Assembly (NCBI GenBank): GCA_017441845.1
Contig: JAFRVB010000005.1
Span: forward strand, 22,150 to 86,149
Direction: 5' to 3'
DNA length: 64,000 nt
Source: Bacilli bacterium
GTDB taxonomy: Bacteria > Bacillota_I > Bacilli_A > RF39 > UBA660
A model generated the notes under the pieces. The model did no database searches, was not told the origin of the DNA, and was given only the letters and a program-made list of their open reading frames with translations. Shown here in pieces: positions 1-64,000 of this stretch (positions within the stretch are counted from its first letter, which is position 1; every line of letters starts with the position of its first letter). Position numbers and translations under genes: made by a program.

Positions 1-17
1 TCTTTTAGGAGGTTATT

Positions 18-1613
18 ATGATTTTTATAATAGTATTTCTTGTTTGTGGTTTCATATTATTAATATTTAAAAACAAAAAATATTTACATATGTTACAGCA
101 AAACCTTTATAATGAAAATAATCGTTATTTATCATGGTTAAGTAAAAACTTAAAATATTTTTTAGATGTTGATGTAATTATATTATTGTTGGCGATTATT
201 GCTTATTTTGCTGGGATATATTCTAGTGTTATTCTGTTGATTATGTCTTTGCTTGCTTTATATGGAGCATTTGTTTGGAATAGAAGAATTAAAAAAGATC
301 AAAATAAAAAACCATTAGTTGTTACTCCTAGAGTTAAAAGGTTAATTGTAACTACTAGTATTTTATTTTTAATAATTATTGTTATTATGTTTGTTACAAC
401 TTCTATTAAGACTAGATGGTTAATGATACTTATATTTACTATTATGATGTATTTAGATAGTATTTTGATTGTTATTAGTAATATTATTAATAGACCAGTA
501 GAAGGACTAGTAACCCTTCATTATAGAAGAATGGCTGTTAATAAACTTAGAAATATTAATGGCTTAAAAGTAATAGGTATTACTGGTAGTTATGGTAAGA
601 CTAGTAGTAAGAATATATTGGCTGATATATTAAATGTTAAATATAATACTTTTCCTAGCCCTAAAAATTTAAATACTCCTAAAGGATTGATGACAGCAAT
701 TAATAATCAGTTAGATAAATTTTGTGAAATATTCATTGCGGAAATGGGTGCTTATAAAAGAGGAGAAGTAAAAGAATTATGTGATTTTGTTCATCCTAAA
801 TATGGTATTTTAACTAGAATAGGTACTGCTCATTTGATGACATTTGGTTCACAAGAGAATATTCAAAAGGGTAAATTTGAACTTATTGAAAGTTTACCTA
901 GTGATGGATTTGGTGTGTTAAACGGAGATGATCCTTTACAAGTTAATTATAAACTTAAAAATAAAGTTAAAATTATCTGGATAGGTATTGATAATAAAGA
1001 TGTTGACGTTAGAGCAGAAAATATTAAATGTGATAATAAAGGTACTACTTTTGATTGTGTATTTAAAGGTGATGAAAAGAAATATAAATTTAATACCAAA
1101 CTATTAGGTAATCATAATGTATATAATATATTAGCTGGTATTGCTTTTGGTAGAGAGTTTGGTATTAGTATTGAAGATTTACAATCAGCAGTATCTTCAG
1201 TTAGAGCCGTTGAACATCGATTAGAACTTAAGAGACTTGGCAATTTTTATCAGATAGATGATGCTTATAATTCTAATCCTATAGGAGCCGAAAGTGCTTT
1301 AAAAGTACTTAATATGATGCCTGGAGTTAAAGTTGTTGTAACACCTGGTATGATTGAATTGGGGGACAAAGAAGATGAATATAATAAAGAGTTTGGAAAA
1401 CAAATTTCTAAAGTTGCTGATTATGTTGTTTTAGTTGGTGAAAAGAAAACCAAACCAATATATGAAGGGTTACTTGAGAAAGGGTTTGACAAAGATAAAA
1501 TAATGGTTTTAAATGATGTTAGAGAATCTTATAAATTTGTGTCTGATTTAGCAAATACTAATGAAGTTTATGCTTTATTTGAAAATGATTTACCAGATAC
1601 ATTTAATGAATAG
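18..1613 (+). CDS. murF: UDP-MurNAc-tripeptide--D-Ala-D-Ala ligase (MurF) with an extra ~170-aa N-terminal polytopic membrane domain
   Basis: Mur-ligase P-loop GITGSYGKTSS; MurF-type C-terminal motifs DAYNSNP and GMIELG; AGGAGG RBS at 6-11; ddl immediately downstream; the N-terminal 170 aa are strongly hydrophobic with about 4 TM helices. Confidence 0.7.
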   Translation: MIFIIVFLVCGFILLIFKNKKYLHMLQQNLYNENNRYLSWLSKNLKYFLDVDVIILLLAIIAYFAGIYSSVILLIMSLLALYGAFVWNRRIKKDQNKKPLVVTPRVKRLIVTTSILFLIIIVIMFVTTSIKTRWLMILIFTIMMYLDSILIVISNIINRPVEGLVTLHYRRMAVNKLRNINGLKVIGITGSYGKTSSKNILADILNVKYNTFPSPKNLNTPKGLMTAINNQLDKFCEIFIAEMGAYKRGEVKELCDFVHPKYGILTRIGTAHLMTFGSQENIQKGKFELIESLPSDGFGVLNGDDPLQVNYKLKNKVKIIWIGIDNKDVDVRAENIKCDNKGTTFDCVFKGDEKKYKFNTKLLGNHNVYNILAGIAFGREFGISIEDLQSAVSSVRAVEHRLELKRLGNFYQIDDAYNSNPIGAESALKVLNMMPGVKVVVTPGMIELGDKEDEYNKEFGKQISKVADYVVLVGEKKTKPIYEGLLEKGFDKDKIMVLNDVRESYKFVSDLANTNEVYALFENDLPDTFNE

Positions 1614-1633
1614 AAAATAGAGGTGTTTTATAA

Positions 1634-2884
1634 ATGGAAAAAATTAGAGTTGGGGTTATATTTGGTGGAAAAAGCGTAGAACATGAAGTTAGTATTATTT
1701 CAGCAATTACTGCTATGTATAAAATGGATCAAGAAAAGTATGACATTGTACCTATTTATATTACTAAAGAAGGTGAATGGTATACTGGGGAGTTTTTAAA
1801 GGATATTGAGTCTTTTAAAAATATGAATTTAATTAATACTTATGCTACTAACGTAGTATTAATGTTCTATAAAGGTAGATTTGTATTAAGAAAGAAAAAT
1901 GGATTTTTTAATAAAATTGTAGATGAAATAGATGTGGCATTTCCTATAGTACATGGTACTAATGTTGAAGATGGAGTTTTACAAGGTTATTTACAAACGG
2001 TTGGAATTCCTTATGCTGGACCAGATGTTTATGCTGGTGTTGTAGGTCAAGACAAAGTGCTTATGAAAGCTATCTTTAGTAAGGAAGATTTACCTATAAC
2101 TAAATATGAATGGTTTTATGATACTGAATTTAAGAAAGATCAAGAAAATGTGTTAAAGAAAGTGAAACGTTTAGAGTATCCTTTAATTGTTAAACCATCA
2201 TTAACTGGATCTTCTGTTGGTATTAGTACTGCTAGTAATGAAAAAGAACTAATTGATGCTATAAATGAAGCTATGCAATATGATAGTAAGATTATAGTTG
2301 AAGAAATGGTAGAAAATCTTAAAGAAGTTAATATTGCTGTTCTTGGTAATTATGAAAGTCAAAAGCTTAGTGAAATTGAAGAAGTACATGCTAAAGCCAA
2401 ATTTTTATCTTATCAAGATAAATATATTGGTGACGGAACTATTCAAGGTGGTGCTAAGAAATTTGGTGTTAAGAGTGGTGTAAAAGGAACAGTTAAAGGT
2501 GGAAAAACAGGAATGCCTTCTGCTTCTAAGATGCCTGCTGATTTAAAACCAGAAGTTAGAGCTAAAGTAGAAGAAGTTGCTAGAGGTGTATTTAGAGCTT
2601 TAGGATCTGCTGGTAATGCTAGAATAGATTTCTTAATTGATGATAAGAAGAATGAAGTATACGTTAATGAAATTAATTCAATTCCAGGAAGTTTAGCTTA
2701 CTATCTATGGGAAGGAAAAGGAATTGACTTTACTGAAGTACTTAATGATATGGTTAATATTGGAGTTAAAGATTTTAAGAAGAGAAATGGTAAAACTCAC
2801 TCATTTGATTCTAATATCTTAGCTGGATATACTTCTAATGGAGTAAAGGGAGTTAAAGGAACAAAAGGAAAACTAAGTAAATAG
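1634..2884 (+). CDS. ddl: D-alanine--D-alanine ligase carrying a Gly/Lys-rich omega-loop insertion and a K-rich C-terminal tail
   Basis: N-terminus RVGVIFGGKSVEHEVS and C-terminal EVYVNEINSIPG are typical ATP-grasp Ddl; the 416-aa length (versus about 350) comes from the insert GGAKKFGVKSGVKGTVKGGKTGMPSASKM. Confidence 0.8.
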   Translation: MEKIRVGVIFGGKSVEHEVSIISAITAMYKMDQEKYDIVPIYITKEGEWYTGEFLKDIESFKNMNLINTYATNVVLMFYKGRFVLRKKNGFFNKIVDEIDVAFPIVHGTNVEDGVLQGYLQTVGIPYAGPDVYAGVVGQDKVLMKAIFSKEDLPITKYEWFYDTEFKKDQENVLKKVKRLEYPLIVKPSLTGSSVGISTASNEKELIDAINEAMQYDSKIIVEEMVENLKEVNIAVLGNYESQKLSEIEEVHAKAKFLSYQDKYIGDGTIQGGAKKFGVKSGVKGTVKGGKTGMPSASKMPADLKPEVRAKVEEVARGVFRALGSAGNARIDFLIDDKKNEVYVNEINSIPGSLAYYLWEGKGIDFTEVLNDMVNIGVKDFKKRNGKTHSFDSNILAGYTSNGVKGVKGTKGKLSK

Positions 2885-2977
2885 TTTTCTTTTTTTTGTA
2901 AACAAAGTATACAAGTATGTAAATAAAGTGGTTTAACATATGAAATTATAATATAATAGTAGTATAAGGAAGGGTAT

Positions 2978-5128
2978 ATGAAATATAGTATGAAGAAAAA
3001 TTATAAATTTTATATAACAGTATTCCTTGTAATATTAATGATAATAACTACACTAATAAGTGTAGGTTTTGGTGCTTTAAATCAAAATTTAAATATAGCT
3101 GGTGATGTTGAATATACTGAAGATGTTAGTAATATGATTAAATCTTGGCCTTATAATAAGAATACAGAATTTCAAAATTCTACATACAGAAATAAAATCA
3201 AAACAGTAGATTTTTTAGATAATAAAACTATTCCTAGTAGTGCTGTTATTTCTTGGGATGTATCAGTAAATAGTGATGGAAAAGTAATGGCTTGGTTAAT
3301 GGATGATCCAAATAACGCTGGATTTTACAAATTGTACATTGGTGCAGATGGCGATGTAATTGCTAATACTAATTCAGAAAATTTGTTCAGTAATTTATTA
3401 GAAGTGGAAACGATTAATATTAATAATAATTTTGATACTTCAAAAGCAACTAATATGGATTCAATGTTTTCTGGATGTAAGAAAATAGTAAATATTGATT
3501 TAAGTGATTTTAATACATCAAGGGTTTCGTATATGAGATATATGTTTTCTGGATGTAGTAGTTTGACAAATATTGATTTAACGACTTTTGATATAAGTAG
3601 AGTATCATATATGACATATATGTTTTCTGATTGTTCAAGTTTGACAAATTTTAGTTTGACAAATTGTGATACCCCGTTTCTTATGAATATGGAAAATATG
3701 TTTAGAGGATGTAGTAGTCTAACTAGTATTAGCCTAACGAATTTTACTAATCCTATACTTCAAACTATGCATTGGATGTTTAATGATTGTACTAATCTAA
3801 CAACTATAAATCTAAGCGGTTTTAATACTTCGGATGTGTCAGATATGTCGTATGTATTTTATAATTGTAGCAGTTTGCAAAGTATAGACTTAACCGACTT
3901 TAATACAAGCAATGTAATAGATATGTCATTTATGTTTTGTAATTGCAGTAGTTTAACAAATTTAGATCTACGAAGTTTTAATACAAGTAGGGTAACAGAC
4001 ATGGATATGATGTTTGATGATTGTGGTAAATTAACAAGTCTTGATTTAACAAACTTTAATACAAGTAATGTAACAAATATGGGATGTATGTTTTCAAATT
4101 GTCAAAGACTAGTTAGTGTTGATTTAAGTACTTTTAATACCTCAAAAGTAATAGATATGACATGTATGTTCCTGGGATGTAATACTTTGACAAGTTTAGA
4201 TTTAAGTACGTTCAATACCTCAAAAGTTACAGATATGAGTAATATGTTTGATTCTTGTACAAATTTATCAAATTTAAATATAAGTAATTTTAATACTTCC
4301 AAAGTGACTAAAATGCAATATATGTTTTCATCTTGTGGTAATCTGACAAATCTCAATTTAAGTCACTTTGATACATCATCAGTAACTAATATGAGAAGTA
4401 TGTTTGATAAATGTTATGGTTTAACAAGTTTAGATGTAACAAACTTTAATACAGATAATGTAACAGATATGTATAGTATATTTTCTACTTGTACTAGGTT
4501 AACAAGTTTAGATGTTACAAGTTTTAGTACGACTAATGTAACAACTATGGAACGTATGTTTTATGGTTGTAGTAGTTTAACAAGCTTAGATGTAACCAAC
4601 TTTGATACATCCAAAGTAACAAATATGTATTGTATGTTTTATGGTTGTAGTAGTTTAACAAGCTTAGATGTATCACATTTTAATACAAGCAGTTCAACAA
4701 ATATGCAAAGTATGTTTTATGGTTGTAGTAGTTTAACAAGCTTAGATGTAACACACTTTAATACGAGTAATGTAACTACTATGGGAAGAATGTTTGCTGG
4801 ATGCAGTAGTATAAACTCATTATCTTTAAGTAATTTTAACACATCACAAGTAACTGATATGAGTTCTATGTTTTCAGGTTGTAATAGTATGGCAAGTATT
4901 AATTTATCAAGTTTTAATACATCTTCAGTTACAAATATGTCATATATGTTCAATGCATGTAGTTCATTAACTGAAATAAAAATCTCTTCTTTATGGGATG
5001 TGTCTAATGTAACTAGTAGTTCTTATATGTTTTCAAGTTGCACTAATTTACCCAATTATAATTCGAGTTATGTTGATAAAAGTATGGCTAAACCAACAAC
5101 TCAAGGAGGATATTTAACTTTAGTTTGA
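2978..5128 (+). CDS. BspA-type leucine-rich-repeat surface protein (DUF285 / mycoplasma-lipoprotein-type LRR) with an N-terminal signal-anchor
   Basis: About 20 tandem ~26-aa repeats of the form NFNTS.VT.M..MF..CSSLTSLDL; N-terminal hydrophobic segment; no C-terminal sorting signal. Confidence 0.75.
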   Translation: MKYSMKKNYKFYITVFLVILMIITTLISVGFGALNQNLNIAGDVEYTEDVSNMIKSWPYNKNTEFQNSTYRNKIKTVDFLDNKTIPSSAVISWDVSVNSDGKVMAWLMDDPNNAGFYKLYIGADGDVIANTNSENLFSNLLEVETININNNFDTSKATNMDSMFSGCKKIVNIDLSDFNTSRVSYMRYMFSGCSSLTNIDLTTFDISRVSYMTYMFSDCSSLTNFSLTNCDTPFLMNMENMFRGCSSLTSISLTNFTNPILQTMHWMFNDCTNLTTINLSGFNTSDVSDMSYVFYNCSSLQSIDLTDFNTSNVIDMSFMFCNCSSLTNLDLRSFNTSRVTDMDMMFDDCGKLTSLDLTNFNTSNVTNMGCMFSNCQRLVSVDLSTFNTSKVIDMTCMFLGCNTLTSLDLSTFNTSKVTDMSNMFDSCTNLSNLNISNFNTSKVTKMQYMFSSCGNLTNLNLSHFDTSSVTNMRSMFDKCYGLTSLDVTNFNTDNVTDMYSIFSTCTRLTSLDVTSFSTTNVTTMERMFYGCSSLTSLDVTNFDTSKVTNMYCMFYGCSSLTSLDVSHFNTSSSTNMQSMFYGCSSLTSLDVTHFNTSNVTTMGRMFAGCSSINSLSLSNFNTSQVTDMSSMFSGCNSMASINLSSFNTSSVTNMSYMFNACSSLTEIKISSLWDVSNVTSSSYMFSSCTNLPNYNSSYVDKSMAKPTTQGGYLTLV

Positions 5129-5137
5129 TAAATAAAA

Positions 5138-5160
5138 AAAGAAGCAAATGCTTCTTTTTA
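5138..5160 (+). terminator. Rho-independent terminator after the LRR gene
   Basis: Hairpin aagaagcaaatgcttctt followed by a T-run. Confidence 0.6.
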
Positions 5161-5168
5161 TTTTAAAA

Positions 5169-5244
5169 TGGTGTCCCCTCGGAGGCTCGAACTCCGGACC
5201 CACTGATTAAGAGTCAGTTGCTCTACCAACTGAGCTAAGGAGAC
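5169..5244 (-). tRNA. tRNA-Lys (anticodon CTT)
   Basis: Reverse complement folds as a cloverleaf: acceptor GTCTCCT/AGGGGAC, T-loop TTCGAGC, anticodon loop CUCUUAA, discriminator A plus CCA. Confidence 0.8.
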
Positions 5245-5355
5245 GTCTTTAATAACAATGATATTTTATAATATTTTTTGTATATTTACAAGACTTTTTA
5301 TTGTTTTTTAATAAATTTTATCTATTTTATGATATATTTTAATTGGTGAGATTAA

Positions 5356-7640
5356 TGGCTGTAAAAAGATACAACCCAGAATTAAACTTTGGTCTTAGTG
5401 ATAGTGAAGTAGCTGAAAGATATAAAGATCATTTAGTTAACTATGATACTAGTGTTAAGACTAAGTCTGTTAAGGATATAGTAATTACTAATGTATTTAC
5501 TATTTTTAACATGGTCAATTTATTTTTAGCTATTATGGTATTAACTACAGGTAGTTTTAAAAACTTGTTATTTATGGGTGGAATTATCTTAAATACATTA
5601 ATCGCTATAGTACAAGAGTTACGTAGTAAAGCTACTTTAGATAAATTACAAGTTATTAATGAAAGTAAAGTTAAAGTAATTAGAAGTGGTAAAGAAGAGC
5701 TTTTAGGACTAAGTAGTATTGTTTTAGATGATTTAGTTGATTTAGAAATGGGTAATCAAATAGTAGTAGATTCTATTATTATGGATGGTGAAGTAGAAGT
5801 TAATGAATCATTTATTACAGGAGAAGCTGATACTATATATAAAAAGAAAGGTGATATGTTATTATCTGGATCTTTTATAGTTAGTGGTAATTGTAGATGT
5901 AAAGTTGAACATATTGGTTTAGATAATTATACTGCGAAGATTAGTGCAGTTACTAAAAATATTAGAAATAATAGTAGTGAAATAATGAAAAATTTAAATA
6001 AAATTATTACTACTGTATCATTTGTAATAATTCCTTTAGGTATACTTTTATATTATAAACAATTAAGTATTCCTGGTAATACTAGTGATTCTGCTATACT
6101 TAATACAGTTGCTGCGTTAATAGGTATGATTCCAGAGGGATTAGTACTTTTAACAAGTACCGTATTAGCTGTTGGAGTAGTTAGATTAGCTGCTAGAAAA
6201 GTATTAGTTCAAGATATTTATTGTATAGAAGCTTTAGCTAGAGTAGATACTATTTGTTTAGATAAGACTGGTACTATTACTGAAGGTATTATGGAAGTTG
6301 AAGAAGTTATTGATTTAGAAGATATTAATACTGAAGAGATAATTGCGAATATTAATAGTACTTTGAATGAAAACAATCCTACTGGAATTGCTTTGAAAAA
6401 TAAATTTGGATTAAAAGAAAATTATAAAGTTATAGAAAAAATCCCTTTTAACAGTGCTAAAAAATATAGTGGTGTTGAATTTAAAGAAGGTAAGTATTTA
6501 ATTGGAGCACCTGAATTTATACTTGGTGATCATTTTAAAAAATATGAAAAAGAAATAAATAAGTATATTGAAAAGTATAGGGTTATTGGTTTGTGTAAAG
6601 ATAATAAATTATTATCCATATTATTATTACAAGATAAAGTAAGAAAAGAAGCTAAAGATACCTTGGATTATTTTAAAAAGCAAGATGTTAAAGTTAAAAT
6701 AATATCTGGAGATAATCCTAATACTGTTTACAATATAGCAGTTAAAGCTGGACTTGATCCTGAAACCAAATGGATTGATGCTAGAGAATTAGATACTGAT
6801 GAAAAGATATTTAATAATATCGATAAGTATGATGTTTTTGGAAGAGTTAGTCCAGAACAAAAGAGAAAATTTATTTTAGCGTTACAAAGGAAAGGGCACT
6901 CTGTAGCAATGACTGGTGATGGTGTTAATGATGTATTAGCTTTAAAAGAGGCAGATTGTTCTGTAGCTATGGCTAGTGGTACTGATGCTGCTAAAAATGT
7001 TTCTCAATTAGTATTATTAGATTCTAATTTTGCAAGTATGCCTCATATTGTAGGTGAGGGTAGAAGAAGTATTAATAATATTCAAAGAAGTGCATCACTA
7101 TTCTTAGTTAAGACTATCTATGCATCTGTTTTAGCATTCTTATTCTTGTTTATTAATGCAGCATATCCGTTCATACCTATTCAATTAACTTTAACTAGTG
7201 TTTTAACTATAGGTATACCTTCAGTTGTATTAGGTTTAGAACCTAATTATGATAGAGTTAGGGGTAAATTCATGGTAAATGTACTTTCTCGTGCAATACC
7301 AGCCGCAATAAGTGTAATAATATCAGTTTTAGTTGTATCTTTAGTAGGAAGTTTATTCAATATGACAACTACCCAGATTTCCACTTTAACAGCTATTATT
7401 ACGACATTTAATTTATTTGTATTATTATATAAAACATGTATTCTGTTTAATTTATTACATAAAGTACTATTTGGTACAATGTTGGCTGCCTTTATAGTTC
7501 TATTCTTTGCACTTAATAGTTTCTTTGGATTCAGTCATTTTAATTTATTAATGATAATTATATTAATATGTTGTGGAGTAATTAGTTATTATATATATAC
7601 TTTTATTGAAGATAAGATAAAAACTTTTGTTAAAATATAA
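5356..7640 (+). CDS. Cation-transporting P-type ATPase (type II, Ca2+/Mg2+-type)
   Basis: DKTGTIT phosphorylation site, PEGL TM4 motif and TGDGVNDVLALKEAD hinge; about 10 TM segments; start at the ATG after the ggtgag RBS (the ORF-track start is 13 codons upstream). Confidence 0.85.
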
Positions 7641-7736
7641 CTTGACTACTAGTAATATTTTAGTGTATTCTATTATTGCTTTGATTTTATACTTGATTTT
7701 TTTGCGATTTTAGTATAGAATTAAGTAGTCAGTTTT

Positions 7737-7813
<77 letters not shown>

Positions 7814-7818
7814 TATAT

Positions 7819-7895
7819 GCCTCAATAGCTCAGTTGGTTAGAGCACTTGACTGTTAATCAAGGGGTCCTAGGTTCAAGTCCTAGTTGGGGCGCCA
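7819..7895 (+). tRNA. tRNA-Asn (anticodon GTT)
   Basis: Acceptor GCCTCAA/TTGGGGC; anticodon loop CTGTTAA; CCA end. Confidence 0.85.
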
Positions 7896-7903
7896 TTTTA
7901 TTT

Positions 7904-7980
7904 GGCGAGTTGGTGAAGCGGCTTAACACACTGCCCTTTCACGGCAGCATTCACGGATTCGAATTCCGTACTCGTCACCA
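7904..7980 (+). tRNA. tRNA-Glu (anticodon TTC)
   Basis: Anticodon stem CTGCC/GGCAG with loop CTTTCAC; T-loop TTCGAAT; CCA end; resembles Bacillus tRNA-Glu. Confidence 0.8.
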
Positions 7981-7985
7981 TTTGT

Positions 7986-8004
7986 TTATTAATCCCGAGA
8001 AAGG
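7986..8004 (+). terminator. Hairpin followed by a T-run downstream of tRNA-Glu
   Basis: cccgagaaagggatttttt. Confidence 0.5.
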
Positions 8005-8055
8005 GATTTTTTATTGACATTTAAGAGCTTTTTATGTCATACTATATATGCAGTC

Positions 8056-8147
8056 GGAGCAGTACTCAAGAGGCTGAAGAGGACAGTTTGCTAAACTGTT
8101 AGATCGGGTATACTGGTGCGAGGGTTCGAATCCCTCCTGCTCCGCCA
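8056..8147 (+). tRNA. tRNA-Ser (anticodon GCT), class II with a long variable arm
   Basis: Acceptor GGAGCAG/CTGCTCC; anticodon loop TTGCTAA; long extra arm; CCA end; a TTGACA promoter-like box lies just upstream. Confidence 0.8.
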
Positions 8148-8152
8148 TTTAA

Positions 8153-8181
8153 AAATAACGTTGGAATAAACGTTTTTTTGT
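8153..8181 (+). terminator. Rho-independent terminator after the tRNA cluster
   Basis: aaacgttggaataaacgttttttt. Confidence 0.65.
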
Positions 8182-8256
8182 TGCGATAATTTATACTTTG
8201 TTATATAGTATATATTGTATTTATTTGAAATTTTTGTCGATTGAATTGAAAAAAAC

Positions 8257-8285
8257 TTGCTTTTTACACCATTTTGTGGTATAAT
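8257..8285 (+). promoter_or_regulatory. Sigma-A-type promoter with an extended -10 element
   Basis: TTGCTT, a 17-nt spacer and TGgTATAAT; this lies inside the N-terminal part of the ORF-track call 8274..9935, so the true start of that gene is 8313. Confidence 0.6.
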
Positions 8286-8312
8286 CTATTCGATTCGAGG
8301 GGGAGTGAAATT

Positions 8313-9935
8313 ATGAACAAGAATTGGAAAATAGTTTTAATGGTAGTTGTTATGTTATTCACAGCAATATTTACTATTACTGATGTTAACGCTACAAATA
8401 CTATTAAGTTAACTAGCAAGTCTTATATTAAGGCTGGTGGAAGAAATCATGCTTGGTTTAAAACAAATGCTGGTTATGCATATTGTATAACTCCAAAGAA
8501 GACAGGTCCTAGTGTTGGTACTAAGATGCATCTTGATAAAGAGATCACTGGTACTAGTGGAAATGTACTTTATTACATGTTAAAGAATGATAATCCAAGC
8601 AATAAAAACAACTATGTTTATACACAAGCTGCTATCTGGAGATATTATAATAATTATGTTCCTTATAAATCAGGATCAACTGTAATATCTAAGAGTAAAA
8701 CTATAGTTAGCAAAGCTAAAGCTTCTAAAGCTACACCAAAGAGAGTTGGTATTACTGTAGTTAATAAATCAGGTTCTATGTCTATTAGTAGTGATAATAA
8801 ATATTATCAATCTGGTAAGTTTACTATTAAAACTACAAGTGGTACAAAATATACTGCAAGTGTTAGTGGAAAAGCTTATATTGTAAACGTTAGTGGAAAC
8901 AAGCAAACAACATTTAATTCTGGAGATAGTTTCTATGTTAGAGTAAATGATGCTGACGTTACTAAAAGTCTTACATTTACTATAACTATTAAAACTTCAG
9001 GAACTAATGAATATGTTAGAGTTTACTCAACTGGAAAGAGCTCTTATCAAAAATTAGTATTATTAGATAGTGAGAGTAAATCTGCATCTAAACAACTTAG
9101 TGTTGCAGTTACTCCAGTTAAGAGAGTTTGTACTTATGTTAATGGTAAGTACTATGGTAAAAACGGTACAGTAGTTTCAGAGGCTACATATAAAGATGAA
9201 TGTATGCCAAAATGTGAAGAAAAAGATGGTAAATACTACGATGATAAAGGTAACACTGTTGATAAGGTTACTTATATAAAAATTTGTAAAAAACCAGTTT
9301 GTTCTAAAGTTGATGATATCTTCTTTGGAAAAGATGGTGAAGTAGTTACTGAAGATGTATTTAGGGATCAATGTATGCCAAAATGTGAAGAAAAAGATGG
9401 TAAATACTTTGACGACAAAGGTAACGAAATTGATAAAATCAACTATTACAAAATATGTATAAAACCAACTTGTGAAAAAATAGATGATACTTACTTTGGT
9501 AAAGACGGAAGTATAGTTACTGAAGAAGAATTTAGTAATCAATGTATTCCTAAATGTATAGAAAAAGATGGAAAATATTATGATGATAAAGGTAATGAAA
9601 CTGACAAAACTACATACATCAAAGTATGTAAAAAACCAATTTGTGAAAAAGTAGATGATACTTATTTCGGTAAAAATGGTGATGTAGTTAGCGAATCTGA
9701 ATACAAAAAACAATGTGTTCATGTTTGTGAAGTTTATAATAACCAATATTATGGTAAAGATGGTCTAGTAGTAAGTAAAGAAACTTACAAAGATGAATGT
9801 GAACATGTAGTTGTTCCTGTTCCAAATACTGGTACTAGCTTATTAGAATCATTATTATATATTGTTTTGGGTACAGGTATTGTACTTGGTGGTTTAGGAT
9901 TTGTTGGTTACCAAAATAAACTTTCTGTAAAGTAA
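8313..9935 (+). CDS. Thioester-domain (TQxA-type) cell-wall-anchored adhesin with Cys-rich tandem repeats
   Basis: Signal peptide MNKNWKIVLMVVVMLF after the gagggggag RBS; Cys in NAGYAYCITPKK and the TQxAIW motif YVYTQAAIWRY; about 3.5 repeats of 57 aa each with 4 Cys; C-terminal PVPNTG, then a hydrophobic stretch and a basic tail. Confidence 0.7.
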   Translation: MNKNWKIVLMVVVMLFTAIFTITDVNATNTIKLTSKSYIKAGGRNHAWFKTNAGYAYCITPKKTGPSVGTKMHLDKEITGTSGNVLYYMLKNDNPSNKNNYVYTQAAIWRYYNNYVPYKSGSTVISKSKTIVSKAKASKATPKRVGITVVNKSGSMSISSDNKYYQSGKFTIKTTSGTKYTASVSGKAYIVNVSGNKQTTFNSGDSFYVRVNDADVTKSLTFTITIKTSGTNEYVRVYSTGKSSYQKLVLLDSESKSASKQLSVAVTPVKRVCTYVNGKYYGKNGTVVSEATYKDECMPKCEEKDGKYYDDKGNTVDKVTYIKICKKPVCSKVDDIFFGKDGEVVTEDVFRDQCMPKCEEKDGKYFDDKGNEIDKINYYKICIKPTCEKIDDTYFGKDGSIVTEEEFSNQCIPKCIEKDGKYYDDKGNETDKTTYIKVCKKPICEKVDDTYFGKNGDVVSESEYKKQCVHVCEVYNNQYYGKDGLVVSKETYKDECEHVVVPVPNTGTSLLESLLYIVLGTGIVLGGLGFVGYQNKLSVK

Positions 9936-9944
9936 TATGAAAAG

Positions 9945-9970
9945 AATGAATTTATTCATTCTTTTTTTTG
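9945..9970 (+). terminator. Rho-independent terminator
   Basis: aagaatgaatttattcattctttttttt. Confidence 0.65.
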
Positions 9971-10027
9971 TTGCTATAGTAGAGAGAAACCGAAATTTAT
10001 GGTATACTAAAGTGAGGAGTGATATTT

Positions 10028-13000
10028 ATGGATATAATGAAGAGATTTAACCAAAATTATAATGAGATTGAAAACTATTATAATTTTTTAGTCCAAAAAA
10101 CAAAGAAGCATGAATTCGTTGGTGTAATTAATGAATGGTTAATTGATAACTTTTATTTATTAGTTGAACATAAGAATGGTTTTATGCATGAAAAGAAAAA
10201 CATTCGTAAACATAATAAATTATATAATCAATTATATCCACGTATTAATGATATTGTTGTATCTAAGAATTATAATATCACTTTTAAAATACTATGTGAT
10301 GAATTAAGGAATTATCAAAAAACTAATAAAATGTATTTTACTTATAAAGAATTAGATAGTTTAAAGATAGTATTATTATGTATTTATGTTAATAGATTAA
10401 GTGTTCTATGCAAAGAAGAGCATAAAAAATTAATGGATATTGAAGAAATCAATAGAGTTATTTCTGCTCATGAAAATAAAGAATTAGTTCTTAGTAATTT
10501 CTTTTCTACAAAGAAAATAGAAGAGAATTATCATTATATTTTTGAACTTAATAATAGGTTAAAAGAATTAGGATCTAAAACTAATAAAATATTTAAAGAA
10601 TTAAATACTTTATTAGAAGAAAATAATATTTCATTAAAAGAGATTATTAATGATGAATATCAAAATAAAATGGATAATGATATTTTAGTATCTAATATTT
10701 TTAATGACTTAAAAGAATTTACTGAGTTTGATTCAGAAGATTTATTTGAAAGAGTTTCTAATTGTGAAAAGTTATTCTTAAATGATGAAGTATATGATAA
10801 GATGACTATCGAATCTAAGAAACTATATAGAAAACAATTACTTAAGTTAGCTAAAAAGAATCATACAGATGAACTTAGTTATTTAGAAAGTATTATGGCT
10901 AAGGGTACAGGAGACAAATATCATATAGGTTTTCAGTTATTTAAACAAAAGAAGTATACTTTGAGAATTGTTTTATATTTATTATCTATATTGATATCTA
11001 CATGTTTAGTTGATTATTTTATATGTGGATTCTTCTTACCTAGCAAATATAAAATAATTAGTTTTATACTTTTGTTTATTCCAATATTTGAATTGTTTAT
11101 TCAAGTAATAAATGAGATTCTAATCAAAACAGTCAAACCTGTAGTAATACCAAAACTTGATTTCTCTAAAGGATTACCTGATGATCAAAAGACTATGGTA
11201 GTTATACCTACTATTGTTGGTAATGAGAAAAAGATTAAAGACATGTTTGATCAATTGGAAATGTATTACATCATGAACAATAAATCTAGCAATATGTATT
11301 TTACATTATTGGGTGATGTTAAGAGTAGTTCAAAAGAAGTAGAAGATTATGATGAAACTATCTCTACATATGGTGAAGAATATGCGACTAAATTAAATAA
11401 AAAATATGGGAAAGAATTATTCTATTTCATTTATCGTAAACGTAAATTTAATCCTAAAGAAGGAGAGTATTTAGGATTTGAAAGAAAGCGTGGAGCTTTA
11501 CTTCAATTTAACAAAGTATTGTTACATGAAATGGATAAAGTAACTTCAGGAGAATACTACAACGTAAATATGCTTCTTGATAAAGATTTGGATATTAAAT
11601 ATGTAATTACTTTAGATACTGATTCTAAATTCGTACTTAATACAGCCTTGAACTTAGTTGGAGCAATGGCTCATCCATTAAATAAACCTGTATTAAATAA
11701 AAATAAGACTAAAGTAGTACAAGGTTATGGTATTATGCAACCTAGAGTATCTATCGATATAGAAGATACTAACAAGAGTTTATATTCACAAATATTTGCT
11801 GGTATTGGTGGATTTGATACTTATACTGCGATCGTACCTAATGTATATCAAGATAACTTTGGAGAAGGTAGTTTCATTGGTAAGGGTATCTATGATTTAA
11901 AAGTTTTTGATACTGTTTTAAATGGAACTTTCCCAGATAATAAGATTTTATCTCACGATTTATTAGAAGGTAATTATATTAGATGTGCTTATATATCTGA
12001 TATTGAATTGATGGATGGTTTCCCTGCAAAGTTCTTACCTGATATGAGTAGACATCATAGATGGGCTAGAGGAGATGCTCAAATTATTGGTTGGATTTTT
12101 GGTAAAGTTAGAAATAGACGTGGAACTAAAGTTAAGAATCCAATTAATTTACTTGGTAGATATAAAATACTAGATAATATCATTAGAATGTTCTTACAAC
12201 CATCATTATTATTAGTAGTTATATTAGCTTTACTATTTAGTAAATATTATTTGTGGTGGTTAGCTTTTGTACTTCTAGAAGTCGCAATACCAATCTTCTT
12301 CTTCTTAAGAAGTAAAATGTATAAAGAAGATTCTGATAAAACAGTAATCTACTATAAGAATTTGTTCTATGGTGGAAAGAGTTTAGTACTTAGATGTTTT
12401 ATAGTGTTTATTACACTTCCTTATAACACTAAAATGTACATGGATGCTTTCTTTAGAACTATGTATAGATTATTAATTTCACATAAGAATTTACTTAATT
12501 GGATTACTGCTGATGAGGCAGAAAAAACAATTAAGGATACATTACCTAATTATTTAAGAAACTTTATATTTAACTTTATTGTAGCGATAGGATTATTTGT
12601 ATACTTTGGATATACTTTCCAAGTAGCTTCATTAGTAGTTGGAATATTATTTATGACAGCTCCATTTATCCTATATGCAATTAGTAGAGATATAGATGAA
12701 AATAAATTAGAACTTAATGAAAAAGAAATAGATAAAGTAAAAGATATTGCTTTTAGAAGTTTCTTATACTTTAAAGATAATGTTAGGGAAGAATTTAATT
12801 ATTTAGTACCTGATAATTATCAAGATAATAGAGAAGAAAAATTAGATTTTAGAACTTCACCTACAGCGATAGCATATTCGCTATTAAGTTATATTTGTGC
12901 AGAAAGATTAGATTTCATTAAGATAAGTGAAGCTATTGAAAACTTAAGAAATATACTAGAGAGTGTTAATGGTTTAAAGAAATGGCATGGTCATTTATAT

Positions 13001-16000
13001 AACTGGTATAACGTTAGAACTAAAGAAGTATTGATGCCTAACTTTGTATCTACAGTTGATTCTGGTAACTTTGTCGCAAGTTTAATTGTAGTTAGAGAAT
13101 ACTTAGAAGAAAATGGTGAAGATGACCTAGTTAAATTATGTGATAAATTAATTAAAAACACTAATTTCAAGAAATTATATACAAAGAAAAATGTCTTTAG
13201 TATAGGTTTTGATGAGAATGAAGGTAAACTTTCAGCATACAATTATAATAAGTTTGCATCTGAATCTCGTCTTACATCTTACTTAGCTATTGCTTTAGGG
13301 GAAATTCCTAATAAGCATTGGTTCTGTTTAGATAAGAGTTTAACAACTTATAGAGGTAGAAAAGGATTACTTTCTTGGAGTGGTACTGCTTTTGAATACT
13401 TTATGCCTTACTTATTTATGAAGAATTATCCTAATACTTTATTAGATGAGAGTTATCAATTCGCAAAATTCTGTAATAAAGAATATATTGAAAGTATCGA
13501 TAGAAACTTACCTTGGGGTATTAGTGAAAGTGCTTATAATGAGTTAGATAATTCACTAAACTACAAGTATTTAGCGTTCGCTACACCTCAATTAAAAGCT
13601 AAAGAGGATCAAGAAAACAGAATAGTTCTTTCACCATATTCATCATTAATGATTATGGATATGGCTCCTCAAGAAGTATATAGAAATATTCAAAAATTCA
13701 AAAAATTAGAGATGTTTTCTAAATACGGTTTCTATGAAGCATATGATTATGATAATAAAGGTATAGTTAAGAGTTACTTTGCTCATCACGTTGGTATGAG
13801 TTTAGTTGGTTTAGCTAATTACTTAAATTCTGATTGTATTAAAAATTATTTCCACAGTAATGTTAATATTAAAACTTACGATATATTATTAAAAGAAAAA
13901 GTACAAATTAAGACTTCTATAGATATGAAGATGGCTAAATATAAGAAATATGATTATCAAAAAGAAGAAGTTCAAAATGATATTAGATCTTTCAATTATA
14001 TTTCATTTATGCCTGAAGTATCAGTATTATCAAATAAGAAATATTGTTTACTTATGAATGATAGAGGAGATTCTTTCTCTAGATATAGAACTTTACAATT
14101 AAATAGATATCGTAAAGTTACTGAACAAGATTATGGTTTGTTCTTATATGTTAAAGATTTAGATAGTGGTTATGTTTTCAGTAATACATTCGCACCAATA
14201 AATAGAAAACCTGATAAATATGAAGTGGTATTTGCTTCAGATAAGATTAAATATCTTAGAAGGGATGGAGATATTTCTACTAAGACAGAAATTGTAGTTA
14301 CTAAGAATCATCATGCTGAAATTAGAAAAATTACTTTCAGAAATGATTCTGAAGAAACTAAACATTTAGAGTTAACTACTTATACTGAACCTATACTTAG
14401 TGAAGTTATGAATGATATTTCTCATAGAGTATTTAATAGTATGTTCTTATCTAGTAGTTTTGATGAAGAGACTAATTCTGTTATTGTTAAGAGAAAAACT
14501 AGAGATGAATCTAATATTAATAGTTATATGGTTAATAGATTAGTTATTCCTGGTAAGAATGATGGATATACTTATGATACTGAGAGAGTTCACTTTATAG
14601 GTAGAAATCACTTTACTAGTGATCCTATAGGTTTAAACCAAGAGTTAACTAACTATGTAGGAGATAATCTAGATCCAATTATTTCAATTAGGAACACTTT
14701 AGATTTAGAACCTAATAGTAGTACTGAAATATTTATATTATGTGGATTTGGTCGTAGTAGAGAACAAATTCATGATATTATTAACAATTATGATACTATT
14801 GATAAGATTGATAAAACATTTGAAGTTTCAACATTGATGAATTTAATTAATACTAAGAACATGCAACTTACTGGTAGTGAGATGAGAACATTTAATATTA
14901 TGTTAAATTACTTATATCAAACTACTAGAATTAGTGTTAATGAAGAAAGACAAGATTTATTAAGAAAGAATGCTTTAGGTCAATCTGGATTATGGAAATT
15001 TGGAGTTAGTGGAGATAGACCAATTATCTCTGTAGAAATTTCTGATATTTCTGATTTAGGATTTATTAATGAGATACTTAAGTGTTATGAGTATTATAAA
15101 AATAATTCTATCTTTGTAGATATTATCATTATTAATAATGAAAATTCTCAATATAAGAAAATTATTAAGAAAGAAGTAGAAGAAGAACTATATAGAATGT
15201 ATACAGTTAATAGTTTCTATCATACTCCAGGATCTGTGACTGTAATAGATAGTAATGATATTACTAGAGAAGATAAATCACTTCTTAATATGGTTCCTAG
15301 ACTTAGATTTGTTATTGAAGATCATAAATCTTTAAAAGAAACAGTTGATAAACTACAAAGAATAAATTCTGTTAGTGATTATGAAACTTATCGATTAGAA
15401 GATAATTTGAAATATGAAAATAAAGAAAAATTAGTCTTTGATAATGGATATGGTGGATTTACTAAGAACGGAACTGAGTATGTCGTTTATAAGATGGATA
15501 CACCTCAACCATGGAGTAACGTAATTGCGAATGAGAATTTTGGTACTGTAGTTACTAATAATGCTTGTGGATTTACTTATGCGATGAATTCTTCTGAATT
15601 TAAATTAACTTCATGGACAAATGATATGATTTGTAATGATAAGAGTGAAGGATTTAAATTTAATGGAAAAGTATTTGATCCTACTAAAGCAGTTCATGGA
15701 TTTGGATATTCTATCTTTACTAGTGAAACAGCTGAGTTAAAACATGAAGTTACAGAGTTTGTTCCTAGAGAAGATAGTATTAAAGTTTATATGATGAAAT
15801 TGGTTAATAAGACTGATAGTAAGAAAGATTTAGAAGTTGAGTATTACATAAATCCAGTACTTGGTAACTTTGAAGAAAAAACTACTCGTCATATATTATC
15901 TGAATTTATGGGTGATGATAATTTCTTAAAGATGAGAAATGTTTATAGTATCAATTATGGTGATATAAATGTATTTATGTCTAGTGACATTAAAATAGAT

Positions 16001-17683
16001 AATGCGGTTACTGAAAAGATGTTAGTTAAATCTATTAGTAGTAATATTAGTTTGGGTGCTCATGAAGAAATGGATTTAGTATATGTACTAGGTTGTGGAA
16101 TGAGTGATAAAGAGTGTATTAATCTTATCGAGAAATATACTAATTTAGCTAATTGTAAAAAAGCATTAAAAGATGTTAAAGATAATTGGAATAGAATACT
16201 AGGTACAGTTAAAGTTAAGAGTAAAGATCCAGCGTTTGACTATATGGTTAATGGTTGGTACTTATATCAAACTATGTCTAGTAGAATTATCGCTAAGACT
16301 GGATTCTATCAAGTCAGTGGTGCTTTTGGATATCGTGATCAGTTACAAGATGCGATGAATATTGCGATAGTAGCTCCTGACTTTACTAGAAATCAAATCT
16401 TAACTAATGCTGCTCATCAATTTAGTGAAGGAGATGTTCTTCACTGGTGGCATGAGAAAAATAAATTTGGATTAAGAAGTAGATTTAAAGATGATTATCT
16501 ATGGTTAATATATGCAACAATTTACTATTTAAGAATTACAGAAGATTTATCTATCTTAGAAGAAAAAGTGCCATTTATTGTTGGAGATAAACTAAGAGAG
16601 TATGAAAATGAAAAAGGAATAATATTCAATTATTCTAGAGAAGAAGTTACTCTTTTAGAGCACTTAGAAAGATCTTTAAATCTAGCTATGAATTCATTAG
16701 GTCGTCACAAATTACCTTTAATGGGTGGTGGAGACTGGAACGATGGTATGAATAAAGTTGGTATCAAAGGACGAGGTGAGTCTGTTTGGTTAGGATTCTT
16801 CTTGTATGAGATTATTGATGACTTTGTTAGAATGAGTAAGAAGTTTGGATTTGAAATTGATAGAGAAAAATATAGTGATTTCAATGATAAGTTAAAAGAA
16901 AACTTAAATAAGAAGGCTTGGGATAAAGAATGGTATTTAAGAGCTTTCTATGACAATGGTGATAAACTTGGTTCGGCTGAGAATACTGAGTGTAAAATTG
17001 ATTTAATTTCTCAAAGTTTCGCTATCCTTTCAAATGTTGCAGATCGTGAAAGAAGAGAAGAAGTTATAAGAGCTGTTGAAAGTAACTTGGTAGATGAGAA
17101 GAGTGGTATTATCAAATTACTTACTCCACCATTTGTTAAGAGCTTAAATAACCCTGGATATATCATGAATTATCCACAAGGTGTTAGAGAAAATGGTGGT
17201 CAATATACTCACAGTGTTGCTTGGTATTTGATGGCCTTAATCAAATCTGGTTATGGTGATAGAGCTTATCGTTATTATCAAATGATTAATCCAGCTACTC
17301 GTGCGATTGATCCAAAGACAGTTAAAAAATATAAAGTTGAACCTTATGTAATTTCTGCTGATATATATTCTGCTGATCATAGAGAAGGAAGAGGAGGTTG
17401 GACTTGGTATACAGGTTCAGCTGGATGGTTCTATAAAGTTGGTATCGTAGATATTCTAGGACTTGATAAGAGAGGCGATAAACTAAGAATTAAGCCTAGC
17501 CTTCCAGTTAAATGGGATAATTGTAAGATAACTTATAATTATATGGATACTGAGTATCATATTGAATATATTAAAGGTAAGAAAGAAGAACTTGTTTTAG
17601 ATGGCAAAGTTATCAATGGATATGAAATTGATCTTGTTAATGATAAAAAAGATCATGAAGTAACTTTATATATTAAGAAATAA
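10028..17683 (+). CDS. Giant membrane glycosyltransferase/glycoside-phosphorylase fusion (GT84-like domain plus C-terminal GH94), resembling cyclic beta-1,2-glucan synthase (Cgs/NdvB)
   Basis: ATG at 10028 after the gaggag RBS; TM clusters around aa 310-360 and 730-900; GT-A-like region with DxD (ITLDTDSKF); C-terminal GH94-type catalytic motif MGGGDWNDGM. Confidence 0.6.
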   Translation: MDIMKRFNQNYNEIENYYNFLVQKTKKHEFVGVINEWLIDNFYLLVEHKNGFMHEKKNIRKHNKLYNQLYPRINDIVVSKNYNITFKILCDELRNYQKTNKMYFTYKELDSLKIVLLCIYVNRLSVLCKEEHKKLMDIEEINRVISAHENKELVLSNFFSTKKIEENYHYIFELNNRLKELGSKTNKIFKELNTLLEENNISLKEIINDEYQNKMDNDILVSNIFNDLKEFTEFDSEDLFERVSNCEKLFLNDEVYDKMTIESKKLYRKQLLKLAKKNHTDELSYLESIMAKGTGDKYHIGFQLFKQKKYTLRIVLYLLSILISTCLVDYFICGFFLPSKYKIISFILLFIPIFELFIQVINEILIKTVKPVVIPKLDFSKGLPDDQKTMVVIPTIVGNEKKIKDMFDQLEMYYIMNNKSSNMYFTLLGDVKSSSKEVEDYDETISTYGEEYATKLNKKYGKELFYFIYRKRKFNPKEGEYLGFERKRGALLQFNKVLLHEMDKVTSGEYYNVNMLLDKDLDIKYVITLDTDSKFVLNTALNLVGAMAHPLNKPVLNKNKTKVVQGYGIMQPRVSIDIEDTNKSLYSQIFAGIGGFDTYTAIVPNVYQDNFGEGSFIGKGIYDLKVFDTVLNGTFPDNKILSHDLLEGNYIRCAYISDIELMDGFPAKFLPDMSRHHRWARGDAQIIGWIFGKVRNRRGTKVKNPINLLGRYKILDNIIRMFLQPSLLLVVILALLFSKYYLWWLAFVLLEVAIPIFFFLRSKMYKEDSDKTVIYYKNLFYGGKSLVLRCFIVFITLPYNTKMYMDAFFRTMYRLLISHKNLLNWITADEAEKTIKDTLPNYLRNFIFNFIVAIGLFVYFGYTFQVASLVVGILFMTAPFILYAISRDIDENKLELNEKEIDKVKDIAFRSFLYFKDNVREEFNYLVPDNYQDNREEKLDFRTSPTAIAYSLLSYICAERLDFIKISEAIENLRNILESVNGLKKWHGHLYNWYNVRTKEVLMPNFVSTVDSGNFVASLIVVREYLEENGEDDLVKLCDKLIKNTNFKKLYTKKNVFSIGFDENEGKLSAYNYNKFASESRLTSYLAIALGEIPNKHWFCLDKSLTTYRGRKGLLSWSGTAFEYFMPYLFMKNYPNTLLDESYQFAKFCNKEYIESIDRNLPWGISESAYNELDNSLNYKYLAFATPQLKAKEDQENRIVLSPYSSLMIMDMAPQEVYRNIQKFKKLEMFSKYGFYEAYDYDNKGIVKSYFAHHVGMSLVGLANYLNSDCIKNYFHSNVNIKTYDILLKEKVQIKTSIDMKMAKYKKYDYQKEEVQNDIRSFNYISFMPEVSVLSNKKYCLLMNDRGDSFSRYRTLQLNRYRKVTEQDYGLFLYVKDLDSGYVFSNTFAPINRKPDKYEVVFASDKIKYLRRDGDISTKTEIVVTKNHHAEIRKITFRNDSEETKHLELTTYTEPILSEVMNDISHRVFNSMFLSSSFDEETNSVIVKRKTRDESNINSYMVNRLVIPGKNDGYTYDTERVHFIGRNHFTSDPIGLNQELTNYVGDNLDPIISIRNTLDLEPNSSTEIFILCGFGRSREQIHDIINNYDTIDKIDKTFEVSTLMNLINTKNMQLTGSEMRTFNIMLNYLYQTTRISVNEERQDLLRKNALGQSGLWKFGVSGDRPIISVEISDISDLGFINEILKCYEYYKNNSIFVDIIIINNENSQYKKIIKKEVEEELYRMYTVNSFYHTPGSVTVIDSNDITREDKSLLNMVPRLRFVIEDHKSLKETVDKLQRINSVSDYETYRLEDNLKYENKEKLVFDNGYGGFTKNGTEYVVYKMDTPQPWSNVIANENFGTVVTNNACGFTYAMNSSEFKLTSWTNDMICNDKSEGFKFNGKVFDPTKAVHGFGYSIFTSETAELKHEVTEFVPREDSIKVYMMKLVNKTDSKKDLEVEYYINPVLGNFEEKTTRHILSEFMGDDNFLKMRNVYSINYGDINVFMSSDIKIDNAVTEKMLVKSISSNISLGAHEEMDLVYVLGCGMSDKECINLIEKYTNLANCKKALKDVKDNWNRILGTVKVKSKDPAFDYMVNGWYLYQTMSSRIIAKTGFYQVSGAFGYRDQLQDAMNIAIVAPDFTRNQILTNAAHQFSEGDVLHWWHEKNKFGLRSRFKDDYLWLIYATIYYLRITEDLSILEEKVPFIVGDKLREYENEKGIIFNYSREEVTLLEHLERSLNLAMNSLGRHKLPLMGGGDWNDGMNKVGIKGRGESVWLGFFLYEIIDDFVRMSKKFGFEIDREKYSDFNDKLKENLNKKAWDKEWYLRAFYDNGDKLGSAENTECKIDLISQSFAILSNVADRERREEVIRAVESNLVDEKSGIIKLLTPPFVKSLNNPGYIMNYPQGVRENGGQYTHSVAWYLMALIKSGYGDRAYRYYQMINPATRAIDPKTVKKYKVEPYVISADIYSADHREGRGGWTWYTGSAGWFYKVGIVDILGLDKRGDKLRIKPSLPVKWDNCKITYNYMDTEYHIEYIKGKKEELVLDGKVINGYEIDLVNDKKDHEVTLYIKK

Positions 17684-17712
17684 CCTATAAGAATATTCTT
17701 ATAGGTTTTTCT
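17684..17712 (+). terminator. Rho-independent terminator
   Basis: cctataagaatattcttataggttttt. Confidence 0.65.
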
Positions 17713-17750
17713 TTATATTAAATTATGGTAAAATATTAATAGGTGATAAT

Positions 17751-18869
17751 ATGATAAAATTTGATTTTATAAAGAATTATGATTTTGATTTTGATATGGA
17801 TGAATTATCAAAATATGAGATGACTGGATGGAGAAGAAATTTTACTGATGATTTAACTGATATTTATAAATTAAGAGATAAAGTTAAAACTAATTCAGAT
17901 GTTTTAGTAGTTATTGGTATAGGGGGATCATTTTTAGGTAGTAAATGTATTTATGATATGTTTTCTCCATACTTCAAGAAAGGTTTTGAAGTTATTTATG
18001 CAGGATACTCATTAAGTTCTGATTATTTAAATGATTTAGTTAACTATTTAAAAGATAAAGATTTCTCTATCAATGTTATAAGTAAAAGTGGATCTACTAT
18101 GGAGATTAAGATTACTTATGATGTTTTAAAAGATTTATTAATTGAAAAATATGGAGATAATATTCAAGATAGAGTTATTGTAACTACAGGTGATAAAGGA
18201 TTCTTAATGGATGAAGTAAACAATTATGGTTTTTACAAATTTCCATTTCCTGAAGATATAGGTGGAAGATACTCTATGTTTACTTATGCCCATCTATTTC
18301 CATTATCTTTTGCGATAGATATAGAAGAATTTATTAAAGGATTTAATGATGGAGATAATTTAATAAAAGAAGCATATTCTTATGCACTAAATAGATATAA
18401 TTTATTTAAAGAAGAAAAGGTAGTAGAAAACTTTGTTTGTTATGAAGAAAAATATTTAATGTTTATGGAATGGATTAAACAGTTATTTGGAGAAAGTGAA
18501 GGTAAGAGTGGTAATGGAGTATTTCCTGTTAGTACATTATTTACTAAAGACTTACATTCACTTGGTCAATTCATTCAAGATGGAAATAATATTATGTTTG
18601 AGACTATCTTAGTAGTAAGAGATAACAAAGAAATTAAAGATGTTAATAAAACAAACAACATAGTAATAGATTCAGTAAGAGAAGCTCATAGAAAAGGTGG
18701 GGTAGAATCTAATCTAATCGAAATCGATAAATTAAATTTATATGATATGGGATCACTTGTTAAATTCTTCTTCTATGCAGCAGCTTTTTCGGCAATAAAG
18801 TTTGGAGTTAATCCATTTGATCAACCTGGTGTAGAAGTATATAAAAGTGAAATAAAAAATAATTTATGA
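17751..18869 (+). CDS. pgi: Short glucose-6-phosphate isomerase-like SIS-domain protein (372 aa versus about 450 for a typical Firmicute Pgi)
   Basis: VVIGIGGSFLGSK SIS motif and C-terminal FGVNPFDQPGVEVYK resemble Bacillus Pgi; about 80 aa shorter in the middle. Confidence 0.55.
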   Translation: MIKFDFIKNYDFDFDMDELSKYEMTGWRRNFTDDLTDIYKLRDKVKTNSDVLVVIGIGGSFLGSKCIYDMFSPYFKKGFEVIYAGYSLSSDYLNDLVNYLKDKDFSINVISKSGSTMEIKITYDVLKDLLIEKYGDNIQDRVIVTTGDKGFLMDEVNNYGFYKFPFPEDIGGRYSMFTYAHLFPLSFAIDIEEFIKGFNDGDNLIKEAYSYALNRYNLFKEEKVVENFVCYEEKYLMFMEWIKQLFGESEGKSGNGVFPVSTLFTKDLHSLGQFIQDGNNIMFETILVVRDNKEIKDVNKTNNIVIDSVREAHRKGGVESNLIEIDKLNLYDMGSLVKFFFYAAAFSAIKFGVNPFDQPGVEVYKSEIKNNL

Positions 18870-18894
18870 TATAATTGAAAACCGAGGTGGCACT

Positions 18895-19659
18895 ATGTAT
18901 AAAATGATCGTTAGTGACTTCTATGATACTTTAATTAATAAAGAAGAATCTATAGACATCAATACAATGTTAGAAATAGACAGAGTTAGAAATAACAATG
19001 TCTTATTTGTAGTGGCTACTTCAAAACTATTTAGAACGATAATGGATTATAATAGTAGTTATGTCTTTTGTGATTATGTTATTAGTTATAATGGTTCTTA
19101 TATTTATGATTTAGATAAAGAAAAAGTTCTATATCAAAGAAAACTACCGGTTTCTTTATTAAAGAAATTAATCAAGTTAAAACAATTTGATTTAGCTTTT
19201 TTATCTCTAAATGAAACTTATTATACTAATAAAGATTATAAGTATGATTATGGTTATCAAATTAATGATTTAAATGAATTTATTGAATATAATGGTAAAG
19301 ATATATATGAAGTAATAGTTCATTATAAAAAGAAAGATTTAGATGAGATTATTAAATATATTAAGAATTTAGATGTTAATTATTTCTTTAGAAAAGATGG
19401 CAAAGATACTTATATAGAGATTGTTTATAATAATATAGATAAATTTGAAGCAGTAAAGAAAATAGTTGATAAATGTGATATCTCTAATAAAGAAATATTA
19501 AGTATTGGAGCTTCATCTAATGATTATGAGTTAATTAAAAATACTTTTGGTATTTGTGTAGCTAATGGTGAAAAAGAGATTAAAAAGATAAGTAAGAGTG
19601 TTACTAGTAATAAAGATACTCTAGGAGTAAAAGAAGTTATTAGTAAATACTTTGAATAG
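18895..19659 (+). CDS. HAD-superfamily (Cof-type, IIB) phosphatase
   Basis: N-terminal DFYDTLI aspartate motif; Cof-like size and a C-terminal GASSNDYELI segment. Confidence 0.6.
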   Translation: MYKMIVSDFYDTLINKEESIDINTMLEIDRVRNNNVLFVVATSKLFRTIMDYNSSYVFCDYVISYNGSYIYDLDKEKVLYQRKLPVSLLKKLIKLKQFDLAFLSLNETYYTNKDYKYDYGYQINDLNEFIEYNGKDIYEVIVHYKKKDLDEIIKYIKNLDVNYFFRKDGKDTYIEIVYNNIDKFEAVKKIVDKCDISNKEILSIGASSNDYELIKNTFGICVANGEKEIKKISKSVTSNKDTLGVKEVISKYFE

Positions 19660-20506
19660 AGGTTATATGGAAATTATTGTTAAAAAAGATGGAGAATTAT
19701 TAGATTATTTAGTTAATAATACTGATATATCTCGTAAAAACTTAAAGAAATATTTAACTCATGGATCAATATATGTTAATAATACTTCTACTACTAAATA
19801 TAATTATAAAGTAGTTACTGGTAATAAAATATTTATAGATACAAATAGTAAAAGTATAAAAAAATTACCATTTACTATTTTATTTGAAGATGATCACATT
19901 ATTGTAGTAGATAAACCTAGTGGTCTTCTTACTATGGCAACAGAAAAAGAAAAAACTCTATATCATATGATTAGAGAATACTTAGTAAGTAAAGATAAAA
20001 GAAATAAAGTATTTATAGTACATAGATTAGATAAAGACACTTCTGGAGTAGTAATATTTTCTAAAGATGAAAAGACTAAAAAGTTACTACAAAATAACTG
20101 GAATGAATTTGTAAAATTAAGAGAATATACTTTAGTATGTCATAATAAATTAAAAGAAGATGAAGGTAGAATAATTAACTATTTAAAAGAAACTAAAACT
20201 AAGTTAGTTTATACTACTAGTAAAGATAAAGGAATAGAAGCTATTACTAATTACAAAGTAATTAAGTCTAATGATAAATATTCTTTAGTATCAGTATTCT
20301 TAGAAACTGGTAGAAGAAATCAAATTAGAGTAGCGTTCTCTTCAATGGGTAATCCTATAGTAGGAGATAAAGTTTATGGTATCAAGGATAATGAAAATAG
20401 ACTTTATTTACATGCGAATAGATTAAAAATATATTATCCACATATAAAGAAAGAAATACTTTTTGAAAGTAAAAATCCAATAGAATTTAAAAAGATTATG
20501 AAGTAG
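19652..20506 (+). CDS. RluA-family pseudouridine synthase with an N-terminal S4-like domain
   Basis: HRLDKDTSGVV catalytic motif; S4-like N-terminus; the likely start is the internal ATG near 19667. Confidence 0.75.
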   Translation: MNRGYMEIIVKKDGELLDYLVNNTDISRKNLKKYLTHGSIYVNNTSTTKYNYKVVTGNKIFIDTNSKSIKKLPFTILFEDDHIIVVDKPSGLLTMATEKEKTLYHMIREYLVSKDKRNKVFIVHRLDKDTSGVVIFSKDEKTKKLLQNNWNEFVKLREYTLVCHNKLKEDEGRIINYLKETKTKLVYTTSKDKGIEAITNYKVIKSNDKYSLVSVFLETGRRNQIRVAFSSMGNPIVGDKVYGIKDNENRLYLHANRLKIYYPHIKKEILFESKNPIEFKKIMK

Positions 20507-20513
20507 GGGAAAT

Positions 20514-21302
20514 ATGTTATTACAAACTAAAACTGATATTGGAAAATTTAGAGAAAGAAATGAAGATTTTATCGCAGTATCTCGTCATCCTATGAGTGAA
20601 GATATAGTTTTTATGTGTTTAGCTGATGGTATGGGTGGAGGTATACATGGTGATGTTGCTTCTGAAACAGTAGTTAAAGCTCTATATAATTTATTTATGG
20701 AGTCAGATATTTCTATCTTTGATGATATTAACTTATTAAAGAAAAAAACTGATGAAGTAATCAACTCTTGTGATAAATTATTAATCTCTAAATTTGGAGA
20801 AAACTCTATTGGCACAACTCTATGTATGGGATACGTCTTAAGAGATAAAACTCTAATTATCAATATTGGTGATAGTAGATGCTACAAGTATGAAGATGAT
20901 AAATTAATCCAAGTTACTGAAGATGATAGTGAAGTATTTAGATTATATAAAAATGGTTCTGTTTCGAAAGATGATTTAAAATACTTTGGTATTAATAATA
21001 TTATTACTAAATGTATTGGTTTAAGAAGTGATTTATGTGATCCAACATATTATGAATTAAATAATTCTTATGATATGTTATTATTCTTTTCTGATGGAGT
21101 AACTGATCTGTTGAGTGATATAGAAATAGAAGATATTATTAAACATTCAGATAATAACTTAATACTAGAAAACATAATAGATAGGGCAGTTAATTCTACT
21201 GATAATTTCATAATTCCAAAATATTTAAAAGATAAATATGAATACTTAGTTGAACCTTTCTATGGAAAAGATAATGCGAGTGGAATTATTTTTATAAAAT
21301 AA
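20514..21302 (+). CDS. PP2C-family Ser/Thr protein phosphatase, orphan (no adjacent kinase)
   Basis: LADGMGGGIHG and GDSRCY motifs typical of PrpC/Stp-like PP2C. Confidence 0.75.
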   Translation: MLLQTKTDIGKFRERNEDFIAVSRHPMSEDIVFMCLADGMGGGIHGDVASETVVKALYNLFMESDISIFDDINLLKKKTDEVINSCDKLLISKFGENSIGTTLCMGYVLRDKTLIINIGDSRCYKYEDDKLIQVTEDDSEVFRLYKNGSVSKDDLKYFGINNIITKCIGLRSDLCDPTYYELNNSYDMLLFFSDGVTDLLSDIEIEDIIKHSDNNLILENIIDRAVNSTDNFIIPKYLKDKYEYLVEPFYGKDNASGIIFIK

Positions 21303-21330
21303 ACTCTTTATAAGAGTTTTTTTATTTACA
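21303..21330 (+). terminator. Rho-independent terminator after the PP2C gene
   Basis: aaactctttataagagttttttt. Confidence 0.6.
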
Positions 21331-21463
21331 ATAGTACAAGTAAGTAATTGTCATTTGTTGTATCAAAATATTTTTTATTTGTTAATATTTATTAAAATGT
21401 TAAGTTTTTGTAGAAATATATATTAAATTATTATATAATTTATATAGGATAGAAGGTGTGTGT

Positions 21464-23341
21464 ATGCTAGGAAGTATTAAAGAAATAATTGATAATAGCG
21501 TAATAATAAAATTAGATATAGACATCAGTAATCAACCTAACTTGGTTAATTTACATGTTGTTTTTGAAAATGAAGGTAAGCGTATTGTAGGAGAAATAGC
21601 TAATGTTAATCAAACTGAGATGTTAGCTAATATTGTTGGTGAAATAGAATCAGATACTTCTTTTATTCCTGGTGCAACACTTAAACCTTCATTCAAATCT
21701 CAAGTTAGATTAATTAAAATGGAAGAGTTAGCATTAATTTTAGGTGATCAAGAACTAAAACCAGGATATACTAATTTTGGTTCTAGTAATGTATATACTA
21801 ATTATAGAATTAATGTTCCAATAAATGATTTTTTTAGTAATCACTTTGCAGTGTTAGGAAACTCTGGTGCTGGTAAAAGTTCTACTGTAGCATCAATCAT
21901 TCAAAAATTATTTAGAGGAAATAAAACTCCAATTAATTCAACTATGTTTTTCTTCGATGCTTTTGGAGAATATACTCAAGCATTTACTTCATTACATGAA
22001 GAAAATAATAATATTAATTATAAATGTTATACAACTAATCCTGAAACACCTGATGGTGAATTATTAAGAATACCTGTATGGTTATTAGATTTAGATGATT
22101 TAGCATTGTTACTTGATGCGAATAATGCAGCTCAATTACCAGTTATTGAAAAAACTTTAAAATTAGTTCCAATTCTTACTGGTACTAGTGAATCTACTAT
22201 TAAGAGAAAAAATGATATTATTGCTAGAGCTGTTCAAGAGATCATGTTATCTGGAGGAGACTCTGTTAAAATACATGACCAAGTAGTAGCTGTACTTACT
22301 AAATTTAATACACCTACATTTAATCTACAAACTCAAATAGTTCAACCTGGTTATACTAGAACTTTAAAACAATGTTTATTTGTTGATAAAACTGGTAAGA
22401 TGCAAGAGATGGAGTTAGTTGTTGAATTTATTAGAGGATATATAATGGAAGATGTTTATGAAATTCCTGATGAGGAGTTAAATAAATTCTATTCTCTAAA
22501 AGATTTAGAACTAGCTTTAGAATTTGCTTTAATTGATGAAGGTGCATTAAATAGTGATCAAGTATTTGATTATGCTAATATTATTTCTGTTAGACTTCAT
22601 TCATTAGTTAATGGAGAAACTGCTAAATACTTTGAATATCCTAATTATGTTACTAAGGATCAATATATTGATAGTCTGCTTTTTGATAAAGCTAGTGGTG
22701 GTAAGAGTCAAATAGTTAACTTTAATATAAATTATGTTGATGATAGAATTGCTAAGGTTATGACTAAGATTATTTCTCGTATGATATTTATGAGAGGGGC
22801 TTTGACTAGACCTAGAGGTAGTAATGCTTATCATATTATTATTGAAGAAGCTCATAGATATGTTCAAAAAGATAAAGATGTTGAGTTATTGGGATACAAT
22901 ATCTTTGAACGTATATCTAAAGAAGGTCGTAAATATGGGGTGTTCTTAGCTTTTATTACACAAAGACCTTCAGAGTTATCTGATACATGTATTTCTCAAT
23001 GTAGTAATTTTGTTATTTTAAGATTATTGCATCCTAAAGATTTAAATTATGTAAAGGAAATGGTACCTAATATTACTAGTGAAATAGTACTTCAATTGAA
23101 GAACTTAAAACCTGGTAATGCGATAGCTTTCGGTACTGGATTTAAAGTACCAATAGCTTTAAAAATAGATAGACCAAATCCTGAACCATTATCTAGTAAT
23201 GTTAATCTAGAAGATGTTTGGTATAGACAACCTCAATTTGGTAATGTTCAAGCCATTCAAAATCAAGATTTAGGTGATCCTGTTATTGTTGATGATAATA
23301 CTTCATTTGTAGCGATGACTGAACAACCACCTCAACAATAG
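21464..23341 (+). CDS. HerA/FtsK-superfamily ATPase (HerA-like, DUF87-type)
   Basis: N-terminal HAS-barrel-like region; Walker A GNSGAGKSST; Walker B IIIEEAHRY; HerA-type motif GRKYGVFLAFITQRPSE. Confidence 0.65.
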   Translation: MLGSIKEIIDNSVIIKLDIDISNQPNLVNLHVVFENEGKRIVGEIANVNQTEMLANIVGEIESDTSFIPGATLKPSFKSQVRLIKMEELALILGDQELKPGYTNFGSSNVYTNYRINVPINDFFSNHFAVLGNSGAGKSSTVASIIQKLFRGNKTPINSTMFFFDAFGEYTQAFTSLHEENNNINYKCYTTNPETPDGELLRIPVWLLDLDDLALLLDANNAAQLPVIEKTLKLVPILTGTSESTIKRKNDIIARAVQEIMLSGGDSVKIHDQVVAVLTKFNTPTFNLQTQIVQPGYTRTLKQCLFVDKTGKMQEMELVVEFIRGYIMEDVYEIPDEELNKFYSLKDLELALEFALIDEGALNSDQVFDYANIISVRLHSLVNGETAKYFEYPNYVTKDQYIDSLLFDKASGGKSQIVNFNINYVDDRIAKVMTKIISRMIFMRGALTRPRGSNAYHIIIEEAHRYVQKDKDVELLGYNIFERISKEGRKYGVFLAFITQRPSELSDTCISQCSNFVILRLLHPKDLNYVKEMVPNITSEIVLQLKNLKPGNAIAFGTGFKVPIALKIDRPNPEPLSSNVNLEDVWYRQPQFGNVQAIQNQDLGDPVIVDDNTSFVAMTEQPPQQ

Positions 23342-23437
23342 AATATTAATTTCTAAGTGTAAACAAGGGTATAGATACTAGAAATGTTTAGTAAACTATG
23401 ATAAAATAAAATGTGTATAAAGATGGAGGGTAAAATT

Positions 23438-23884
23438 ATGGGTATTGAAAAACTTAAAAATTTTATTACTGGAGACTCTGGTGAAGAATTAGAAGAAAAA
23501 GTAGGAGACGATGGATACTATACAACTACTAAACAAGAAGTAGCAGCACAAACCACTTTATCTGGAAATAAAGTAATGTTATTAGAACCTCGTGCTTATA
23601 GTGAGTCACAACAAATAGCAGATTATTTAAAAAACAGAACACAAGTTATTGTTAATATGAAGAGAGTAACTCCTGATCAAGCAAAAAGAATAATTGACTT
23701 TTTATCAGGAACAATTTATGCTATAGGTGGTCATTTGGAGAAATTAGGTGGAGGAATTTTCCTTGCTACTCCTAATAATATTTCTATTGAGGGAACTTAT
23801 AGTGATGATTCTAAAACAGATAAAGTTCGTCCTAGTAGTAAAAAAACAAATGACGATGATGATAACGAAGATGATTTCTTTTAG
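23438..23884 (+). CDS. sepF: Cell-division protein SepF
   Basis: ATG after the ggaggg RBS; C-terminal SepF domain VIVNMKRVTPDQAKRIIDFLSGTIYAIGG; lies in a sepF-divIVA-ileS arrangement as in Bacillus. Confidence 0.8.
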   Translation: MGIEKLKNFITGDSGEELEEKVGDDGYYTTTKQEVAAQTTLSGNKVMLLEPRAYSESQQIADYLKNRTQVIVNMKRVTPDQAKRIIDFLSGTIYAIGGHLEKLGGGIFLATPNNISIEGTYSDDSKTDKVRPSSKKTNDDDDNEDDFF

Positions 23885-23912
23885 TAATTAGATTATCTTA
23901 GGGTGGGTTCGA

Positions 23913-24329
23913 ATGAAGAAGTTTAGTTATGAAGAAAAAGGTTATAATCGTAAAGAGGTTAATGCTTTTATTGATGAAGTAATTGCTAATTCAGAAGAAT
24001 TAATTAATAGATGCAAGAGTCAAGCTGAAGAGATTAAAGGTTTAACTGAAGAATTAGAACGATTAAAAAATACCGACAGTAAAGATATAGAAAATTCTAG
24101 TAAAATTAGGGCTAGTGCTCTTCGTGATGCCGAAGAGATAATTGCTAGTGCTAAGATGAATGCTAGTATGATATTAAATGATTCTTTACTTCGAGCTAGT
24201 GAATTAAATGATAGAGCTAATTTATATGAAAGAAAGATTAAATTATTTAAAAAGAAATTTAAAGTACTAATTGATGAGTATGAATTAATTAGTAAGGAGA
24301 TAGAAGAAATAGAGTTTGATAAAGAGTAG
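23913..24329 (+). CDS. divIVA: DivIVA-domain protein (short DivIVA/GpsB-like)
   Basis: N-terminal FSYEEKGYNRKEVNAFIDEV DivIVA motif followed by coiled coil. Confidence 0.7.
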   Translation: MKKFSYEEKGYNRKEVNAFIDEVIANSEELINRCKSQAEEIKGLTEELERLKNTDSKDIENSSKIRASALRDAEEIIASAKMNASMILNDSLLRASELNDRANLYERKIKLFKKKFKVLIDEYELISKEIEEIEFDKE

Positions 24330-24401
24330 TGATACTCTTTTTTGTTGATTTTAAAAAGGTGTTGTGCTATACTATCTCTTACTTTGAAAAGAGGGATTTT
24401 T

Positions 24402-24935
24402 ATGGGAATATATATCGAGAATATAAGTGAGAATGTTTGTGAGTTTGTTAATAATACTATTGATAATTATTTTGATAATTTTTATGATATTTTAGGAGTT
24501 AATATGAATCTAGAAAATGATCTAAGTGCTAGACATATTTATTCTAGATTAAAATATAAAAATGATGGTAATAATTTATTAAGTTTTAATTATAGTAATC
24601 ATTATGATCTTAATGGAGTTTTAATAGGATATCATTTTAATGTTAAAGATGATTGGGCTTCATTTACTTATAGTAAGAGTTTACCTGATAATACAGTTAA
24701 AGAAACAGCAATTGATCTTAATATAAATAATAATAAAGTAGTTATGTATACTTTAAATACTACTAGAAATAATGTTGATAGAGGGAAGACATTAACTTTT
24801 GATGATATGGAATTATTACCTAGTATATGTGATGATTATAGTATAGATGTTTTTGATTTTATGGTTAATAATGATTCTCTATTAACTGGAATTAGTAAAG
24901 TTAACAAAAAAAGTAAAACAAAAGTAAAAAAATAA
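24402..24935 (+). CDS. Hypothetical protein
   Basis: ORF with a gagggat RBS and no recognised motifs; the ORF-track start 24342 is probably too far upstream. Confidence 0.4.
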   Translation: MGIYIENISENVCEFVNNTIDNYFDNFYDILGVNMNLENDLSARHIYSRLKYKNDGNNLLSFNYSNHYDLNGVLIGYHFNVKDDWASFTYSKSLPDNTVKETAIDLNINNNKVVMYTLNTTRNNVDRGKTLTFDDMELLPSICDDYSIDVFDFMVNNDSLLTGISKVNKKSKTKVKK

Positions 24936-24964
24936 TTTGAAAAGATTATTTTTTTATGATAACA

Positions 24965-25180
24965 TTTAGTAGTGAAAGCAAGTGCGAAAGACGGAGATAA
25001 TTGAAGTGTATTAGAGAGTTCTTGGTTGGTGAAAAAGAATTACTAGTAGATTATTTCAGATCACTTTCAAGTGTTGTTTATGGATAAGATAAATGCGGTT
25101 ACGACGTTATAGTATTTAAGAAGTAATTAAGGTGGTACCACGGGTATTTACTCGTCCTTTGGTATCATCTTTTTTTTATT
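24965..25180 (+). promoter_or_regulatory. T-box riboswitch leader upstream of ileS
   Basis: AGAGA box (ttagagag), T-box sequence AATTAAGGTGGTACCACGGG, then a terminator T-run 25171-25180 immediately before the ileS RBS. Confidence 0.75.
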
Positions 25181-25196
25181 TTAAGGAGGGAGACAT

Positions 25197-28100
25197 ATGA
25201 GTTTTGATAAATTAAATAATAAGAGTATTAATCTATGTGAAAAGGAAATTAATGATTATTGGGATAAGATTAATATTTTAGATAAAAGTATAGATAAAGG
25301 TAATGATAAAGATCTTTGGGTTTTTTATGATGGACCAGCTACTGCGAACGGTAATCCTGGACTTCATCATATGTTAGCAAAATTTTTAAAAGACACTTTC
25401 TGTAAATATGAAACTATGATTGGTAAAAAAGTTTATAGAAAGGTAGGATGGGATACTCATGGACTACCAGTAGAAGTACAAGTTGAAAAAGAACTTGGTT
25501 TTAATGGTAAAGAAGATATTGAGAAGTATGGAATTGAAGCTTTCAATAAAAAGTGTAGAGAGTCTGTTTGGGCTAATGAAAAACATTTTGCCTCTTTAAC
25601 TCGCGAGATGGGTCAATTCATAGACTTGGAAAATCCATATGTCACTTATGATAATAATTATATTGAAACTGAATGGTATATCTTAAAGAAATTCTTTGAA
25701 GAAGATATGTTTTATGAAGGTGTAAAGATTCTTCCTTATTGTCCTAGATGTGGAACTGGACTTTCTTCTCATGAAGTTGCTCAAGGATATAAAGAGATAC
25801 CTGTTAATACAGTTTACCTTCCTTTTAAGATGAAAGATGAAGATACTTACTTCTTAGTATGGACTACAACTCCTTGGACATTAATGGCTAACTTAGCTCT
25901 ATGTGTTAATCCAAAAGAGAAGTATGTTAAAGTCAATTCTAAAGGATATAATTTTATTCTTGCTAAAGATTTAGCTAAATCTATATTAGGTGACGATATA
26001 GAGATAGTTGAAGAGTATAAAGGAAAAGATTTAGAAGGAATTGAGTATGAACAATTAATGCCTTTTGTAGATTCTAATATTAAAAATGCTTTTAAAGTAT
26101 TATGTGATGAATATGTTACTATGAGTGATGGTACAGGAGTTGTTCATATTGCACCTGCTTATGGAGAAGATGATGCTAAAGTTTGTAAAAAATATAAAGT
26201 TGGTTATGTTAATCCAGTAGGTGATGATGGTTGTTATACAGAAGGTCCTTGGAAGGGAAGATTAGTAACTGATACTGACTTAGAATTAGAAATAATTGAT
26301 TGGTTAAAATCAAATGATAAATTATTTAAAAAACAAAAAATGACTCATAATTATCCACATTGTTGGAGATGTCATTCACCATTAGTTTATTACTCTAAAC
26401 CATCTTTCTATTTAGAAGTAACTAAGATTCAAGATAAAATTATGAAAGCTAATAAAGAAGTGAGATGGGTTCCTTCTTATGTTGGTGAAAAGAGATTTGG
26501 TAACTGGTTAGAAAATATGAATGACTGGGCAATCTCAAGAAGTAGATATTGGGGATGTCCACTACCTCTTTGGAGATGTGAATGTGGTCATGATGAAATG
26601 ATAGGATCAAGAGAAGAATTAGCAGAAAAAGCAGTTGAAAAAGTAGATCCAAAAACTATCGATTTACATAGACCATATGTAGATGATATTCACATTAAAT
26701 GTCCAAAGTGTGGAAAAGAAATGACAAGAGTTAAAGATGTTATTGACTGTTGGTTTGATAGTGGAGCTATGCCTTTTGCACAATATCATTATCCATTTGA
26801 AAATGTAGATTTCTTTGAAAAACAATTCCCAGCAGATTTTATCTGTGAAGGAATTGATCAAACTAGAGGATGGTTCTATTCATTAATAGTAATCTCTGTA
26901 TTCTTAAAAGGAGTTAGTCCTTATAAGAGTGTACTTGTTAATGACTTATTATTAGATAAGAATGGTCAAAAGATGCATAAGTCTAAAGGTAATGCGATTG
27001 AACCATTTACTATGTTAGAAAAGTATGGTGCTGATACTATTAGATATTATTTGGCGTATGCTTCTCCTGTATGGACTCCATTAAAATTTGATGAAGATGG
27101 AGTAAAAGAAATTTATTCTAAGTATACAGCTACTCTTAAGAATTTATATTCATTCTTTGAGATGTATGCGAATGCTGATCATATTGATCCAAGAGAATTT
27201 GATATTCCTGTGGAGAAGAGAGAGTTAATAGATAAATGGTTACTTTCTAAATTAAATAAATTAGTTAAAGAAGTAACTATAGCTTATGAAGAATATGATC
27301 TTAATAAAGTTACTAGAGCAGTTATTCCATTCTTAAATGATGATTTCTCTAACTGGTATATTAGATCTACTAGAAGAAGATTCTGGGATTCAGAATTAAC
27401 TGAAAGTAAAAAAGCAGTTTATTTAACTACTTATGAAGTATTATTAACTTTAGTTAAATTAATGGCTCCAATCACTCCATTCTTAACTGAAGAAATTTAT
27501 ATGAAGTTAACTGGAGAAGAATCAGTTCATCTAGCAGACTTCCCTAAATATGATAAAGATTTATTAAATAAAAAAGCAGAAGAGAGAATGGATTTAGTAA
27601 GAGAAGTTTGTTCTTTGGGAAGAAATGCTAGAGAAGGAGTTAATATTAAAGTTAGACAACCTATTCAAACATTAATACTTCCTAAGAAGGATGAAAAAGT
27701 AATAGGAGATTTACTTCCAATTATTCAAGAAGAATTGAATGTAAAAGAAGTTCATTTTGAAAGGAATATGGATGAGTATTTAGAATATACTGTTAAACCT
27801 AACTTTAAAGAAGTTGGTAAAGTTTTAGGTAATAGAGTAAAACTATTACAAGAAGCACTAGAGAATATTACTACTGAACAAATCAATAAGATTAAAGATG
27901 GTGGATTAGTAATGAGTCTTGGAGGAGATGATTATACTATTACTGAAGATATGGTCATCATTACTCTAAAACAAAAAACTGGTTATGCTACTGTAGCTTC
28001 TAATATAACTTGTGTAGTATTGGATACTAATCTAACCAGAGATTTAATCTTAGAAGGTTTAGCTAGAGAGTTTGTACGTAATGTTCAAAACTTAAGAAAA

Positions 28101-28295
28101 GAAGCAGACTTTGTTATAACTGATCATATTAATGTTTATTATAATGGTGGAGAAGATATAGAAGAAATGTTTAAAAAATATAAAGACTATATCATGAGAG
28201 AAGTTTTAGGAGAAAAACTAATTAAAGATGAAAAATTAGATAAAGAATATGATCTTAATGATGTTAAATGTTACATTAAGGTGGAAAAAGTATAA
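25197..28295 (+). CDS. ileS: Isoleucyl-tRNA synthetase (long, type-2-like)
   Basis: 1,032 aa; KMHKSKGN (KMSKS); GWDTHGLP; zinc-finger CPKCG; T-box upstream; the HIGH region reads PGLHHML (non-canonical). Confidence 0.85.
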   Translation: MSFDKLNNKSINLCEKEINDYWDKINILDKSIDKGNDKDLWVFYDGPATANGNPGLHHMLAKFLKDTFCKYETMIGKKVYRKVGWDTHGLPVEVQVEKELGFNGKEDIEKYGIEAFNKKCRESVWANEKHFASLTREMGQFIDLENPYVTYDNNYIETEWYILKKFFEEDMFYEGVKILPYCPRCGTGLSSHEVAQGYKEIPVNTVYLPFKMKDEDTYFLVWTTTPWTLMANLALCVNPKEKYVKVNSKGYNFILAKDLAKSILGDDIEIVEEYKGKDLEGIEYEQLMPFVDSNIKNAFKVLCDEYVTMSDGTGVVHIAPAYGEDDAKVCKKYKVGYVNPVGDDGCYTEGPWKGRLVTDTDLELEIIDWLKSNDKLFKKQKMTHNYPHCWRCHSPLVYYSKPSFYLEVTKIQDKIMKANKEVRWVPSYVGEKRFGNWLENMNDWAISRSRYWGCPLPLWRCECGHDEMIGSREELAEKAVEKVDPKTIDLHRPYVDDIHIKCPKCGKEMTRVKDVIDCWFDSGAMPFAQYHYPFENVDFFEKQFPADFICEGIDQTRGWFYSLIVISVFLKGVSPYKSVLVNDLLLDKNGQKMHKSKGNAIEPFTMLEKYGADTIRYYLAYASPVWTPLKFDEDGVKEIYSKYTATLKNLYSFFEMYANADHIDPREFDIPVEKRELIDKWLLSKLNKLVKEVTIAYEEYDLNKVTRAVIPFLNDDFSNWYIRSTRRRFWDSELTESKKAVYLTTYEVLLTLVKLMAPITPFLTEEIYMKLTGEESVHLADFPKYDKDLLNKKAEERMDLVREVCSLGRNAREGVNIKVRQPIQTLILPKKDEKVIGDLLPIIQEELNVKEVHFERNMDEYLEYTVKPNFKEVGKVLGNRVKLLQEALENITTEQINKIKDGGLVMSLGGDDYTITEDMVIITLKQKTGYATVASNITCVVLDTNLTRDLILEGLAREFVRNVQNLRKEADFVITDHINVYYNGGEDIEEMFKKYKDYIMREVLGEKLIKDEKLDKEYDLNDVKCYIKVEKV

Positions 28296-28768
28296 TGAAT
28301 AAGTTAATTGTTATTTCACCTGAAGGAGATGCATATAATAAGGAAATAGCTGAGAATTATGAACATGTTGATGCCTTAAAAGATTATTTAAATGAAAATA
28401 ATATTTCTTATAATGAAGAAATAAATAACGGTCATAAATTGTGTTTAGATTTATCTAGAAAAGGTTATTGGATCTTTAGAGTTGGTGGGGCTAGTATTAT
28501 GTATATTGGCAAACAAACCACTAATGAACAATTTGATTGGTATTCACATAATACTGATTTAATTGATCAAATGAATATTATTTCAGTAGCATCTTGGTAT
28601 GATACAGATTACGATAGAGGATATGATATTATTGAACAAGGTGGTATTGGATTTAATACTTTTGAACAAAGAAGAGATAGAATAAATGACCTTATAATTG
28701 AAAAAAATAAAGATTTTGAAAAGAATGGTAAAAAATCAAAATTTGGATTCTTTAGAAGAGCAAAATAA
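28295..28768 (+). CDS. Hypothetical protein translationally coupled to ileS
   Basis: Its ATG overlaps the ileS stop (TAATG); 157 aa with no recognised motif. Confidence 0.5.
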   Translation: MNKLIVISPEGDAYNKEIAENYEHVDALKDYLNENNISYNEEINNGHKLCLDLSRKGYWIFRVGGASIMYIGKQTTNEQFDWYSHNTDLIDQMNIISVASWYDTDYDRGYDIIEQGGIGFNTFEQRRDRINDLIIEKNKDFEKNGKKSKFGFFRRAK

Positions 28769-28792
28769 AGTTTTGCTCTTTTTTTATTAATA
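28768..28792 (+). terminator. Rho-independent terminator
   Basis: agagcaaaataaagttttgctcttttttt. Confidence 0.65.
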
Positions 28793-28808
28793 AAAATAAC
28801 TTTTTTTG

Positions 28809-28848
28809 TTGACAATTTATTTAGTTTAACTTATTATAGTGTGCTAAA
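28809..28848 (+). promoter_or_regulatory. Promoter module TTGACA-N17-TATTAT followed by a conserved AGTGTGCTAA box (copy 1)
   Basis: Exact -35 and -10 hexamers with a 17-nt spacer; a near-identical module sits at 34864-34903. Confidence 0.65.
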
Positions 28849-28896
28849 TGAGGGATACTATGCGTATCCAAAAAAATTTTCATAGGGGGAAAGGTT

Positions 28897-31800
28897 ATGA
28901 AAAAGAAAAAGGGCATTTTAAAAAGTAAGAAAAAACTTACTGGTGTCATAGTTACAAGTTTGCTTGTGCTTGTAGCTGCACTTGGTTTTTTGATGCCAAA
29001 CAATTTTAAAAGTATTCTAACAAATGTTAGAAATGTTTTTGCTGCTGGTGATGAACCTGTAATCAACAAAGCAAGAACAAATAACGGTGATGGAACTTAT
29101 AAGCTTTCATTATCTGTGAAAGGGGATGCAGAAAAGAAACCTCAAAAGGCAAATGTTATTGTTGTTTTTGATACTTCTAGTAGTATGAATAGAAGTACTG
29201 GTCAAACAGAGACTACTTATACACCAACTTCATCTACTGGAACAGGGTTATATGGTTTAGTTGATGGTGAGTATGTTCCATTAACTCGTACTTCTGAACA
29301 AACAGGACCATGGTGGAATCCACAAACAACATATCACTTTTGGTATGATGGTGTTGAATATACTGGACAACGTTATAATAGACAAGAAGCAAATCAGTCA
29401 AGATTACAAGCTGCTCAAGCTGCAACAAATAGTTTAGCTAACTCTTTACTTTCAAATAATGGAAGAGATGGTAATCCAGATGATACTATTGAGATTGCTT
29501 TAGTAGATTTTGCTAATACTGCTGTAATTGCACAAGCACCAACAACAGATTACGATTCATTTGCTGCTGTAGTTAATAGTCGTGATGCAGGTAATAATAA
29601 CAGAGGTACTAACTGGGAAGCTGGATTTAGAACTGCATTGAATGTGAATTTCAATGATAATGATCCTACATATGTGATTTTTGTATCTGATGGAAATCCA
29701 ACATATTATTTACAAGATCCACAAAATACTCAACGTGGTGGAACTGGAGGAGAGACTACAGATAATATAAATACTTCATATAATCAAGCTGTTCCTGCTG
29801 CACAAGGAGTTGTTAATGCTGGTTATAATCTATATACAATCGGTATTTATGGTAGTGTTGATAGAATGGAAGACATTACTACTGATGCAGGTGCTCCAGC
29901 TGATCATTATTATTCTGCTGCTGATACAGCTGCATTACAAGAGGCATTTGCTGAAATCTTAGCTAAGATAGAAATGTCTGGAATTGGTAGTGCTGTAATT
30001 AATGATGGAACTACTAATCAAGTTTCTACTTCTACTGGTATAGTTGAACTATTAGAAGTTGATGAAAATAGTTATAAGTATTATAAAAATGGAGAAGAAT
30101 GGACTGATCCAGAAAATGATGATGAGATTGCTGCTCATTTAGTTAATGGTGTAGTTAAATGGGATTTATCTAAACTAGGTGTTTTAGAAAATGATGTTAC
30201 TTATGAAGTTACATTTGATGTTTATCCTTCCCAAACTACATATGACTATATTGCTGATTTAGAAAATGGTGTAATTGAATATAGTGATTTACCAACAGAA
30301 GTACAAAAATATTTACATCAAAGTGGTACTGCATTAGAAGGAGAAGGATATAGTTATTCATTAGATACTAATACAGAAGATGTAACATTAACATATGATG
30401 ATACAAGAGATGAAGAAGGACCTCAAACTATTGATTTCAATAAATTGAATTCTGTTGCAACTACTTCTGATACTATCTCAATTTCTAAAGAATGGGATAA
30501 CTCAATTGATAGTAGAACAAAAAGACCAGTTTCTGTTAGAATCTTAAAAACAAATGATGATGGAGAATTCCAAAATTATTGCTTTACTGATAGTTGTACT
30601 GCAGAATTAAATCAAAGTAATAACTGGTCATTAAGTGATATTCATATTGCTACTGGTTTAGCAAGATTATCAGGAAACACATTAACAGTTTTAGATACTG
30701 GTCATGATTATAAATTTGATGAGTTAGGATCTGAAGCTTATAACTGGGAATTAGAAACAGAGACTGTTCACCCTATGTTAATAAATGGTGTTTTAACAAA
30801 ACTAATCCTAGTTGAAGAAGATGCTCCTGATATGGGATCAGATAGTTATAAAACTATTGATGGTAAAGAATACTATAAATTAGATAATGGAAAAGTTTAT
30901 GTTAAATCTAATGATGGAGCTAACATTAAAGCTGAGAATCATCGTAGAAGTAATTTAAATATTAAGAAAAATGTTACTGGAGAAAATGCAAATCCAAATG
31001 ATAAATTTGAATTTACTATTAAAGTAACTCAATTAGATGAAAATGGAGATGCTATTGCTGATGACACAACAACAATCAATGATGATATTTGGTTCTCAAT
31101 TTGTGATACATCAATTGATTCAACTTGTGTAAGTCCAGATAGCTTAGTTAAAGATGATAGTCTTGTTACTGGAGCTCAAAAAGAAATAAGAGATGGAGCT
31201 TGGACAGGATACTATTACACAACAAATGATAGTGAAGTAAAAGTAAACTTAAAAGATAAATATAATATAAGATTTACTAATTTAATTTCAAATACTGACT
31301 TTAGTGTAGTTGAATCTAATAAAGCTAATTATGAATTAGATAAGATTGAGACTACTAGTGGATTTGAATCTGAAAATGATAGTAAAACTATAGATAAAAA
31401 TGCTAAGAAGATTACTGGTCATATTGGTGAAAATAATACTTCTTATCAAGTAGAATATACTAATAAGAATACTGTACCTGAAACTGTTGAAGCAACAGTT
31501 AAGAAAGTATGGGATGACGCTGATAACCAAGATGGTAAGAGACCAACAAGTTTAGAAGTTACATTAAGTAATGGAGATAGTGTTACATTAAATGAAGGTA
31601 ATAACTGGACAGCTACAGTTACAGGATTACCAAAATATATAAATGGTGAAGAAGCTACATATACATGGACTGAAGGAACTTTACCTGAAGGTTATTCAAT
31701 GACTTCAAATACAACTTCAGGAACTATTACTACAATAACTAATAGTCATACTCCAGAAGTAACTGAAGTAAGTGGTACAAAAACTTGGGATGATAAAGAT

Positions 31801-34800
31801 AATATTGATGGTGAGAGACCAGAATTTATCACTGTTAGATTATTAGCTAATGGAGATGAAATTGATTCTCAAACAGTTAGAGCTAAAGAAGATGGAACTT
31901 GGAGTTATTCATTCCCTAACTTACCTAAGTATGAAAATGGAGAAGAAATTAATTATACAGTTACTGAAGATGTAGTTAAATACTATACAACTGAAGTAGA
32001 TGGTTATAATATAACTAATACTCATACATTATTTACTACTGATGTTACAGTTAATAAAACTTGGGATGACGCTAATAACCAAGATGGTAAGAGACCAGGT
32101 TCTGTTACTGTAGTATTAAAAGCTGATGGAGTAGCTATCGAAGATACTGCTACATTAAGTGATAGTAATAATTGGAGTCATACTTGGGAAGATTTAGATA
32201 GAATGAATCTTTCTACTAAACAAAAAATTGTTTATACTGTTGAAGAATTACAAGTTACTGATTATACAAGTGATATTTCAGATCCTGTTATTATAGAACA
32301 AGAAACTGAAACAGACTTTGTATCTACATGGAGTTTTGATGTAACAAACTCTCATACACCAGAAGAAACAGAAGCTACTGTTAAGAAAGTATGGGATGAT
32401 GCTAATAACCAAGATGGTAAGAGACCAGCAAGTTTAGATGTTACATTAAATACTGGAAAAACAGTTACATTAAATGAAGGTAATAGTTGGACAGCAACTG
32501 TTACAGGATTACCTAAATATGCTAATGGACAAGAAATTAAATATTCATGGACTGAAGGAAGTTTACCTGAAGGTTATACAATGACTTCAAATACAACTTC
32601 AGGAACTATTACTACAATAACTAATAGTTATACTCCTGAAGAAACATCTGCTACTGTTAAGAAAGTATGGGATGATGCTAATAACCAAGATGGTAAGAGA
32701 CCAGCAAGCTTAGAAGTTGCATTAAGTAATGGTACTAAAGTAACATTAAGTGATAGTAATAACTGGACAGATACTGTTACAGGATTACCTAAATATGCTA
32801 ATGGACAAGAAATTAAATATTCATGGACTGAAGGAAGTTTACCTCAAGGTTATACAATGACTTCTAATACAACTCAAGGAACTATTACTACAATAACTAA
32901 TAGTCATACTCCAGAAGAAACAGAAGCAACAGTTAAGAAAGTATGGACAGATGCAAATAACCAAGATGGTATTAGACCAGGAAGCTTAGAAGTAACATTA
33001 AGTAACGGAGATAGTGTTACATTAAATGCAAGTAATGGTTGGACACAAACTGTTACAGGACTTCCTAAATATGCTAATGGACAAGAAATTACATATACTT
33101 GGAACGAAGAATCTGTTCCAACTGGATACGAATTAGTTTCTAATAAAACTGAAGGAACTGTTACTACAATTACTAATAAACATACTCCAGAAGTTAGAGA
33201 TGTAAATGTTAAGAAAGAGTGGATTGATGATGGTAATTCTCAAAATACTAGACCAACTTCTGTTACAGTTACATTAAAAGCTAATGGAGAAACTGCAGAT
33301 GTTGATGTTCCAACAGTTACATTAAACGAAAGTAATGGATGGCATTATACATGGACAGGTGTAGATAAGAAAGCAAATGGAGAAGATATTGAATATACTG
33401 TAGTAGAAAATCCAGTTGCTAATTATGATACAGATTATGATGAAACTGATGATGGTATAGTTGTTATTAATACTATTCAAGATCTATCAAAAGATATTCC
33501 TGTTGAAAAAGTATGGGATGATGATAATGATAGAGATGGATTAAGACCTGGAACATTAAAAGTAACTATTACTGGTAGAGTTGGAGATACTATTATTAAA
33601 GGAGCGTCTCAAACAGTTACTCTATCTAATAGTACAAGTTGGAAAGGTACATTTACTAACTTACCTGTATTCAATAAGGGAAAATTAATTAGTTATACTA
33701 TTGAAGAAGAAGATGTTTCTGGATATTCAGTAGTTGAAGAATCTACTAATACTTCTAATGAAGCTGCTGGATTCAAGATAACTAATAAACATGATCCTGT
33801 TAAGATTAAAATTTCAGGTGTTAAAAAATGGGATGATGATGAAAACAGAGATGATGCTAGACCTGGAAGCATTACAGTTAATTTATTAAAGAATGGACAA
33901 TCATTTAAGTCTCAAACTGTAACAGCAGGTGATGATGGTAATTGGTCATTCGAATTTGATGATTTATATAAATGTGAAGGTGGACAAGATATTGTTTATA
34001 CATTAACTGAAGAAACAGTTGATGGATATACAGCTGTAATTGGACAAGTAACTGAAGATACTGAAAATCTTAATAATTACACAGTTACAGTTACTAATAC
34101 TCATACACCTGAAACTATTACATATAAAATTACTAAGTCTTGGGATGATTTAGATAATAATGATGGTGTAAGACCAGCAAGTGTTACTGTTAGATTAAAA
34201 GCTGATGGAGTTGAAATTGCTTCACAAGTATTAAATGAAAGTAATGGATGGACTTATACATTCACTAATTTACCTAAATATAAACAAGGTTCAGTAGGAG
34301 TATTAATTCAATATACAATTGTTGAAGATGAAGTTGAAGGCTATGATGCTAGTTTCACTGATATAGTTAGTGATAAGACTACTACAGCAATTGAAAATAC
34401 AATTACTAATAAACATACTCCAGAATTACATGAAGATATCAAAGTTACTAAGACTTGGGTAGATGAAAATAATAAATATGGTGTAAGACCTGAAAAGATT
34501 ACTGTTAGACTATATGCTAATGGTGAAGAAGTTGATGTTTGTACATTAACTGCTGCTAATGGATGGACTTATACTTGGACAGGTCTACTTAAATATAAAG
34601 ATGGAGTAGAAATAATTTATACAATTTCTGAAGATGCTGTAAGAAATTATAGTACTAAGATAGATGGCTATAATATAACTAATACTTATAATGGTCCACA
34701 TGGAGAAATAGTACCTCCAAATACAATGGTTAGTGGAAGTGCTCTAGGTACTGCAACTAATACAAGTAATGGAGGAAACTTCAGTGTACTATTCCTATTA

Positions 34801-34848
34801 ATCTTAGGAATTGTAGGATTAATGTTCAGAAAAGAAGCAAATAATTAA
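28897..34848 (+). CDS. Giant surface adhesin with an N-terminal VWA domain and about 13 CnaB-type repeat domains
   Basis: Signal peptide; MIDAS motif VIVVFDTSSSM; repeats carrying the WDDANNQDGKRP signature; C-terminal VPPNTM, then a hydrophobic segment and RKEANN (atypical sorting signal). Confidence 0.8.
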   Translation: MKKKKGILKSKKKLTGVIVTSLLVLVAALGFLMPNNFKSILTNVRNVFAAGDEPVINKARTNNGDGTYKLSLSVKGDAEKKPQKANVIVVFDTSSSMNRSTGQTETTYTPTSSTGTGLYGLVDGEYVPLTRTSEQTGPWWNPQTTYHFWYDGVEYTGQRYNRQEANQSRLQAAQAATNSLANSLLSNNGRDGNPDDTIEIALVDFANTAVIAQAPTTDYDSFAAVVNSRDAGNNNRGTNWEAGFRTALNVNFNDNDPTYVIFVSDGNPTYYLQDPQNTQRGGTGGETTDNINTSYNQAVPAAQGVVNAGYNLYTIGIYGSVDRMEDITTDAGAPADHYYSAADTAALQEAFAEILAKIEMSGIGSAVINDGTTNQVSTSTGIVELLEVDENSYKYYKNGEEWTDPENDDEIAAHLVNGVVKWDLSKLGVLENDVTYEVTFDVYPSQTTYDYIADLENGVIEYSDLPTEVQKYLHQSGTALEGEGYSYSLDTNTEDVTLTYDDTRDEEGPQTIDFNKLNSVATTSDTISISKEWDNSIDSRTKRPVSVRILKTNDDGEFQNYCFTDSCTAELNQSNNWSLSDIHIATGLARLSGNTLTVLDTGHDYKFDELGSEAYNWELETETVHPMLINGVLTKLILVEEDAPDMGSDSYKTIDGKEYYKLDNGKVYVKSNDGANIKAENHRRSNLNIKKNVTGENANPNDKFEFTIKVTQLDENGDAIADDTTTINDDIWFSICDTSIDSTCVSPDSLVKDDSLVTGAQKEIRDGAWTGYYYTTNDSEVKVNLKDKYNIRFTNLISNTDFSVVESNKANYELDKIETTSGFESENDSKTIDKNAKKITGHIGENNTSYQVEYTNKNTVPETVEATVKKVWDDADNQDGKRPTSLEVTLSNGDSVTLNEGNNWTATVTGLPKYINGEEATYTWTEGTLPEGYSMTSNTTSGTITTITNSHTPEVTEVSGTKTWDDKDNIDGERPEFITVRLLANGDEIDSQTVRAKEDGTWSYSFPNLPKYENGEEINYTVTEDVVKYYTTEVDGYNITNTHTLFTTDVTVNKTWDDANNQDGKRPGSVTVVLKADGVAIEDTATLSDSNNWSHTWEDLDRMNLSTKQKIVYTVEELQVTDYTSDISDPVIIEQETETDFVSTWSFDVTNSHTPEETEATVKKVWDDANNQDGKRPASLDVTLNTGKTVTLNEGNSWTATVTGLPKYANGQEIKYSWTEGSLPEGYTMTSNTTSGTITTITNSYTPEETSATVKKVWDDANNQDGKRPASLEVALSNGTKVTLSDSNNWTDTVTGLPKYANGQEIKYSWTEGSLPQGYTMTSNTTQGTITTITNSHTPEETEATVKKVWTDANNQDGIRPGSLEVTLSNGDSVTLNASNGWTQTVTGLPKYANGQEITYTWNEESVPTGYELVSNKTEGTVTTITNKHTPEVRDVNVKKEWIDDGNSQNTRPTSVTVTLKANGETADVDVPTVTLNESNGWHYTWTGVDKKANGEDIEYTVVENPVANYDTDYDETDDGIVVINTIQDLSKDIPVEKVWDDDNDRDGLRPGTLKVTITGRVGDTIIKGASQTVTLSNSTSWKGTFTNLPVFNKGKLISYTIEEEDVSGYSVVEESTNTSNEAAGFKITNKHDPVKIKISGVKKWDDDENRDDARPGSITVNLLKNGQSFKSQTVTAGDDGNWSFEFDDLYKCEGGQDIVYTLTEETVDGYTAVIGQVTEDTENLNNYTVTVTNTHTPETITYKITKSWDDLDNNDGVRPASVTVRLKADGVEIASQVLNESNGWTYTFTNLPKYKQGSVGVLIQYTIVEDEVEGYDASFTDIVSDKTTTAIENTITNKHTPELHEDIKVTKTWVDENNKYGVRPEKITVRLYANGEEVDVCTLTAANGWTYTWTGLLKYKDGVEIIYTISEDAVRNYSTKIDGYNITNTYNGPHGEIVPPNTMVSGSALGTATNTSNGGNFSVLFLLILGIVGLMFRKEANN

Positions 34849-34870
34849 TATTTGCTTTTTTTGTTGACAA
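34848..34870 (+). terminator. Rho-independent terminator
   Basis: aagcaaataattaatatttgcttttttt. Confidence 0.6.
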
Positions 34871-34903
34871 ATAAGGTTAAAACCTTTATTATAGTGTGCT
34901 AAT
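34864..34903 (+). promoter_or_regulatory. Promoter module TTGACA-N17-TATTAT followed by the AGTGTGCTAA box (copy 2)
   Basis: Identical -35, spacer length, -10 and downstream box as at 28809-28848. Confidence 0.65.
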
Positions 34904-34946
34904 TAGACACATTGTTGTTTAAAATAGATTGATAGGAGGGTTACGG

Positions 34947-36398
34947 TTGAAAAGAATTATAAGTATTATAATTTTGTTTGTTGCGTTCATTTTTATGTTT
35001 AGTTCTTTTAATGTTAATGCCGAAGAATTAACTACTGATGTAGTCAGTGAAGAACAAGTAGCTAATGCTGAAAATGAGCAAGTTGAAGAAACTTCTACTG
35101 TAAATGTAACAGAGGAAACTCCTAATGATGTGGAATCTAATCCTACTCAAAGTGTTACTACAGAAGTACATAAAGTATCTGTAATTATCAATAAGACCGA
35201 TGAAGAGGGTAATCCATTAAGTGGAGCTACTCTACAAATTATAGATGCTGATGGTAATGTAGTTGAGGAATGGGTTTCTGATGGTACTGCTCATGAAGTT
35301 TTATTACCAGAAGGTAATTATACTTTACATGAAGTTTCAGCGTCTGAAGGCTATATAAAAGCCTCTGATAAGACATTTACTGTTAAAGTAGAAGTTGTTG
35401 ATTTAGATGCTGGTGTTGATTGGTCTGAAACTCCTTGTAATCATTATGGTGGAACTCCACTATATTACGTAGACTTTAATGGTCATAAAGAAGAAGTTTA
35501 TTGTATTAATCAAGACTGGGAAACACCTGATGAAAACTCTAATTATGATGGGGCAGTTTTAACTCCAACTGATATTAGAGACTATACACAACAAACTGTA
35601 GATGTTGATGCTAAAGGTAATAAAGAAAAGAAAGATATATCTGATCAAAGTTTAACTTCTCAAGAGTTATATAATAAGATTTTAGATATTATTTATCATC
35701 GTCAATTAGCGACTGATTTGTTTCCAGATTTAACCGAAGCAGAAATAAGATATATTACTGAAAATGCTCTTAAAAACTATACAAATGCTGGTTTAACGAG
35801 AGTACAAGGTGGAATTAGAAATTTAAATAATTTACCAGAAGGAGTTACTGATTATTGGTATAATGAAGATAAGGGTTATTATCAATACTTGTATACTCAT
35901 TTTAGAAGTTTTGTATATCTACCAGATGCACCACTAGGAAAAGATATTTTTACTACTAGTGTAGGCAATGGAGATGCTTTTGGTACCTTAGCTAGACATT
36001 GGAGTTCAGCACATGGTGCTAAAAATAGTCAAGCAGTAAGAGATAAAATTGCTAGATATTATGAATTATATCAATATCTAATTAGTGATACTGATCATCA
36101 TCCAAGTGATATGCATTTATACATTTTCTCAACAAATGATAAGGCATTAGATTGGTCTCAATATGACTTTGATGAAGGTACTTATCAAAACTTATTAGGA
36201 GTTAGATGGTATAATCCATATGATGAAGATAATCAAGTAGAATTAACATTAGTTAATTATAAAAAAGATACTGGTAAGACTGAAATAGTTCCACCAGTAA
36301 CTGGAATTAGTTCTAATAATACTTCTAATAGTTATCTATTAATTGTATTATTAAGTGTACTTGGATTTAGTCTAAGTTTAAAGAGAAGATTTAATTAA
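34947..36398 (+). CDS. Secreted or wall-anchored protein with an N-terminal CnaB-like domain and a C-terminal PPVTG sorting signal (possible pilin or adhesin partner)
   Basis: Probable TTG start after the taggaggg RBS; signal peptide; CnaB-like segment; C-terminal VPPVTGISS, then a hydrophobic stretch and KRRFN. Confidence 0.6.
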   Translation: MKRIISIIILFVAFIFMFSSFNVNAEELTTDVVSEEQVANAENEQVEETSTVNVTEETPNDVESNPTQSVTTEVHKVSVIINKTDEEGNPLSGATLQIIDADGNVVEEWVSDGTAHEVLLPEGNYTLHEVSASEGYIKASDKTFTVKVEVVDLDAGVDWSETPCNHYGGTPLYYVDFNGHKEEVYCINQDWETPDENSNYDGAVLTPTDIRDYTQQTVDVDAKGNKEKKDISDQSLTSQELYNKILDIIYHRQLATDLFPDLTEAEIRYITENALKNYTNAGLTRVQGGIRNLNNLPEGVTDYWYNEDKGYYQYLYTHFRSFVYLPDAPLGKDIFTTSVGNGDAFGTLARHWSSAHGAKNSQAVRDKIARYYELYQYLISDTDHHPSDMHLYIFSTNDKALDWSQYDFDEGTYQNLLGVRWYNPYDEDNQVELTLVNYKKDTGKTEIVPPVTGISSNNTSNSYLLIVLLSVLGFSLSLKRRFN

Positions 36399-36452
36399 TC
36401 TTTTCTTTTTTTATGATCTGTGGTATAATATACGGCAATCGGAGGGGTTATT

Positions 36453-37151
36453 ATGAGAAATAGATTATGGAAGATAATTAATCTATTAGTAATAATATTA
36501 GTTGTATTTACTTTTTATTTTAATCGTACTGTTGAAGTTAAATCTATTGATAATAATAAAACTGTTATTATAGATAAAATAGATAATAAGAGTAAAGATA
36601 TTAATATTAAAGAATTAAGAAAACAGTATCATAATAATGATATTATGGCTTATATTGAGATACCTGGTGTAACTAAGAGTATGGTTCTTCAAAGTAGTAA
36701 TAATGATTATTATTTAAATCATGATGTTAATAAAAAAGAAGATATTAAAGGTACTGTTGTTTTAGATTTTAGAAATAAAATAAATGATAAAAAACTATTA
36801 TTATATGGACATAGTGGTAAAGAGAAAGATTTACCTTTCTTGAAACTTAATAATTATGTAAAAAAAGATTATTGGGAAAAACATAATACAATTAACTTAT
36901 ATACATTAGATGGTAAAAAAGAATATAAGATATTTTCATCTTATATAGAGACTAATGATTATGATTATGTTAACTTAAAGAGTTTTAATGGGCTTAGTTG
37001 GTATGAACATATTAATAAATTAAAAAATAAATCTTATTATAATACAGATGTTAAATTAGATAAGAATGATAAAATAATTATTTTACAGACATGTAGTATT
37101 AATAATCAGGGTTATCAAAAATATCATTTAGTAATTGGTAAAGAAGTATAA
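36453..37151 (+). CDS. srtB: Class B sortase (SrtB-like)
   Basis: N-terminal TM; LYGHSG (His); IILQTCS (TLxTC catalytic Cys); 232-aa size; a TGtGGTATAAT promoter-like element lies upstream. Confidence 0.75.
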   Translation: MRNRLWKIINLLVIILVVFTFYFNRTVEVKSIDNNKTVIIDKIDNKSKDINIKELRKQYHNNDIMAYIEIPGVTKSMVLQSSNNDYYLNHDVNKKEDIKGTVVLDFRNKINDKKLLLYGHSGKEKDLPFLKLNNYVKKDYWEKHNTINLYTLDGKKEYKIFSSYIETNDYDYVNLKSFNGLSWYEHINKLKNKSYYNTDVKLDKNDKIIILQTCSINNQGYQKYHLVIGKEV

Positions 37152-37204
37152 TTTTATACTTCTTTTATTGTGAATTTATGATATTATTATAATAGAGGTG
37201 GATT

Positions 37205-37954
37205 ATGAAGGGTAATGTTATAATGAAGAAAAATATTATAATTATGGCTTTATTTATAGTTATATTTATTTTATGTATTGTGTTAGCTATAAGTATGAAT
37301 AAAAAGTGTGATGTTAGTACTCCGTTTAATGATAATGAAGTAAAGACAGAAAACTTAGAGACTACTAATGAAGAAGTACAAAATTTATTAACTAATATTA
37401 CTACAGGTATAGGTGAACCTTGTGGTTTAAGTAGTTATTATTTTACTAATAATAAAGTTAGTATTTCTGATTTAGGTGGAGATGTTTTATTTAAAATAGC
37501 TGTTAAACAGATAGTTGGAGATGATTATAGAGTTAATTTCTCTTTAGATAGTGTTACAGCTAAACTTAAAAATACTTTTGGTAAAAAAATACAATTTAAA
37601 GCTCAAACATATAATATTATTCCTATATACAATTATAACTATGATACATCAACATATGAGTATCAAAATGATACAGGTATGGTAAAAGTATGTACAGGAG
37701 ATAAAAATCTTGTTAGAGTGGTTAAAGCAGAAAAAAAAGATAATAAATTAGAAGTACAAGTTAGAGTAATATTTAATAAGAGCGGTAATTATTATTCTGA
37801 TCCTACTTTTAGTAATCAATTAACTAATTTAGAAAAAATAGGAAATACTATTAGTATGAGTGATACTAATATGAGACAAGGATCTTTATATAAAATAATC
37901 TTTAATAAAGAAAATAATCATTATATCTTTATTTCATCTGATTTAGTTAGATAG
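37205..37954 (+). CDS. Hypothetical membrane-anchored protein
   Basis: N-terminal TM; no recognised motifs. Confidence 0.4.
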   Translation: MKGNVIMKKNIIIMALFIVIFILCIVLAISMNKKCDVSTPFNDNEVKTENLETTNEEVQNLLTNITTGIGEPCGLSSYYFTNNKVSISDLGGDVLFKIAVKQIVGDDYRVNFSLDSVTAKLKNTFGKKIQFKAQTYNIIPIYNYNYDTSTYEYQNDTGMVKVCTGDKNLVRVVKAEKKDNKLEVQVRVIFNKSGNYYSDPTFSNQLTNLEKIGNTISMSDTNMRQGSLYKIIFNKENNHYIFISSDLVR

Positions 37955-37963
37955 AGGTGATTT

Positions 37964-38383
37964 ATGAGAGATCCTGAGTTTATTTCTTTAAGGAATAAAG
38001 TATTAATTGGGCTAGGAATATTTATTGTATTTATTACTTTGATAATAATGATAATGTATAGATTCCTAGGTAATTATAGTGGTAAAGTATATGAAGATGT
38101 AGTAGCTGATAAAACTTTTGTGTTCTTACAAGTTAGTGATAACTGTAAGATGTGTGATAGTGTTATTAATGTTTTAGATGAAAGAGATATTAAATATGAG
38201 ATACTTACTATGTCTTTAAAAGATAGACATGAAGATGTTTATAAAGTGTTAAAAGTTGATAGTAGAAATATTAAAGCACCTGGTTTGTTTTATATAAATA
38301 AGGGTGAAGTTGTTTCTTATTTGAGTGATATAGAAAAAGAAGATGAACTTAATGATTTTATAGATAATTATTTAGGAGGTTAG
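37964..38383 (+). CDS. Membrane-anchored glutaredoxin/thioredoxin-like CxxC protein
   Basis: N-terminal TM; CKMC motif in a Grx-like context (FVFLQVSDNCKMCDSV). Confidence 0.45.
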   Translation: MRDPEFISLRNKVLIGLGIFIVFITLIIMIMYRFLGNYSGKVYEDVVADKTFVFLQVSDNCKMCDSVINVLDERDIKYEILTMSLKDRHEDVYKVLKVDSRNIKAPGLFYINKGEVVSYLSDIEKEDELNDFIDNYLGG

Positions 38384-38385
38384 AT

Positions 38386-39117
38386 ATGGTAGTATTAGTT
38401 ACTGGATCTAGTAGAGGTATAGGTAGAAGTATTATTCTTGAATATGCGAGAAGAGGCCTTGATGTAGTTATTAATTATCATAAGAATGATGAAGCAGCTA
38501 AAAAATTAGAAAAAGAAATTAAAGATAAATATGATGTTAGAGTATTAACTATAAAATGTGATGTTTCTAAAGAAGATGAAGTAGAAGCAATGTTTAATCA
38601 AATAATTGATGAATTTGGTAAATTAGATATTTTAGTTAATAATGCTGGAGTATCAAGAGACACGATGTTTATGGATATTAGGGTTAAAGATTTTAAAAGA
38701 ATCTTAGATGTAAATTTAATAGGTGCTTATCTATGTAGTAAGTATGCACTTAAAGAAATGCTTAATAATAAGAAGGGTAATATAGTAAATATTTCATCTA
38801 CTAATGCGATAGATACTTATTATCCAGAAAGTGCTTGTTATGATGCATCTAAAGCTGGTATAATATCTTTGACACATAATTTAGCGTTAGAAGGAGCTCC
38901 ATTTGTTAGAGTAAATGCTATTTGTCCTGGATGGGTTAATACTGATATGAATAAAAATCTTAGTATTGAACAGATTGAAGAGGAAAAAAAGAATATTTTA
39001 CTTAATAAGTTTGGTGATCCTAAAGAAATCGCTAAAGTAGTTGTTTTTGTAAGTAGTAGTGATGCTAGTTACATTAATGATAGTATCATCAGAGTTGATG
39101 GTGGAAAATATAATTAA
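38386..39117 (+). CDS. Short-chain dehydrogenase/reductase (FabG-like 3-oxoacyl-ACP reductase)
   Basis: VTGSSRGIGRSI Rossmann motif; NNAG; catalytic YDASKAG. Confidence 0.75.
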   Translation: MVVLVTGSSRGIGRSIILEYARRGLDVVINYHKNDEAAKKLEKEIKDKYDVRVLTIKCDVSKEDEVEAMFNQIIDEFGKLDILVNNAGVSRDTMFMDIRVKDFKRILDVNLIGAYLCSKYALKEMLNNKKGNIVNISSTNAIDTYYPESACYDASKAGIISLTHNLALEGAPFVRVNAICPGWVNTDMNKNLSIEQIEEEKKNILLNKFGDPKEIAKVVVFVSSSDASYINDSIIRVDGGKYN

Positions 39118-39131
39118 AAAGGAGGAGTTTT

Positions 39132-39791
39132 ATGTATAATACGTATAATTATGGGAACGATTATAATGAATTATTTAATAACATGATGAGTAGTTCAGAT
39201 GGAGCAGCAATCATAGGAGGAATAGTTGTAGTAATTTTAATAATTGCTTTAATTGCTTTAATTATAGGAATCCTAACAATAATCATCAATTGGAAATTAC
39301 TTAAGAAAATGGGTAATGAAGGATGGAAAGCACTTATCCCAGTATATAATACTTGGTCACTTTGTGAAGGAATAGGTCTATGTCCTCACTGGGCATGGAT
39401 TGTTGTAGTTGCTGGTGCAGTTTTAAGCCCAATTCCTGGATTAGGAGGTTTAGCTGCGACAGTTATTACTATGTATTTTGCAATAATTTATTGTATCTCT
39501 TTAGCTAGAACATTTGGTAAGAGTGATGGGTTTGCAGCACTATTATTTTTCTTCTTTCCAATTGCAGGTTTCTTCTTATTAAGTGGTGAATATGATGGAC
39601 CTAAAGCATGTCATGATATTGTTTTCGATGATTGGATTAAAACTAACAAAAAAGAAGAAAATAAGGTTTCTGAAGCTAAAGTAGTTGAAGAAGAGAAAAA
39701 ACCTGAAGAAGACGTTAAATATTGTCCTGCATGTGGGACAAAAGTTGATAAAGATACTAAGTATTGTCCATCTTGCGGGAAAGAATTATAA
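39132..39791 (+). CDS. Membrane protein with a C-terminal double zinc ribbon
   Basis: Four hydrophobic segments; C-terminal YCPACGTK...YCPSCGK. Confidence 0.45.
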   Translation: MYNTYNYGNDYNELFNNMMSSSDGAAIIGGIVVVILIIALIALIIGILTIIINWKLLKKMGNEGWKALIPVYNTWSLCEGIGLCPHWAWIVVVAGAVLSPIPGLGGLAATVITMYFAIIYCISLARTFGKSDGFAALLFFFFPIAGFFLLSGEYDGPKACHDIVFDDWIKTNKKEENKVSEAKVVEEEKKPEEDVKYCPACGTKVDKDTKYCPSCGKEL

Positions 39792-39792
39792 T

Positions 39793-39830
39793 AGTAAAAA
39801 GTACTTGAAAAATAAGTACTTTTTTGTTAT
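39793..39830 (+). terminator. Rho-independent terminator
   Basis: aaaagtacttgaaaaataagtactttttt. Confidence 0.6.
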
Positions 39831-39852
39831 AATCTTATTTGTCAAGTGAGAT

Positions 39853-39929
39853 GTCTGCGTAGCTCAGCTGGATAGAGCAATCGCCTTCTAAGCGATCGGT
39901 CAGGCGTTCGAATCGCCTCGCGGACACCA
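39853..39929 (+). tRNA. tRNA-Arg (anticodon TCT)
   Basis: Acceptor GTCTGCG/CGCGGAC; anticodon loop CTTCTAA; T-loop TTCGAAT; CCA end. Confidence 0.8.
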
Positions 39930-39939
39930 TTTTGTCTAA

Positions 39940-39970
39940 AGAGTTGTACTTTATAGTACAACTTTTTTAT
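39940..39970 (+). terminator. Rho-independent terminator after tRNA-Arg
   Basis: agttgtactttatagtacaactttttt. Confidence 0.6.
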
Positions 39971-40038
39971 TTTGGAAATTAATTCGAACGCTAGTAGTAT
40001 ACTTAGTATTTTTAGATAATATTATTAATGGGGATATT

Positions 40039-42093
40039 ATGAAGATAGTTTTACAAGATGGTTATAAAGATTGTGGAGTTAGTTCACTTCTTTCAATCAT
40101 TAGATATTATGGAGGAGATATCTCTAAAGAAGTATTAAGGGAGATGACTAATACTAATAAAGATGGTGTTAATGCTTTAAATTTAATTAATTCAGCTAAA
40201 GAGTTAGGTTTTGATGCTTATGGTGTTAATGGTGAGATAGGGTCTCTTACTAAAGAAGATTTACCTTGTATAGCTCATACTATTATCAATAAGAGTTTAA
40301 AACATTTTATAGTAATTTATTCAATAGATGAGTCTAAAGATAAAATAACTATTATGAATCCAGAATATGGTAAAAAAGTAATAAGTTTTTCTGAATTTAA
40401 CTTGATAAGTACCCATAACTATATAATCTTAAAACCTATTAAGAAGATACCTGTATTTAAAATTAATACTTTTATTATTGATAATATTATTTCTTTTATT
40501 AAAAAGAATGTTTTAATAGTACTATTAATACTTCTATTAACTATAATCTATTTTATATTAAATATTTTAGTAGCTTTTCATTTTAAATATTTAATTAATT
40601 ATTCTATTAATTTTAATATTAGTGAAAATCTATTTATAATTAGTTATTTTATATTAATATTATTCTTATTTAGAGAAGTATATTTTCTCTTTAGAAACAT
40701 ATTATCTATTAAATTATTCTCTATATTTGATTATTCTATTACTAATAAAGTATTTGAACAGATACTTTTCTTACCATTTAATTATTATAAGAATAGATCT
40801 TCAGGAGAAATAATAAATATTATTAAAGACTTAGGTATTATAAGAGATTATTATTCTAATTTTATTATTTATTTTATTACTGATTTTATATCTATTATTA
40901 TCTTTGGTATTTTTATGTTTAATATTAGTAATAAAATAACTTTATTTGTGTTTATATATTTTATTATGATGATTATTTTGTTTATAGTAAGTAAAAAGTA
41001 TTTTGAAAATAAAATAATCAAATTAAAGAAAATAGAAGATAGAGTAAATACTAAGTTAGTTGAAGGTATAAGTAATTCTCTTACTTTAAAGAACACTCAT
41101 TCTGAGAAAAGATTTGTTGATGAATTTTCTTCTAAATATAATTATTATTTAAATTATAGTTATAAATATCTTAGAAGTAATTTTATTTATAATAGTCTTA
41201 AATCTATTGTGAATAATATATTAATTGTACTTATATTTTTAATAGGTAGTTATTATGTTATTAAGGGAGATTTATTATTAATAGATTTATTTTTGTATGA
41301 GATATTTTTTAATTATTTTAATACTAGTAGTAATCGTATTATTAATTTTATAGGTAATTATAATGATTATAATATCTCTAAAAGAAGAGTAGATGATCTA
41401 TTTAATATAAAAAGAGAATACTTCTCTAATTCATATTATTATTTACCTCATAATATGATGGGTAATATTAAGATTAATAATTTATATTATAAGATTGGGA
41501 ATAATACTTTATTTAATAGTTGTAGTTTAAAGATTAATCAAGGAGAAAAGATATTAATAATAGGTAAAAGTGGTAGTGGGAAATCTACTTTAATGAAGAT
41601 ATTGATGAGATATGTATTAATTCCTTATGGAATGGTTAGTATTAATGATATAGATATTAATCATTATCATTTAGATTCTATCCGAAGTAATATATGTTAT
41701 GTAAGTAATAATGAATATTTATTCTTTGATAATATTTATAATAATATATGTTTATATAAAGATTATTCTAAAGAAGAATATGATCAAGTTAAAAATATTT
41801 GTTTAATAGATTTTTGTACTGATAAAGATATCTGTGAAGAAGGAGGAATTAATTTTAGTAGTGGGGAAAGACAAAGAATAATTTTAGCTCGTAGTATTAT
41901 TAAAAATAGTAATATTTATATCTTTGATGAAGCTCTTAATCAGATAGATATTAATAAAGAGAAAAAGATACTTGATAATATATTTAATTTATATAAAGAT
42001 AAAACAATTATAGTAATTAGTCATCGTAATAATAATAAAAAATTATTTGATAGATGTATTGAATTAAAGAATGGGGGTTTTTATGAGAGATAG
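40039..42093 (+). CDS. Bacteriocin/competence-peptide-type ABC transporter with an N-terminal C39 peptidase domain (LagD/ComA family)
   Basis: C39 motif QDGYKDCGVSSLLSIIRYYG; TM core; Walker A GKSGSGKST; degenerate signature FSSGERQR; Walker B IYIFDEA; extremely Ile/Asn/Tyr-rich. Confidence 0.7.
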   Translation: MKIVLQDGYKDCGVSSLLSIIRYYGGDISKEVLREMTNTNKDGVNALNLINSAKELGFDAYGVNGEIGSLTKEDLPCIAHTIINKSLKHFIVIYSIDESKDKITIMNPEYGKKVISFSEFNLISTHNYIILKPIKKIPVFKINTFIIDNIISFIKKNVLIVLLILLLTIIYFILNILVAFHFKYLINYSINFNISENLFIISYFILILFLFREVYFLFRNILSIKLFSIFDYSITNKVFEQILFLPFNYYKNRSSGEIINIIKDLGIIRDYYSNFIIYFITDFISIIIFGIFMFNISNKITLFVFIYFIMMIILFIVSKKYFENKIIKLKKIEDRVNTKLVEGISNSLTLKNTHSEKRFVDEFSSKYNYYLNYSYKYLRSNFIYNSLKSIVNNILIVLIFLIGSYYVIKGDLLLIDLFLYEIFFNYFNTSSNRIINFIGNYNDYNISKRRVDDLFNIKREYFSNSYYYLPHNMMGNIKINNLYYKIGNNTLFNSCSLKINQGEKILIIGKSGSGKSTLMKILMRYVLIPYGMVSINDIDINHYHLDSIRSNICYVSNNEYLFFDNIYNNICLYKDYSKEEYDQVKNICLIDFCTDKDICEEGGINFSSGERQRIILARSIIKNSNIYIFDEALNQIDINKEKKILDNIFNLYKDKTIIVISHRNNNKKLFDRCIELKNGGFYER

Positions 42094-42469
42094 ATTTTAT
42101 ATTAATTTTGGTATATTTATATTAATTATATTAACTAGTATTTTGGTAGTATTTAGTTATACTTATAAGATTAAATATTATCATTCTATTAATATGATAT
42201 ATATGTCTGATAATAAATATGATTTATTAGTAGATAATAAAGAATTAAAATTAATTAGAAATAATAAAAGTATTTATACTGATGATAATAGGTATGATTA
42301 TAAGATTATTAAGTATAATAAAAATATTATTCATAGAGATAAATATTATCATGAATTAGTTATTGAAATTAATAAGAAAAATAAATATAAAACTAATGAT
42401 ATAATTACTGGAAGTATTATTAGTAAAAGAATTAGACTTATAAATATCTTTAGAAGTGTTTATAGTTGA
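42083..42469 (+). CDS. Small membrane-anchored protein (possible truncated accessory protein)
   Basis: Overlaps the end of the ABC gene; one TM; very AT-rich. Confidence 0.35.
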   Translation: MRDRFYINFGIFILIILTSILVVFSYTYKIKYYHSINMIYMSDNKYDLLVDNKELKLIRNNKSIYTDDNRYDYKIIKYNKNIIHRDKYYHELVIEINKKNKYKTNDIITGSIISKRIRLINIFRSVYS

Positions 42470-43194
42470 AAATTAATAAGAAAAATGGTATTATAAGACT
42501 ACTTTTTGGAGTGATGAATATGTTTAATATTAAAGATTATTTATTAGAAAAAACATTTAAACAACAACAATATGATAATGAACTATGTTTTATAGTTAGT
42601 TATTGGTTTGATGATTTATTAGTCGATGAAAGATGTTTAGAGAATAATGAAGATAGATATAATGCGATGTATAACGGAAAAGAATATTATATTTATTTTA
42701 GTGATAATAAATTTGGATTTACTTTGATACCTCAAAGTGAAGATATCTTTAATGGAGATTTTGATGATGTGATTACTTTTAGTAAAGATAATAAATCAAT
42801 TAATTTAGAAATTAAAAATAAAAAGAATAATATTTATACTGATACTAATTATAATTTTACTCTAGAAGAATTTAACAATACTGTGAAAGGTTTTTGTAAT
42901 TACAGAGAATTTAAAGATGAAGATAACAGTATTTATGATTTTTATATTAAGAGTGATAAAGAACCATATTATTTCATTAACCATTATTTAATTAATGGAG
43001 ATGGATATTGGTATAGATCTGTTATTAAGAGAAGTGAAACTCAAGAAAATATAAAAGTATTTGATAGTAATAATAGAAATAGAAGTGAAAAGATTAATTA
43101 TTTAGAGAAAGCTAATGATATTAATATTCCAATGATTAGTGAAATGACTTATGATTTGAGTAAGAGAACTGCTCATAAGAAATTATCATTGTAA
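42466..43194 (+). CDS. Hypothetical protein
   Basis: ORF with no recognised motifs; very AT-rich. Confidence 0.35.
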   Translation: MKINKKNGIIRLLFGVMNMFNIKDYLLEKTFKQQQYDNELCFIVSYWFDDLLVDERCLENNEDRYNAMYNGKEYYIYFSDNKFGFTLIPQSEDIFNGDFDDVITFSKDNKSINLEIKNKKNNIYTDTNYNFTLEEFNNTVKGFCNYREFKDEDNSIYDFYIKSDKEPYYFINHYLINGDGYWYRSVIKRSETQENIKVFDSNNRNRSEKINYLEKANDINIPMISEMTYDLSKRTAHKKLSL

Positions 43195-43227
43195 TTATTT
43201 AAATATTTTTGAGAGGATGGTGATATT

Positions 43228-44172
43228 ATGTTAAAGATTTATAAGACAACAGCTGTTGAAAAGAAAATTAAAAAAGCTAAACGTATTAGTGTTGATTGTT
43301 GGATTGATATGGTATCACCAACATCAGAAGAAATAGATAGAGTAATTAAAGTTACTGAGATAGATAAAGATCTTATATTAAAGATGTTAGATGAAGAAGA
43401 AACTCCGAGAATTGAAGAAGATGATAATGCGATTTTAGTAGTAGTAGATACTCCTTATCTAGAAGAAGATGATGGTCATTTTACTTATAATACTAGACCA
43501 TTAGGTATTATTATTACTAATAATAATTATGTAATTACTGTTTCACCTTCAGGTACTAATGTTTTAAATGATTTTAAAAAGAATAGAGTTAAGAACTTTA
43601 GAACAGCGAAGAAAACTAGATTTTTAATACAAATATTATTATATACATCTTCTAGTTATCAAAGAGCTTTAAAGATAGTAAATAGAAAAATTGAAATTAA
43701 AGAAGAAACTTTAGTTAAATCTACTTCTAATAAAGATTTGATAGATATGTTAGATTTAGAAAAAACATTAGTATATTTTATTACTTCTTTAAAAGCTAAT
43801 GATTTGGTTTTAAAGAAACTTAGTAAAGGAATTGTATTACCTTTATATGATGAAGATGAAGATTTATTACAAGATGCGATTATTGAGAATAAACAAGCTA
43901 TAGAACAATCAGAAATCTATAGAAACATCTTGGGTAGTATTACAGATACTTATGCGACAATAGTATCTAATAATTTAAATCAAGTGATGAAATTCTTGGC
44001 TGGAGCAACAATCATTCTTTCTATACCTACAATGATATATTCATTTATGGGTATGAATGTTAAATTAGGGGCACTAGCTACTCATCCTTATGCAGCATTA
44101 GGTATTTTCTTAGGAAGTTTAGTAATTGCGATTATTGCGGTTATTTGGTTACTGAGAAGAAATATGTTATAG
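43228..44172 (+). CDS. corA: CorA-family divalent-cation transporter
   Basis: C-terminal 2 TM with FMGMN (GMN) motif. Confidence 0.75.
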   Translation: MLKIYKTTAVEKKIKKAKRISVDCWIDMVSPTSEEIDRVIKVTEIDKDLILKMLDEEETPRIEEDDNAILVVVDTPYLEEDDGHFTYNTRPLGIIITNNNYVITVSPSGTNVLNDFKKNRVKNFRTAKKTRFLIQILLYTSSSYQRALKIVNRKIEIKEETLVKSTSNKDLIDMLDLEKTLVYFITSLKANDLVLKKLSKGIVLPLYDEDEDLLQDAIIENKQAIEQSEIYRNILGSITDTYATIVSNNLNQVMKFLAGATIILSIPTMIYSFMGMNVKLGALATHPYAALGIFLGSLVIAIIAVIWLLRRNML

Positions 44173-44191
44173 TAATTATTGAGGTGGTTCG

Positions 44192-45028
44192 ATGCATGTA
44201 TTAGAGTTTACAAATATTTGGAGAGATTATTATAATTCTATTATAGGAGAATTTAATGATTTCTTATTTAAATATACTAATAAAAAAGAAGGATATTCTA
44301 TACTTCAATTTCAAACAGCTCAAGAGAATTATCTTTTAGGAGTATATTTTGATTTTCTAGCTAAATTAAATGAAAAAGATTCTTCATTAATAGATCAAGA
44401 AGAAGTAAAAGATTTACTTGCTTATGATTTTTGTAGAATAGATGATGAAGAATTAACTACAGATAAATATATTGAATTTAGTGAATTTTATTTATATAGA
44501 CCTATTAATTCTTATACAGAAGATAGATATAATTTATTTAAAAAAGATTGCAATTATCTACTTATGAATAAAGAAGGTTATTGTAATAGAGTTAGTTATT
44601 TATTAAATAATAATAATGCTTTAGCTAATGCTTATACTAATTATTTATTTGATGATGTAGAAAAACAAAAATACTTATATAAAAGAACTACTAAAAGATT
44701 AAATGATATTTCTAATGGAGATATTATTAAAGATGAAGATTATCAATTACTTATAGAGAATTATAAAAGATTATATCTAAAGAAAAGAGTATATGAAGAT
44801 ATTGTTTCATTACGTAGTTCTGATATAGATTTAGATTTGTTAGGTTATAATTTCAATTATTTAAATGATGTTATTAATAATAGTTTTTCTCCATATCATG
44901 GAGAAATAGAATGTAGGGAAGAATATATTCCTATAGCGATATTAGAAGATTATTTGGAATTAAGTGATAAACTTGATAATGAATATAAAATGATTTCTAC
45001 TAAAAAGAATAAAGTATTAAAAAAATAA
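44192..45028 (+). CDS. Hypothetical protein
   Basis: ORF with a gaggtgg RBS; no recognised motifs. Confidence 0.4.
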   Translation: MHVLEFTNIWRDYYNSIIGEFNDFLFKYTNKKEGYSILQFQTAQENYLLGVYFDFLAKLNEKDSSLIDQEEVKDLLAYDFCRIDDEELTTDKYIEFSEFYLYRPINSYTEDRYNLFKKDCNYLLMNKEGYCNRVSYLLNNNNALANAYTNYLFDDVEKQKYLYKRTTKRLNDISNGDIIKDEDYQLLIENYKRLYLKKRVYEDIVSLRSSDIDLDLLGYNFNYLNDVINNSFSPYHGEIECREEYIPIAILEDYLELSDKLDNEYKMISTKKNKVLKK

Positions 45029-45078
45029 GACTCATAAGAGTCTTTTTATATGATATAATCATTCTAGAAGGTGATTAA

Positions 45079-45777
45079 ATGTACAAGATTGGTATGTTTG
45101 ATTCTGGAATAGGTGGATTAAACGTCTTAGAAGAAATAAAGAAATTAATACCTAATGAAAATATTATTTATTATCAAGATTCTTCAAATAATCCTTATGG
45201 TGAAAAGACTGATGAAGAGTTATGGACTATTGTTTCAAATATAGTTGAATATTTAATAGATAAAGGTGTTAAAGAGATAATAGTAGCTTGTAATACTGCG
45301 ACTACTAGATGTATTAAAAGATTAAGAGAAGAGTATCCTGAAATAATATTTATTGGTACTGAACCTGCTATAAAAGTAGCTACTGATAATAATTATAAAA
45401 ATATTATTCTTTTAGGTACTCCAGGTACTATTAATAGTGATAGATTACATGAATTAGTTAATTGTAATCAAAGTGATGAAAATATCTATTTGATTGAATG
45501 TAGTGGTTTGGCTAATGCTATAGAGAATCATGATAATGATACAATTAATAGTTTATTACATAATTATTTAGATGAATATAAAGATAAAAATATAGATTCA
45601 GTAGTACTAGGATGTACTCATTATGGATATATAAAAGATCAAATATTAAATATCCTTGGAAATATAAAACTTATAGATGGTAATCTCGGAGTAGCGAAAC
45701 AAGCTAAACGCATGTTGGAAGAGAATAATTTACTGGATGGTACTGAAGAGGGGAAAATAGAAATAGTAGAAAGATAA
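45079..45777 (+). CDS. murI: Glutamate racemase
   Basis: DSGIGGL, ACNTAT and GCTHY motifs. Confidence 0.8.
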   Translation: MYKIGMFDSGIGGLNVLEEIKKLIPNENIIYYQDSSNNPYGEKTDEELWTIVSNIVEYLIDKGVKEIIVACNTATTRCIKRLREEYPEIIFIGTEPAIKVATDNNYKNIILLGTPGTINSDRLHELVNCNQSDENIYLIECSGLANAIENHDNDTINSLLHNYLDEYKDKNIDSVVLGCTHYGYIKDQILNILGNIKLIDGNLGVAKQAKRMLEENNLLDGTEEGKIEIVER

Positions 45778-45795
45778 GATACTGGGAGGTATATT

Positions 45796-47895
45796 ATGAG
45801 CAAATTTTTTAGAAATACTATTAATTATTTGTTAATAATGTTTTTAGTAATAATATTTATATATTGCTTATTTCAAAATCAAGATCTTAACTTTTTGGGT
45901 AATTCTTCGTATGTTGTATTTTTTCTTACTATTATAATTTCTTTTTTGCTTTTCTTTTTTATTCATCTTTTGTTTAAGAGAATTGATAAGAGTAAGCATT
46001 TAAAATTAATTAGAATTATAGCTATGTTATTTATTATAGTTATACAGGTAGTTATGATTTCTATTTTTGATGTTCAACAGGTTACTGATAGTTATTCTGT
46101 TGAAGATCATGCTTATCCTATAGCAGTTGGTCTTGCGAATAAAGTTGATCATTCTCTTGATGATTATTTTGTTGTTCACTCTAATAATAATTTTGATTTA
46201 GTATTAAACATTATTTTAATAAAGATTATTAAGTTTATTAAAATATTAAAAGTAAATGTAGGATTAGAAATATTTGCTTTGTTATGTATAGATATTTCTT
46301 TAATACTTCTTTATAAATTAGCAAGAGAGTTTTTAGATGAGAAAACTTCTACTAAAATATTAGTTTTAAATATACTTAATCCTTTAAATTATTTTATGGT
46401 TTTTTGGACATATACATGTGCTTATTCTGTTCCTTTTGTGATAGGTATTTTGTATTTAGCAGTAAAGCTCAAGAAATCAGATAAAAATATTAAAACTGTT
46501 ATTTATTCTTGTTTGTTTGCTTTGGTTGCGATAATATGTTTTTATTTAAGACCTGTTATTGTGATACCTTTAATAGCAATATTAATATGTTTCTTTATGT
46601 TTAAAGAAAAAGGACATTGGAAGAAATATTTGATGTCATTTAGTATTATATTGATTGTTTGTTTAGGAGTAGGAGCTTTAATCAATAATAGTTTTAATCG
46701 TTTAATACCTCAAGATAAAAATGATTGTTTTCCAGTTACTCATTACTTAATGATGGGATTACATAATAGAGGTGGTTGGAATTCAAGAGATGTTATTTAT
46801 ACTCAATCTCGTGCGACTACTAAGGAAAAGAAAGCAGCTAATATTAAAGAGATAAAGAGAACATTAAAAGAATATAAAGTATCTGGTCTTTTGGCTCATG
46901 AAATTGATAAATTACCAGTTACTTGGGCAAATGGTAGTTCTAGATATTATAACTTTCTTTCTCAAGATAGAAATACTAATAATTCACTAAATAAATGGGT
47001 GATAGGTGATAAGAAAGATTTAGTGGCTATATCTTGTAATGCATATAGATTACTTATTGTTTTATTTGCAATCTTTGGTACTTTTGTAATTATTAGAAAT
47101 AAAAAATATGATAAGTTATTTCTTGTTACCTTAACTCTTTTTGGAGCAATGTTATTTTATCTATTATGGGAATCAAAAGATGTTTATAGTTATCCATTCT
47201 TATCTTTATTAGGATTTATTAGTTGTTTAGGTTTATGTGATAAATTGAAAGATACTACTAAATTAGATAAGAGTGTTTATGTTTTAACAGCTATTTTGAT
47301 ATGTACTATTTTGTTTGCTTTAAAATATAATTTAACTATGGCTAATAGTAATATGAAAGATTATAGATTAAATGTATCACCAGCTTCAAATTATGGTAAT
47401 GTGGACAATCTGTTATTAAAAGATACTAAGATTACACAAAGTTTTGATATTGAAGGTAAATTTAATATAGTAGCTATATATGCTAATAAGATAAAAGAAA
47501 ATGATAATTTCTATAAGATTAAGTTATATAAAAATAATAAATTTGTTACAGAATATATAAAATCTTATAAAGATATCTATGAAAATTATATAATGTTAAA
47601 ATTACCTTCTGGTGTAGGTACTACGGGTAAATATAAATTAGAGATATCATCTGCTGATAATAATAGAAATAGAGTAGATAATCTTCGTTGGAAGTTTGTA
47701 ACTTCTCATGGATTAGATAATTATAAAGGAAAACTTAATATAGATAATAAGAGTAATTTAGGAGATTTATCAATTAAAGTATATAATAAATCTATTACTA
47801 GATATATGAGTTCTAAATTGTTCTTCTTACTATATATAGTAGTAATAGTATTACTATGTTTAGAATATAGAAATTTATATAAAAAAGAAAAATAA
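45796..47895 (+). CDS. Large polytopic membrane protein (possible membrane glycosyltransferase or polymerase)
   Basis: About 12 TM segments in the N-terminal half and a large C-terminal extracytoplasmic domain; no secure motif. Confidence 0.4.
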   Translation: MSKFFRNTINYLLIMFLVIIFIYCLFQNQDLNFLGNSSYVVFFLTIIISFLLFFFIHLLFKRIDKSKHLKLIRIIAMLFIIVIQVVMISIFDVQQVTDSYSVEDHAYPIAVGLANKVDHSLDDYFVVHSNNNFDLVLNIILIKIIKFIKILKVNVGLEIFALLCIDISLILLYKLAREFLDEKTSTKILVLNILNPLNYFMVFWTYTCAYSVPFVIGILYLAVKLKKSDKNIKTVIYSCLFALVAIICFYLRPVIVIPLIAILICFFMFKEKGHWKKYLMSFSIILIVCLGVGALINNSFNRLIPQDKNDCFPVTHYLMMGLHNRGGWNSRDVIYTQSRATTKEKKAANIKEIKRTLKEYKVSGLLAHEIDKLPVTWANGSSRYYNFLSQDRNTNNSLNKWVIGDKKDLVAISCNAYRLLIVLFAIFGTFVIIRNKKYDKLFLVTLTLFGAMLFYLLWESKDVYSYPFLSLLGFISCLGLCDKLKDTTKLDKSVYVLTAILICTILFALKYNLTMANSNMKDYRLNVSPASNYGNVDNLLLKDTKITQSFDIEGKFNIVAIYANKIKENDNFYKIKLYKNNKFVTEYIKSYKDIYENYIMLKLPSGVGTTGKYKLEISSADNNRNRVDNLRWKFVTSHGLDNYKGKLNIDNKSNLGDLSIKVYNKSITRYMSSKLFFLLYIVVIVLLCLEYRNLYKKEK

Positions 47896-47949
47896 AAATT
47901 CTTTTAATTGCTATAAAAATGTTTTATAATTTTATTATAGGAGGAAGAT

Positions 47950-49113
47950 ATGAAGAATAAAAATAGTGCTGGTTCCATATTATTATTTCCTATTCTTTTA
48001 ATTGCCGGTATAGGATTATTATGGTGGAATGAAGGAAATTATGTTAAAACAGCAAGTGCTATTAAAGAAGCACAAAGTGATTATTTAGAAATTAAAGATG
48101 CTAAATATGATGCTAAAAATGACAAGAAAGTTGTTGTTGTCAGTGGTCCAATAGTGGTTTCATCTGAAGCAGTTGATCAACAGTTTAAAATAAAGGATAT
48201 GACTGCTATATTAGAAAGAACTGTAGAAATGTATCAATGGGAAGAAGATTGTGATGAGGATAATCATTGTACTTATGAAAAGAAATGGTCTGAAAGTGAG
48301 ATAAGTTCTGCAGGATTTAAATCTGGACATAGTAATCCAAGTATGCCTTATAAGAGCGAAACTTTCTATTCTGATAATGTTACTTTAGGAGATTATAGTT
48401 TATCTAGAAATAATTTAGAGTATTTGAACGCTGATAGTCCATATCAATTAAATCAACAAGATGCTACTAATAATGGTATGACATTATTACAAGATAATAG
48501 ATTGTATAAAGGAAAAGATTTTACTCAACCTGAAATAGGAGATTTATTAGTTTCATTTAGTAAATTCACTTCTGATAAAGTTACAGTATTAGGAGTACAA
48601 AATGGTACTACTGTTACTAAGTTTGTAGGTAAGAGTGGAAAGAAAGTAATGTATACTATGGAAGGTATTCATACTGGAGATGAAATGTTCCAAAAACTTA
48701 TTGACAATAATAAAATGATGACTTGGTTATTAAGATTAGTAGGATGTATTTGTTTAATATGTGCAATTGCTTCTATCTTTGCACCATTAAGATTCTTAAC
48801 TGATCGTATACCTATCTTGGGTGGAATTGTTGGAGGATTAACTGGATTCTTTGCTTTACTTGTAGGATTAGCTCTATCAATTATAGTTATTGCTCTAGCA
48901 TGGTTTGCTTATAGACCTTTAGCAAGTATTATTGCTATAGTAGTAATGGCTGGATTGGTTATCTTATATATTAAGATGAAGGGTAAAAAAGCTATGGATA
49001 ATAAACAAGAGGCTGTAACTACTCAACAAACAGAAACACCACAACAACCAGTAACACCAACTCAAGAGGTACAACCAACAGAAAATGTAGAACAAAAAAA
49101 AGATGAACAATAG
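47950..49113 (+). CDS. Membrane protein (N-terminal TM, a large soluble domain, a C-terminal TM bundle, and a Q/T/P-rich tail)
   Basis: Hydrophobicity pattern only. Confidence 0.4.
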   Translation: MKNKNSAGSILLFPILLIAGIGLLWWNEGNYVKTASAIKEAQSDYLEIKDAKYDAKNDKKVVVVSGPIVVSSEAVDQQFKIKDMTAILERTVEMYQWEEDCDEDNHCTYEKKWSESEISSAGFKSGHSNPSMPYKSETFYSDNVTLGDYSLSRNNLEYLNADSPYQLNQQDATNNGMTLLQDNRLYKGKDFTQPEIGDLLVSFSKFTSDKVTVLGVQNGTTVTKFVGKSGKKVMYTMEGIHTGDEMFQKLIDNNKMMTWLLRLVGCICLICAIASIFAPLRFLTDRIPILGGIVGGLTGFFALLVGLALSIIVIALAWFAYRPLASIIAIVVMAGLVILYIKMKGKKAMDNKQEAVTTQQTETPQQPVTPTQEVQPTENVEQKKDEQ

Positions 49114-49132
49114 TTCATCTTTTTTATATTAA
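49100..49132. terminator. Bidirectional rho-independent terminator between convergent genes
   Basis: agatgaacaatagttcatct flanked by T- and A-runs. Confidence 0.55.
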
Positions 49133-50398
49133 ACTTTTTAATTTTTGACCGGTATTAGTCAGTCTTATTTTTTTGTAAGCTTTTGATTCGATTTGTCTAA
49201 TTCTTTCACGAGTAACACCTCTGTCATTAGCGATTTCTTGTAAAGTATGAGGTATCATATCATAAAAACCATTTCTTTTTAGAATAACTTCTTTTTCATG
49301 ATCTTTTAACACTTCACTTTCATTTATTATCCTAATAATATCATTGAAAGCAACTTTAGATAATATACTATTTTCAGTGTTTTCTTCATCAGGTATTAAT
49401 TCTAAGACAGTTGTTTCACGTGCTTCACCTATAGGGATATCTAGTGAAGTTGAACTAGTCATATAACTAACTTTTTTTAACTCTTGTATTTTTTCAATAT
49501 CTTCATTAAGTTGATTCTTATATAATAATTTAATAATTTCTTTTTGAATATTATTTTTATCGATATTTGGATTTTCTTTTTCTATTGCTTTTATATATGA
49601 GTTCAATTCTTTTTCGTCTAATTCAGCAATCTTTTTATTAAAATCAACCTTATCTGTATATATATATTTAGCAATTTCTTCAATAGAAGGATACTCTCCA
49701 AAGTGATTATAAGAGTATTCTTTTTCAAAGACTTCCATTTTATTAATATGCTCGATTGTATGAATTGGAACTCTAATTGTTTTGGCTGTATCACCAACAC
49801 ATCTACTAACAGCTTGTCTAATCCACCAAGTTGCATATGTAGAGAACTTAAAACCTAATGTTGGATCAAATTTTTCAACAGCTTTCATAAGTCCCACGTT
49901 TCCTTCTTGAATTAAATCTAAGAAATCAACACCTCTTTTATTATATTTTTTAGCAATAGAAATAACTAATCTTAAGTTAGATTCAATTAGTTTATCACGT
50001 GCTTCTTTATCGTTTTCATTTTGATACTTTAAGGCAAGACGTATTTCTTCTTCTGGACTTAATAATTTATTCTTTGTTACTTCACCAAAATATAACGTTA
50101 TAGCGGCATTATTTGTACTAAAAACGTCACTTGTGTCGATATTTTTTGCACTCGCTAATTCACTTTGATCAATTTCTTCAATCTCTTCTAATTCATCTTT
50201 AGTTACATCTATATCTTCATCATCAAAACAAATATCTTCTTTATTTATGCTATTATCATTAAAAATTAAGAATTCATTTATTTCTTCTATTTCTGAATCA
50301 TTAAGATTATATTTAGAAATTAAATCTTCTAACTCTTTTACAGAAATTGTTTCTCTATCACTAAGTATACTTTTAAGTTTTTCTAGTGATTCTTTCAT
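49124..50398 (-). CDS. rpoD: RNA polymerase primary sigma factor (sigma-70/SigA)
   Basis: Region 2 [33 protein letters not shown] and regions 3-4 are recognisable; acidic N-terminal region. Confidence 0.9.
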
Positions 50399-50618
50399 TT
50401 CTTATACCCCCAATAAGTGGACATATTATACCATAAAATCGTTAAAAAGTCAAAGAATTCTTACTATTAAAACTATTTTTTTAGAGTATTATTCTTATGA
50501 AAAACATCTTTTTTAATATAAAAATTTAATATTTAATAACAAGTTTTTTTGAATTATCTTTTTTGGTGATTTGTATTATTTTTGGTATTAATCTAAGATG
50601 ATGATGAAAGGAGGTAAA

Positions 50619-50780
50619 ATGATAAAATTAAATGAAAATGATTTAAGTAATATTAAAGGAGGGATGACAGTTACTGGAGGTATTGGAATAGGTATTGTAG
50701 TTACTGCGGTTATAACATTTTTATCTGGTATTATCAGAGGGTATACTAATCCGGAGGTGTGCAATGTTAAAGGAAATTAA
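50619..50780 (+). CDS. Double-glycine-leader peptide A (candidate class IIb bacteriocin subunit)
   Basis: aaggaggt RBS; leader MIKLNENDLSNIKGG; mature 38 aa, hydrophobic and G-rich (GIGIG) with one Cys. Confidence 0.6.
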   Translation: MIKLNENDLSNIKGGMTVTGGIGIGIVVTAVITFLSGIIRGYTNPEVCNVKGN

Positions 50781-50940
50781 TGATAAAGAATTAGAATCCA
50801 TTGTAGGAGGAAGCGGTTCTATTTCTTCATCAGTAATAAACGCAATAACTAATATCATTAAATTCTTGTATGATACAGGTAGTGGCGTGGGATCTGCGAT
50901 TAGAAGAATTCATGATAAAAATCTATGCCCAACAAAATAG
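50764..50940 (+). CDS. Double-glycine-leader peptide B (candidate second bacteriocin subunit); not in the ORF track because it is under 60 aa
   Basis: ggaggtg RBS; leader MLKEINDKELESIVGG; mature 42 aa with SGSIS/GSGVGS motifs and one Cys; overlaps peptide A by 17 nt; terminator hairpin at about 50943-50965. Confidence 0.6.
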   Translation: MLKEINDKELESIVGGSGSISSSVINAITNIIKFLYDTGSGVGSAIRRIHDKNLCPTK

Positions 50941-51052
50941 GAAGTATTTTACTTCCTTTTTTGTTTTGTCTTTAAAATTAAAGAAAAAAGTTGAATTTTA
51001 AATAAATATTTGCTATACTTTAACTTAGTTAGTGACGAAGGGAGGGATAAAT

Positions 51053-51256
51053 GTGGCTACTAAAGTTGTAGTAAGAGGAAATCTTGATCAAGCTTTGAAG
51101 AAATTTAAGGCAAAAGTTAATAAAGATGGCATCCCTCAAGAGTCTAAAAAACGTGAAGGTTATGATAAACCAGGAGTAAGACGTAGAGCAGCAGAAAAAG
51201 AGGGTAAGAAAAATGCTGCTAGAAGAAATAGAGCAAATAATAGAGATAGAGATTAA
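51053..51256 (+). CDS. rpsU: 30S ribosomal protein S21
   Basis: GTG start after the gaagggaggg RBS; KVVVRGNLDQALKKFK...EGYDKPGVRRR...KKNAARRNR is S21-like. Confidence 0.8.
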   Translation: MATKVVVRGNLDQALKKFKAKVNKDGIPQESKKREGYDKPGVRRRAAEKEGKKNAARRNRANNRDRD

Positions 51257-51328
51257 TTCTTTATCTTTTTTTAATTTATGGTTTTATTTTTTTGAAAAAT
51301 ATTATATACTTATAATAGAGGTGGCATA

Positions 51329-52357
51329 ATGAAGTGTGATAGTTGTGGTAAAACAATTGAAGATGCTAATGCTTTGACATGTCCTTTTTGTAATGCTGAA
51401 TTAAAGTCACCAGAAGAAATAGAAGTTTTGGATGACGAACCAAAAGAAGAATCTGTTCCTGAAGAAACTACTGAAAAAGTAGAGGAATCTACTGAAGAAG
51501 TAGAAGAAGCAAAGGAAGAAAAGGTTGAAGAAGAAGTAGAAGTGAAAGAAGAACCAAAAGTAGAAGAAACTATAGAACCTTCTATTATTTCTAGTGAAGA
51601 AATTTCTATTGACAGTATAGGCGTAGAAAAACCTAAAAAGAAAAAGAATAAAAAGAAAAAAGATAAAGATGCTTCTGAAGAAGAGGAAAATAAAGAGGAA
51701 CCAAAAGAAGAAGTAAAAGAAGAACAAACAGAAGAAAAACCTCAAGAAGAAGAAAAGGTAGAGGAAACTCCTCAAAATGAAGAAAAAGTTCAAGAAGAAC
51801 AAGCAGAAGAAAAATCTAAAGAAGAAGAAAAGGTAGAGGAAATTCCTCAAGAGGAAGTTAAAGAAGAACAAACAGAAGAAAAACCAGCTGAAGAAGAAAA
51901 AACTGATGAAGTTTATGAACCATTTGTTGAAGCAGAAAATGTTGTACCTTTACCACCTAAGAAAACATTAGGTTATAGAATTAAAGATTTCTATCGTAGT
52001 ATGTTTGAAGGTTATGAAAAATTACCTGAAATTAAAGTTGATGATAGAGAGACAAGATTAACTTTAGATAAGATATATGAAAAGACTAGCAAAGAAGCAG
52101 AAGATAAGAAAATTAGTGGTAATGATGTTGCGATAGTATGGTTAGCTTGCTTTGTATTTGCTTTTATAGCGTTCTTTGTACTTACTGCGATATCATTCAT
52201 TATTGACATAATTGTAGGAGATAAGAATAATACATCAATATTGACAGTTATTATTCCTGTATTCCAAATAGGAGTACCTATATTCTTCCTAGCATTTGGA
52301 TGGTTGATAGGTATTGTATACTCTTATATAAAAAGAAATAAAAAAAGAAATAGATAG
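51329..52357 (+). CDS. Zinc-ribbon, acidic-repeat, C-terminal TM protein (hypothetical)
   Basis: N-terminal CxxC...CxxC; about 170 aa of E/K/V-rich repeats (EEKVEE); 2 C-terminal TM segments. Confidence 0.5.
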   Translation: MKCDSCGKTIEDANALTCPFCNAELKSPEEIEVLDDEPKEESVPEETTEKVEESTEEVEEAKEEKVEEEVEVKEEPKVEETIEPSIISSEEISIDSIGVEKPKKKKNKKKKDKDASEEEENKEEPKEEVKEEQTEEKPQEEEKVEETPQNEEKVQEEQAEEKSKEEEKVEEIPQEEVKEEQTEEKPAEEEKTDEVYEPFVEAENVVPLPPKKTLGYRIKDFYRSMFEGYEKLPEIKVDDRETRLTLDKIYEKTSKEAEDKKISGNDVAIVWLACFVFAFIAFFVLTAISFIIDIIVGDKNNTSILTVIIPVFQIGVPIFFLAFGWLIGIVYSYIKRNKKRNR

Positions 52358-52406
52358 TTGAAGAATTATCTATTTTTTTATATAATAAGTTCATGGAGAT
52401 GATAAT

Positions 52407-52850
52407 ATGGTAGAAAAATTAAATAAAGATATGATTGAAGCTATGAAAAACAAAGACAAAGAAAAACTAGCTGTTATTAGAGCTGTTAAAGCTTCAATGG
52501 ATAAAGAAAGAATTGATAAGAAAAGAGAAATTAATGATGATCTATTATTAGACGTTGTAAATAGAGAAGTTAAAATGAGAAAAGAATCTATTGAAGAATT
52601 CAAAAAAGGTAATAGAGAAGATTTAATTAAAGCAACTGAAGCTGAATTAGAAATATTAAAAGGATACTTACCTGAACAATTGGATATGGCTGAAGTAGAA
52701 AAAATAATTGATGAAATATTTGCTGAAGTTAAACCAACTGGTCAAAAAGATATGGGATTAGTTATGAAAGAAGCTACTGCCAAACTAAAAGGTAAGACTG
52801 ATATGAAAGAAGTAAGTAATATTATAAGAACTAAGTTATCTGAACTTTAG
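52407..52850 (+). CDS. yqeY: GatB/YqeY-domain protein
   Basis: Similar to Bacillus YqeY; rpsU-yqeY linkage is conserved. Confidence 0.75.
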   Translation: MVEKLNKDMIEAMKNKDKEKLAVIRAVKASMDKERIDKKREINDDLLLDVVNREVKMRKESIEEFKKGNREDLIKATEAELEILKGYLPEQLDMAEVEKIIDEIFAEVKPTGQKDMGLVMKEATAKLKGKTDMKEVSNIIRTKLSEL

Positions 52851-52914
52851 TTCTTTTTCTTTGATTGAAAATATCTTACTTTTAGAGTAAAATATAAGTG
52901 GTAGGAGAAAATAT

Positions 52915-53526
52915 ATGAATCAATATTTTACTAATACAGTTCATGATATAATCAACAGTACTTTACCTATGGTAATTGTTACTGTTATTGTGCTGGTTAC
53001 AATTAGATTAATATATTTATTAAAGAATAAAGAACATATTACATGGTATAAAGAGATATTTATGTTAACTTTTGTAGTTTATATATTATGTTTGTTCCAA
53101 ATAGTTACTGTTCAAGATACAGTTTCTTGGTCTACTAATAACTTTGTACCATTTAAAGAAATACTGAGATATGATATAGGATCTGCACTATTCTTTAAGA
53201 ATATTATTGGAAATATATTATTATTTTTACCTTTTGGTTTCTTTGTAGGTTATATAATTAAAAGTAAAGATATAATATTACCATTAATTATTTGTATTGT
53301 ATGTAGTATTAGTGTTGAAACTGTACAATTATATATTGGAAGAGTATTTGATGTGGATGATATTATTTTAAATGTAATAGGTGGTCTTGCCGGATACTTT
53401 GTTTATAGAATAGTACATAGTTTTGCTGCTAAGTTACCTAAAGCATTTAGAAGTGAAATATTCTTAAATATTATTACAATTGCTTTGTTTATAGGAATTA
53501 CATATTTATTAATTGTTTTATTGTAG
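52915..53526 (+). CDS. VanZ-like family membrane protein
   Basis: 4-5 TM segments; VFDVDDIILNVIGGLAGY motif. Confidence 0.55.
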   Translation: MNQYFTNTVHDIINSTLPMVIVTVIVLVTIRLIYLLKNKEHITWYKEIFMLTFVVYILCLFQIVTVQDTVSWSTNNFVPFKEILRYDIGSALFFKNIIGNILLFLPFGFFVGYIIKSKDIILPLIICIVCSISVETVQLYIGRVFDVDDIILNVIGGLAGYFVYRIVHSFAAKLPKAFRSEIFLNIITIALFIGITYLLIVLL

Positions 53527-53533
53527 GAGGATT

Positions 53534-53980
53534 ATGAATAAGATTGAAGTTTTTAATGAAACTAAGGAATCCATTGACGTAGATGATATCATTGCCGTAC
53601 TTGAGATGGGTTGTAATGAAGAGAATCTTGTGGATGTTAGTTTTAATGTTATTATTGTTGATAATGAGTATATTCATAAGATAAATAAAGAATATAGAAA
53701 TATAGATAAAGAAACTGATGTTATTACTTTTGCATTAGAAGATGAAGATAGTGTAGTATTACCAGGAGATGAGAGAATACTTGGTGATATTTATATATCT
53801 ATAGATAAAGTTAAGTCACAAGCAAAAGAATATGGTCATAGTGAAAAAAGAGAATTATTGTTTTTAGTGATACATGGTTTTTATCATTTATTAGGTTATG
53901 ATCATAATACTGAAGAAGAAGAAAGAATAATGTTTGATAAACAAGAAAAGGTGTTGAGTGAGTATGGGATTAATAGATAA
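53534..53980 (+). CDS. ybeY: Endoribonuclease YbeY
   Basis: HGFYHLLGYDH metal-binding motif; ATG after the aggagg RBS. Confidence 0.85.
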   Translation: MNKIEVFNETKESIDVDDIIAVLEMGCNEENLVDVSFNVIIVDNEYIHKINKEYRNIDKETDVITFALEDEDSVVLPGDERILGDIYISIDKVKSQAKEYGHSEKRELLFLVIHGFYHLLGYDHNTEEEERIMFDKQEKVLSEYGINR

Positions 53981-54389
53981 AATATTTAATAAAAAAGTTA
54001 AAAGAAATAAAGATTCAGGCACAGTATTAGAAAGATATTGGAAGAGTTTTAAACATGCTTTATCTGGTATTTGGTATGGTATTAGATTTGAGCATAATAT
54101 GATTATTATAATTATTTGTACTATTATTGCAGTGATTTTAGGATTTGATTTAAAAATCAATTCTGGAGAATGGTTATTCATAGTATTTATTTGTGGAGCA
54201 ATAGCTGCTTGTGAAATGATTAATTCTTCTATAGAAGCTATAGTAGATTTAATCACTACTGAGTATCATGAATTAGCAAAAATAGCTAAAGATACTGCTT
54301 CAGCAGCATCTCTAATACTTTGTATAGTTGCGTTAATAGGTGGATTAATAATCTTTCTACCTAAGATATTGATGATGCTAGGAGGTTAA
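53958..54389 (+). CDS. dgkA: Diacylglycerol/undecaprenol kinase (DgkA family)
   Basis: 3 TM segments; sequence and size typical of DagK. Confidence 0.75.
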   Translation: MSMGLIDKIFNKKVKRNKDSGTVLERYWKSFKHALSGIWYGIRFEHNMIIIIICTIIAVILGFDLKINSGEWLFIVFICGAIAACEMINSSIEAIVDLITTEYHELAKIAKDTASAASLILCIVALIGGLIIFLPKILMMLGG

Positions 54390-54390
54390 G

Positions 54391-54774
54391 ATGAAGGATA
54401 AATTATTAGAATTACATAAGAATAGTTATAGTCCATATTTTCATTATCCTGTTAGTGCAATAGTTGTGATGAAAGATGGAAGTGAGTTCTCTGGAGTAAA
54501 TGTAGAAAACGCTAATGGTACTTCTATTTGTGCTGAAAGAAATGCTATTCATAATGCTATAGCTTCAGGATATAAAAAAGGTGATTTTAAAGAAATAAAT
54601 GTAATGACTAGAGATGAGTTACCTTCAACTCCATGTTTTGCATGTCGTCAAGTTATGTTAGAGTTTTTTGATAAAAATGATATTGTAAGATGTTATGGTA
54701 CTAGTGGAGAATATAGAGAATTTACTATTGACGAGTTGTGTCCATATCCTTTTAGTGAGGATGATTTACAATGA
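54391..54774 (+). CDS. cdd: Cytidine deaminase
   Basis: CAERNAI and PCFACRQ zinc-binding motifs. Confidence 0.85.
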   Translation: MKDKLLELHKNSYSPYFHYPVSAIVVMKDGSEFSGVNVENANGTSICAERNAIHNAIASGYKKGDFKEINVMTRDELPSTPCFACRQVMLEFFDKNDIVRCYGTSGEYREFTIDELCPYPFSEDDLQ

Positions 54775-55661
54775 AATGTGGATATGTAAGTATAATTGGT
54801 AGACCAAACGTAGGAAAGTCTACTTTATTGAATGATTTAATAGGAGAGAAGTTAGCTATTACTTCTGATGTTTCTGGTACCACTAGAAATATTATTAATG
54901 GTATTTATAATGATGAAGAAGCTCAAATAGTATTTATAGATACTCCTGGAGTCCATAAACCACATAATCAACTAGAAAAGATCATGAATAGAAAAAGTTA
55001 TAATAACTTTGATGATGTTGATGTAATACTATTTATGATTGATGCGAAGAGTGGTTTTGGTAGAGGAGATATCTTTATATTAGAACGTATTAAAGATAAA
55101 GGTATTCCTATAATTGCTTTATTAAATAAAATAGATTTAATTAAAGATAAAGAAAAATTATTAAAAACAATAGACTCTGTAAAAGATGAATATAATTTTG
55201 AAGAGATTATACCTATAAGTGCAGGTAAAAATAATTTGTATGATTTAGTTAAAAGTATTAAGAAGTATTTACCTGAAAGTGAAAAGATATTTAGTGATGA
55301 TGAGATGACTAATGTATCTTTAAAATTTATGATGGCTGAATATGTAAGAGAAAAGATACTTTTACTTACTCATGATGAAATACCTCATACAGTATCTTGT
55401 TATTGTGAAGAATATGATGATAATGGTAAAAGTGTAGATATTAAAGTTTTAATAGTAGTAGAACGTGATAATTTGAAAAAGATTATTATTGGTAAGAATG
55501 GATCTATGTTAAAAGAGATAGGTATTGAAGCTAGACAAGATATGGAGAAATTCTTAAATAAAAAAGTATATTTAGAAACTTATGTTAAAACTTTAAAAAA
55601 TTGGAGAGATGAGACTAAATATTTAAAAGAATTAGGACTTGATTTAGATGAAAATAATTGA
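54771..55661 (+). CDS. era: GTPase Era
   Basis: GRPNVGKSTLLN G1 motif, DTPG, NKID, and a C-terminal KH domain. Confidence 0.9.
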   Translation: MKCGYVSIIGRPNVGKSTLLNDLIGEKLAITSDVSGTTRNIINGIYNDEEAQIVFIDTPGVHKPHNQLEKIMNRKSYNNFDDVDVILFMIDAKSGFGRGDIFILERIKDKGIPIIALLNKIDLIKDKEKLLKTIDSVKDEYNFEEIIPISAGKNNLYDLVKSIKKYLPESEKIFSDDEMTNVSLKFMMAEYVREKILLLTHDEIPHTVSCYCEEYDDNGKSVDIKVLIVVERDNLKKIIIGKNGSMLKEIGIEARQDMEKFLNKKVYLETYVKTLKNWRDETKYLKELGLDLDENN

Positions 55662-56385
55662 TATTGATGGAATAGTATTAACTGAAACTAATTATTCTGA
55701 AAGCTCTAAGATATTAAATGTATTAACTAAAGATTTAGGATTAATTGGTGTTATGAGTAAAGGTTCTCGTAATATGAAAAGTAAATTACGTGGAGTTAGT
55801 CGTAAGATGATTTATGGTACTTTTCATATTTATTATAAAGAAAATGGTCTATCTACTTTAATAGGAGTAGATGTTAAAAATACTTATAATAATATATTAT
55901 CTGATTTATCTAAAATTTCTTATGCAACATACTTATTAGATTTAACTAAACAAGTATTAAGAGAAACTGAGGATACAAGTATCTATGATTTATTAATTAG
56001 TACTCTTAATAAGATTGAAGAAGATTTTGATCCTACAGTGTTAACTAATATATTAGAATTAAAATATTTAGATTTTTTAGGAGTTAGTCCTAATCTAGAT
56101 AGATGTAGTTTCTGTGGTAGTAGTGATGATATAGTTACTTTATCTAGTTCTAGTGGAGGATTAGTTTGTGGTTCTTGTTTAACTGATGAAAGATTAGTTA
56201 ATAAAAAGATTATTCAAATGATTAGAATGTACTATTATGTAGATATTGATAGAATTACTAAATTAGATGTTTCTGATGATGTAAAAAAAGAAATAAATAT
56301 CTTTTTAGATGATTATTATGATAGGTATACAGGACTTTACTTAAAGACTAGAGAATTTATGAAAAAAGTAAATATACTAACTTGA
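55648..56385 (+). CDS. recO: DNA repair protein RecO
   Basis: Size; zinc motif CSFCGS...CGSC; position after era as in Bacillus. Confidence 0.75.
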   Translation: MKIIDIDGIVLTETNYSESSKILNVLTKDLGLIGVMSKGSRNMKSKLRGVSRKMIYGTFHIYYKENGLSTLIGVDVKNTYNNILSDLSKISYATYLLDLTKQVLRETEDTSIYDLLISTLNKIEEDFDPTVLTNILELKYLDFLGVSPNLDRCSFCGSSDDIVTLSSSSGGLVCGSCLTDERLVNKKIIQMIRMYYYVDIDRITKLDVSDDVKKEINIFLDDYYDRYTGLYLKTREFMKKVNILT

Positions 56386-56414
56386 TAAAAAAATATATAA
56401 ATGATAAAATATGC

Positions 56415-56540
56415 TTATAAATGTGATGACGAAAAGTGGCGTTTTCCGAGCAATATACTAATTAAGGGATTCAATAGAATAAGTAAGGTGGAACCGCGGG
56501 AATACTCGTCCTTACGCTTGTCTTTTGAGTTCTTTTTTTT
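56415..56540 (+). promoter_or_regulatory. T-box riboswitch leader (probably Gly-specific) upstream of the LOG / serine hydrolase / glyQS genes
   Basis: T-box sequence AAGTAAGGTGGAACCGCGGGAA; GA motif gtgatgacg; T-run 56532-56540. Confidence 0.65.
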
Positions 56541-56549
56541 GGAGGTCTT

Positions 56550-57065
56550 ATGAAAATATTTGTTGGATGTACTTCAAGTGAAAATATAAAGGATAGTTAT
56601 AAAGAAGAAGTAAAGAAAATAGCATCATTTTTAGCTAAAAATTATGATTTAATAATTGGTGGTGTTAATAATGATGGAGTTTTTGGCATACTTATAGATG
56701 AATTTAAAGATAAAAATATTGATTTAATAACTTTACCTATATATAAAGAAGATTATGATAAAAATATTAATTGTACTTATGTAGATACTACTTTTGATAG
56801 AACTAAAACTTGTTATAAAATGGCTGATAAAGTATTAATATTACCTGGAGGTACTGGTACTATCTGTGAAATATTTTCTATTTTAGAAGAGTCTCGTACT
56901 TTTGATGGTAAAGAGATAATTATCTTTAATTTAGATAATTATTATGCTAATACTTTAGAGATGATAGTAGATGCAGTTAAACATAAATTTAATGATATGA
57001 GTATTTTAGATAGAATTAAAGTATTTAATACTAGTGATGATTTAATTAAATATTTAGGGGGATAA
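56550..57065 (+). CDS. LOG-family (TIGR00730, YvdD-like) nucleotide-binding protein
   Basis: LPGGTGTICEIF (PGGxGTxxE) motif. Confidence 0.65.
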   Translation: MKIFVGCTSSENIKDSYKEEVKKIASFLAKNYDLIIGGVNNDGVFGILIDEFKDKNIDLITLPIYKEDYDKNINCTYVDTTFDRTKTCYKMADKVLILPGGTGTICEIFSILEESRTFDGKEIIIFNLDNYYANTLEMIVDAVKHKFNDMSILDRIKVFNTSDDLIKYLGG

Positions 57066-57067
57066 AT

Positions 57068-58405
57068 ATGAATTATATAAAGTTAATGGATAACTTTTTA
57101 GATGATGTTAAAGAAGATTATCCATATATTAACAGTAGTTATATAAGAGAAGTTTGTAGTAAGATAATTCCTATTATTTATGTAAATAAAGATGCAGATG
57201 AATATGAAATAATAGATAGAATTATTCAAGATGATTTAGATTATGTTAATGAAATTTTTTCTAAAAATATAGTTCCTGGATATACTATCGGTATTAATGA
57301 AGGTAATATTAATATTAAGTATTTTGGTGGTAAGATAGATTCAAATAACTTGATGACAGAGAACACTTTATTTGATATAGCTTCTATGTCTAAGATGTAT
57401 ACTCAAGTTATTTTATATAATTTAATTAAAGATGGTTATTTTGATTTAGATGATAATATTTATGATTTAGATAATAGATTTGTTAATTTAAAGGATGTTA
57501 CTGTTCGTGAATTAATGAGTTTTAGTATAGATTTATTTACACCTGGTAATATGACTTTAATGGAGAATGTTGATGATGCTAAAGAAGCACTATTTAATAT
57601 AGGAGTTAAGTCTCGAGGGAAATATGTTTATAGTGATTTTGGATTAATGATCATGAAAGAAGTGGCTGAAAAAGTTACTGGTAAAACTTATAAAGAGTTA
57701 TTGAAAGAATTAGGATTAAAAGAAACAGTTGTTGATGAATTGGATAAATATACTATTACTGGTAGTGCTAATCAAGATAAATTAGCAGTTAATGATCCTA
57801 AGGCTATTTCAGTAGGTGGATATTCTGGTCATGCTGGTATATTTGCTAGTAGTGATGGAATAATAGATTTTTATAAGAAAACACAAGATGGAATATTACT
57901 TGATAAAGAAGGACTTAGTTGGGCAACAGAGGCTAATGAGTTAGTTGATAATAGAGGTAAGTTATTTGGAAATACTTTTGTTATTGTTAAAGAAGGATTA
58001 AAAAATTCATTTGTTGATAACTTATCACCTAGAGGCAGTTATGCTACTCAAGGTAGTACAAGAACTCAAGGAGTTGCTACTCCTACGGGAGCTAGTACAG
58101 TTCTAACTAATCCAGCTAGTATTTCTTTAGAAGAGGCAATAGAGTTTGAAAATAGATTTAATGAAAAATTAATTAAACAAGGTAAAAATCCTCAAACTTT
58201 TGTTAAAAATCTTAAGTTTAATAGAGATGGTATAGAAGAGATTTATCATATGATAGATGCTAGACGAATGATTGATTTAGATAATATTACTCATATGAAT
58301 GCTATTACTAGTTTAAGATTAAGATTTTTAAATAATTATTTTAAAGTAATGGATAGTAATAGAGAAATAGATATCGTTAAAAATATGAATAGGAGGACTA
58401 AATAA
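57068..58405 (+). CDS. Beta-lactamase/transpeptidase-fold serine hydrolase (class C-like esterase or PBP-like)
   Basis: SMSK (SxxK), YSD and HAG motifs. Confidence 0.6.
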   Translation: MNYIKLMDNFLDDVKEDYPYINSSYIREVCSKIIPIIYVNKDADEYEIIDRIIQDDLDYVNEIFSKNIVPGYTIGINEGNINIKYFGGKIDSNNLMTENTLFDIASMSKMYTQVILYNLIKDGYFDLDDNIYDLDNRFVNLKDVTVRELMSFSIDLFTPGNMTLMENVDDAKEALFNIGVKSRGKYVYSDFGLMIMKEVAEKVTGKTYKELLKELGLKETVVDELDKYTITGSANQDKLAVNDPKAISVGGYSGHAGIFASSDGIIDFYKKTQDGILLDKEGLSWATEANELVDNRGKLFGNTFVIVKEGLKNSFVDNLSPRGSYATQGSTRTQGVATPTGASTVLTNPASISLEEAIEFENRFNEKLIKQGKNPQTFVKNLKFNRDGIEEIYHMIDARRMIDLDNITHMNAITSLRLRFLNNYFKVMDSNREIDIVKNMNRRTK

Positions 58406-59784
58406 TGAAAGATTTAACTATGGAGAAAATAGTAAATTATTGTAAGCAATATGGTTTTATATTCCAAGGAAGTGAAATATATGGAGGACTTGCTAATAGT
58501 TGGGATTATGGACCATTAGGAAAAGAAATAAAAGAAAATATTAAGAAAGCTTGGTGGACTAAATTTATTCAAGAAGAAAAGAATAGTTTTGGTCTAGATG
58601 CTGCTATCATTATGAATCCAGAAGTATGGGTAGCATCAGGTCATGTAGCGTCTTTTGCTGATCCATTAATTGATTGTAAAGCTTGTAAGGCTAGACATAG
58701 AGCAGATCAATTAATAGAAGAGTTTACTAAAGGAAAAGAAACTGGTGATGGATGGTCTAATGATAAATTAGAGAAATTTATTGCTGATAATAAGATTGCT
58801 TGTCCTAAATGTGGTAAAAGTGATTTTACTGAGATTAGAAAATTCAATTTACTTTTTGAAACTCATATAGGTGTTACTGAAGATTCTCAATCTAAAGTAT
58901 ATTTAAGAGGAGAAACTGCTCAAGGTATATTTGTTAATTTTAATAATGTTTTGAGAACTCAAAGAGCTAAAATACCTTTTGGTATAGGTCAAATTGGTAA
59001 AGCTTTTAGAAATGAAATTACTCCTGGTAACTTTATTTTCAGAACTCGTGAGTTTGAACAAATGGAGTATGAGTTCTTCTGTAAACCTGATACTGATTTA
59101 GAATGGCATGCTTACTGGAAGAAAAAATGTTTAGACTTTTTAGAACAATTAGGTTTAAAAGATGAGAATTTAAGATATAGAGATCATCAAAAAGAAGAAT
59201 TATCTTTCTATAGTAAAGCTACTACAGATATTGAATATAATTATCCTATGGGATGGGGAGAATTATGGGGTATTGCTGATAGAACTGATTATGATTTATC
59301 AGTACACGAAAAACACTCTGGTGTTGATCAAAAATACTTAGATCCTGAAACTAGCGAAAAATATGTTCCTTATGTAGTAGAACCTAGTGTAGGAGTAGAT
59401 AGATTATTCTTAGCAGTACTTTGTGATGCATATGATGTTGAAGATTTAGGTGATGGAGATTCTAGAGAAATACTTAGAATATTACCTAGTTTAGCTCCTT
59501 ATAAAGTATCTGTTTTACCTTTAGCTAAGAAATATCATAGTGATAAAGCAGATGAGATTTATCAAATGTTAAATAAACATTTCATGGTTAGTTATGATGA
59601 TACTGGATCTATTGGTAAAAGATATAGGAGAGCTGATGCGATTGGTACACCTTGGTGTATTACAATCGATGATGAAACTATTAATAATGGTACAGTAACT
59701 GTTAGAGATAGAGATACAATGGAACAAGTAACAATCAAAGTAGATGAGATTATTGATTATATAAAAGAAAGAATTAAATTTTAA
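58405..59784 (+). CDS. glyQS: Glycyl-tRNA synthetase (alpha2 dimeric GlyQS form)
   Basis: Class II GlyRS N-terminus YGFIFQGSEIYGGLANSWDYGPLG; anticodon-binding C-terminus. Confidence 0.85.
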   Translation: MKDLTMEKIVNYCKQYGFIFQGSEIYGGLANSWDYGPLGKEIKENIKKAWWTKFIQEEKNSFGLDAAIIMNPEVWVASGHVASFADPLIDCKACKARHRADQLIEEFTKGKETGDGWSNDKLEKFIADNKIACPKCGKSDFTEIRKFNLLFETHIGVTEDSQSKVYLRGETAQGIFVNFNNVLRTQRAKIPFGIGQIGKAFRNEITPGNFIFRTREFEQMEYEFFCKPDTDLEWHAYWKKKCLDFLEQLGLKDENLRYRDHQKEELSFYSKATTDIEYNYPMGWGELWGIADRTDYDLSVHEKHSGVDQKYLDPETSEKYVPYVVEPSVGVDRLFLAVLCDAYDVEDLGDGDSREILRILPSLAPYKVSVLPLAKKYHSDKADEIYQMLNKHFMVSYDDTGSIGKRYRRADAIGTPWCITIDDETINNGTVTVRDRDTMEQVTIKVDEIIDYIKERIKF

Positions 59785-59828
59785 TTCTTCTTTTTTTATG
59801 GTATAATATTTCTGCTTACAGAGAAAGG

Positions 59829-60275
59829 ATGAGTAAAATGAAAAAATGTAATTATCCAGTAAAATATGCTTTACTTCCAATAAAAGAAATGAGACCTGAT
59901 AGAGTAGGTAAAGAACATTTAACTTTTGTCTGTTATATAGTTGCTAAAGCATATGTATTAGAAGAATATAAAAGATACAATAATGAAGGTAATATTACTA
60001 TGTCTTATAAAGTATGTTTTCCATACGTAGTTTTATCTGATACAGTTAATACTTTTAGAAAAGATCCAGATTCTCCTTTAGCGAGAGATAATGAAAAAGT
60101 AGTATCTAGATTATTTGATAATTATGAAGATGCCGTAGCTGATAAAGAAAGAAGAAATGTTTTTATATCACAAGAAGTACTTGATAAATATAAATTATTT
60201 GAAGATCAAATATTACGTTTAACTTCTGATTTAAATGTTAAAGGTGAAAGTAAGACAAAAACACTTGAAAAATAA
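59829..60275 (+). CDS. Hypothetical protein
   Basis: ORF with RBS; the start may instead be the ATG at 59838. Confidence 0.4.
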   Translation: MSKMKKCNYPVKYALLPIKEMRPDRVGKEHLTFVCYIVAKAYVLEEYKRYNNEGNITMSYKVCFPYVVLSDTVNTFRKDPDSPLARDNEKVVSRLFDNYEDAVADKERRNVFISQEVLDKYKLFEDQILRLTSDLNVKGESKTKTLEK

Positions 60276-60333
60276 GAAAATGCAATTGTTTTCTTATTTT
60301 TTTATGTTATAATAATTTTCGGAGGGTTTTTAT

Positions 60334-60861
60334 ATGGCGAGAAAGTTTATGGATATTACAAAAGCAGGATGTGCAATTAAAATATTGGTCTCTAATATAG
60401 AAGGAAAAGAATATGCTTTTACTCATGTACCTGTTAATATTAAAACAAGTTCAGGACTAGATTCTTATGAAATATTACTACTTTATCCAAAAGATAAAGA
60501 AGAAGAGATGTTAGCTGAGGTTAATAAAAAGTTTGAGAAGCATGATGTTGGAGGTTTACTAGAACCAAGTGAAAACTATGTACAATTAGCTTTCTTTGAA
60601 GCTGATGAATTACCTTTTTATAAACGTAAAATTACTTTTTCTACAGAATTTGAACCTATCAAAAAAGGGGAAATGGTTTCTTGTATAGTAGATTCTAAAT
60701 TTAATTATATTGATGAAGTTATGAATAGATGGTTTGCTTTTGATGAAAAACTTGAAGTTCATAAAGATGATGATATCTATCAATATATAGATTGTATATC
60801 TAAAAAAAGAGAGAAGAAAGAGAAATTTGTAAAGAGATTATTTAAGTCTAAAAAAGACTAG
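60334..60861 (+). CDS. Hypothetical protein
   Basis: ORF with a ggagggt RBS. Confidence 0.4.
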   Translation: MARKFMDITKAGCAIKILVSNIEGKEYAFTHVPVNIKTSSGLDSYEILLLYPKDKEEEMLAEVNKKFEKHDVGGLLEPSENYVQLAFFEADELPFYKRKITFSTEFEPIKKGEMVSCIVDSKFNYIDEVMNRWFAFDEKLEVHKDDDIYQYIDCISKKREKKEKFVKRLFKSKKD

Positions 60862-60867
60862 TATTTG

Positions 60868-61030
60868 TTGACAATTAAAAGAATATATGATTAAATATTA
60901 CTTGTCGAGAAATGGAAAGAGATTTATATCCACCTGAGGTTAGATTAGACCTAGGTTAAAAGCCAATTAGAGTAATTATACTTTTTAATTTGTTTTTAAG
61001 TGGATATGAATAATATCTGCTTTTTTTGTC
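60868..61030 (+). promoter_or_regulatory. infC operon promoter and leader (L20-autoregulation-type leader with an attenuator-like hairpin and T-run)
   Basis: TTGACA-N17-TTAAAT at about 60868-60896; structured leader ending in ggatatgaataatatctgc followed by a T-run before infC. Confidence 0.5.
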
Positions 61031-61048
61031 GATATGGAGGTGTTACTT

Positions 61049-61579
61049 ATAGCAAAGAATAATGATAACATGTTGATTAATGAACAAATAAAGGTTCCAG
61101 AAGTATTAGTTATTGGACCTAATGGAGAACAAGTTGGTATTAAGAATATCGAAGATGCTTTAACTTTGTCTAAATATGCATCATTAGATTTAGTACTAAT
61201 TAGCCCTAATGGTAATCCACCTGTAGTTAAGGTTATGGATTATAATAAGTTTCGTTATGAAAAACGTAAAAAAGAAAAAGAAAATTTAAGAAAACAAAAA
61301 GCTAATAAGTCTGAACTTAAAGAGTATCGTTTATCACCTGTTATTGATGTAGGGGATTTTGAGACTAAATTACGTAATGCGACTAAGTATTTAGAAAAAG
61401 GAGACAGAATTAAATTAACTATTAGATTTAAAGGACGTCAAATGGCTCATACTGAATTAGGTAATGAAGTTTTAGAAAGATTTGCATCACGTGTTGAGGA
61501 AATTGCAGATATTGAACAAAAACCAAAATTAGATGGAAGAGTAATGACTATGTTACTTGTTCCTAAGAAAGACAAATAG
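61049..61579 (+). CDS. infC: Translation initiation factor IF-3, probably initiating at a non-canonical ATA codon
   Basis: GGAGG at 61036-61040 lies 8 nt upstream of ATA 61049; the N-terminus IAKNNDNMLINEQIKVPEV aligns with the start of Bacillus IF3; non-AUG starts are established for infC; an in-frame ATG at 61034 overlaps the SD. Confidence 0.7.
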   Translation: MAKNNDNMLINEQIKVPEVLVIGPNGEQVGIKNIEDALTLSKYASLDLVLISPNGNPPVVKVMDYNKFRYEKRKKEKENLRKQKANKSELKEYRLSPVIDVGDFETKLRNATKYLEKGDRIKLTIRFKGRQMAHTELGNEVLERFASRVEEIADIEQKPKLDGRVMTMLLVPKKDK

Positions 61580-61590
61580 GAGGAGAATGT

Positions 61591-61785
61591 ATGGCAAAGA
61601 ATAAGATTAAAACTCGTAAGAGTCTTGCGAAAGTTTTAAATAAACGTAAGAATGATTATAAGATTGGACCACATGGATTCCGTCATAATACTGGTTCTAA
61701 GAGTGGTAAATTCAATAGACAATCTAGAAAGGGATCTACTTTATCTAAGGCAGATCAAAAAAGATTTAAAAACGCTTTAAATTAA
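61591..61785 (+). CDS. rpmI: 50S ribosomal protein L35
   Basis: Basic 64-aa protein with KFNRQSRKGSTLSKADQKRFKNAL, between infC and rplT. Confidence 0.8.
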   Translation: MAKNKIKTRKSLAKVLNKRKNDYKIGPHGFRHNTGSKSGKFNRQSRKGSTLSKADQKRFKNALN

Positions 61786-61803
61786 TAAAAGGAGGAGAAA
61801 CAG

Positions 61804-62439
61804 ATGGCAAGAGTTAAGAATGGAGCAGTTACTAAAGCTCGTCATAAGAAAGTTTTAAAAGCTGCTAAAGGATATACTGGAAGTAAGCATAGATTATATA
61901 AGACAGCTAAAGAACAATTAATGAAGTCTGGTAAATATGCTTATAGAGATAGAAAGAATAGAAAAAGAGATTTCAGAAAATTATGGATTACAAGAATTAA
62001 TGCTGCTTGTAGATTAAATGATATTAGTTATTCTAAATTTATTAATGGTTTAAATAAAGCTGGAGTAGAAGTTAATAGAAAGATGTTATCTGAATTGGCT
62101 ATTAACGATGAAAAAGCATTTAAAGCATTAGTAGATATTAGTAAAAAAGGATTAGATGGAAAAGTTAAAGCTACTGAAGTAGAAGCTACTAATGAAGTAA
62201 CTATTGGTGGTAAGAAAACTACTACTAAGAAAGAAACAGTAAAAAAAGAAATAAAAGAGAAAAAAGAAACTGTTAAGAAAGAAGTAAAAGAAAAGAAAGC
62301 AGAAGTTAAAGCGAAAGTTGAAGAAAAAATTGACTATGCAAAAATGACAGTTGCTGAGTTAAAAGAGGTTGCTAAAAAGAAAAAAATCAGTGTTACTGGT
62401 TTAAAGAAAGCAGAAATAATTGCTGCATTAAAAAAATAA
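61804..62439 (+). CDS. rplT: 50S ribosomal protein L20 with a ~90-aa K/E-rich C-terminal extension
   Basis: L20 core [23 protein letters not shown]...[21 protein letters not shown]; extension ending [31 protein letters not shown]. Confidence 0.85.
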
Positions 62440-62526
62440 TCATATTAGTGAATTGACTAGTCTAGTGCCTTTAAGGTGATTGGTTTTAGAAACTAATAGA
62501 AGTAAAAACGAAAAGGAGAAAAAAAT

Positions 62527-63630
62527 ATGAGTATTGTATCAATGAATTATTTATTAGAAGCTGGTGTTCACTTCGGACATCAAAAGAGAAGATGGAATCC
62601 TAAGATGAAAGAGTATATTTATACTTCTAGGGATGATATCTATATTATCGATTTACAAAAAGCAGTTAAATGTTTAGAGACTGCTTATGATGCTATGAAA
62701 GAAATAGCTAGTAATGGAGGAAAAGTACTTTTTGTAGGTACTAAGAAACAAGCAGGAGAAGCTGCTAAAGAATGTGCTGAAAGAGTTGGAATGTTCTATG
62801 TTAATACTAGATGGTTAGGTGGAACTTTAACTAACTTCAGAACAATCAGAACAAGAGTTAATAGAATGACTCAAATCGAAAAACAAGAAGAGGACGGAAC
62901 TTTCGCTGCTCTTCCTAAAAAAGAAGTTATTAAAATTAAAAAGGAATATGAAAAATTAGAAAGAAACTTAAGTGGTATCCGTAATATGGAAAAATTACCT
63001 CAAGCTTTAGTTATAGTAGATCCTAAGAAGGAAGAAAATGCTATTAAAGAAGCAAGAGCTTTAGGTATTCCTGTATTTGGTGTAGTAGACACTAACTGTG
63101 ATCCTGATATGGTTGATTATGTTATTCCTGGAAATGATGATGCTGTAAGATCAGTTAAGTTATTATTAGGTGTTTTAACTAATGCAATTGCTGAAGTTAA
63201 TGGTAATGAAGTAATTGAATATGTTAATGAAGAAGATAAAGGTAAAGATACTTCTGAAGACTTTGTAGAAAAAATGGAAGAAGCTAAAGAGAAAGCAGAA
63301 GAAGTAAAAGAAAAAGTTAAGAAAACAGCAAAAAAGGTAAAAGAAAAAGTTGAAGAAGTAAAAGAAAAACCTGAAGTTAAAGAAAAAGTAGCTAAAGCTA
63401 AAGAGAAAGCAGAAGAAGTAAAAGAAAAAGCTACTAAAAAAGCAAAAGAAGTAAAAGAAAAGGTTGAAGAAAAAGTAGAGGAAAAGAAAACAACTAAAAA
63501 AGCAACTAAGAAAGAAGAGAACTTAGCAGATTTAACATTAACTGAACTAAAAGCAAAAGCTAAAGAAGCTGGACTTAAAGGTTATTCAACATTAAAGAAA
63601 GCAGACTTAGTAAAAGCATTAAGTAAATAG
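62527..63630 (+). CDS. rpsB: 30S ribosomal protein S2 with a ~110-aa K/E-rich C-terminal extension
   Basis: S2 core [19 protein letters not shown]...; extension ending [32 protein letters not shown]. Confidence 0.85.
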
Positions 63631-63693
63631 GAAGTTAAATCTTCCTTTTATTTTAAAAGTAATATATAATAAAATTGTAAAAGGAGAATGAAA

Positions 63694-64000
63694 ATGATTA
63701 GTGCGAGTGATGTAAAAGAATTAAGAGAAAAAACTGGTGCAGGAATGATGGACTGCAAGAAAGCTTTAACAGAAGTTAATGGTGATATGGAAAAAGCTAT
63801 TGACTGGTTAAGAGAAAAAGGTATTGCTAAAGCTGAAAAGAAAGCATCAAGAATTGCTGCTGAAGGTTTAGCTCAAGTTAAAATAGATGGAGATAAAGCT
63901 GTTATTTTAGAAGTTAACTGTGAAACTGATTTTGTTTCTAAAAATGAAAACTTTATTGATTTCATTGATGAGTTAGCAGATGCTTTATTAAAAGAAAATC
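63694..64000 (+). CDS. tsf: Elongation factor Ts (5' portion; continues past the window end)
   Basis: [28 protein letters not shown]-like N-terminus; rpsB-tsf linkage. Confidence 0.85.

What the first reader, a model, noticed from the sequence alone, without database searches (positions are those of the whole stretch)
50598..50970. Two overlapping, unannotated double-glycine-leader peptides between rpoD and rpsU (candidate two-peptide bacteriocin)
Two small ORFs overlap by 17 nt. Each has its own Shine-Dalgarno sequence and begins with a canonical GG-type leader: MIKLNENDLSNIKGG and MLKEINDKELESIVGG. The predicted mature peptides (38 and 42 aa) are Gly-rich and amphipathic with GxxxG-like motifs (GIGIG, SGSIS, GSGVGS), as in class IIb two-peptide bacteriocins. 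Each carries exactly one Cys, so an intermolecular disulfide is conceivable (this is inference). No immunity gene or transporter is adjacent. The pair is wedged between two housekeeping genes and ends with a strong terminator. The only C39-peptidase exporter in the window lies about 8.5 kb away at 40039-42093.
Basis: partly seen in the sequence, partly recalled or inferred. Interest (0 to 1): 0.72.

Follow-up and report, generated by a model that had tools for sequence, protein, structure and literature searches.

The report
Conserved two-peptide bacteriocin-like secreted pair
Two tiny overlapping genes just upstream of the ribosomal protein S21 gene encode a pair of secreted peptides that look like a two-peptide bacteriocin; they belong to a large, unstudied family inherited together with its dedicated exporter across a clade of uncultured gut Bacilli, and the two peptides may be joined by a disulfide bond.

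Summary
Two real genes, peptide A (50619-50780, 53 aa) and peptide B (50764-50940, 58 aa), overlap by 17 nt. Each has its own Shine-Dalgarno sequence and a double-glycine leader that clears the TIGR01847 cut-off. About 0.02 such ORFs are expected per 64 kb. dN/dS is 0.14-0.28.

In distant relatives the orthologous C39-ABC exporter, a ~130-aa accessory ORF, peptide A and peptide B are contiguous, directly upstream of rpsU. In the window about 8.1 kb of other genes separates exporter and accessory (40039-42469) from the peptides.

Peptide B defines a large uncharacterised family: 436 clusters at 50% identity, from uncultured gut Bacilli such as 'Clostridium sp. CAG:433' and 'Mycoplasma sp. CAG:877'. 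No curated model covers the mature peptide.

Three features are unusual for class IIb. The pair is inherited vertically at a core chromosomal site, with peptide B about as conserved as S21. The window has no immunity gene. Each peptide has one nearly invariant C-terminal Cys, and in the one lineage where B lost it, A lost it too, which suggests an interchain disulfide.

'Unannotated' is wrong: NCBI names both 'bacteriocin'. Antimicrobial activity is untested.

The parts
50566..50579 (+). Conserved upstream block GTGATTTGTATTAT. Probably the -10 region of the peptide operon promoter (inferred).
   Evidence: This is the only conserved non-coding block, apart from the Shine-Dalgarno sequence, in the alignment of four lineages. 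The consensus promoter scan did not call it.
50607..50614 (+). Shine-Dalgarno sequence of peptide A (AAAGGAGG).
   Evidence: GAAAGGAGG is invariant in the four aligned lineages. Sequence read.
50619..50780 (+). Peptide A precursor, 53 aa. The leader is MIKLNENDLSNIKGG (50619-50663). The mature peptide is 38 aa (50664-50777), with a hydrophobic transmembrane-like helix, a G37xxxG41 motif and Cys48.
   Evidence: TIGR01847 at 16.0 bits; lactGbeta_entB at 24.3 bits, sub-threshold; dN/dS 0.14-0.28; mean Kyte-Doolittle hydropathy 2.33 over 19 residues.
50753..50757 (+). Shine-Dalgarno sequence of peptide B (GGAGG), lying inside the peptide A coding region.
   Evidence: Sequence read. It lies 6 nt upstream of the ATG at 50764.
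50764..50940 (+). Peptide B precursor, 58 aa. The leader is MLKEINDKELESIVGG (50764-50811). The mature peptide is 42 aa (50812-50937), an amphipathic helix with invariant G39xxxG43, R47, R48 and Cys55.
   Evidence: TIGR01847 at 19.5 bits; helix 22-50.
50939..50963 (+). Intrinsic terminator: an 8-bp stem (AGGAAGTA...TACTTCCT) followed by a T-run.
   Evidence: It is present in some lineages only.
40039..42093 (+). Peptidase-containing ABC transporter (PCAT) with C39 domain, transmembrane domain and nucleotide-binding domain. It is the predicted processing enzyme and exporter for both peptides.
   Evidence: Peptidase_C39 91.5 bits, ABC_membrane 96, ABC_tran 82; Cys12 and His89 motifs; best model TIGR01193, peptide cleavage/export ABC transporter. 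Its ortholog is adjacent to the peptides in L026, L027, L028, L031, L034, L037 and L039.
42071..42469 (+). Accessory ORF of 128-132 aa, with an N-terminal transmembrane helix and a ~100-aa domain. It overlaps the end of the exporter gene. Its role is unknown: secretion accessory and/or immunity.
   Evidence: hhalign gives 97.7% probability and E = 1.4e-12 against the ORFs that sit between exporter and peptide A in distant lineages. There is no Pfam or PDB hit.
42470..50565 (.). About 8.1 kb of variable intervening genes that separate exporter and accessory from the peptides in this lineage: a 242-aa ORF, CorA, a 278-aa ORF, a racemase, a 699-aa glycosyltransferase-like protein, TMEM43 and a sigma-70 factor on the minus strand. 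This block is not part of the system.
   Evidence: The content differs in L016 and L025, and the block is absent in L026, L027, L028 and others.
50991..51256 (+). rpsU (S21) with its own conserved extended -10 promoter (TTGAAT-N17-TGcTATACT). This is the conserved downstream neighbour, not a functional part of the system.

Best explanation
The locus encodes a class IIb-like two-peptide bacteriocin that belongs to a large, uncharacterised family.

Shown: two overlapping genes under purifying selection encode precursors with double-glycine leaders. They always occur as an A-type/B-type pair. In most lineages they lie directly behind a C39-peptidase ABC exporter, with or without a ~130-aa accessory ORF.

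Inferred: the pair is transcribed from its own promoter and translated in roughly equal amounts, since the overlapping genes each have a Shine-Dalgarno sequence. The exporter at 40039-42093 recognises each leader, cleaves after Gly-Gly and exports the product. This releases a 38-aa hydrophobic peptide A and a 42-aa cationic amphipathic peptide B. The two associate helix to helix through their invariant GxxxG motifs (A G37-G41, B G39-G43) and are probably locked by a disulfide between A-Cys48 and B-Cys55. The heterodimer inserts into the membrane of a target cell, probably through a membrane-protein receptor, and makes it leaky.

In this lineage a block of unrelated genes has been inserted between exporter/accessory and the peptides, so the system is split into two transcription units. 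No dedicated immunity gene is present in the window.
For: Real genes. 0.02 GG-leader ORFs are expected per 64 kb and 2 are observed, adjacent. dN/dS is 0.14-0.28 at dS 0.6-1.1. Both are called as genes in about 27-29 assembly blocks.

Leaders. Both pass TIGR01847. The cleavage dipeptide is GG in 216 of 231 family members and AG in 10. In L031 both partners switched to AG together.

Exporter link. The order ABC-(accessory)-A-B is contiguous in L026, L027, L028, L031, L034, L037 and L039. The window exporter is a full-length ortholog at 42% identity. The accessory ORF is homologous.

Class IIb hallmarks, as listed in PMC2850506. The two genes are adjacent. The leaders are 15-16 residues long. 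The mature peptides are 38 and 42 aa, cationic (+1 and +3), and hydrophobic or amphiphilic. GxxxG is invariant in both. Peptide B is predicted helical. There is a weak hit to lactococcin G-beta/enterocin 1071B.

No modification enzymes, kinases or LytTR regulators occur in the window.

Disulfide. The RR-x6-C spacing holds in 221 of 235 peptide B sequences. Peptide A has Cys in all 14 pairs in which B has it. The single lineage whose B lost Cys (P0150) has an A that also lost it, seen in two samples. No pair is discordant.
Against: Nothing here demonstrates antimicrobial activity, export or cleavage.

No immunity gene lies in or next to the operon in the window, whereas the review says one is always present.

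The distribution is unlike that of typical bacteriocins. The pair is inherited vertically at one chromosomal site, directly upstream of rpsU in 12 of 13 sampled lineages. Peptide B is about as conserved as S21 (61% against 65%) and more conserved than its exporter (42%). No plasmid or phage copies were found.

No curated bacteriocin family matches the mature regions.

The joint Cys loss is a single evolutionary event. These organisms live in a reducing, anaerobic gut, and no thiol oxidoreductase is linked to the locus.
Confidence: 0.6

Rival explanations
1. The pair is a secreted two-peptide factor whose main role is not killing competitors. It could be a physiological or signalling heterodimer, for example an autocrine or kin signal, an envelope or membrane modulator, or a host-directed peptide. 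It would use the same exporter-dependent leader cleavage and would be kept as a core gene by this clade of host-associated Bacilli.
For: Inheritance is vertical at a fixed core site next to rpsU across lineages down to about 40% peptide identity. Peptide B is about as conserved as a ribosomal protein and is under purifying selection. Many lineages, including the window, have no immunity gene. Prevalence is very high, with P0279 in 1842 assembly blocks. No mobile-element copies were found.
Against: No cognate sensor is consistently linked to the locus. The window holds no HPK10 kinase or LytTR regulator, and only L026 and L027 have a hybrid kinase after rpsU. The mature peptides are 38-42 aa with a transmembrane or amphipathic helix and GxxxG motifs, which is typical of pore-forming class II bacteriocins and unlike the 17-27-aa pheromones (established knowledge). 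Widely conserved bacteriocins do exist.
Confidence: 0.25
2. The two peptides are precursors of a post-translationally modified RiPP, for example a two-component lanthipeptide or sactipeptide, rather than an unmodified class II bacteriocin.
For: Peptide B is rich in Ser and Thr and has a Cys. There are weak sub-threshold hits to lantibiotic models: L_biotic_typeA at 17 bits, and the plantaricin C and lacticin 481 families.
Against: Those hits cover only the leader region and fall below the cut-offs. No LanM, LanB, LanC or radical-SAM gene lies in the 64-kb window or next to the module in any of 13 lineages. A single Cys per peptide cannot make the multiple rings typical of such RiPPs.
Confidence: 0.04
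3. The ORFs are chance open reading frames in AT-rich intergenic DNA and have no function.
For: None beyond their small size.
Against: 0.02 are expected against 2 observed. dN/dS is 0.14-0.28. The peptide B family has 436 clusters with invariant motifs. The Shine-Dalgarno sequence is conserved. The pairing with peptide A and with a cognate exporter is conserved throughout.
Confidence: 0.01

Closest known systems
Class IIb (two-peptide, unmodified) bacteriocins, e.g. lactococcin G, enterocin 1071, plantaricin EF/JK (review PMC2850506)
   Same: There are two different peptides from adjacent genes, each with a 15-16-residue double-glycine leader. A dedicated C39-ABC transporter and an accessory protein lie in the same or a nearby operon. 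The mature peptides are 38-42 aa, cationic, hydrophobic or amphiphilic and predicted helical, and each has a GxxxG motif.
   Different: The mature peptides have no sequence similarity above threshold to any curated class IIb family (best is lactGbeta_entB at 24 bits against a cut-off of 37). The operon has no immunity gene. The pair is a vertically inherited core locus next to rpsU, not a strain-variable accessory island or plasmid. Each peptide carries one nearly invariant C-terminal Cys, and the two Cys co-vary, which suggests a covalent heterodimer. The review mentions no cysteine, and my literature search found no disulfide-linked two-peptide bacteriocin.
PCAT (peptidase-containing ABC transporter) substrate systems in general (TIGR01193 bacteriocin_ABC with TIGR01847 leader peptides)
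   Same: The exporter has a C39 domain with catalytic Cys and His, a transmembrane domain and a nucleotide-binding domain. The substrates carry GG leaders.
   Different: The exporter scores below the TIGR01193 cut-off (294 against 524 bits), so it is a divergent member. The accessory protein is about 130 aa with no detectable HlyD/ComB-type domain, whereas the accessory proteins of LcnD/ComB type are about 450 aa (from my own knowledge).
Double-glycine peptide pheromones (ComC, BlpC, PlnA)
   Same: They have a GG leader and are processed by a C39-ABC exporter. Peptide B has a weak ComC Pfam hit at 18.9 bits against a cut-off of 20.4, in the leader only.
   Different: The mature peptides here are twice as long and membrane-active in character, and they come as a hetero-pair. 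No HPK10 histidine kinase or LytTR response regulator is in the window or consistently linked to the locus.
Bacteroidetocins, which are widely conserved GG-leader bacteriocins of Bacteroidetes (recalled from memory, not checked here)
   Same: They are a precedent for a GG-leader bacteriocin family that is highly conserved across many species of a gut clade.
   Different: They are single peptides with an intramolecular disulfide, from a different phylum, and unrelated in sequence.

Membership tests
Class IIb two-peptide bacteriocins | [quoted passage not shown] | tested here: met
   The genes overlap by 17 nt on the same strand. An A-type/B-type pair is present in all 15 pairs examined.
Class IIb two-peptide bacteriocins | Both are made as preforms with a 15-30-residue double-glycine leader | tested here: met
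   The leaders are 15 and 16 residues long. TIGR01847 scores are 16.0 and 19.5 bits against a cut-off of 15.7. GG is found in 216 of 231 family members.
Class IIb two-peptide bacteriocins | Leader cleaved and peptide exported by a dedicated ABC transporter with a C39 peptidase domain, in the same or a nearby operon, usually with an accessory protein | tested here: met
   The gene is present 8.5 kb upstream with intact catalytic motifs. The ortholog is contiguous with the peptides in 7 or more lineages. The accessory ORF is homologous. The cleavage reaction itself cannot be tested here.
Class IIb two-peptide bacteriocins | Mature peptides are cationic, hydrophobic or amphiphilic, helical, and carry GxxxG or GxxxG-like motifs | tested here: met
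   Net charges are +1 and +3. Peptide A has a transmembrane-like segment with mean Kyte-Doolittle hydropathy of 2.33. Peptide B has a helical hydrophobic moment of 1.93. Peptide B models as a helix over residues 22-50. GxxxG is invariant.
Class IIb two-peptide bacteriocins | Immunity gene in the same operon as the two structural genes | tested here: not met
   There is no ORF between peptide B and rpsU; the 112-nt gap holds only the terminator and the rpsU promoter. The window has no homolog of the peptide B-like membrane-anchored third ORF seen in L028, L039/L040 and L043. The 132-aa accessory ORF could serve this role, but that is unproven.
Class IIb two-peptide bacteriocins | [quoted passage not shown] | not testable with these tools
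   This needs synthetic or purified peptides and indicator strains.
Lactococcin G-beta / enterocin 1071B family (NF038034) | Score at or above the curated cut-off of 37 bits | tested here: not met
   Peptide A scores 24.3 bits and peptide B 16.9 bits.
Pfam Bacteriocin_IIc (PF10439) | Score at or above the gathering cut-off of 27.1 bits | tested here: not met
   The scores are 11.9 and 13.8 bits.
GG-leader peptide pheromones (ComC/BlpC/PlnA type) | Linked HPK10-type histidine kinase and LytTR response regulator; short mature peptide of about 17-27 aa | tested here: not met
   No such genes are in the 64-kb window. The mature peptides are 38 and 42 aa. ComC scores 18.9 bits, below the 20.4 cut-off, and only in the leader.
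Two-component lanthipeptides / other RiPPs | Adjacent modification enzyme (LanM, LanB/C, radical SAM) | tested here: not met
   None is found in the window or in the module of any sampled lineage.

The most novel reading that the evidence does not exclude
The two peptides form a covalent, disulfide-linked heterodimer, a type not described among two-peptide bacteriocins. The module of exporter, accessory ORF, peptide A and peptide B is an ancient, vertically inherited core trait of a whole clade of prevalent uncultured gut Bacilli with small genomes (the CAG:433 / CAG:877 / 'Bacilli bacterium' lineages). If so, its conserved role may be something other than, or additional to, strain-level warfare. 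Examples are a clade-wide weapon against other taxa with intrinsic, receptor-based self-immunity, or a self- or host-directed secreted factor.
Probability: 0.25. Interest if true: 0.8.

Novelty: new variant of a known kind. Interest (0 to 1): 0.6.

Why it matters
These organisms are common in human and animal guts. One variant alone appears in 1842 assembly blocks. They are uncultured, and almost nothing is known about how they interact with their neighbours.

A conserved and easily synthesised peptide pair of 38 and 42 aa gives a direct experimental handle on them. The peptides can be made chemically, with or without the disulfide, and tested on gut isolates without culturing the producer.

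If the heterodimer is covalent it would extend the structural range of class II bacteriocins. If the pair really is a core, clade-wide trait without a dedicated immunity gene, it challenges the usual picture of bacteriocins as strain-variable accessory weapons. It would point instead either to receptor-based intrinsic immunity or to a role other than killing.

In practical terms the family could be given its own curated model. At present members are labelled 'hypothetical', 'unknown', or generically 'bacteriocin' when the leader happens to score well.

Tried and rejected
1. Pfam and NCBIfam scans of the peptides and of 10 diverse family members gave only leader-level hits. No model covers a mature region.

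2. The accessory ORF has no Pfam hit and no PDB profile hit. The single-sequence AlphaFold model was poor (pLDDT 58, core below 50), so I ran no fold search. My impression that it resembles a truncated HlyD-type barrel therefore remains untested.

3. The peptide B AlphaFold model, built from 78 sequences, gives only a moderate-confidence single helix. It is too small and simple for a meaningful fold search.

I sampled contexts by exact-protein look-ups instead.

5. Four literature searches found nothing on this family or on a disulfide-linked two-peptide bacteriocin: 'two-peptide bacteriocin' with 'intermolecular disulfide'; 'RF39' with 'bacteriocin'; and the literal motifs GSAIRR, GSSIRR and GYTNPE.

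6. The subfamily with an extra Cys in peptide B (INACTN) was uninformative as a second co-variation test. Its peptide A keeps a single Cys.

7. I considered a pheromone circuit and rejected it, because no kinase or regulator is present. I considered a RiPP precursor and rejected it, because no modification enzymes are present. I rejected chance ORFs.

8. I considered a mobile-element origin. tblastn found no plasmid or phage copies.

9. I considered obligatory co-transcription with rpsU. rpsU has its own conserved promoter in every lineage, and a terminator follows peptide B in the window.

10. The C-terminal 'C + 3 residues' pattern of peptide B (138 of 222 members) looks superficially like a CaaX box. 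Pro at the first position and the partner-Cys co-variation make the disulfide reading more likely, and I did not pursue this.
Full report
OBSERVATION

The window has 27% G+C. On the + strand, between a minus-strand sigma-70 gene (49124-50398) and rpsU (51053-51256), there are two small ORFs. Peptide A runs from 50619 to 50780 and encodes 53 aa: MIKLNENDLSNIKGG|MTVTGGIGIGIVVTAVITFLSGIIRGYTNPEVCNVKGN. Peptide B runs from 50764 to 50940 and encodes 58 aa: MLKEINDKELESIVGG|SGSISSSVINAITNIIKFLYDTGSGVGSAIRRIHDKNLCPTK. They overlap by 17 nt.

Each has its own Shine-Dalgarno sequence: AAAGGAGG at 50607-50614, and GGAGG at 50753-50757. An 8-bp hairpin followed by a T-run lies at 50939-50963, and rpsU has a separate promoter at 50991-51019.

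The finding's start coordinate, 50598, is an upstream in-frame ATG. Gene calls in every assembly, and the invariant GAAAGGAGG in four aligned lineages, place the true start at 50619.

Both leaders pass the curated cut-off of TIGR01847, at 16.0 and 19.5 bits against 15.7. These are the only small ORFs with a GG leader in the 64 kb. Markov-simulated sequence yields 0.02 per window and never two.

ARE THEY GENES?

The exact peptides are called as genes in about 27-29 metagenome assembly blocks, always with the same neighbours. Diverged homologs exist at 66-84% identity, and they keep the GG site, the single Cys and the C-terminal motifs.

Codon-level comparison with the closer relatives gives dN/dS of 0.14-0.28 at dS of 0.6-1.1 for both ORFs. 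Both ORFs are therefore protein-coding and under purifying selection.

THE EXPORTER LINK

The ORF at 40039-42093 is a peptidase-containing ABC transporter. It has Peptidase_C39 at 91.5 bits, ABC_membrane and ABC_tran domains, and the catalytic-type motifs QDGYKDCG and KHFIVIY. Its best NCBIfam model is TIGR01193, the peptide cleavage/export ABC transporter. A 132-aa ORF at 42071-42469 overlaps its end.

In the two most distant GTDB genomes found (L026, an iMGMC mouse-gut Bacilli MAG, and L027, rumen MAG RUG594) the gene order is C39-ABC, ~130-aa ORF, peptide A, peptide B, rpsU. All of these are contiguous or overlapping.

The same contiguous module occurs in:
- the 'Mycoplasma sp. CAG:877' lineage (L028);
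- the 'Clostridium sp. CAG:433' lineage (L037 and L038, without the accessory ORF);
- L039 and L040;
- L031, without the accessory ORF;
- L034, where rpsU does not follow.

The window's exporter aligns at full length with those of L026 and L027 at 42% identity. The 132-aa ORF is homologous to the distant accessory ORFs by hhalign, with 97.7% probability and E = 1.4e-12.

In the window's lineage, and independently with different genes in L025, a block of unrelated genes lies between the accessory ORF and peptide A. In the window this block is about 8.1 kb: a 242-aa ORF, CorA, a 278-aa ORF, a racemase, a glycosyltransferase-like 699-aa protein, TMEM43 and the sigma factor. So the exporter 8.5 kb away is the cognate one, separated from the peptides secondarily.

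THE FAMILY

A profile of peptide B finds 87 clusters at 90% identity. In the exhaustive search it finds 436 clusters at 50% identity with E <= 1e-3, of which 164 have E <= 1e-10. Nearly all are 50-60 aa and match end to end.

Among 235 diverse members:
- G-x3-G-x3-RR is present in 225;
- the C-terminal Cys lies at a fixed RR-x6-C spacing in 221;
- the cleavage dipeptide is GG in 216 and AG in 10.

Peptide A sequences collected from 15 lineages share a hydrophobic helix followed by F.SG(I/V)..G(Y/F/I)(T/A/V).P..C.

No curated Pfam or NCBIfam model covers the mature region; only the leaders hit. tblastn found no plasmid or phage copies. The literature searches found nothing on this family.

MECHANISM

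Against the published definition of class IIb bacteriocins (PMC2850506), the locus meets these features:
- two adjacent genes;
- 15-30-residue GG leaders;
- a dedicated C39-ABC exporter with an accessory protein, in the same or a nearby operon;
- cationic mature peptides that are hydrophobic or amphiphilic, with GxxxG motifs. Peptide A has net charge +1 and a 19-residue segment with mean Kyte-Doolittle hydropathy of 2.33. Peptide B has net charge +3 and a helical hydrophobic moment of 1.93. Peptide B is predicted to form a helix over residues 22-50.

The most likely mechanism is as follows. The two overlapping genes are translated in roughly equal amounts. The exporter cleaves each precursor after Gly-Gly and exports it. 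The two mature peptides then associate helix to helix through their GxxxG motifs and permeabilise a target membrane. All steps after translation are inferred.

DEPARTURES FROM CLASS IIB

(1) No immunity gene. In the window the 112 nt between peptide B and rpsU hold only the terminator and the rpsU promoter. Some other lineages (L028, L039/L040, L043) carry a third small ORF that overlaps the end of peptide B. It has an N-terminal basic and transmembrane anchor and a C-terminal half resembling peptide B. It is a plausible immunity candidate, but the window has no homolog of it.

(2) Vertical, core-site inheritance. In 12 of the 13 sampled lineages the pair lies directly upstream of rpsU-yqeY. 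Between the window and L026/L027, peptide B is 61% identical, compared with 65-67% for S21, 52% for YqeY, 42% for the exporter and 40% for peptide A. rpsU keeps its own extended -10 promoter in every lineage. A terminator after peptide B is present in only some lineages. The linkage to rpsU therefore looks historical rather than regulatory, although read-through in some lineages cannot be excluded.

(3) One conserved Cys in each peptide. Only two of the 235 peptide B sequences lack the C-terminal Cys. One of them (P0148) looks frameshifted. The other (P0150...NNLGPLE) comes from a lineage seen in two independent samples. Its partner peptide A reads ...GFTDPAVDSSG, so the otherwise universal Cys is replaced by Asp. 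Across the 15 pairs examined, 14 have Cys in both peptides, 1 has Cys in neither, and none is discordant. This is a single evolutionary event and so is suggestive, not conclusive. It is nevertheless what an interchain disulfide predicts.

ALTERNATIVES

A pheromone circuit is unlikely. No HPK10 kinase or LytTR regulator is in the window, and the peptides are long and membrane-active in character.

A modified RiPP is unlikely. No modification enzymes occur in the window or in any sampled lineage.

Chance ORFs are excluded.

The serious alternative is that this conserved, clade-wide secreted heterodimer has a role other than killing, or one in addition to it. The evidence here cannot separate that from a conserved bacteriocin with intrinsic immunity.

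CORRECTIONS TO THE FINDING

NCBI already labels both exact sequences 'MAG: bacteriocin [Bacilli bacterium]'. This is a generic name, presumably triggered by the leader model.

The 'rpoD' neighbour is RpoD-like but scores far below the equivalog cut-offs, and it is not a conserved neighbour.

VERDICT

This is a real, conserved two-peptide system with double-glycine leaders and an identifiable cognate exporter. The best reading is a new, uncharacterised variant of class IIb bacteriocins, with a probable interchain disulfide and an unusual core-genome distribution in prevalent uncultured gut Bacilli. The function itself remains untested.

Noticed in passing
L028 10156-10320; L039 8150-8323 (= L040 2614-2787, a called gene); L043 5162-5302: A third small ORF of 46-57 aa overlaps the end of peptide B in three or more lineages. 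It has an N-terminal basic and transmembrane anchor, no GG leader, and a C-terminal half resembling peptide B (e.g. ...YDLGVDIGSNLRYLLKFGHFC). It could be a membrane-anchored mimic that acts as the immunity protein. It is absent from the window, L026, L027 and L037/L038.
   Followed up: partly
It is 45% identical to its L019 counterpart, although S21 is 100% identical between the same two genomes. It is missing at this position in L016. It may not be the primary sigma factor.
   Followed up: partly
window 43228-44172 (+): A CorA Mg2+ transporter gene sits in the block inserted between exporter and peptides, here and in L016. [quoted passage not shown] This is probably a coincidence, and I did not check it.
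   Followed up: no
window 51329-52357 (+): A 342-aa ORF follows rpsU. It has an N-terminal zinc-ribbon-like CxxC...CxxC, a long Glu/Lys-rich low-complexity middle and C-terminal transmembrane helices. It has no Pfam or NCBIfam hit. Its length varies among close relatives (240, 325, 342 and 443 aa).
   Followed up: no
window 61804-62439 and 62527-63630 (+): Ribosomal protein L20 carries a C-terminal SAP domain (211 aa in total). Ribosomal protein S2 carries a long C-terminal extension that ends in a Rho_N-like domain (367 aa in total). These are unusual fusions for these ribosomal proteins.
   Followed up: no
L031 2309-2625, and 10 family members listed: In one subclade both peptide A and peptide B have Ala-Gly instead of Gly-Gly at the cleavage site. 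The two substrates changed together, which implies a matching change in the specificity of the C39 domain.
   Followed up: partly
P0142 (102 aa): This is a natural read-through fusion of an A-type and a B-type precursor in a single ORF. It again shows that the two genes are always adjacent.
   Followed up: no
L026 8108-9922; L027 10626-12446: In the two most distant GTDB relatives, a hybrid histidine kinase/response regulator with a multi-transmembrane N-terminus follows rpsU. It is not seen in other lineages, so it is probably unrelated to the peptide module.
   Followed up: no
window 10019-17683, 28897-34848, 34929-37151, 2978-5128: There are two giant ORFs of 2554 and 1983 aa. There is a SpaA-fold pilin with a sortase gene. 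There is also a DUF285/BspA-type LRR protein ('Mycoplasma protein of unknown function'). This is a large surface-protein repertoire in an otherwise housekeeping region.
   Followed up: no
window 39853-39926 (+): A tRNA gene lies immediately upstream of the exporter gene. A cluster of four tRNA genes lies at 7737-8144.
   Followed up: no
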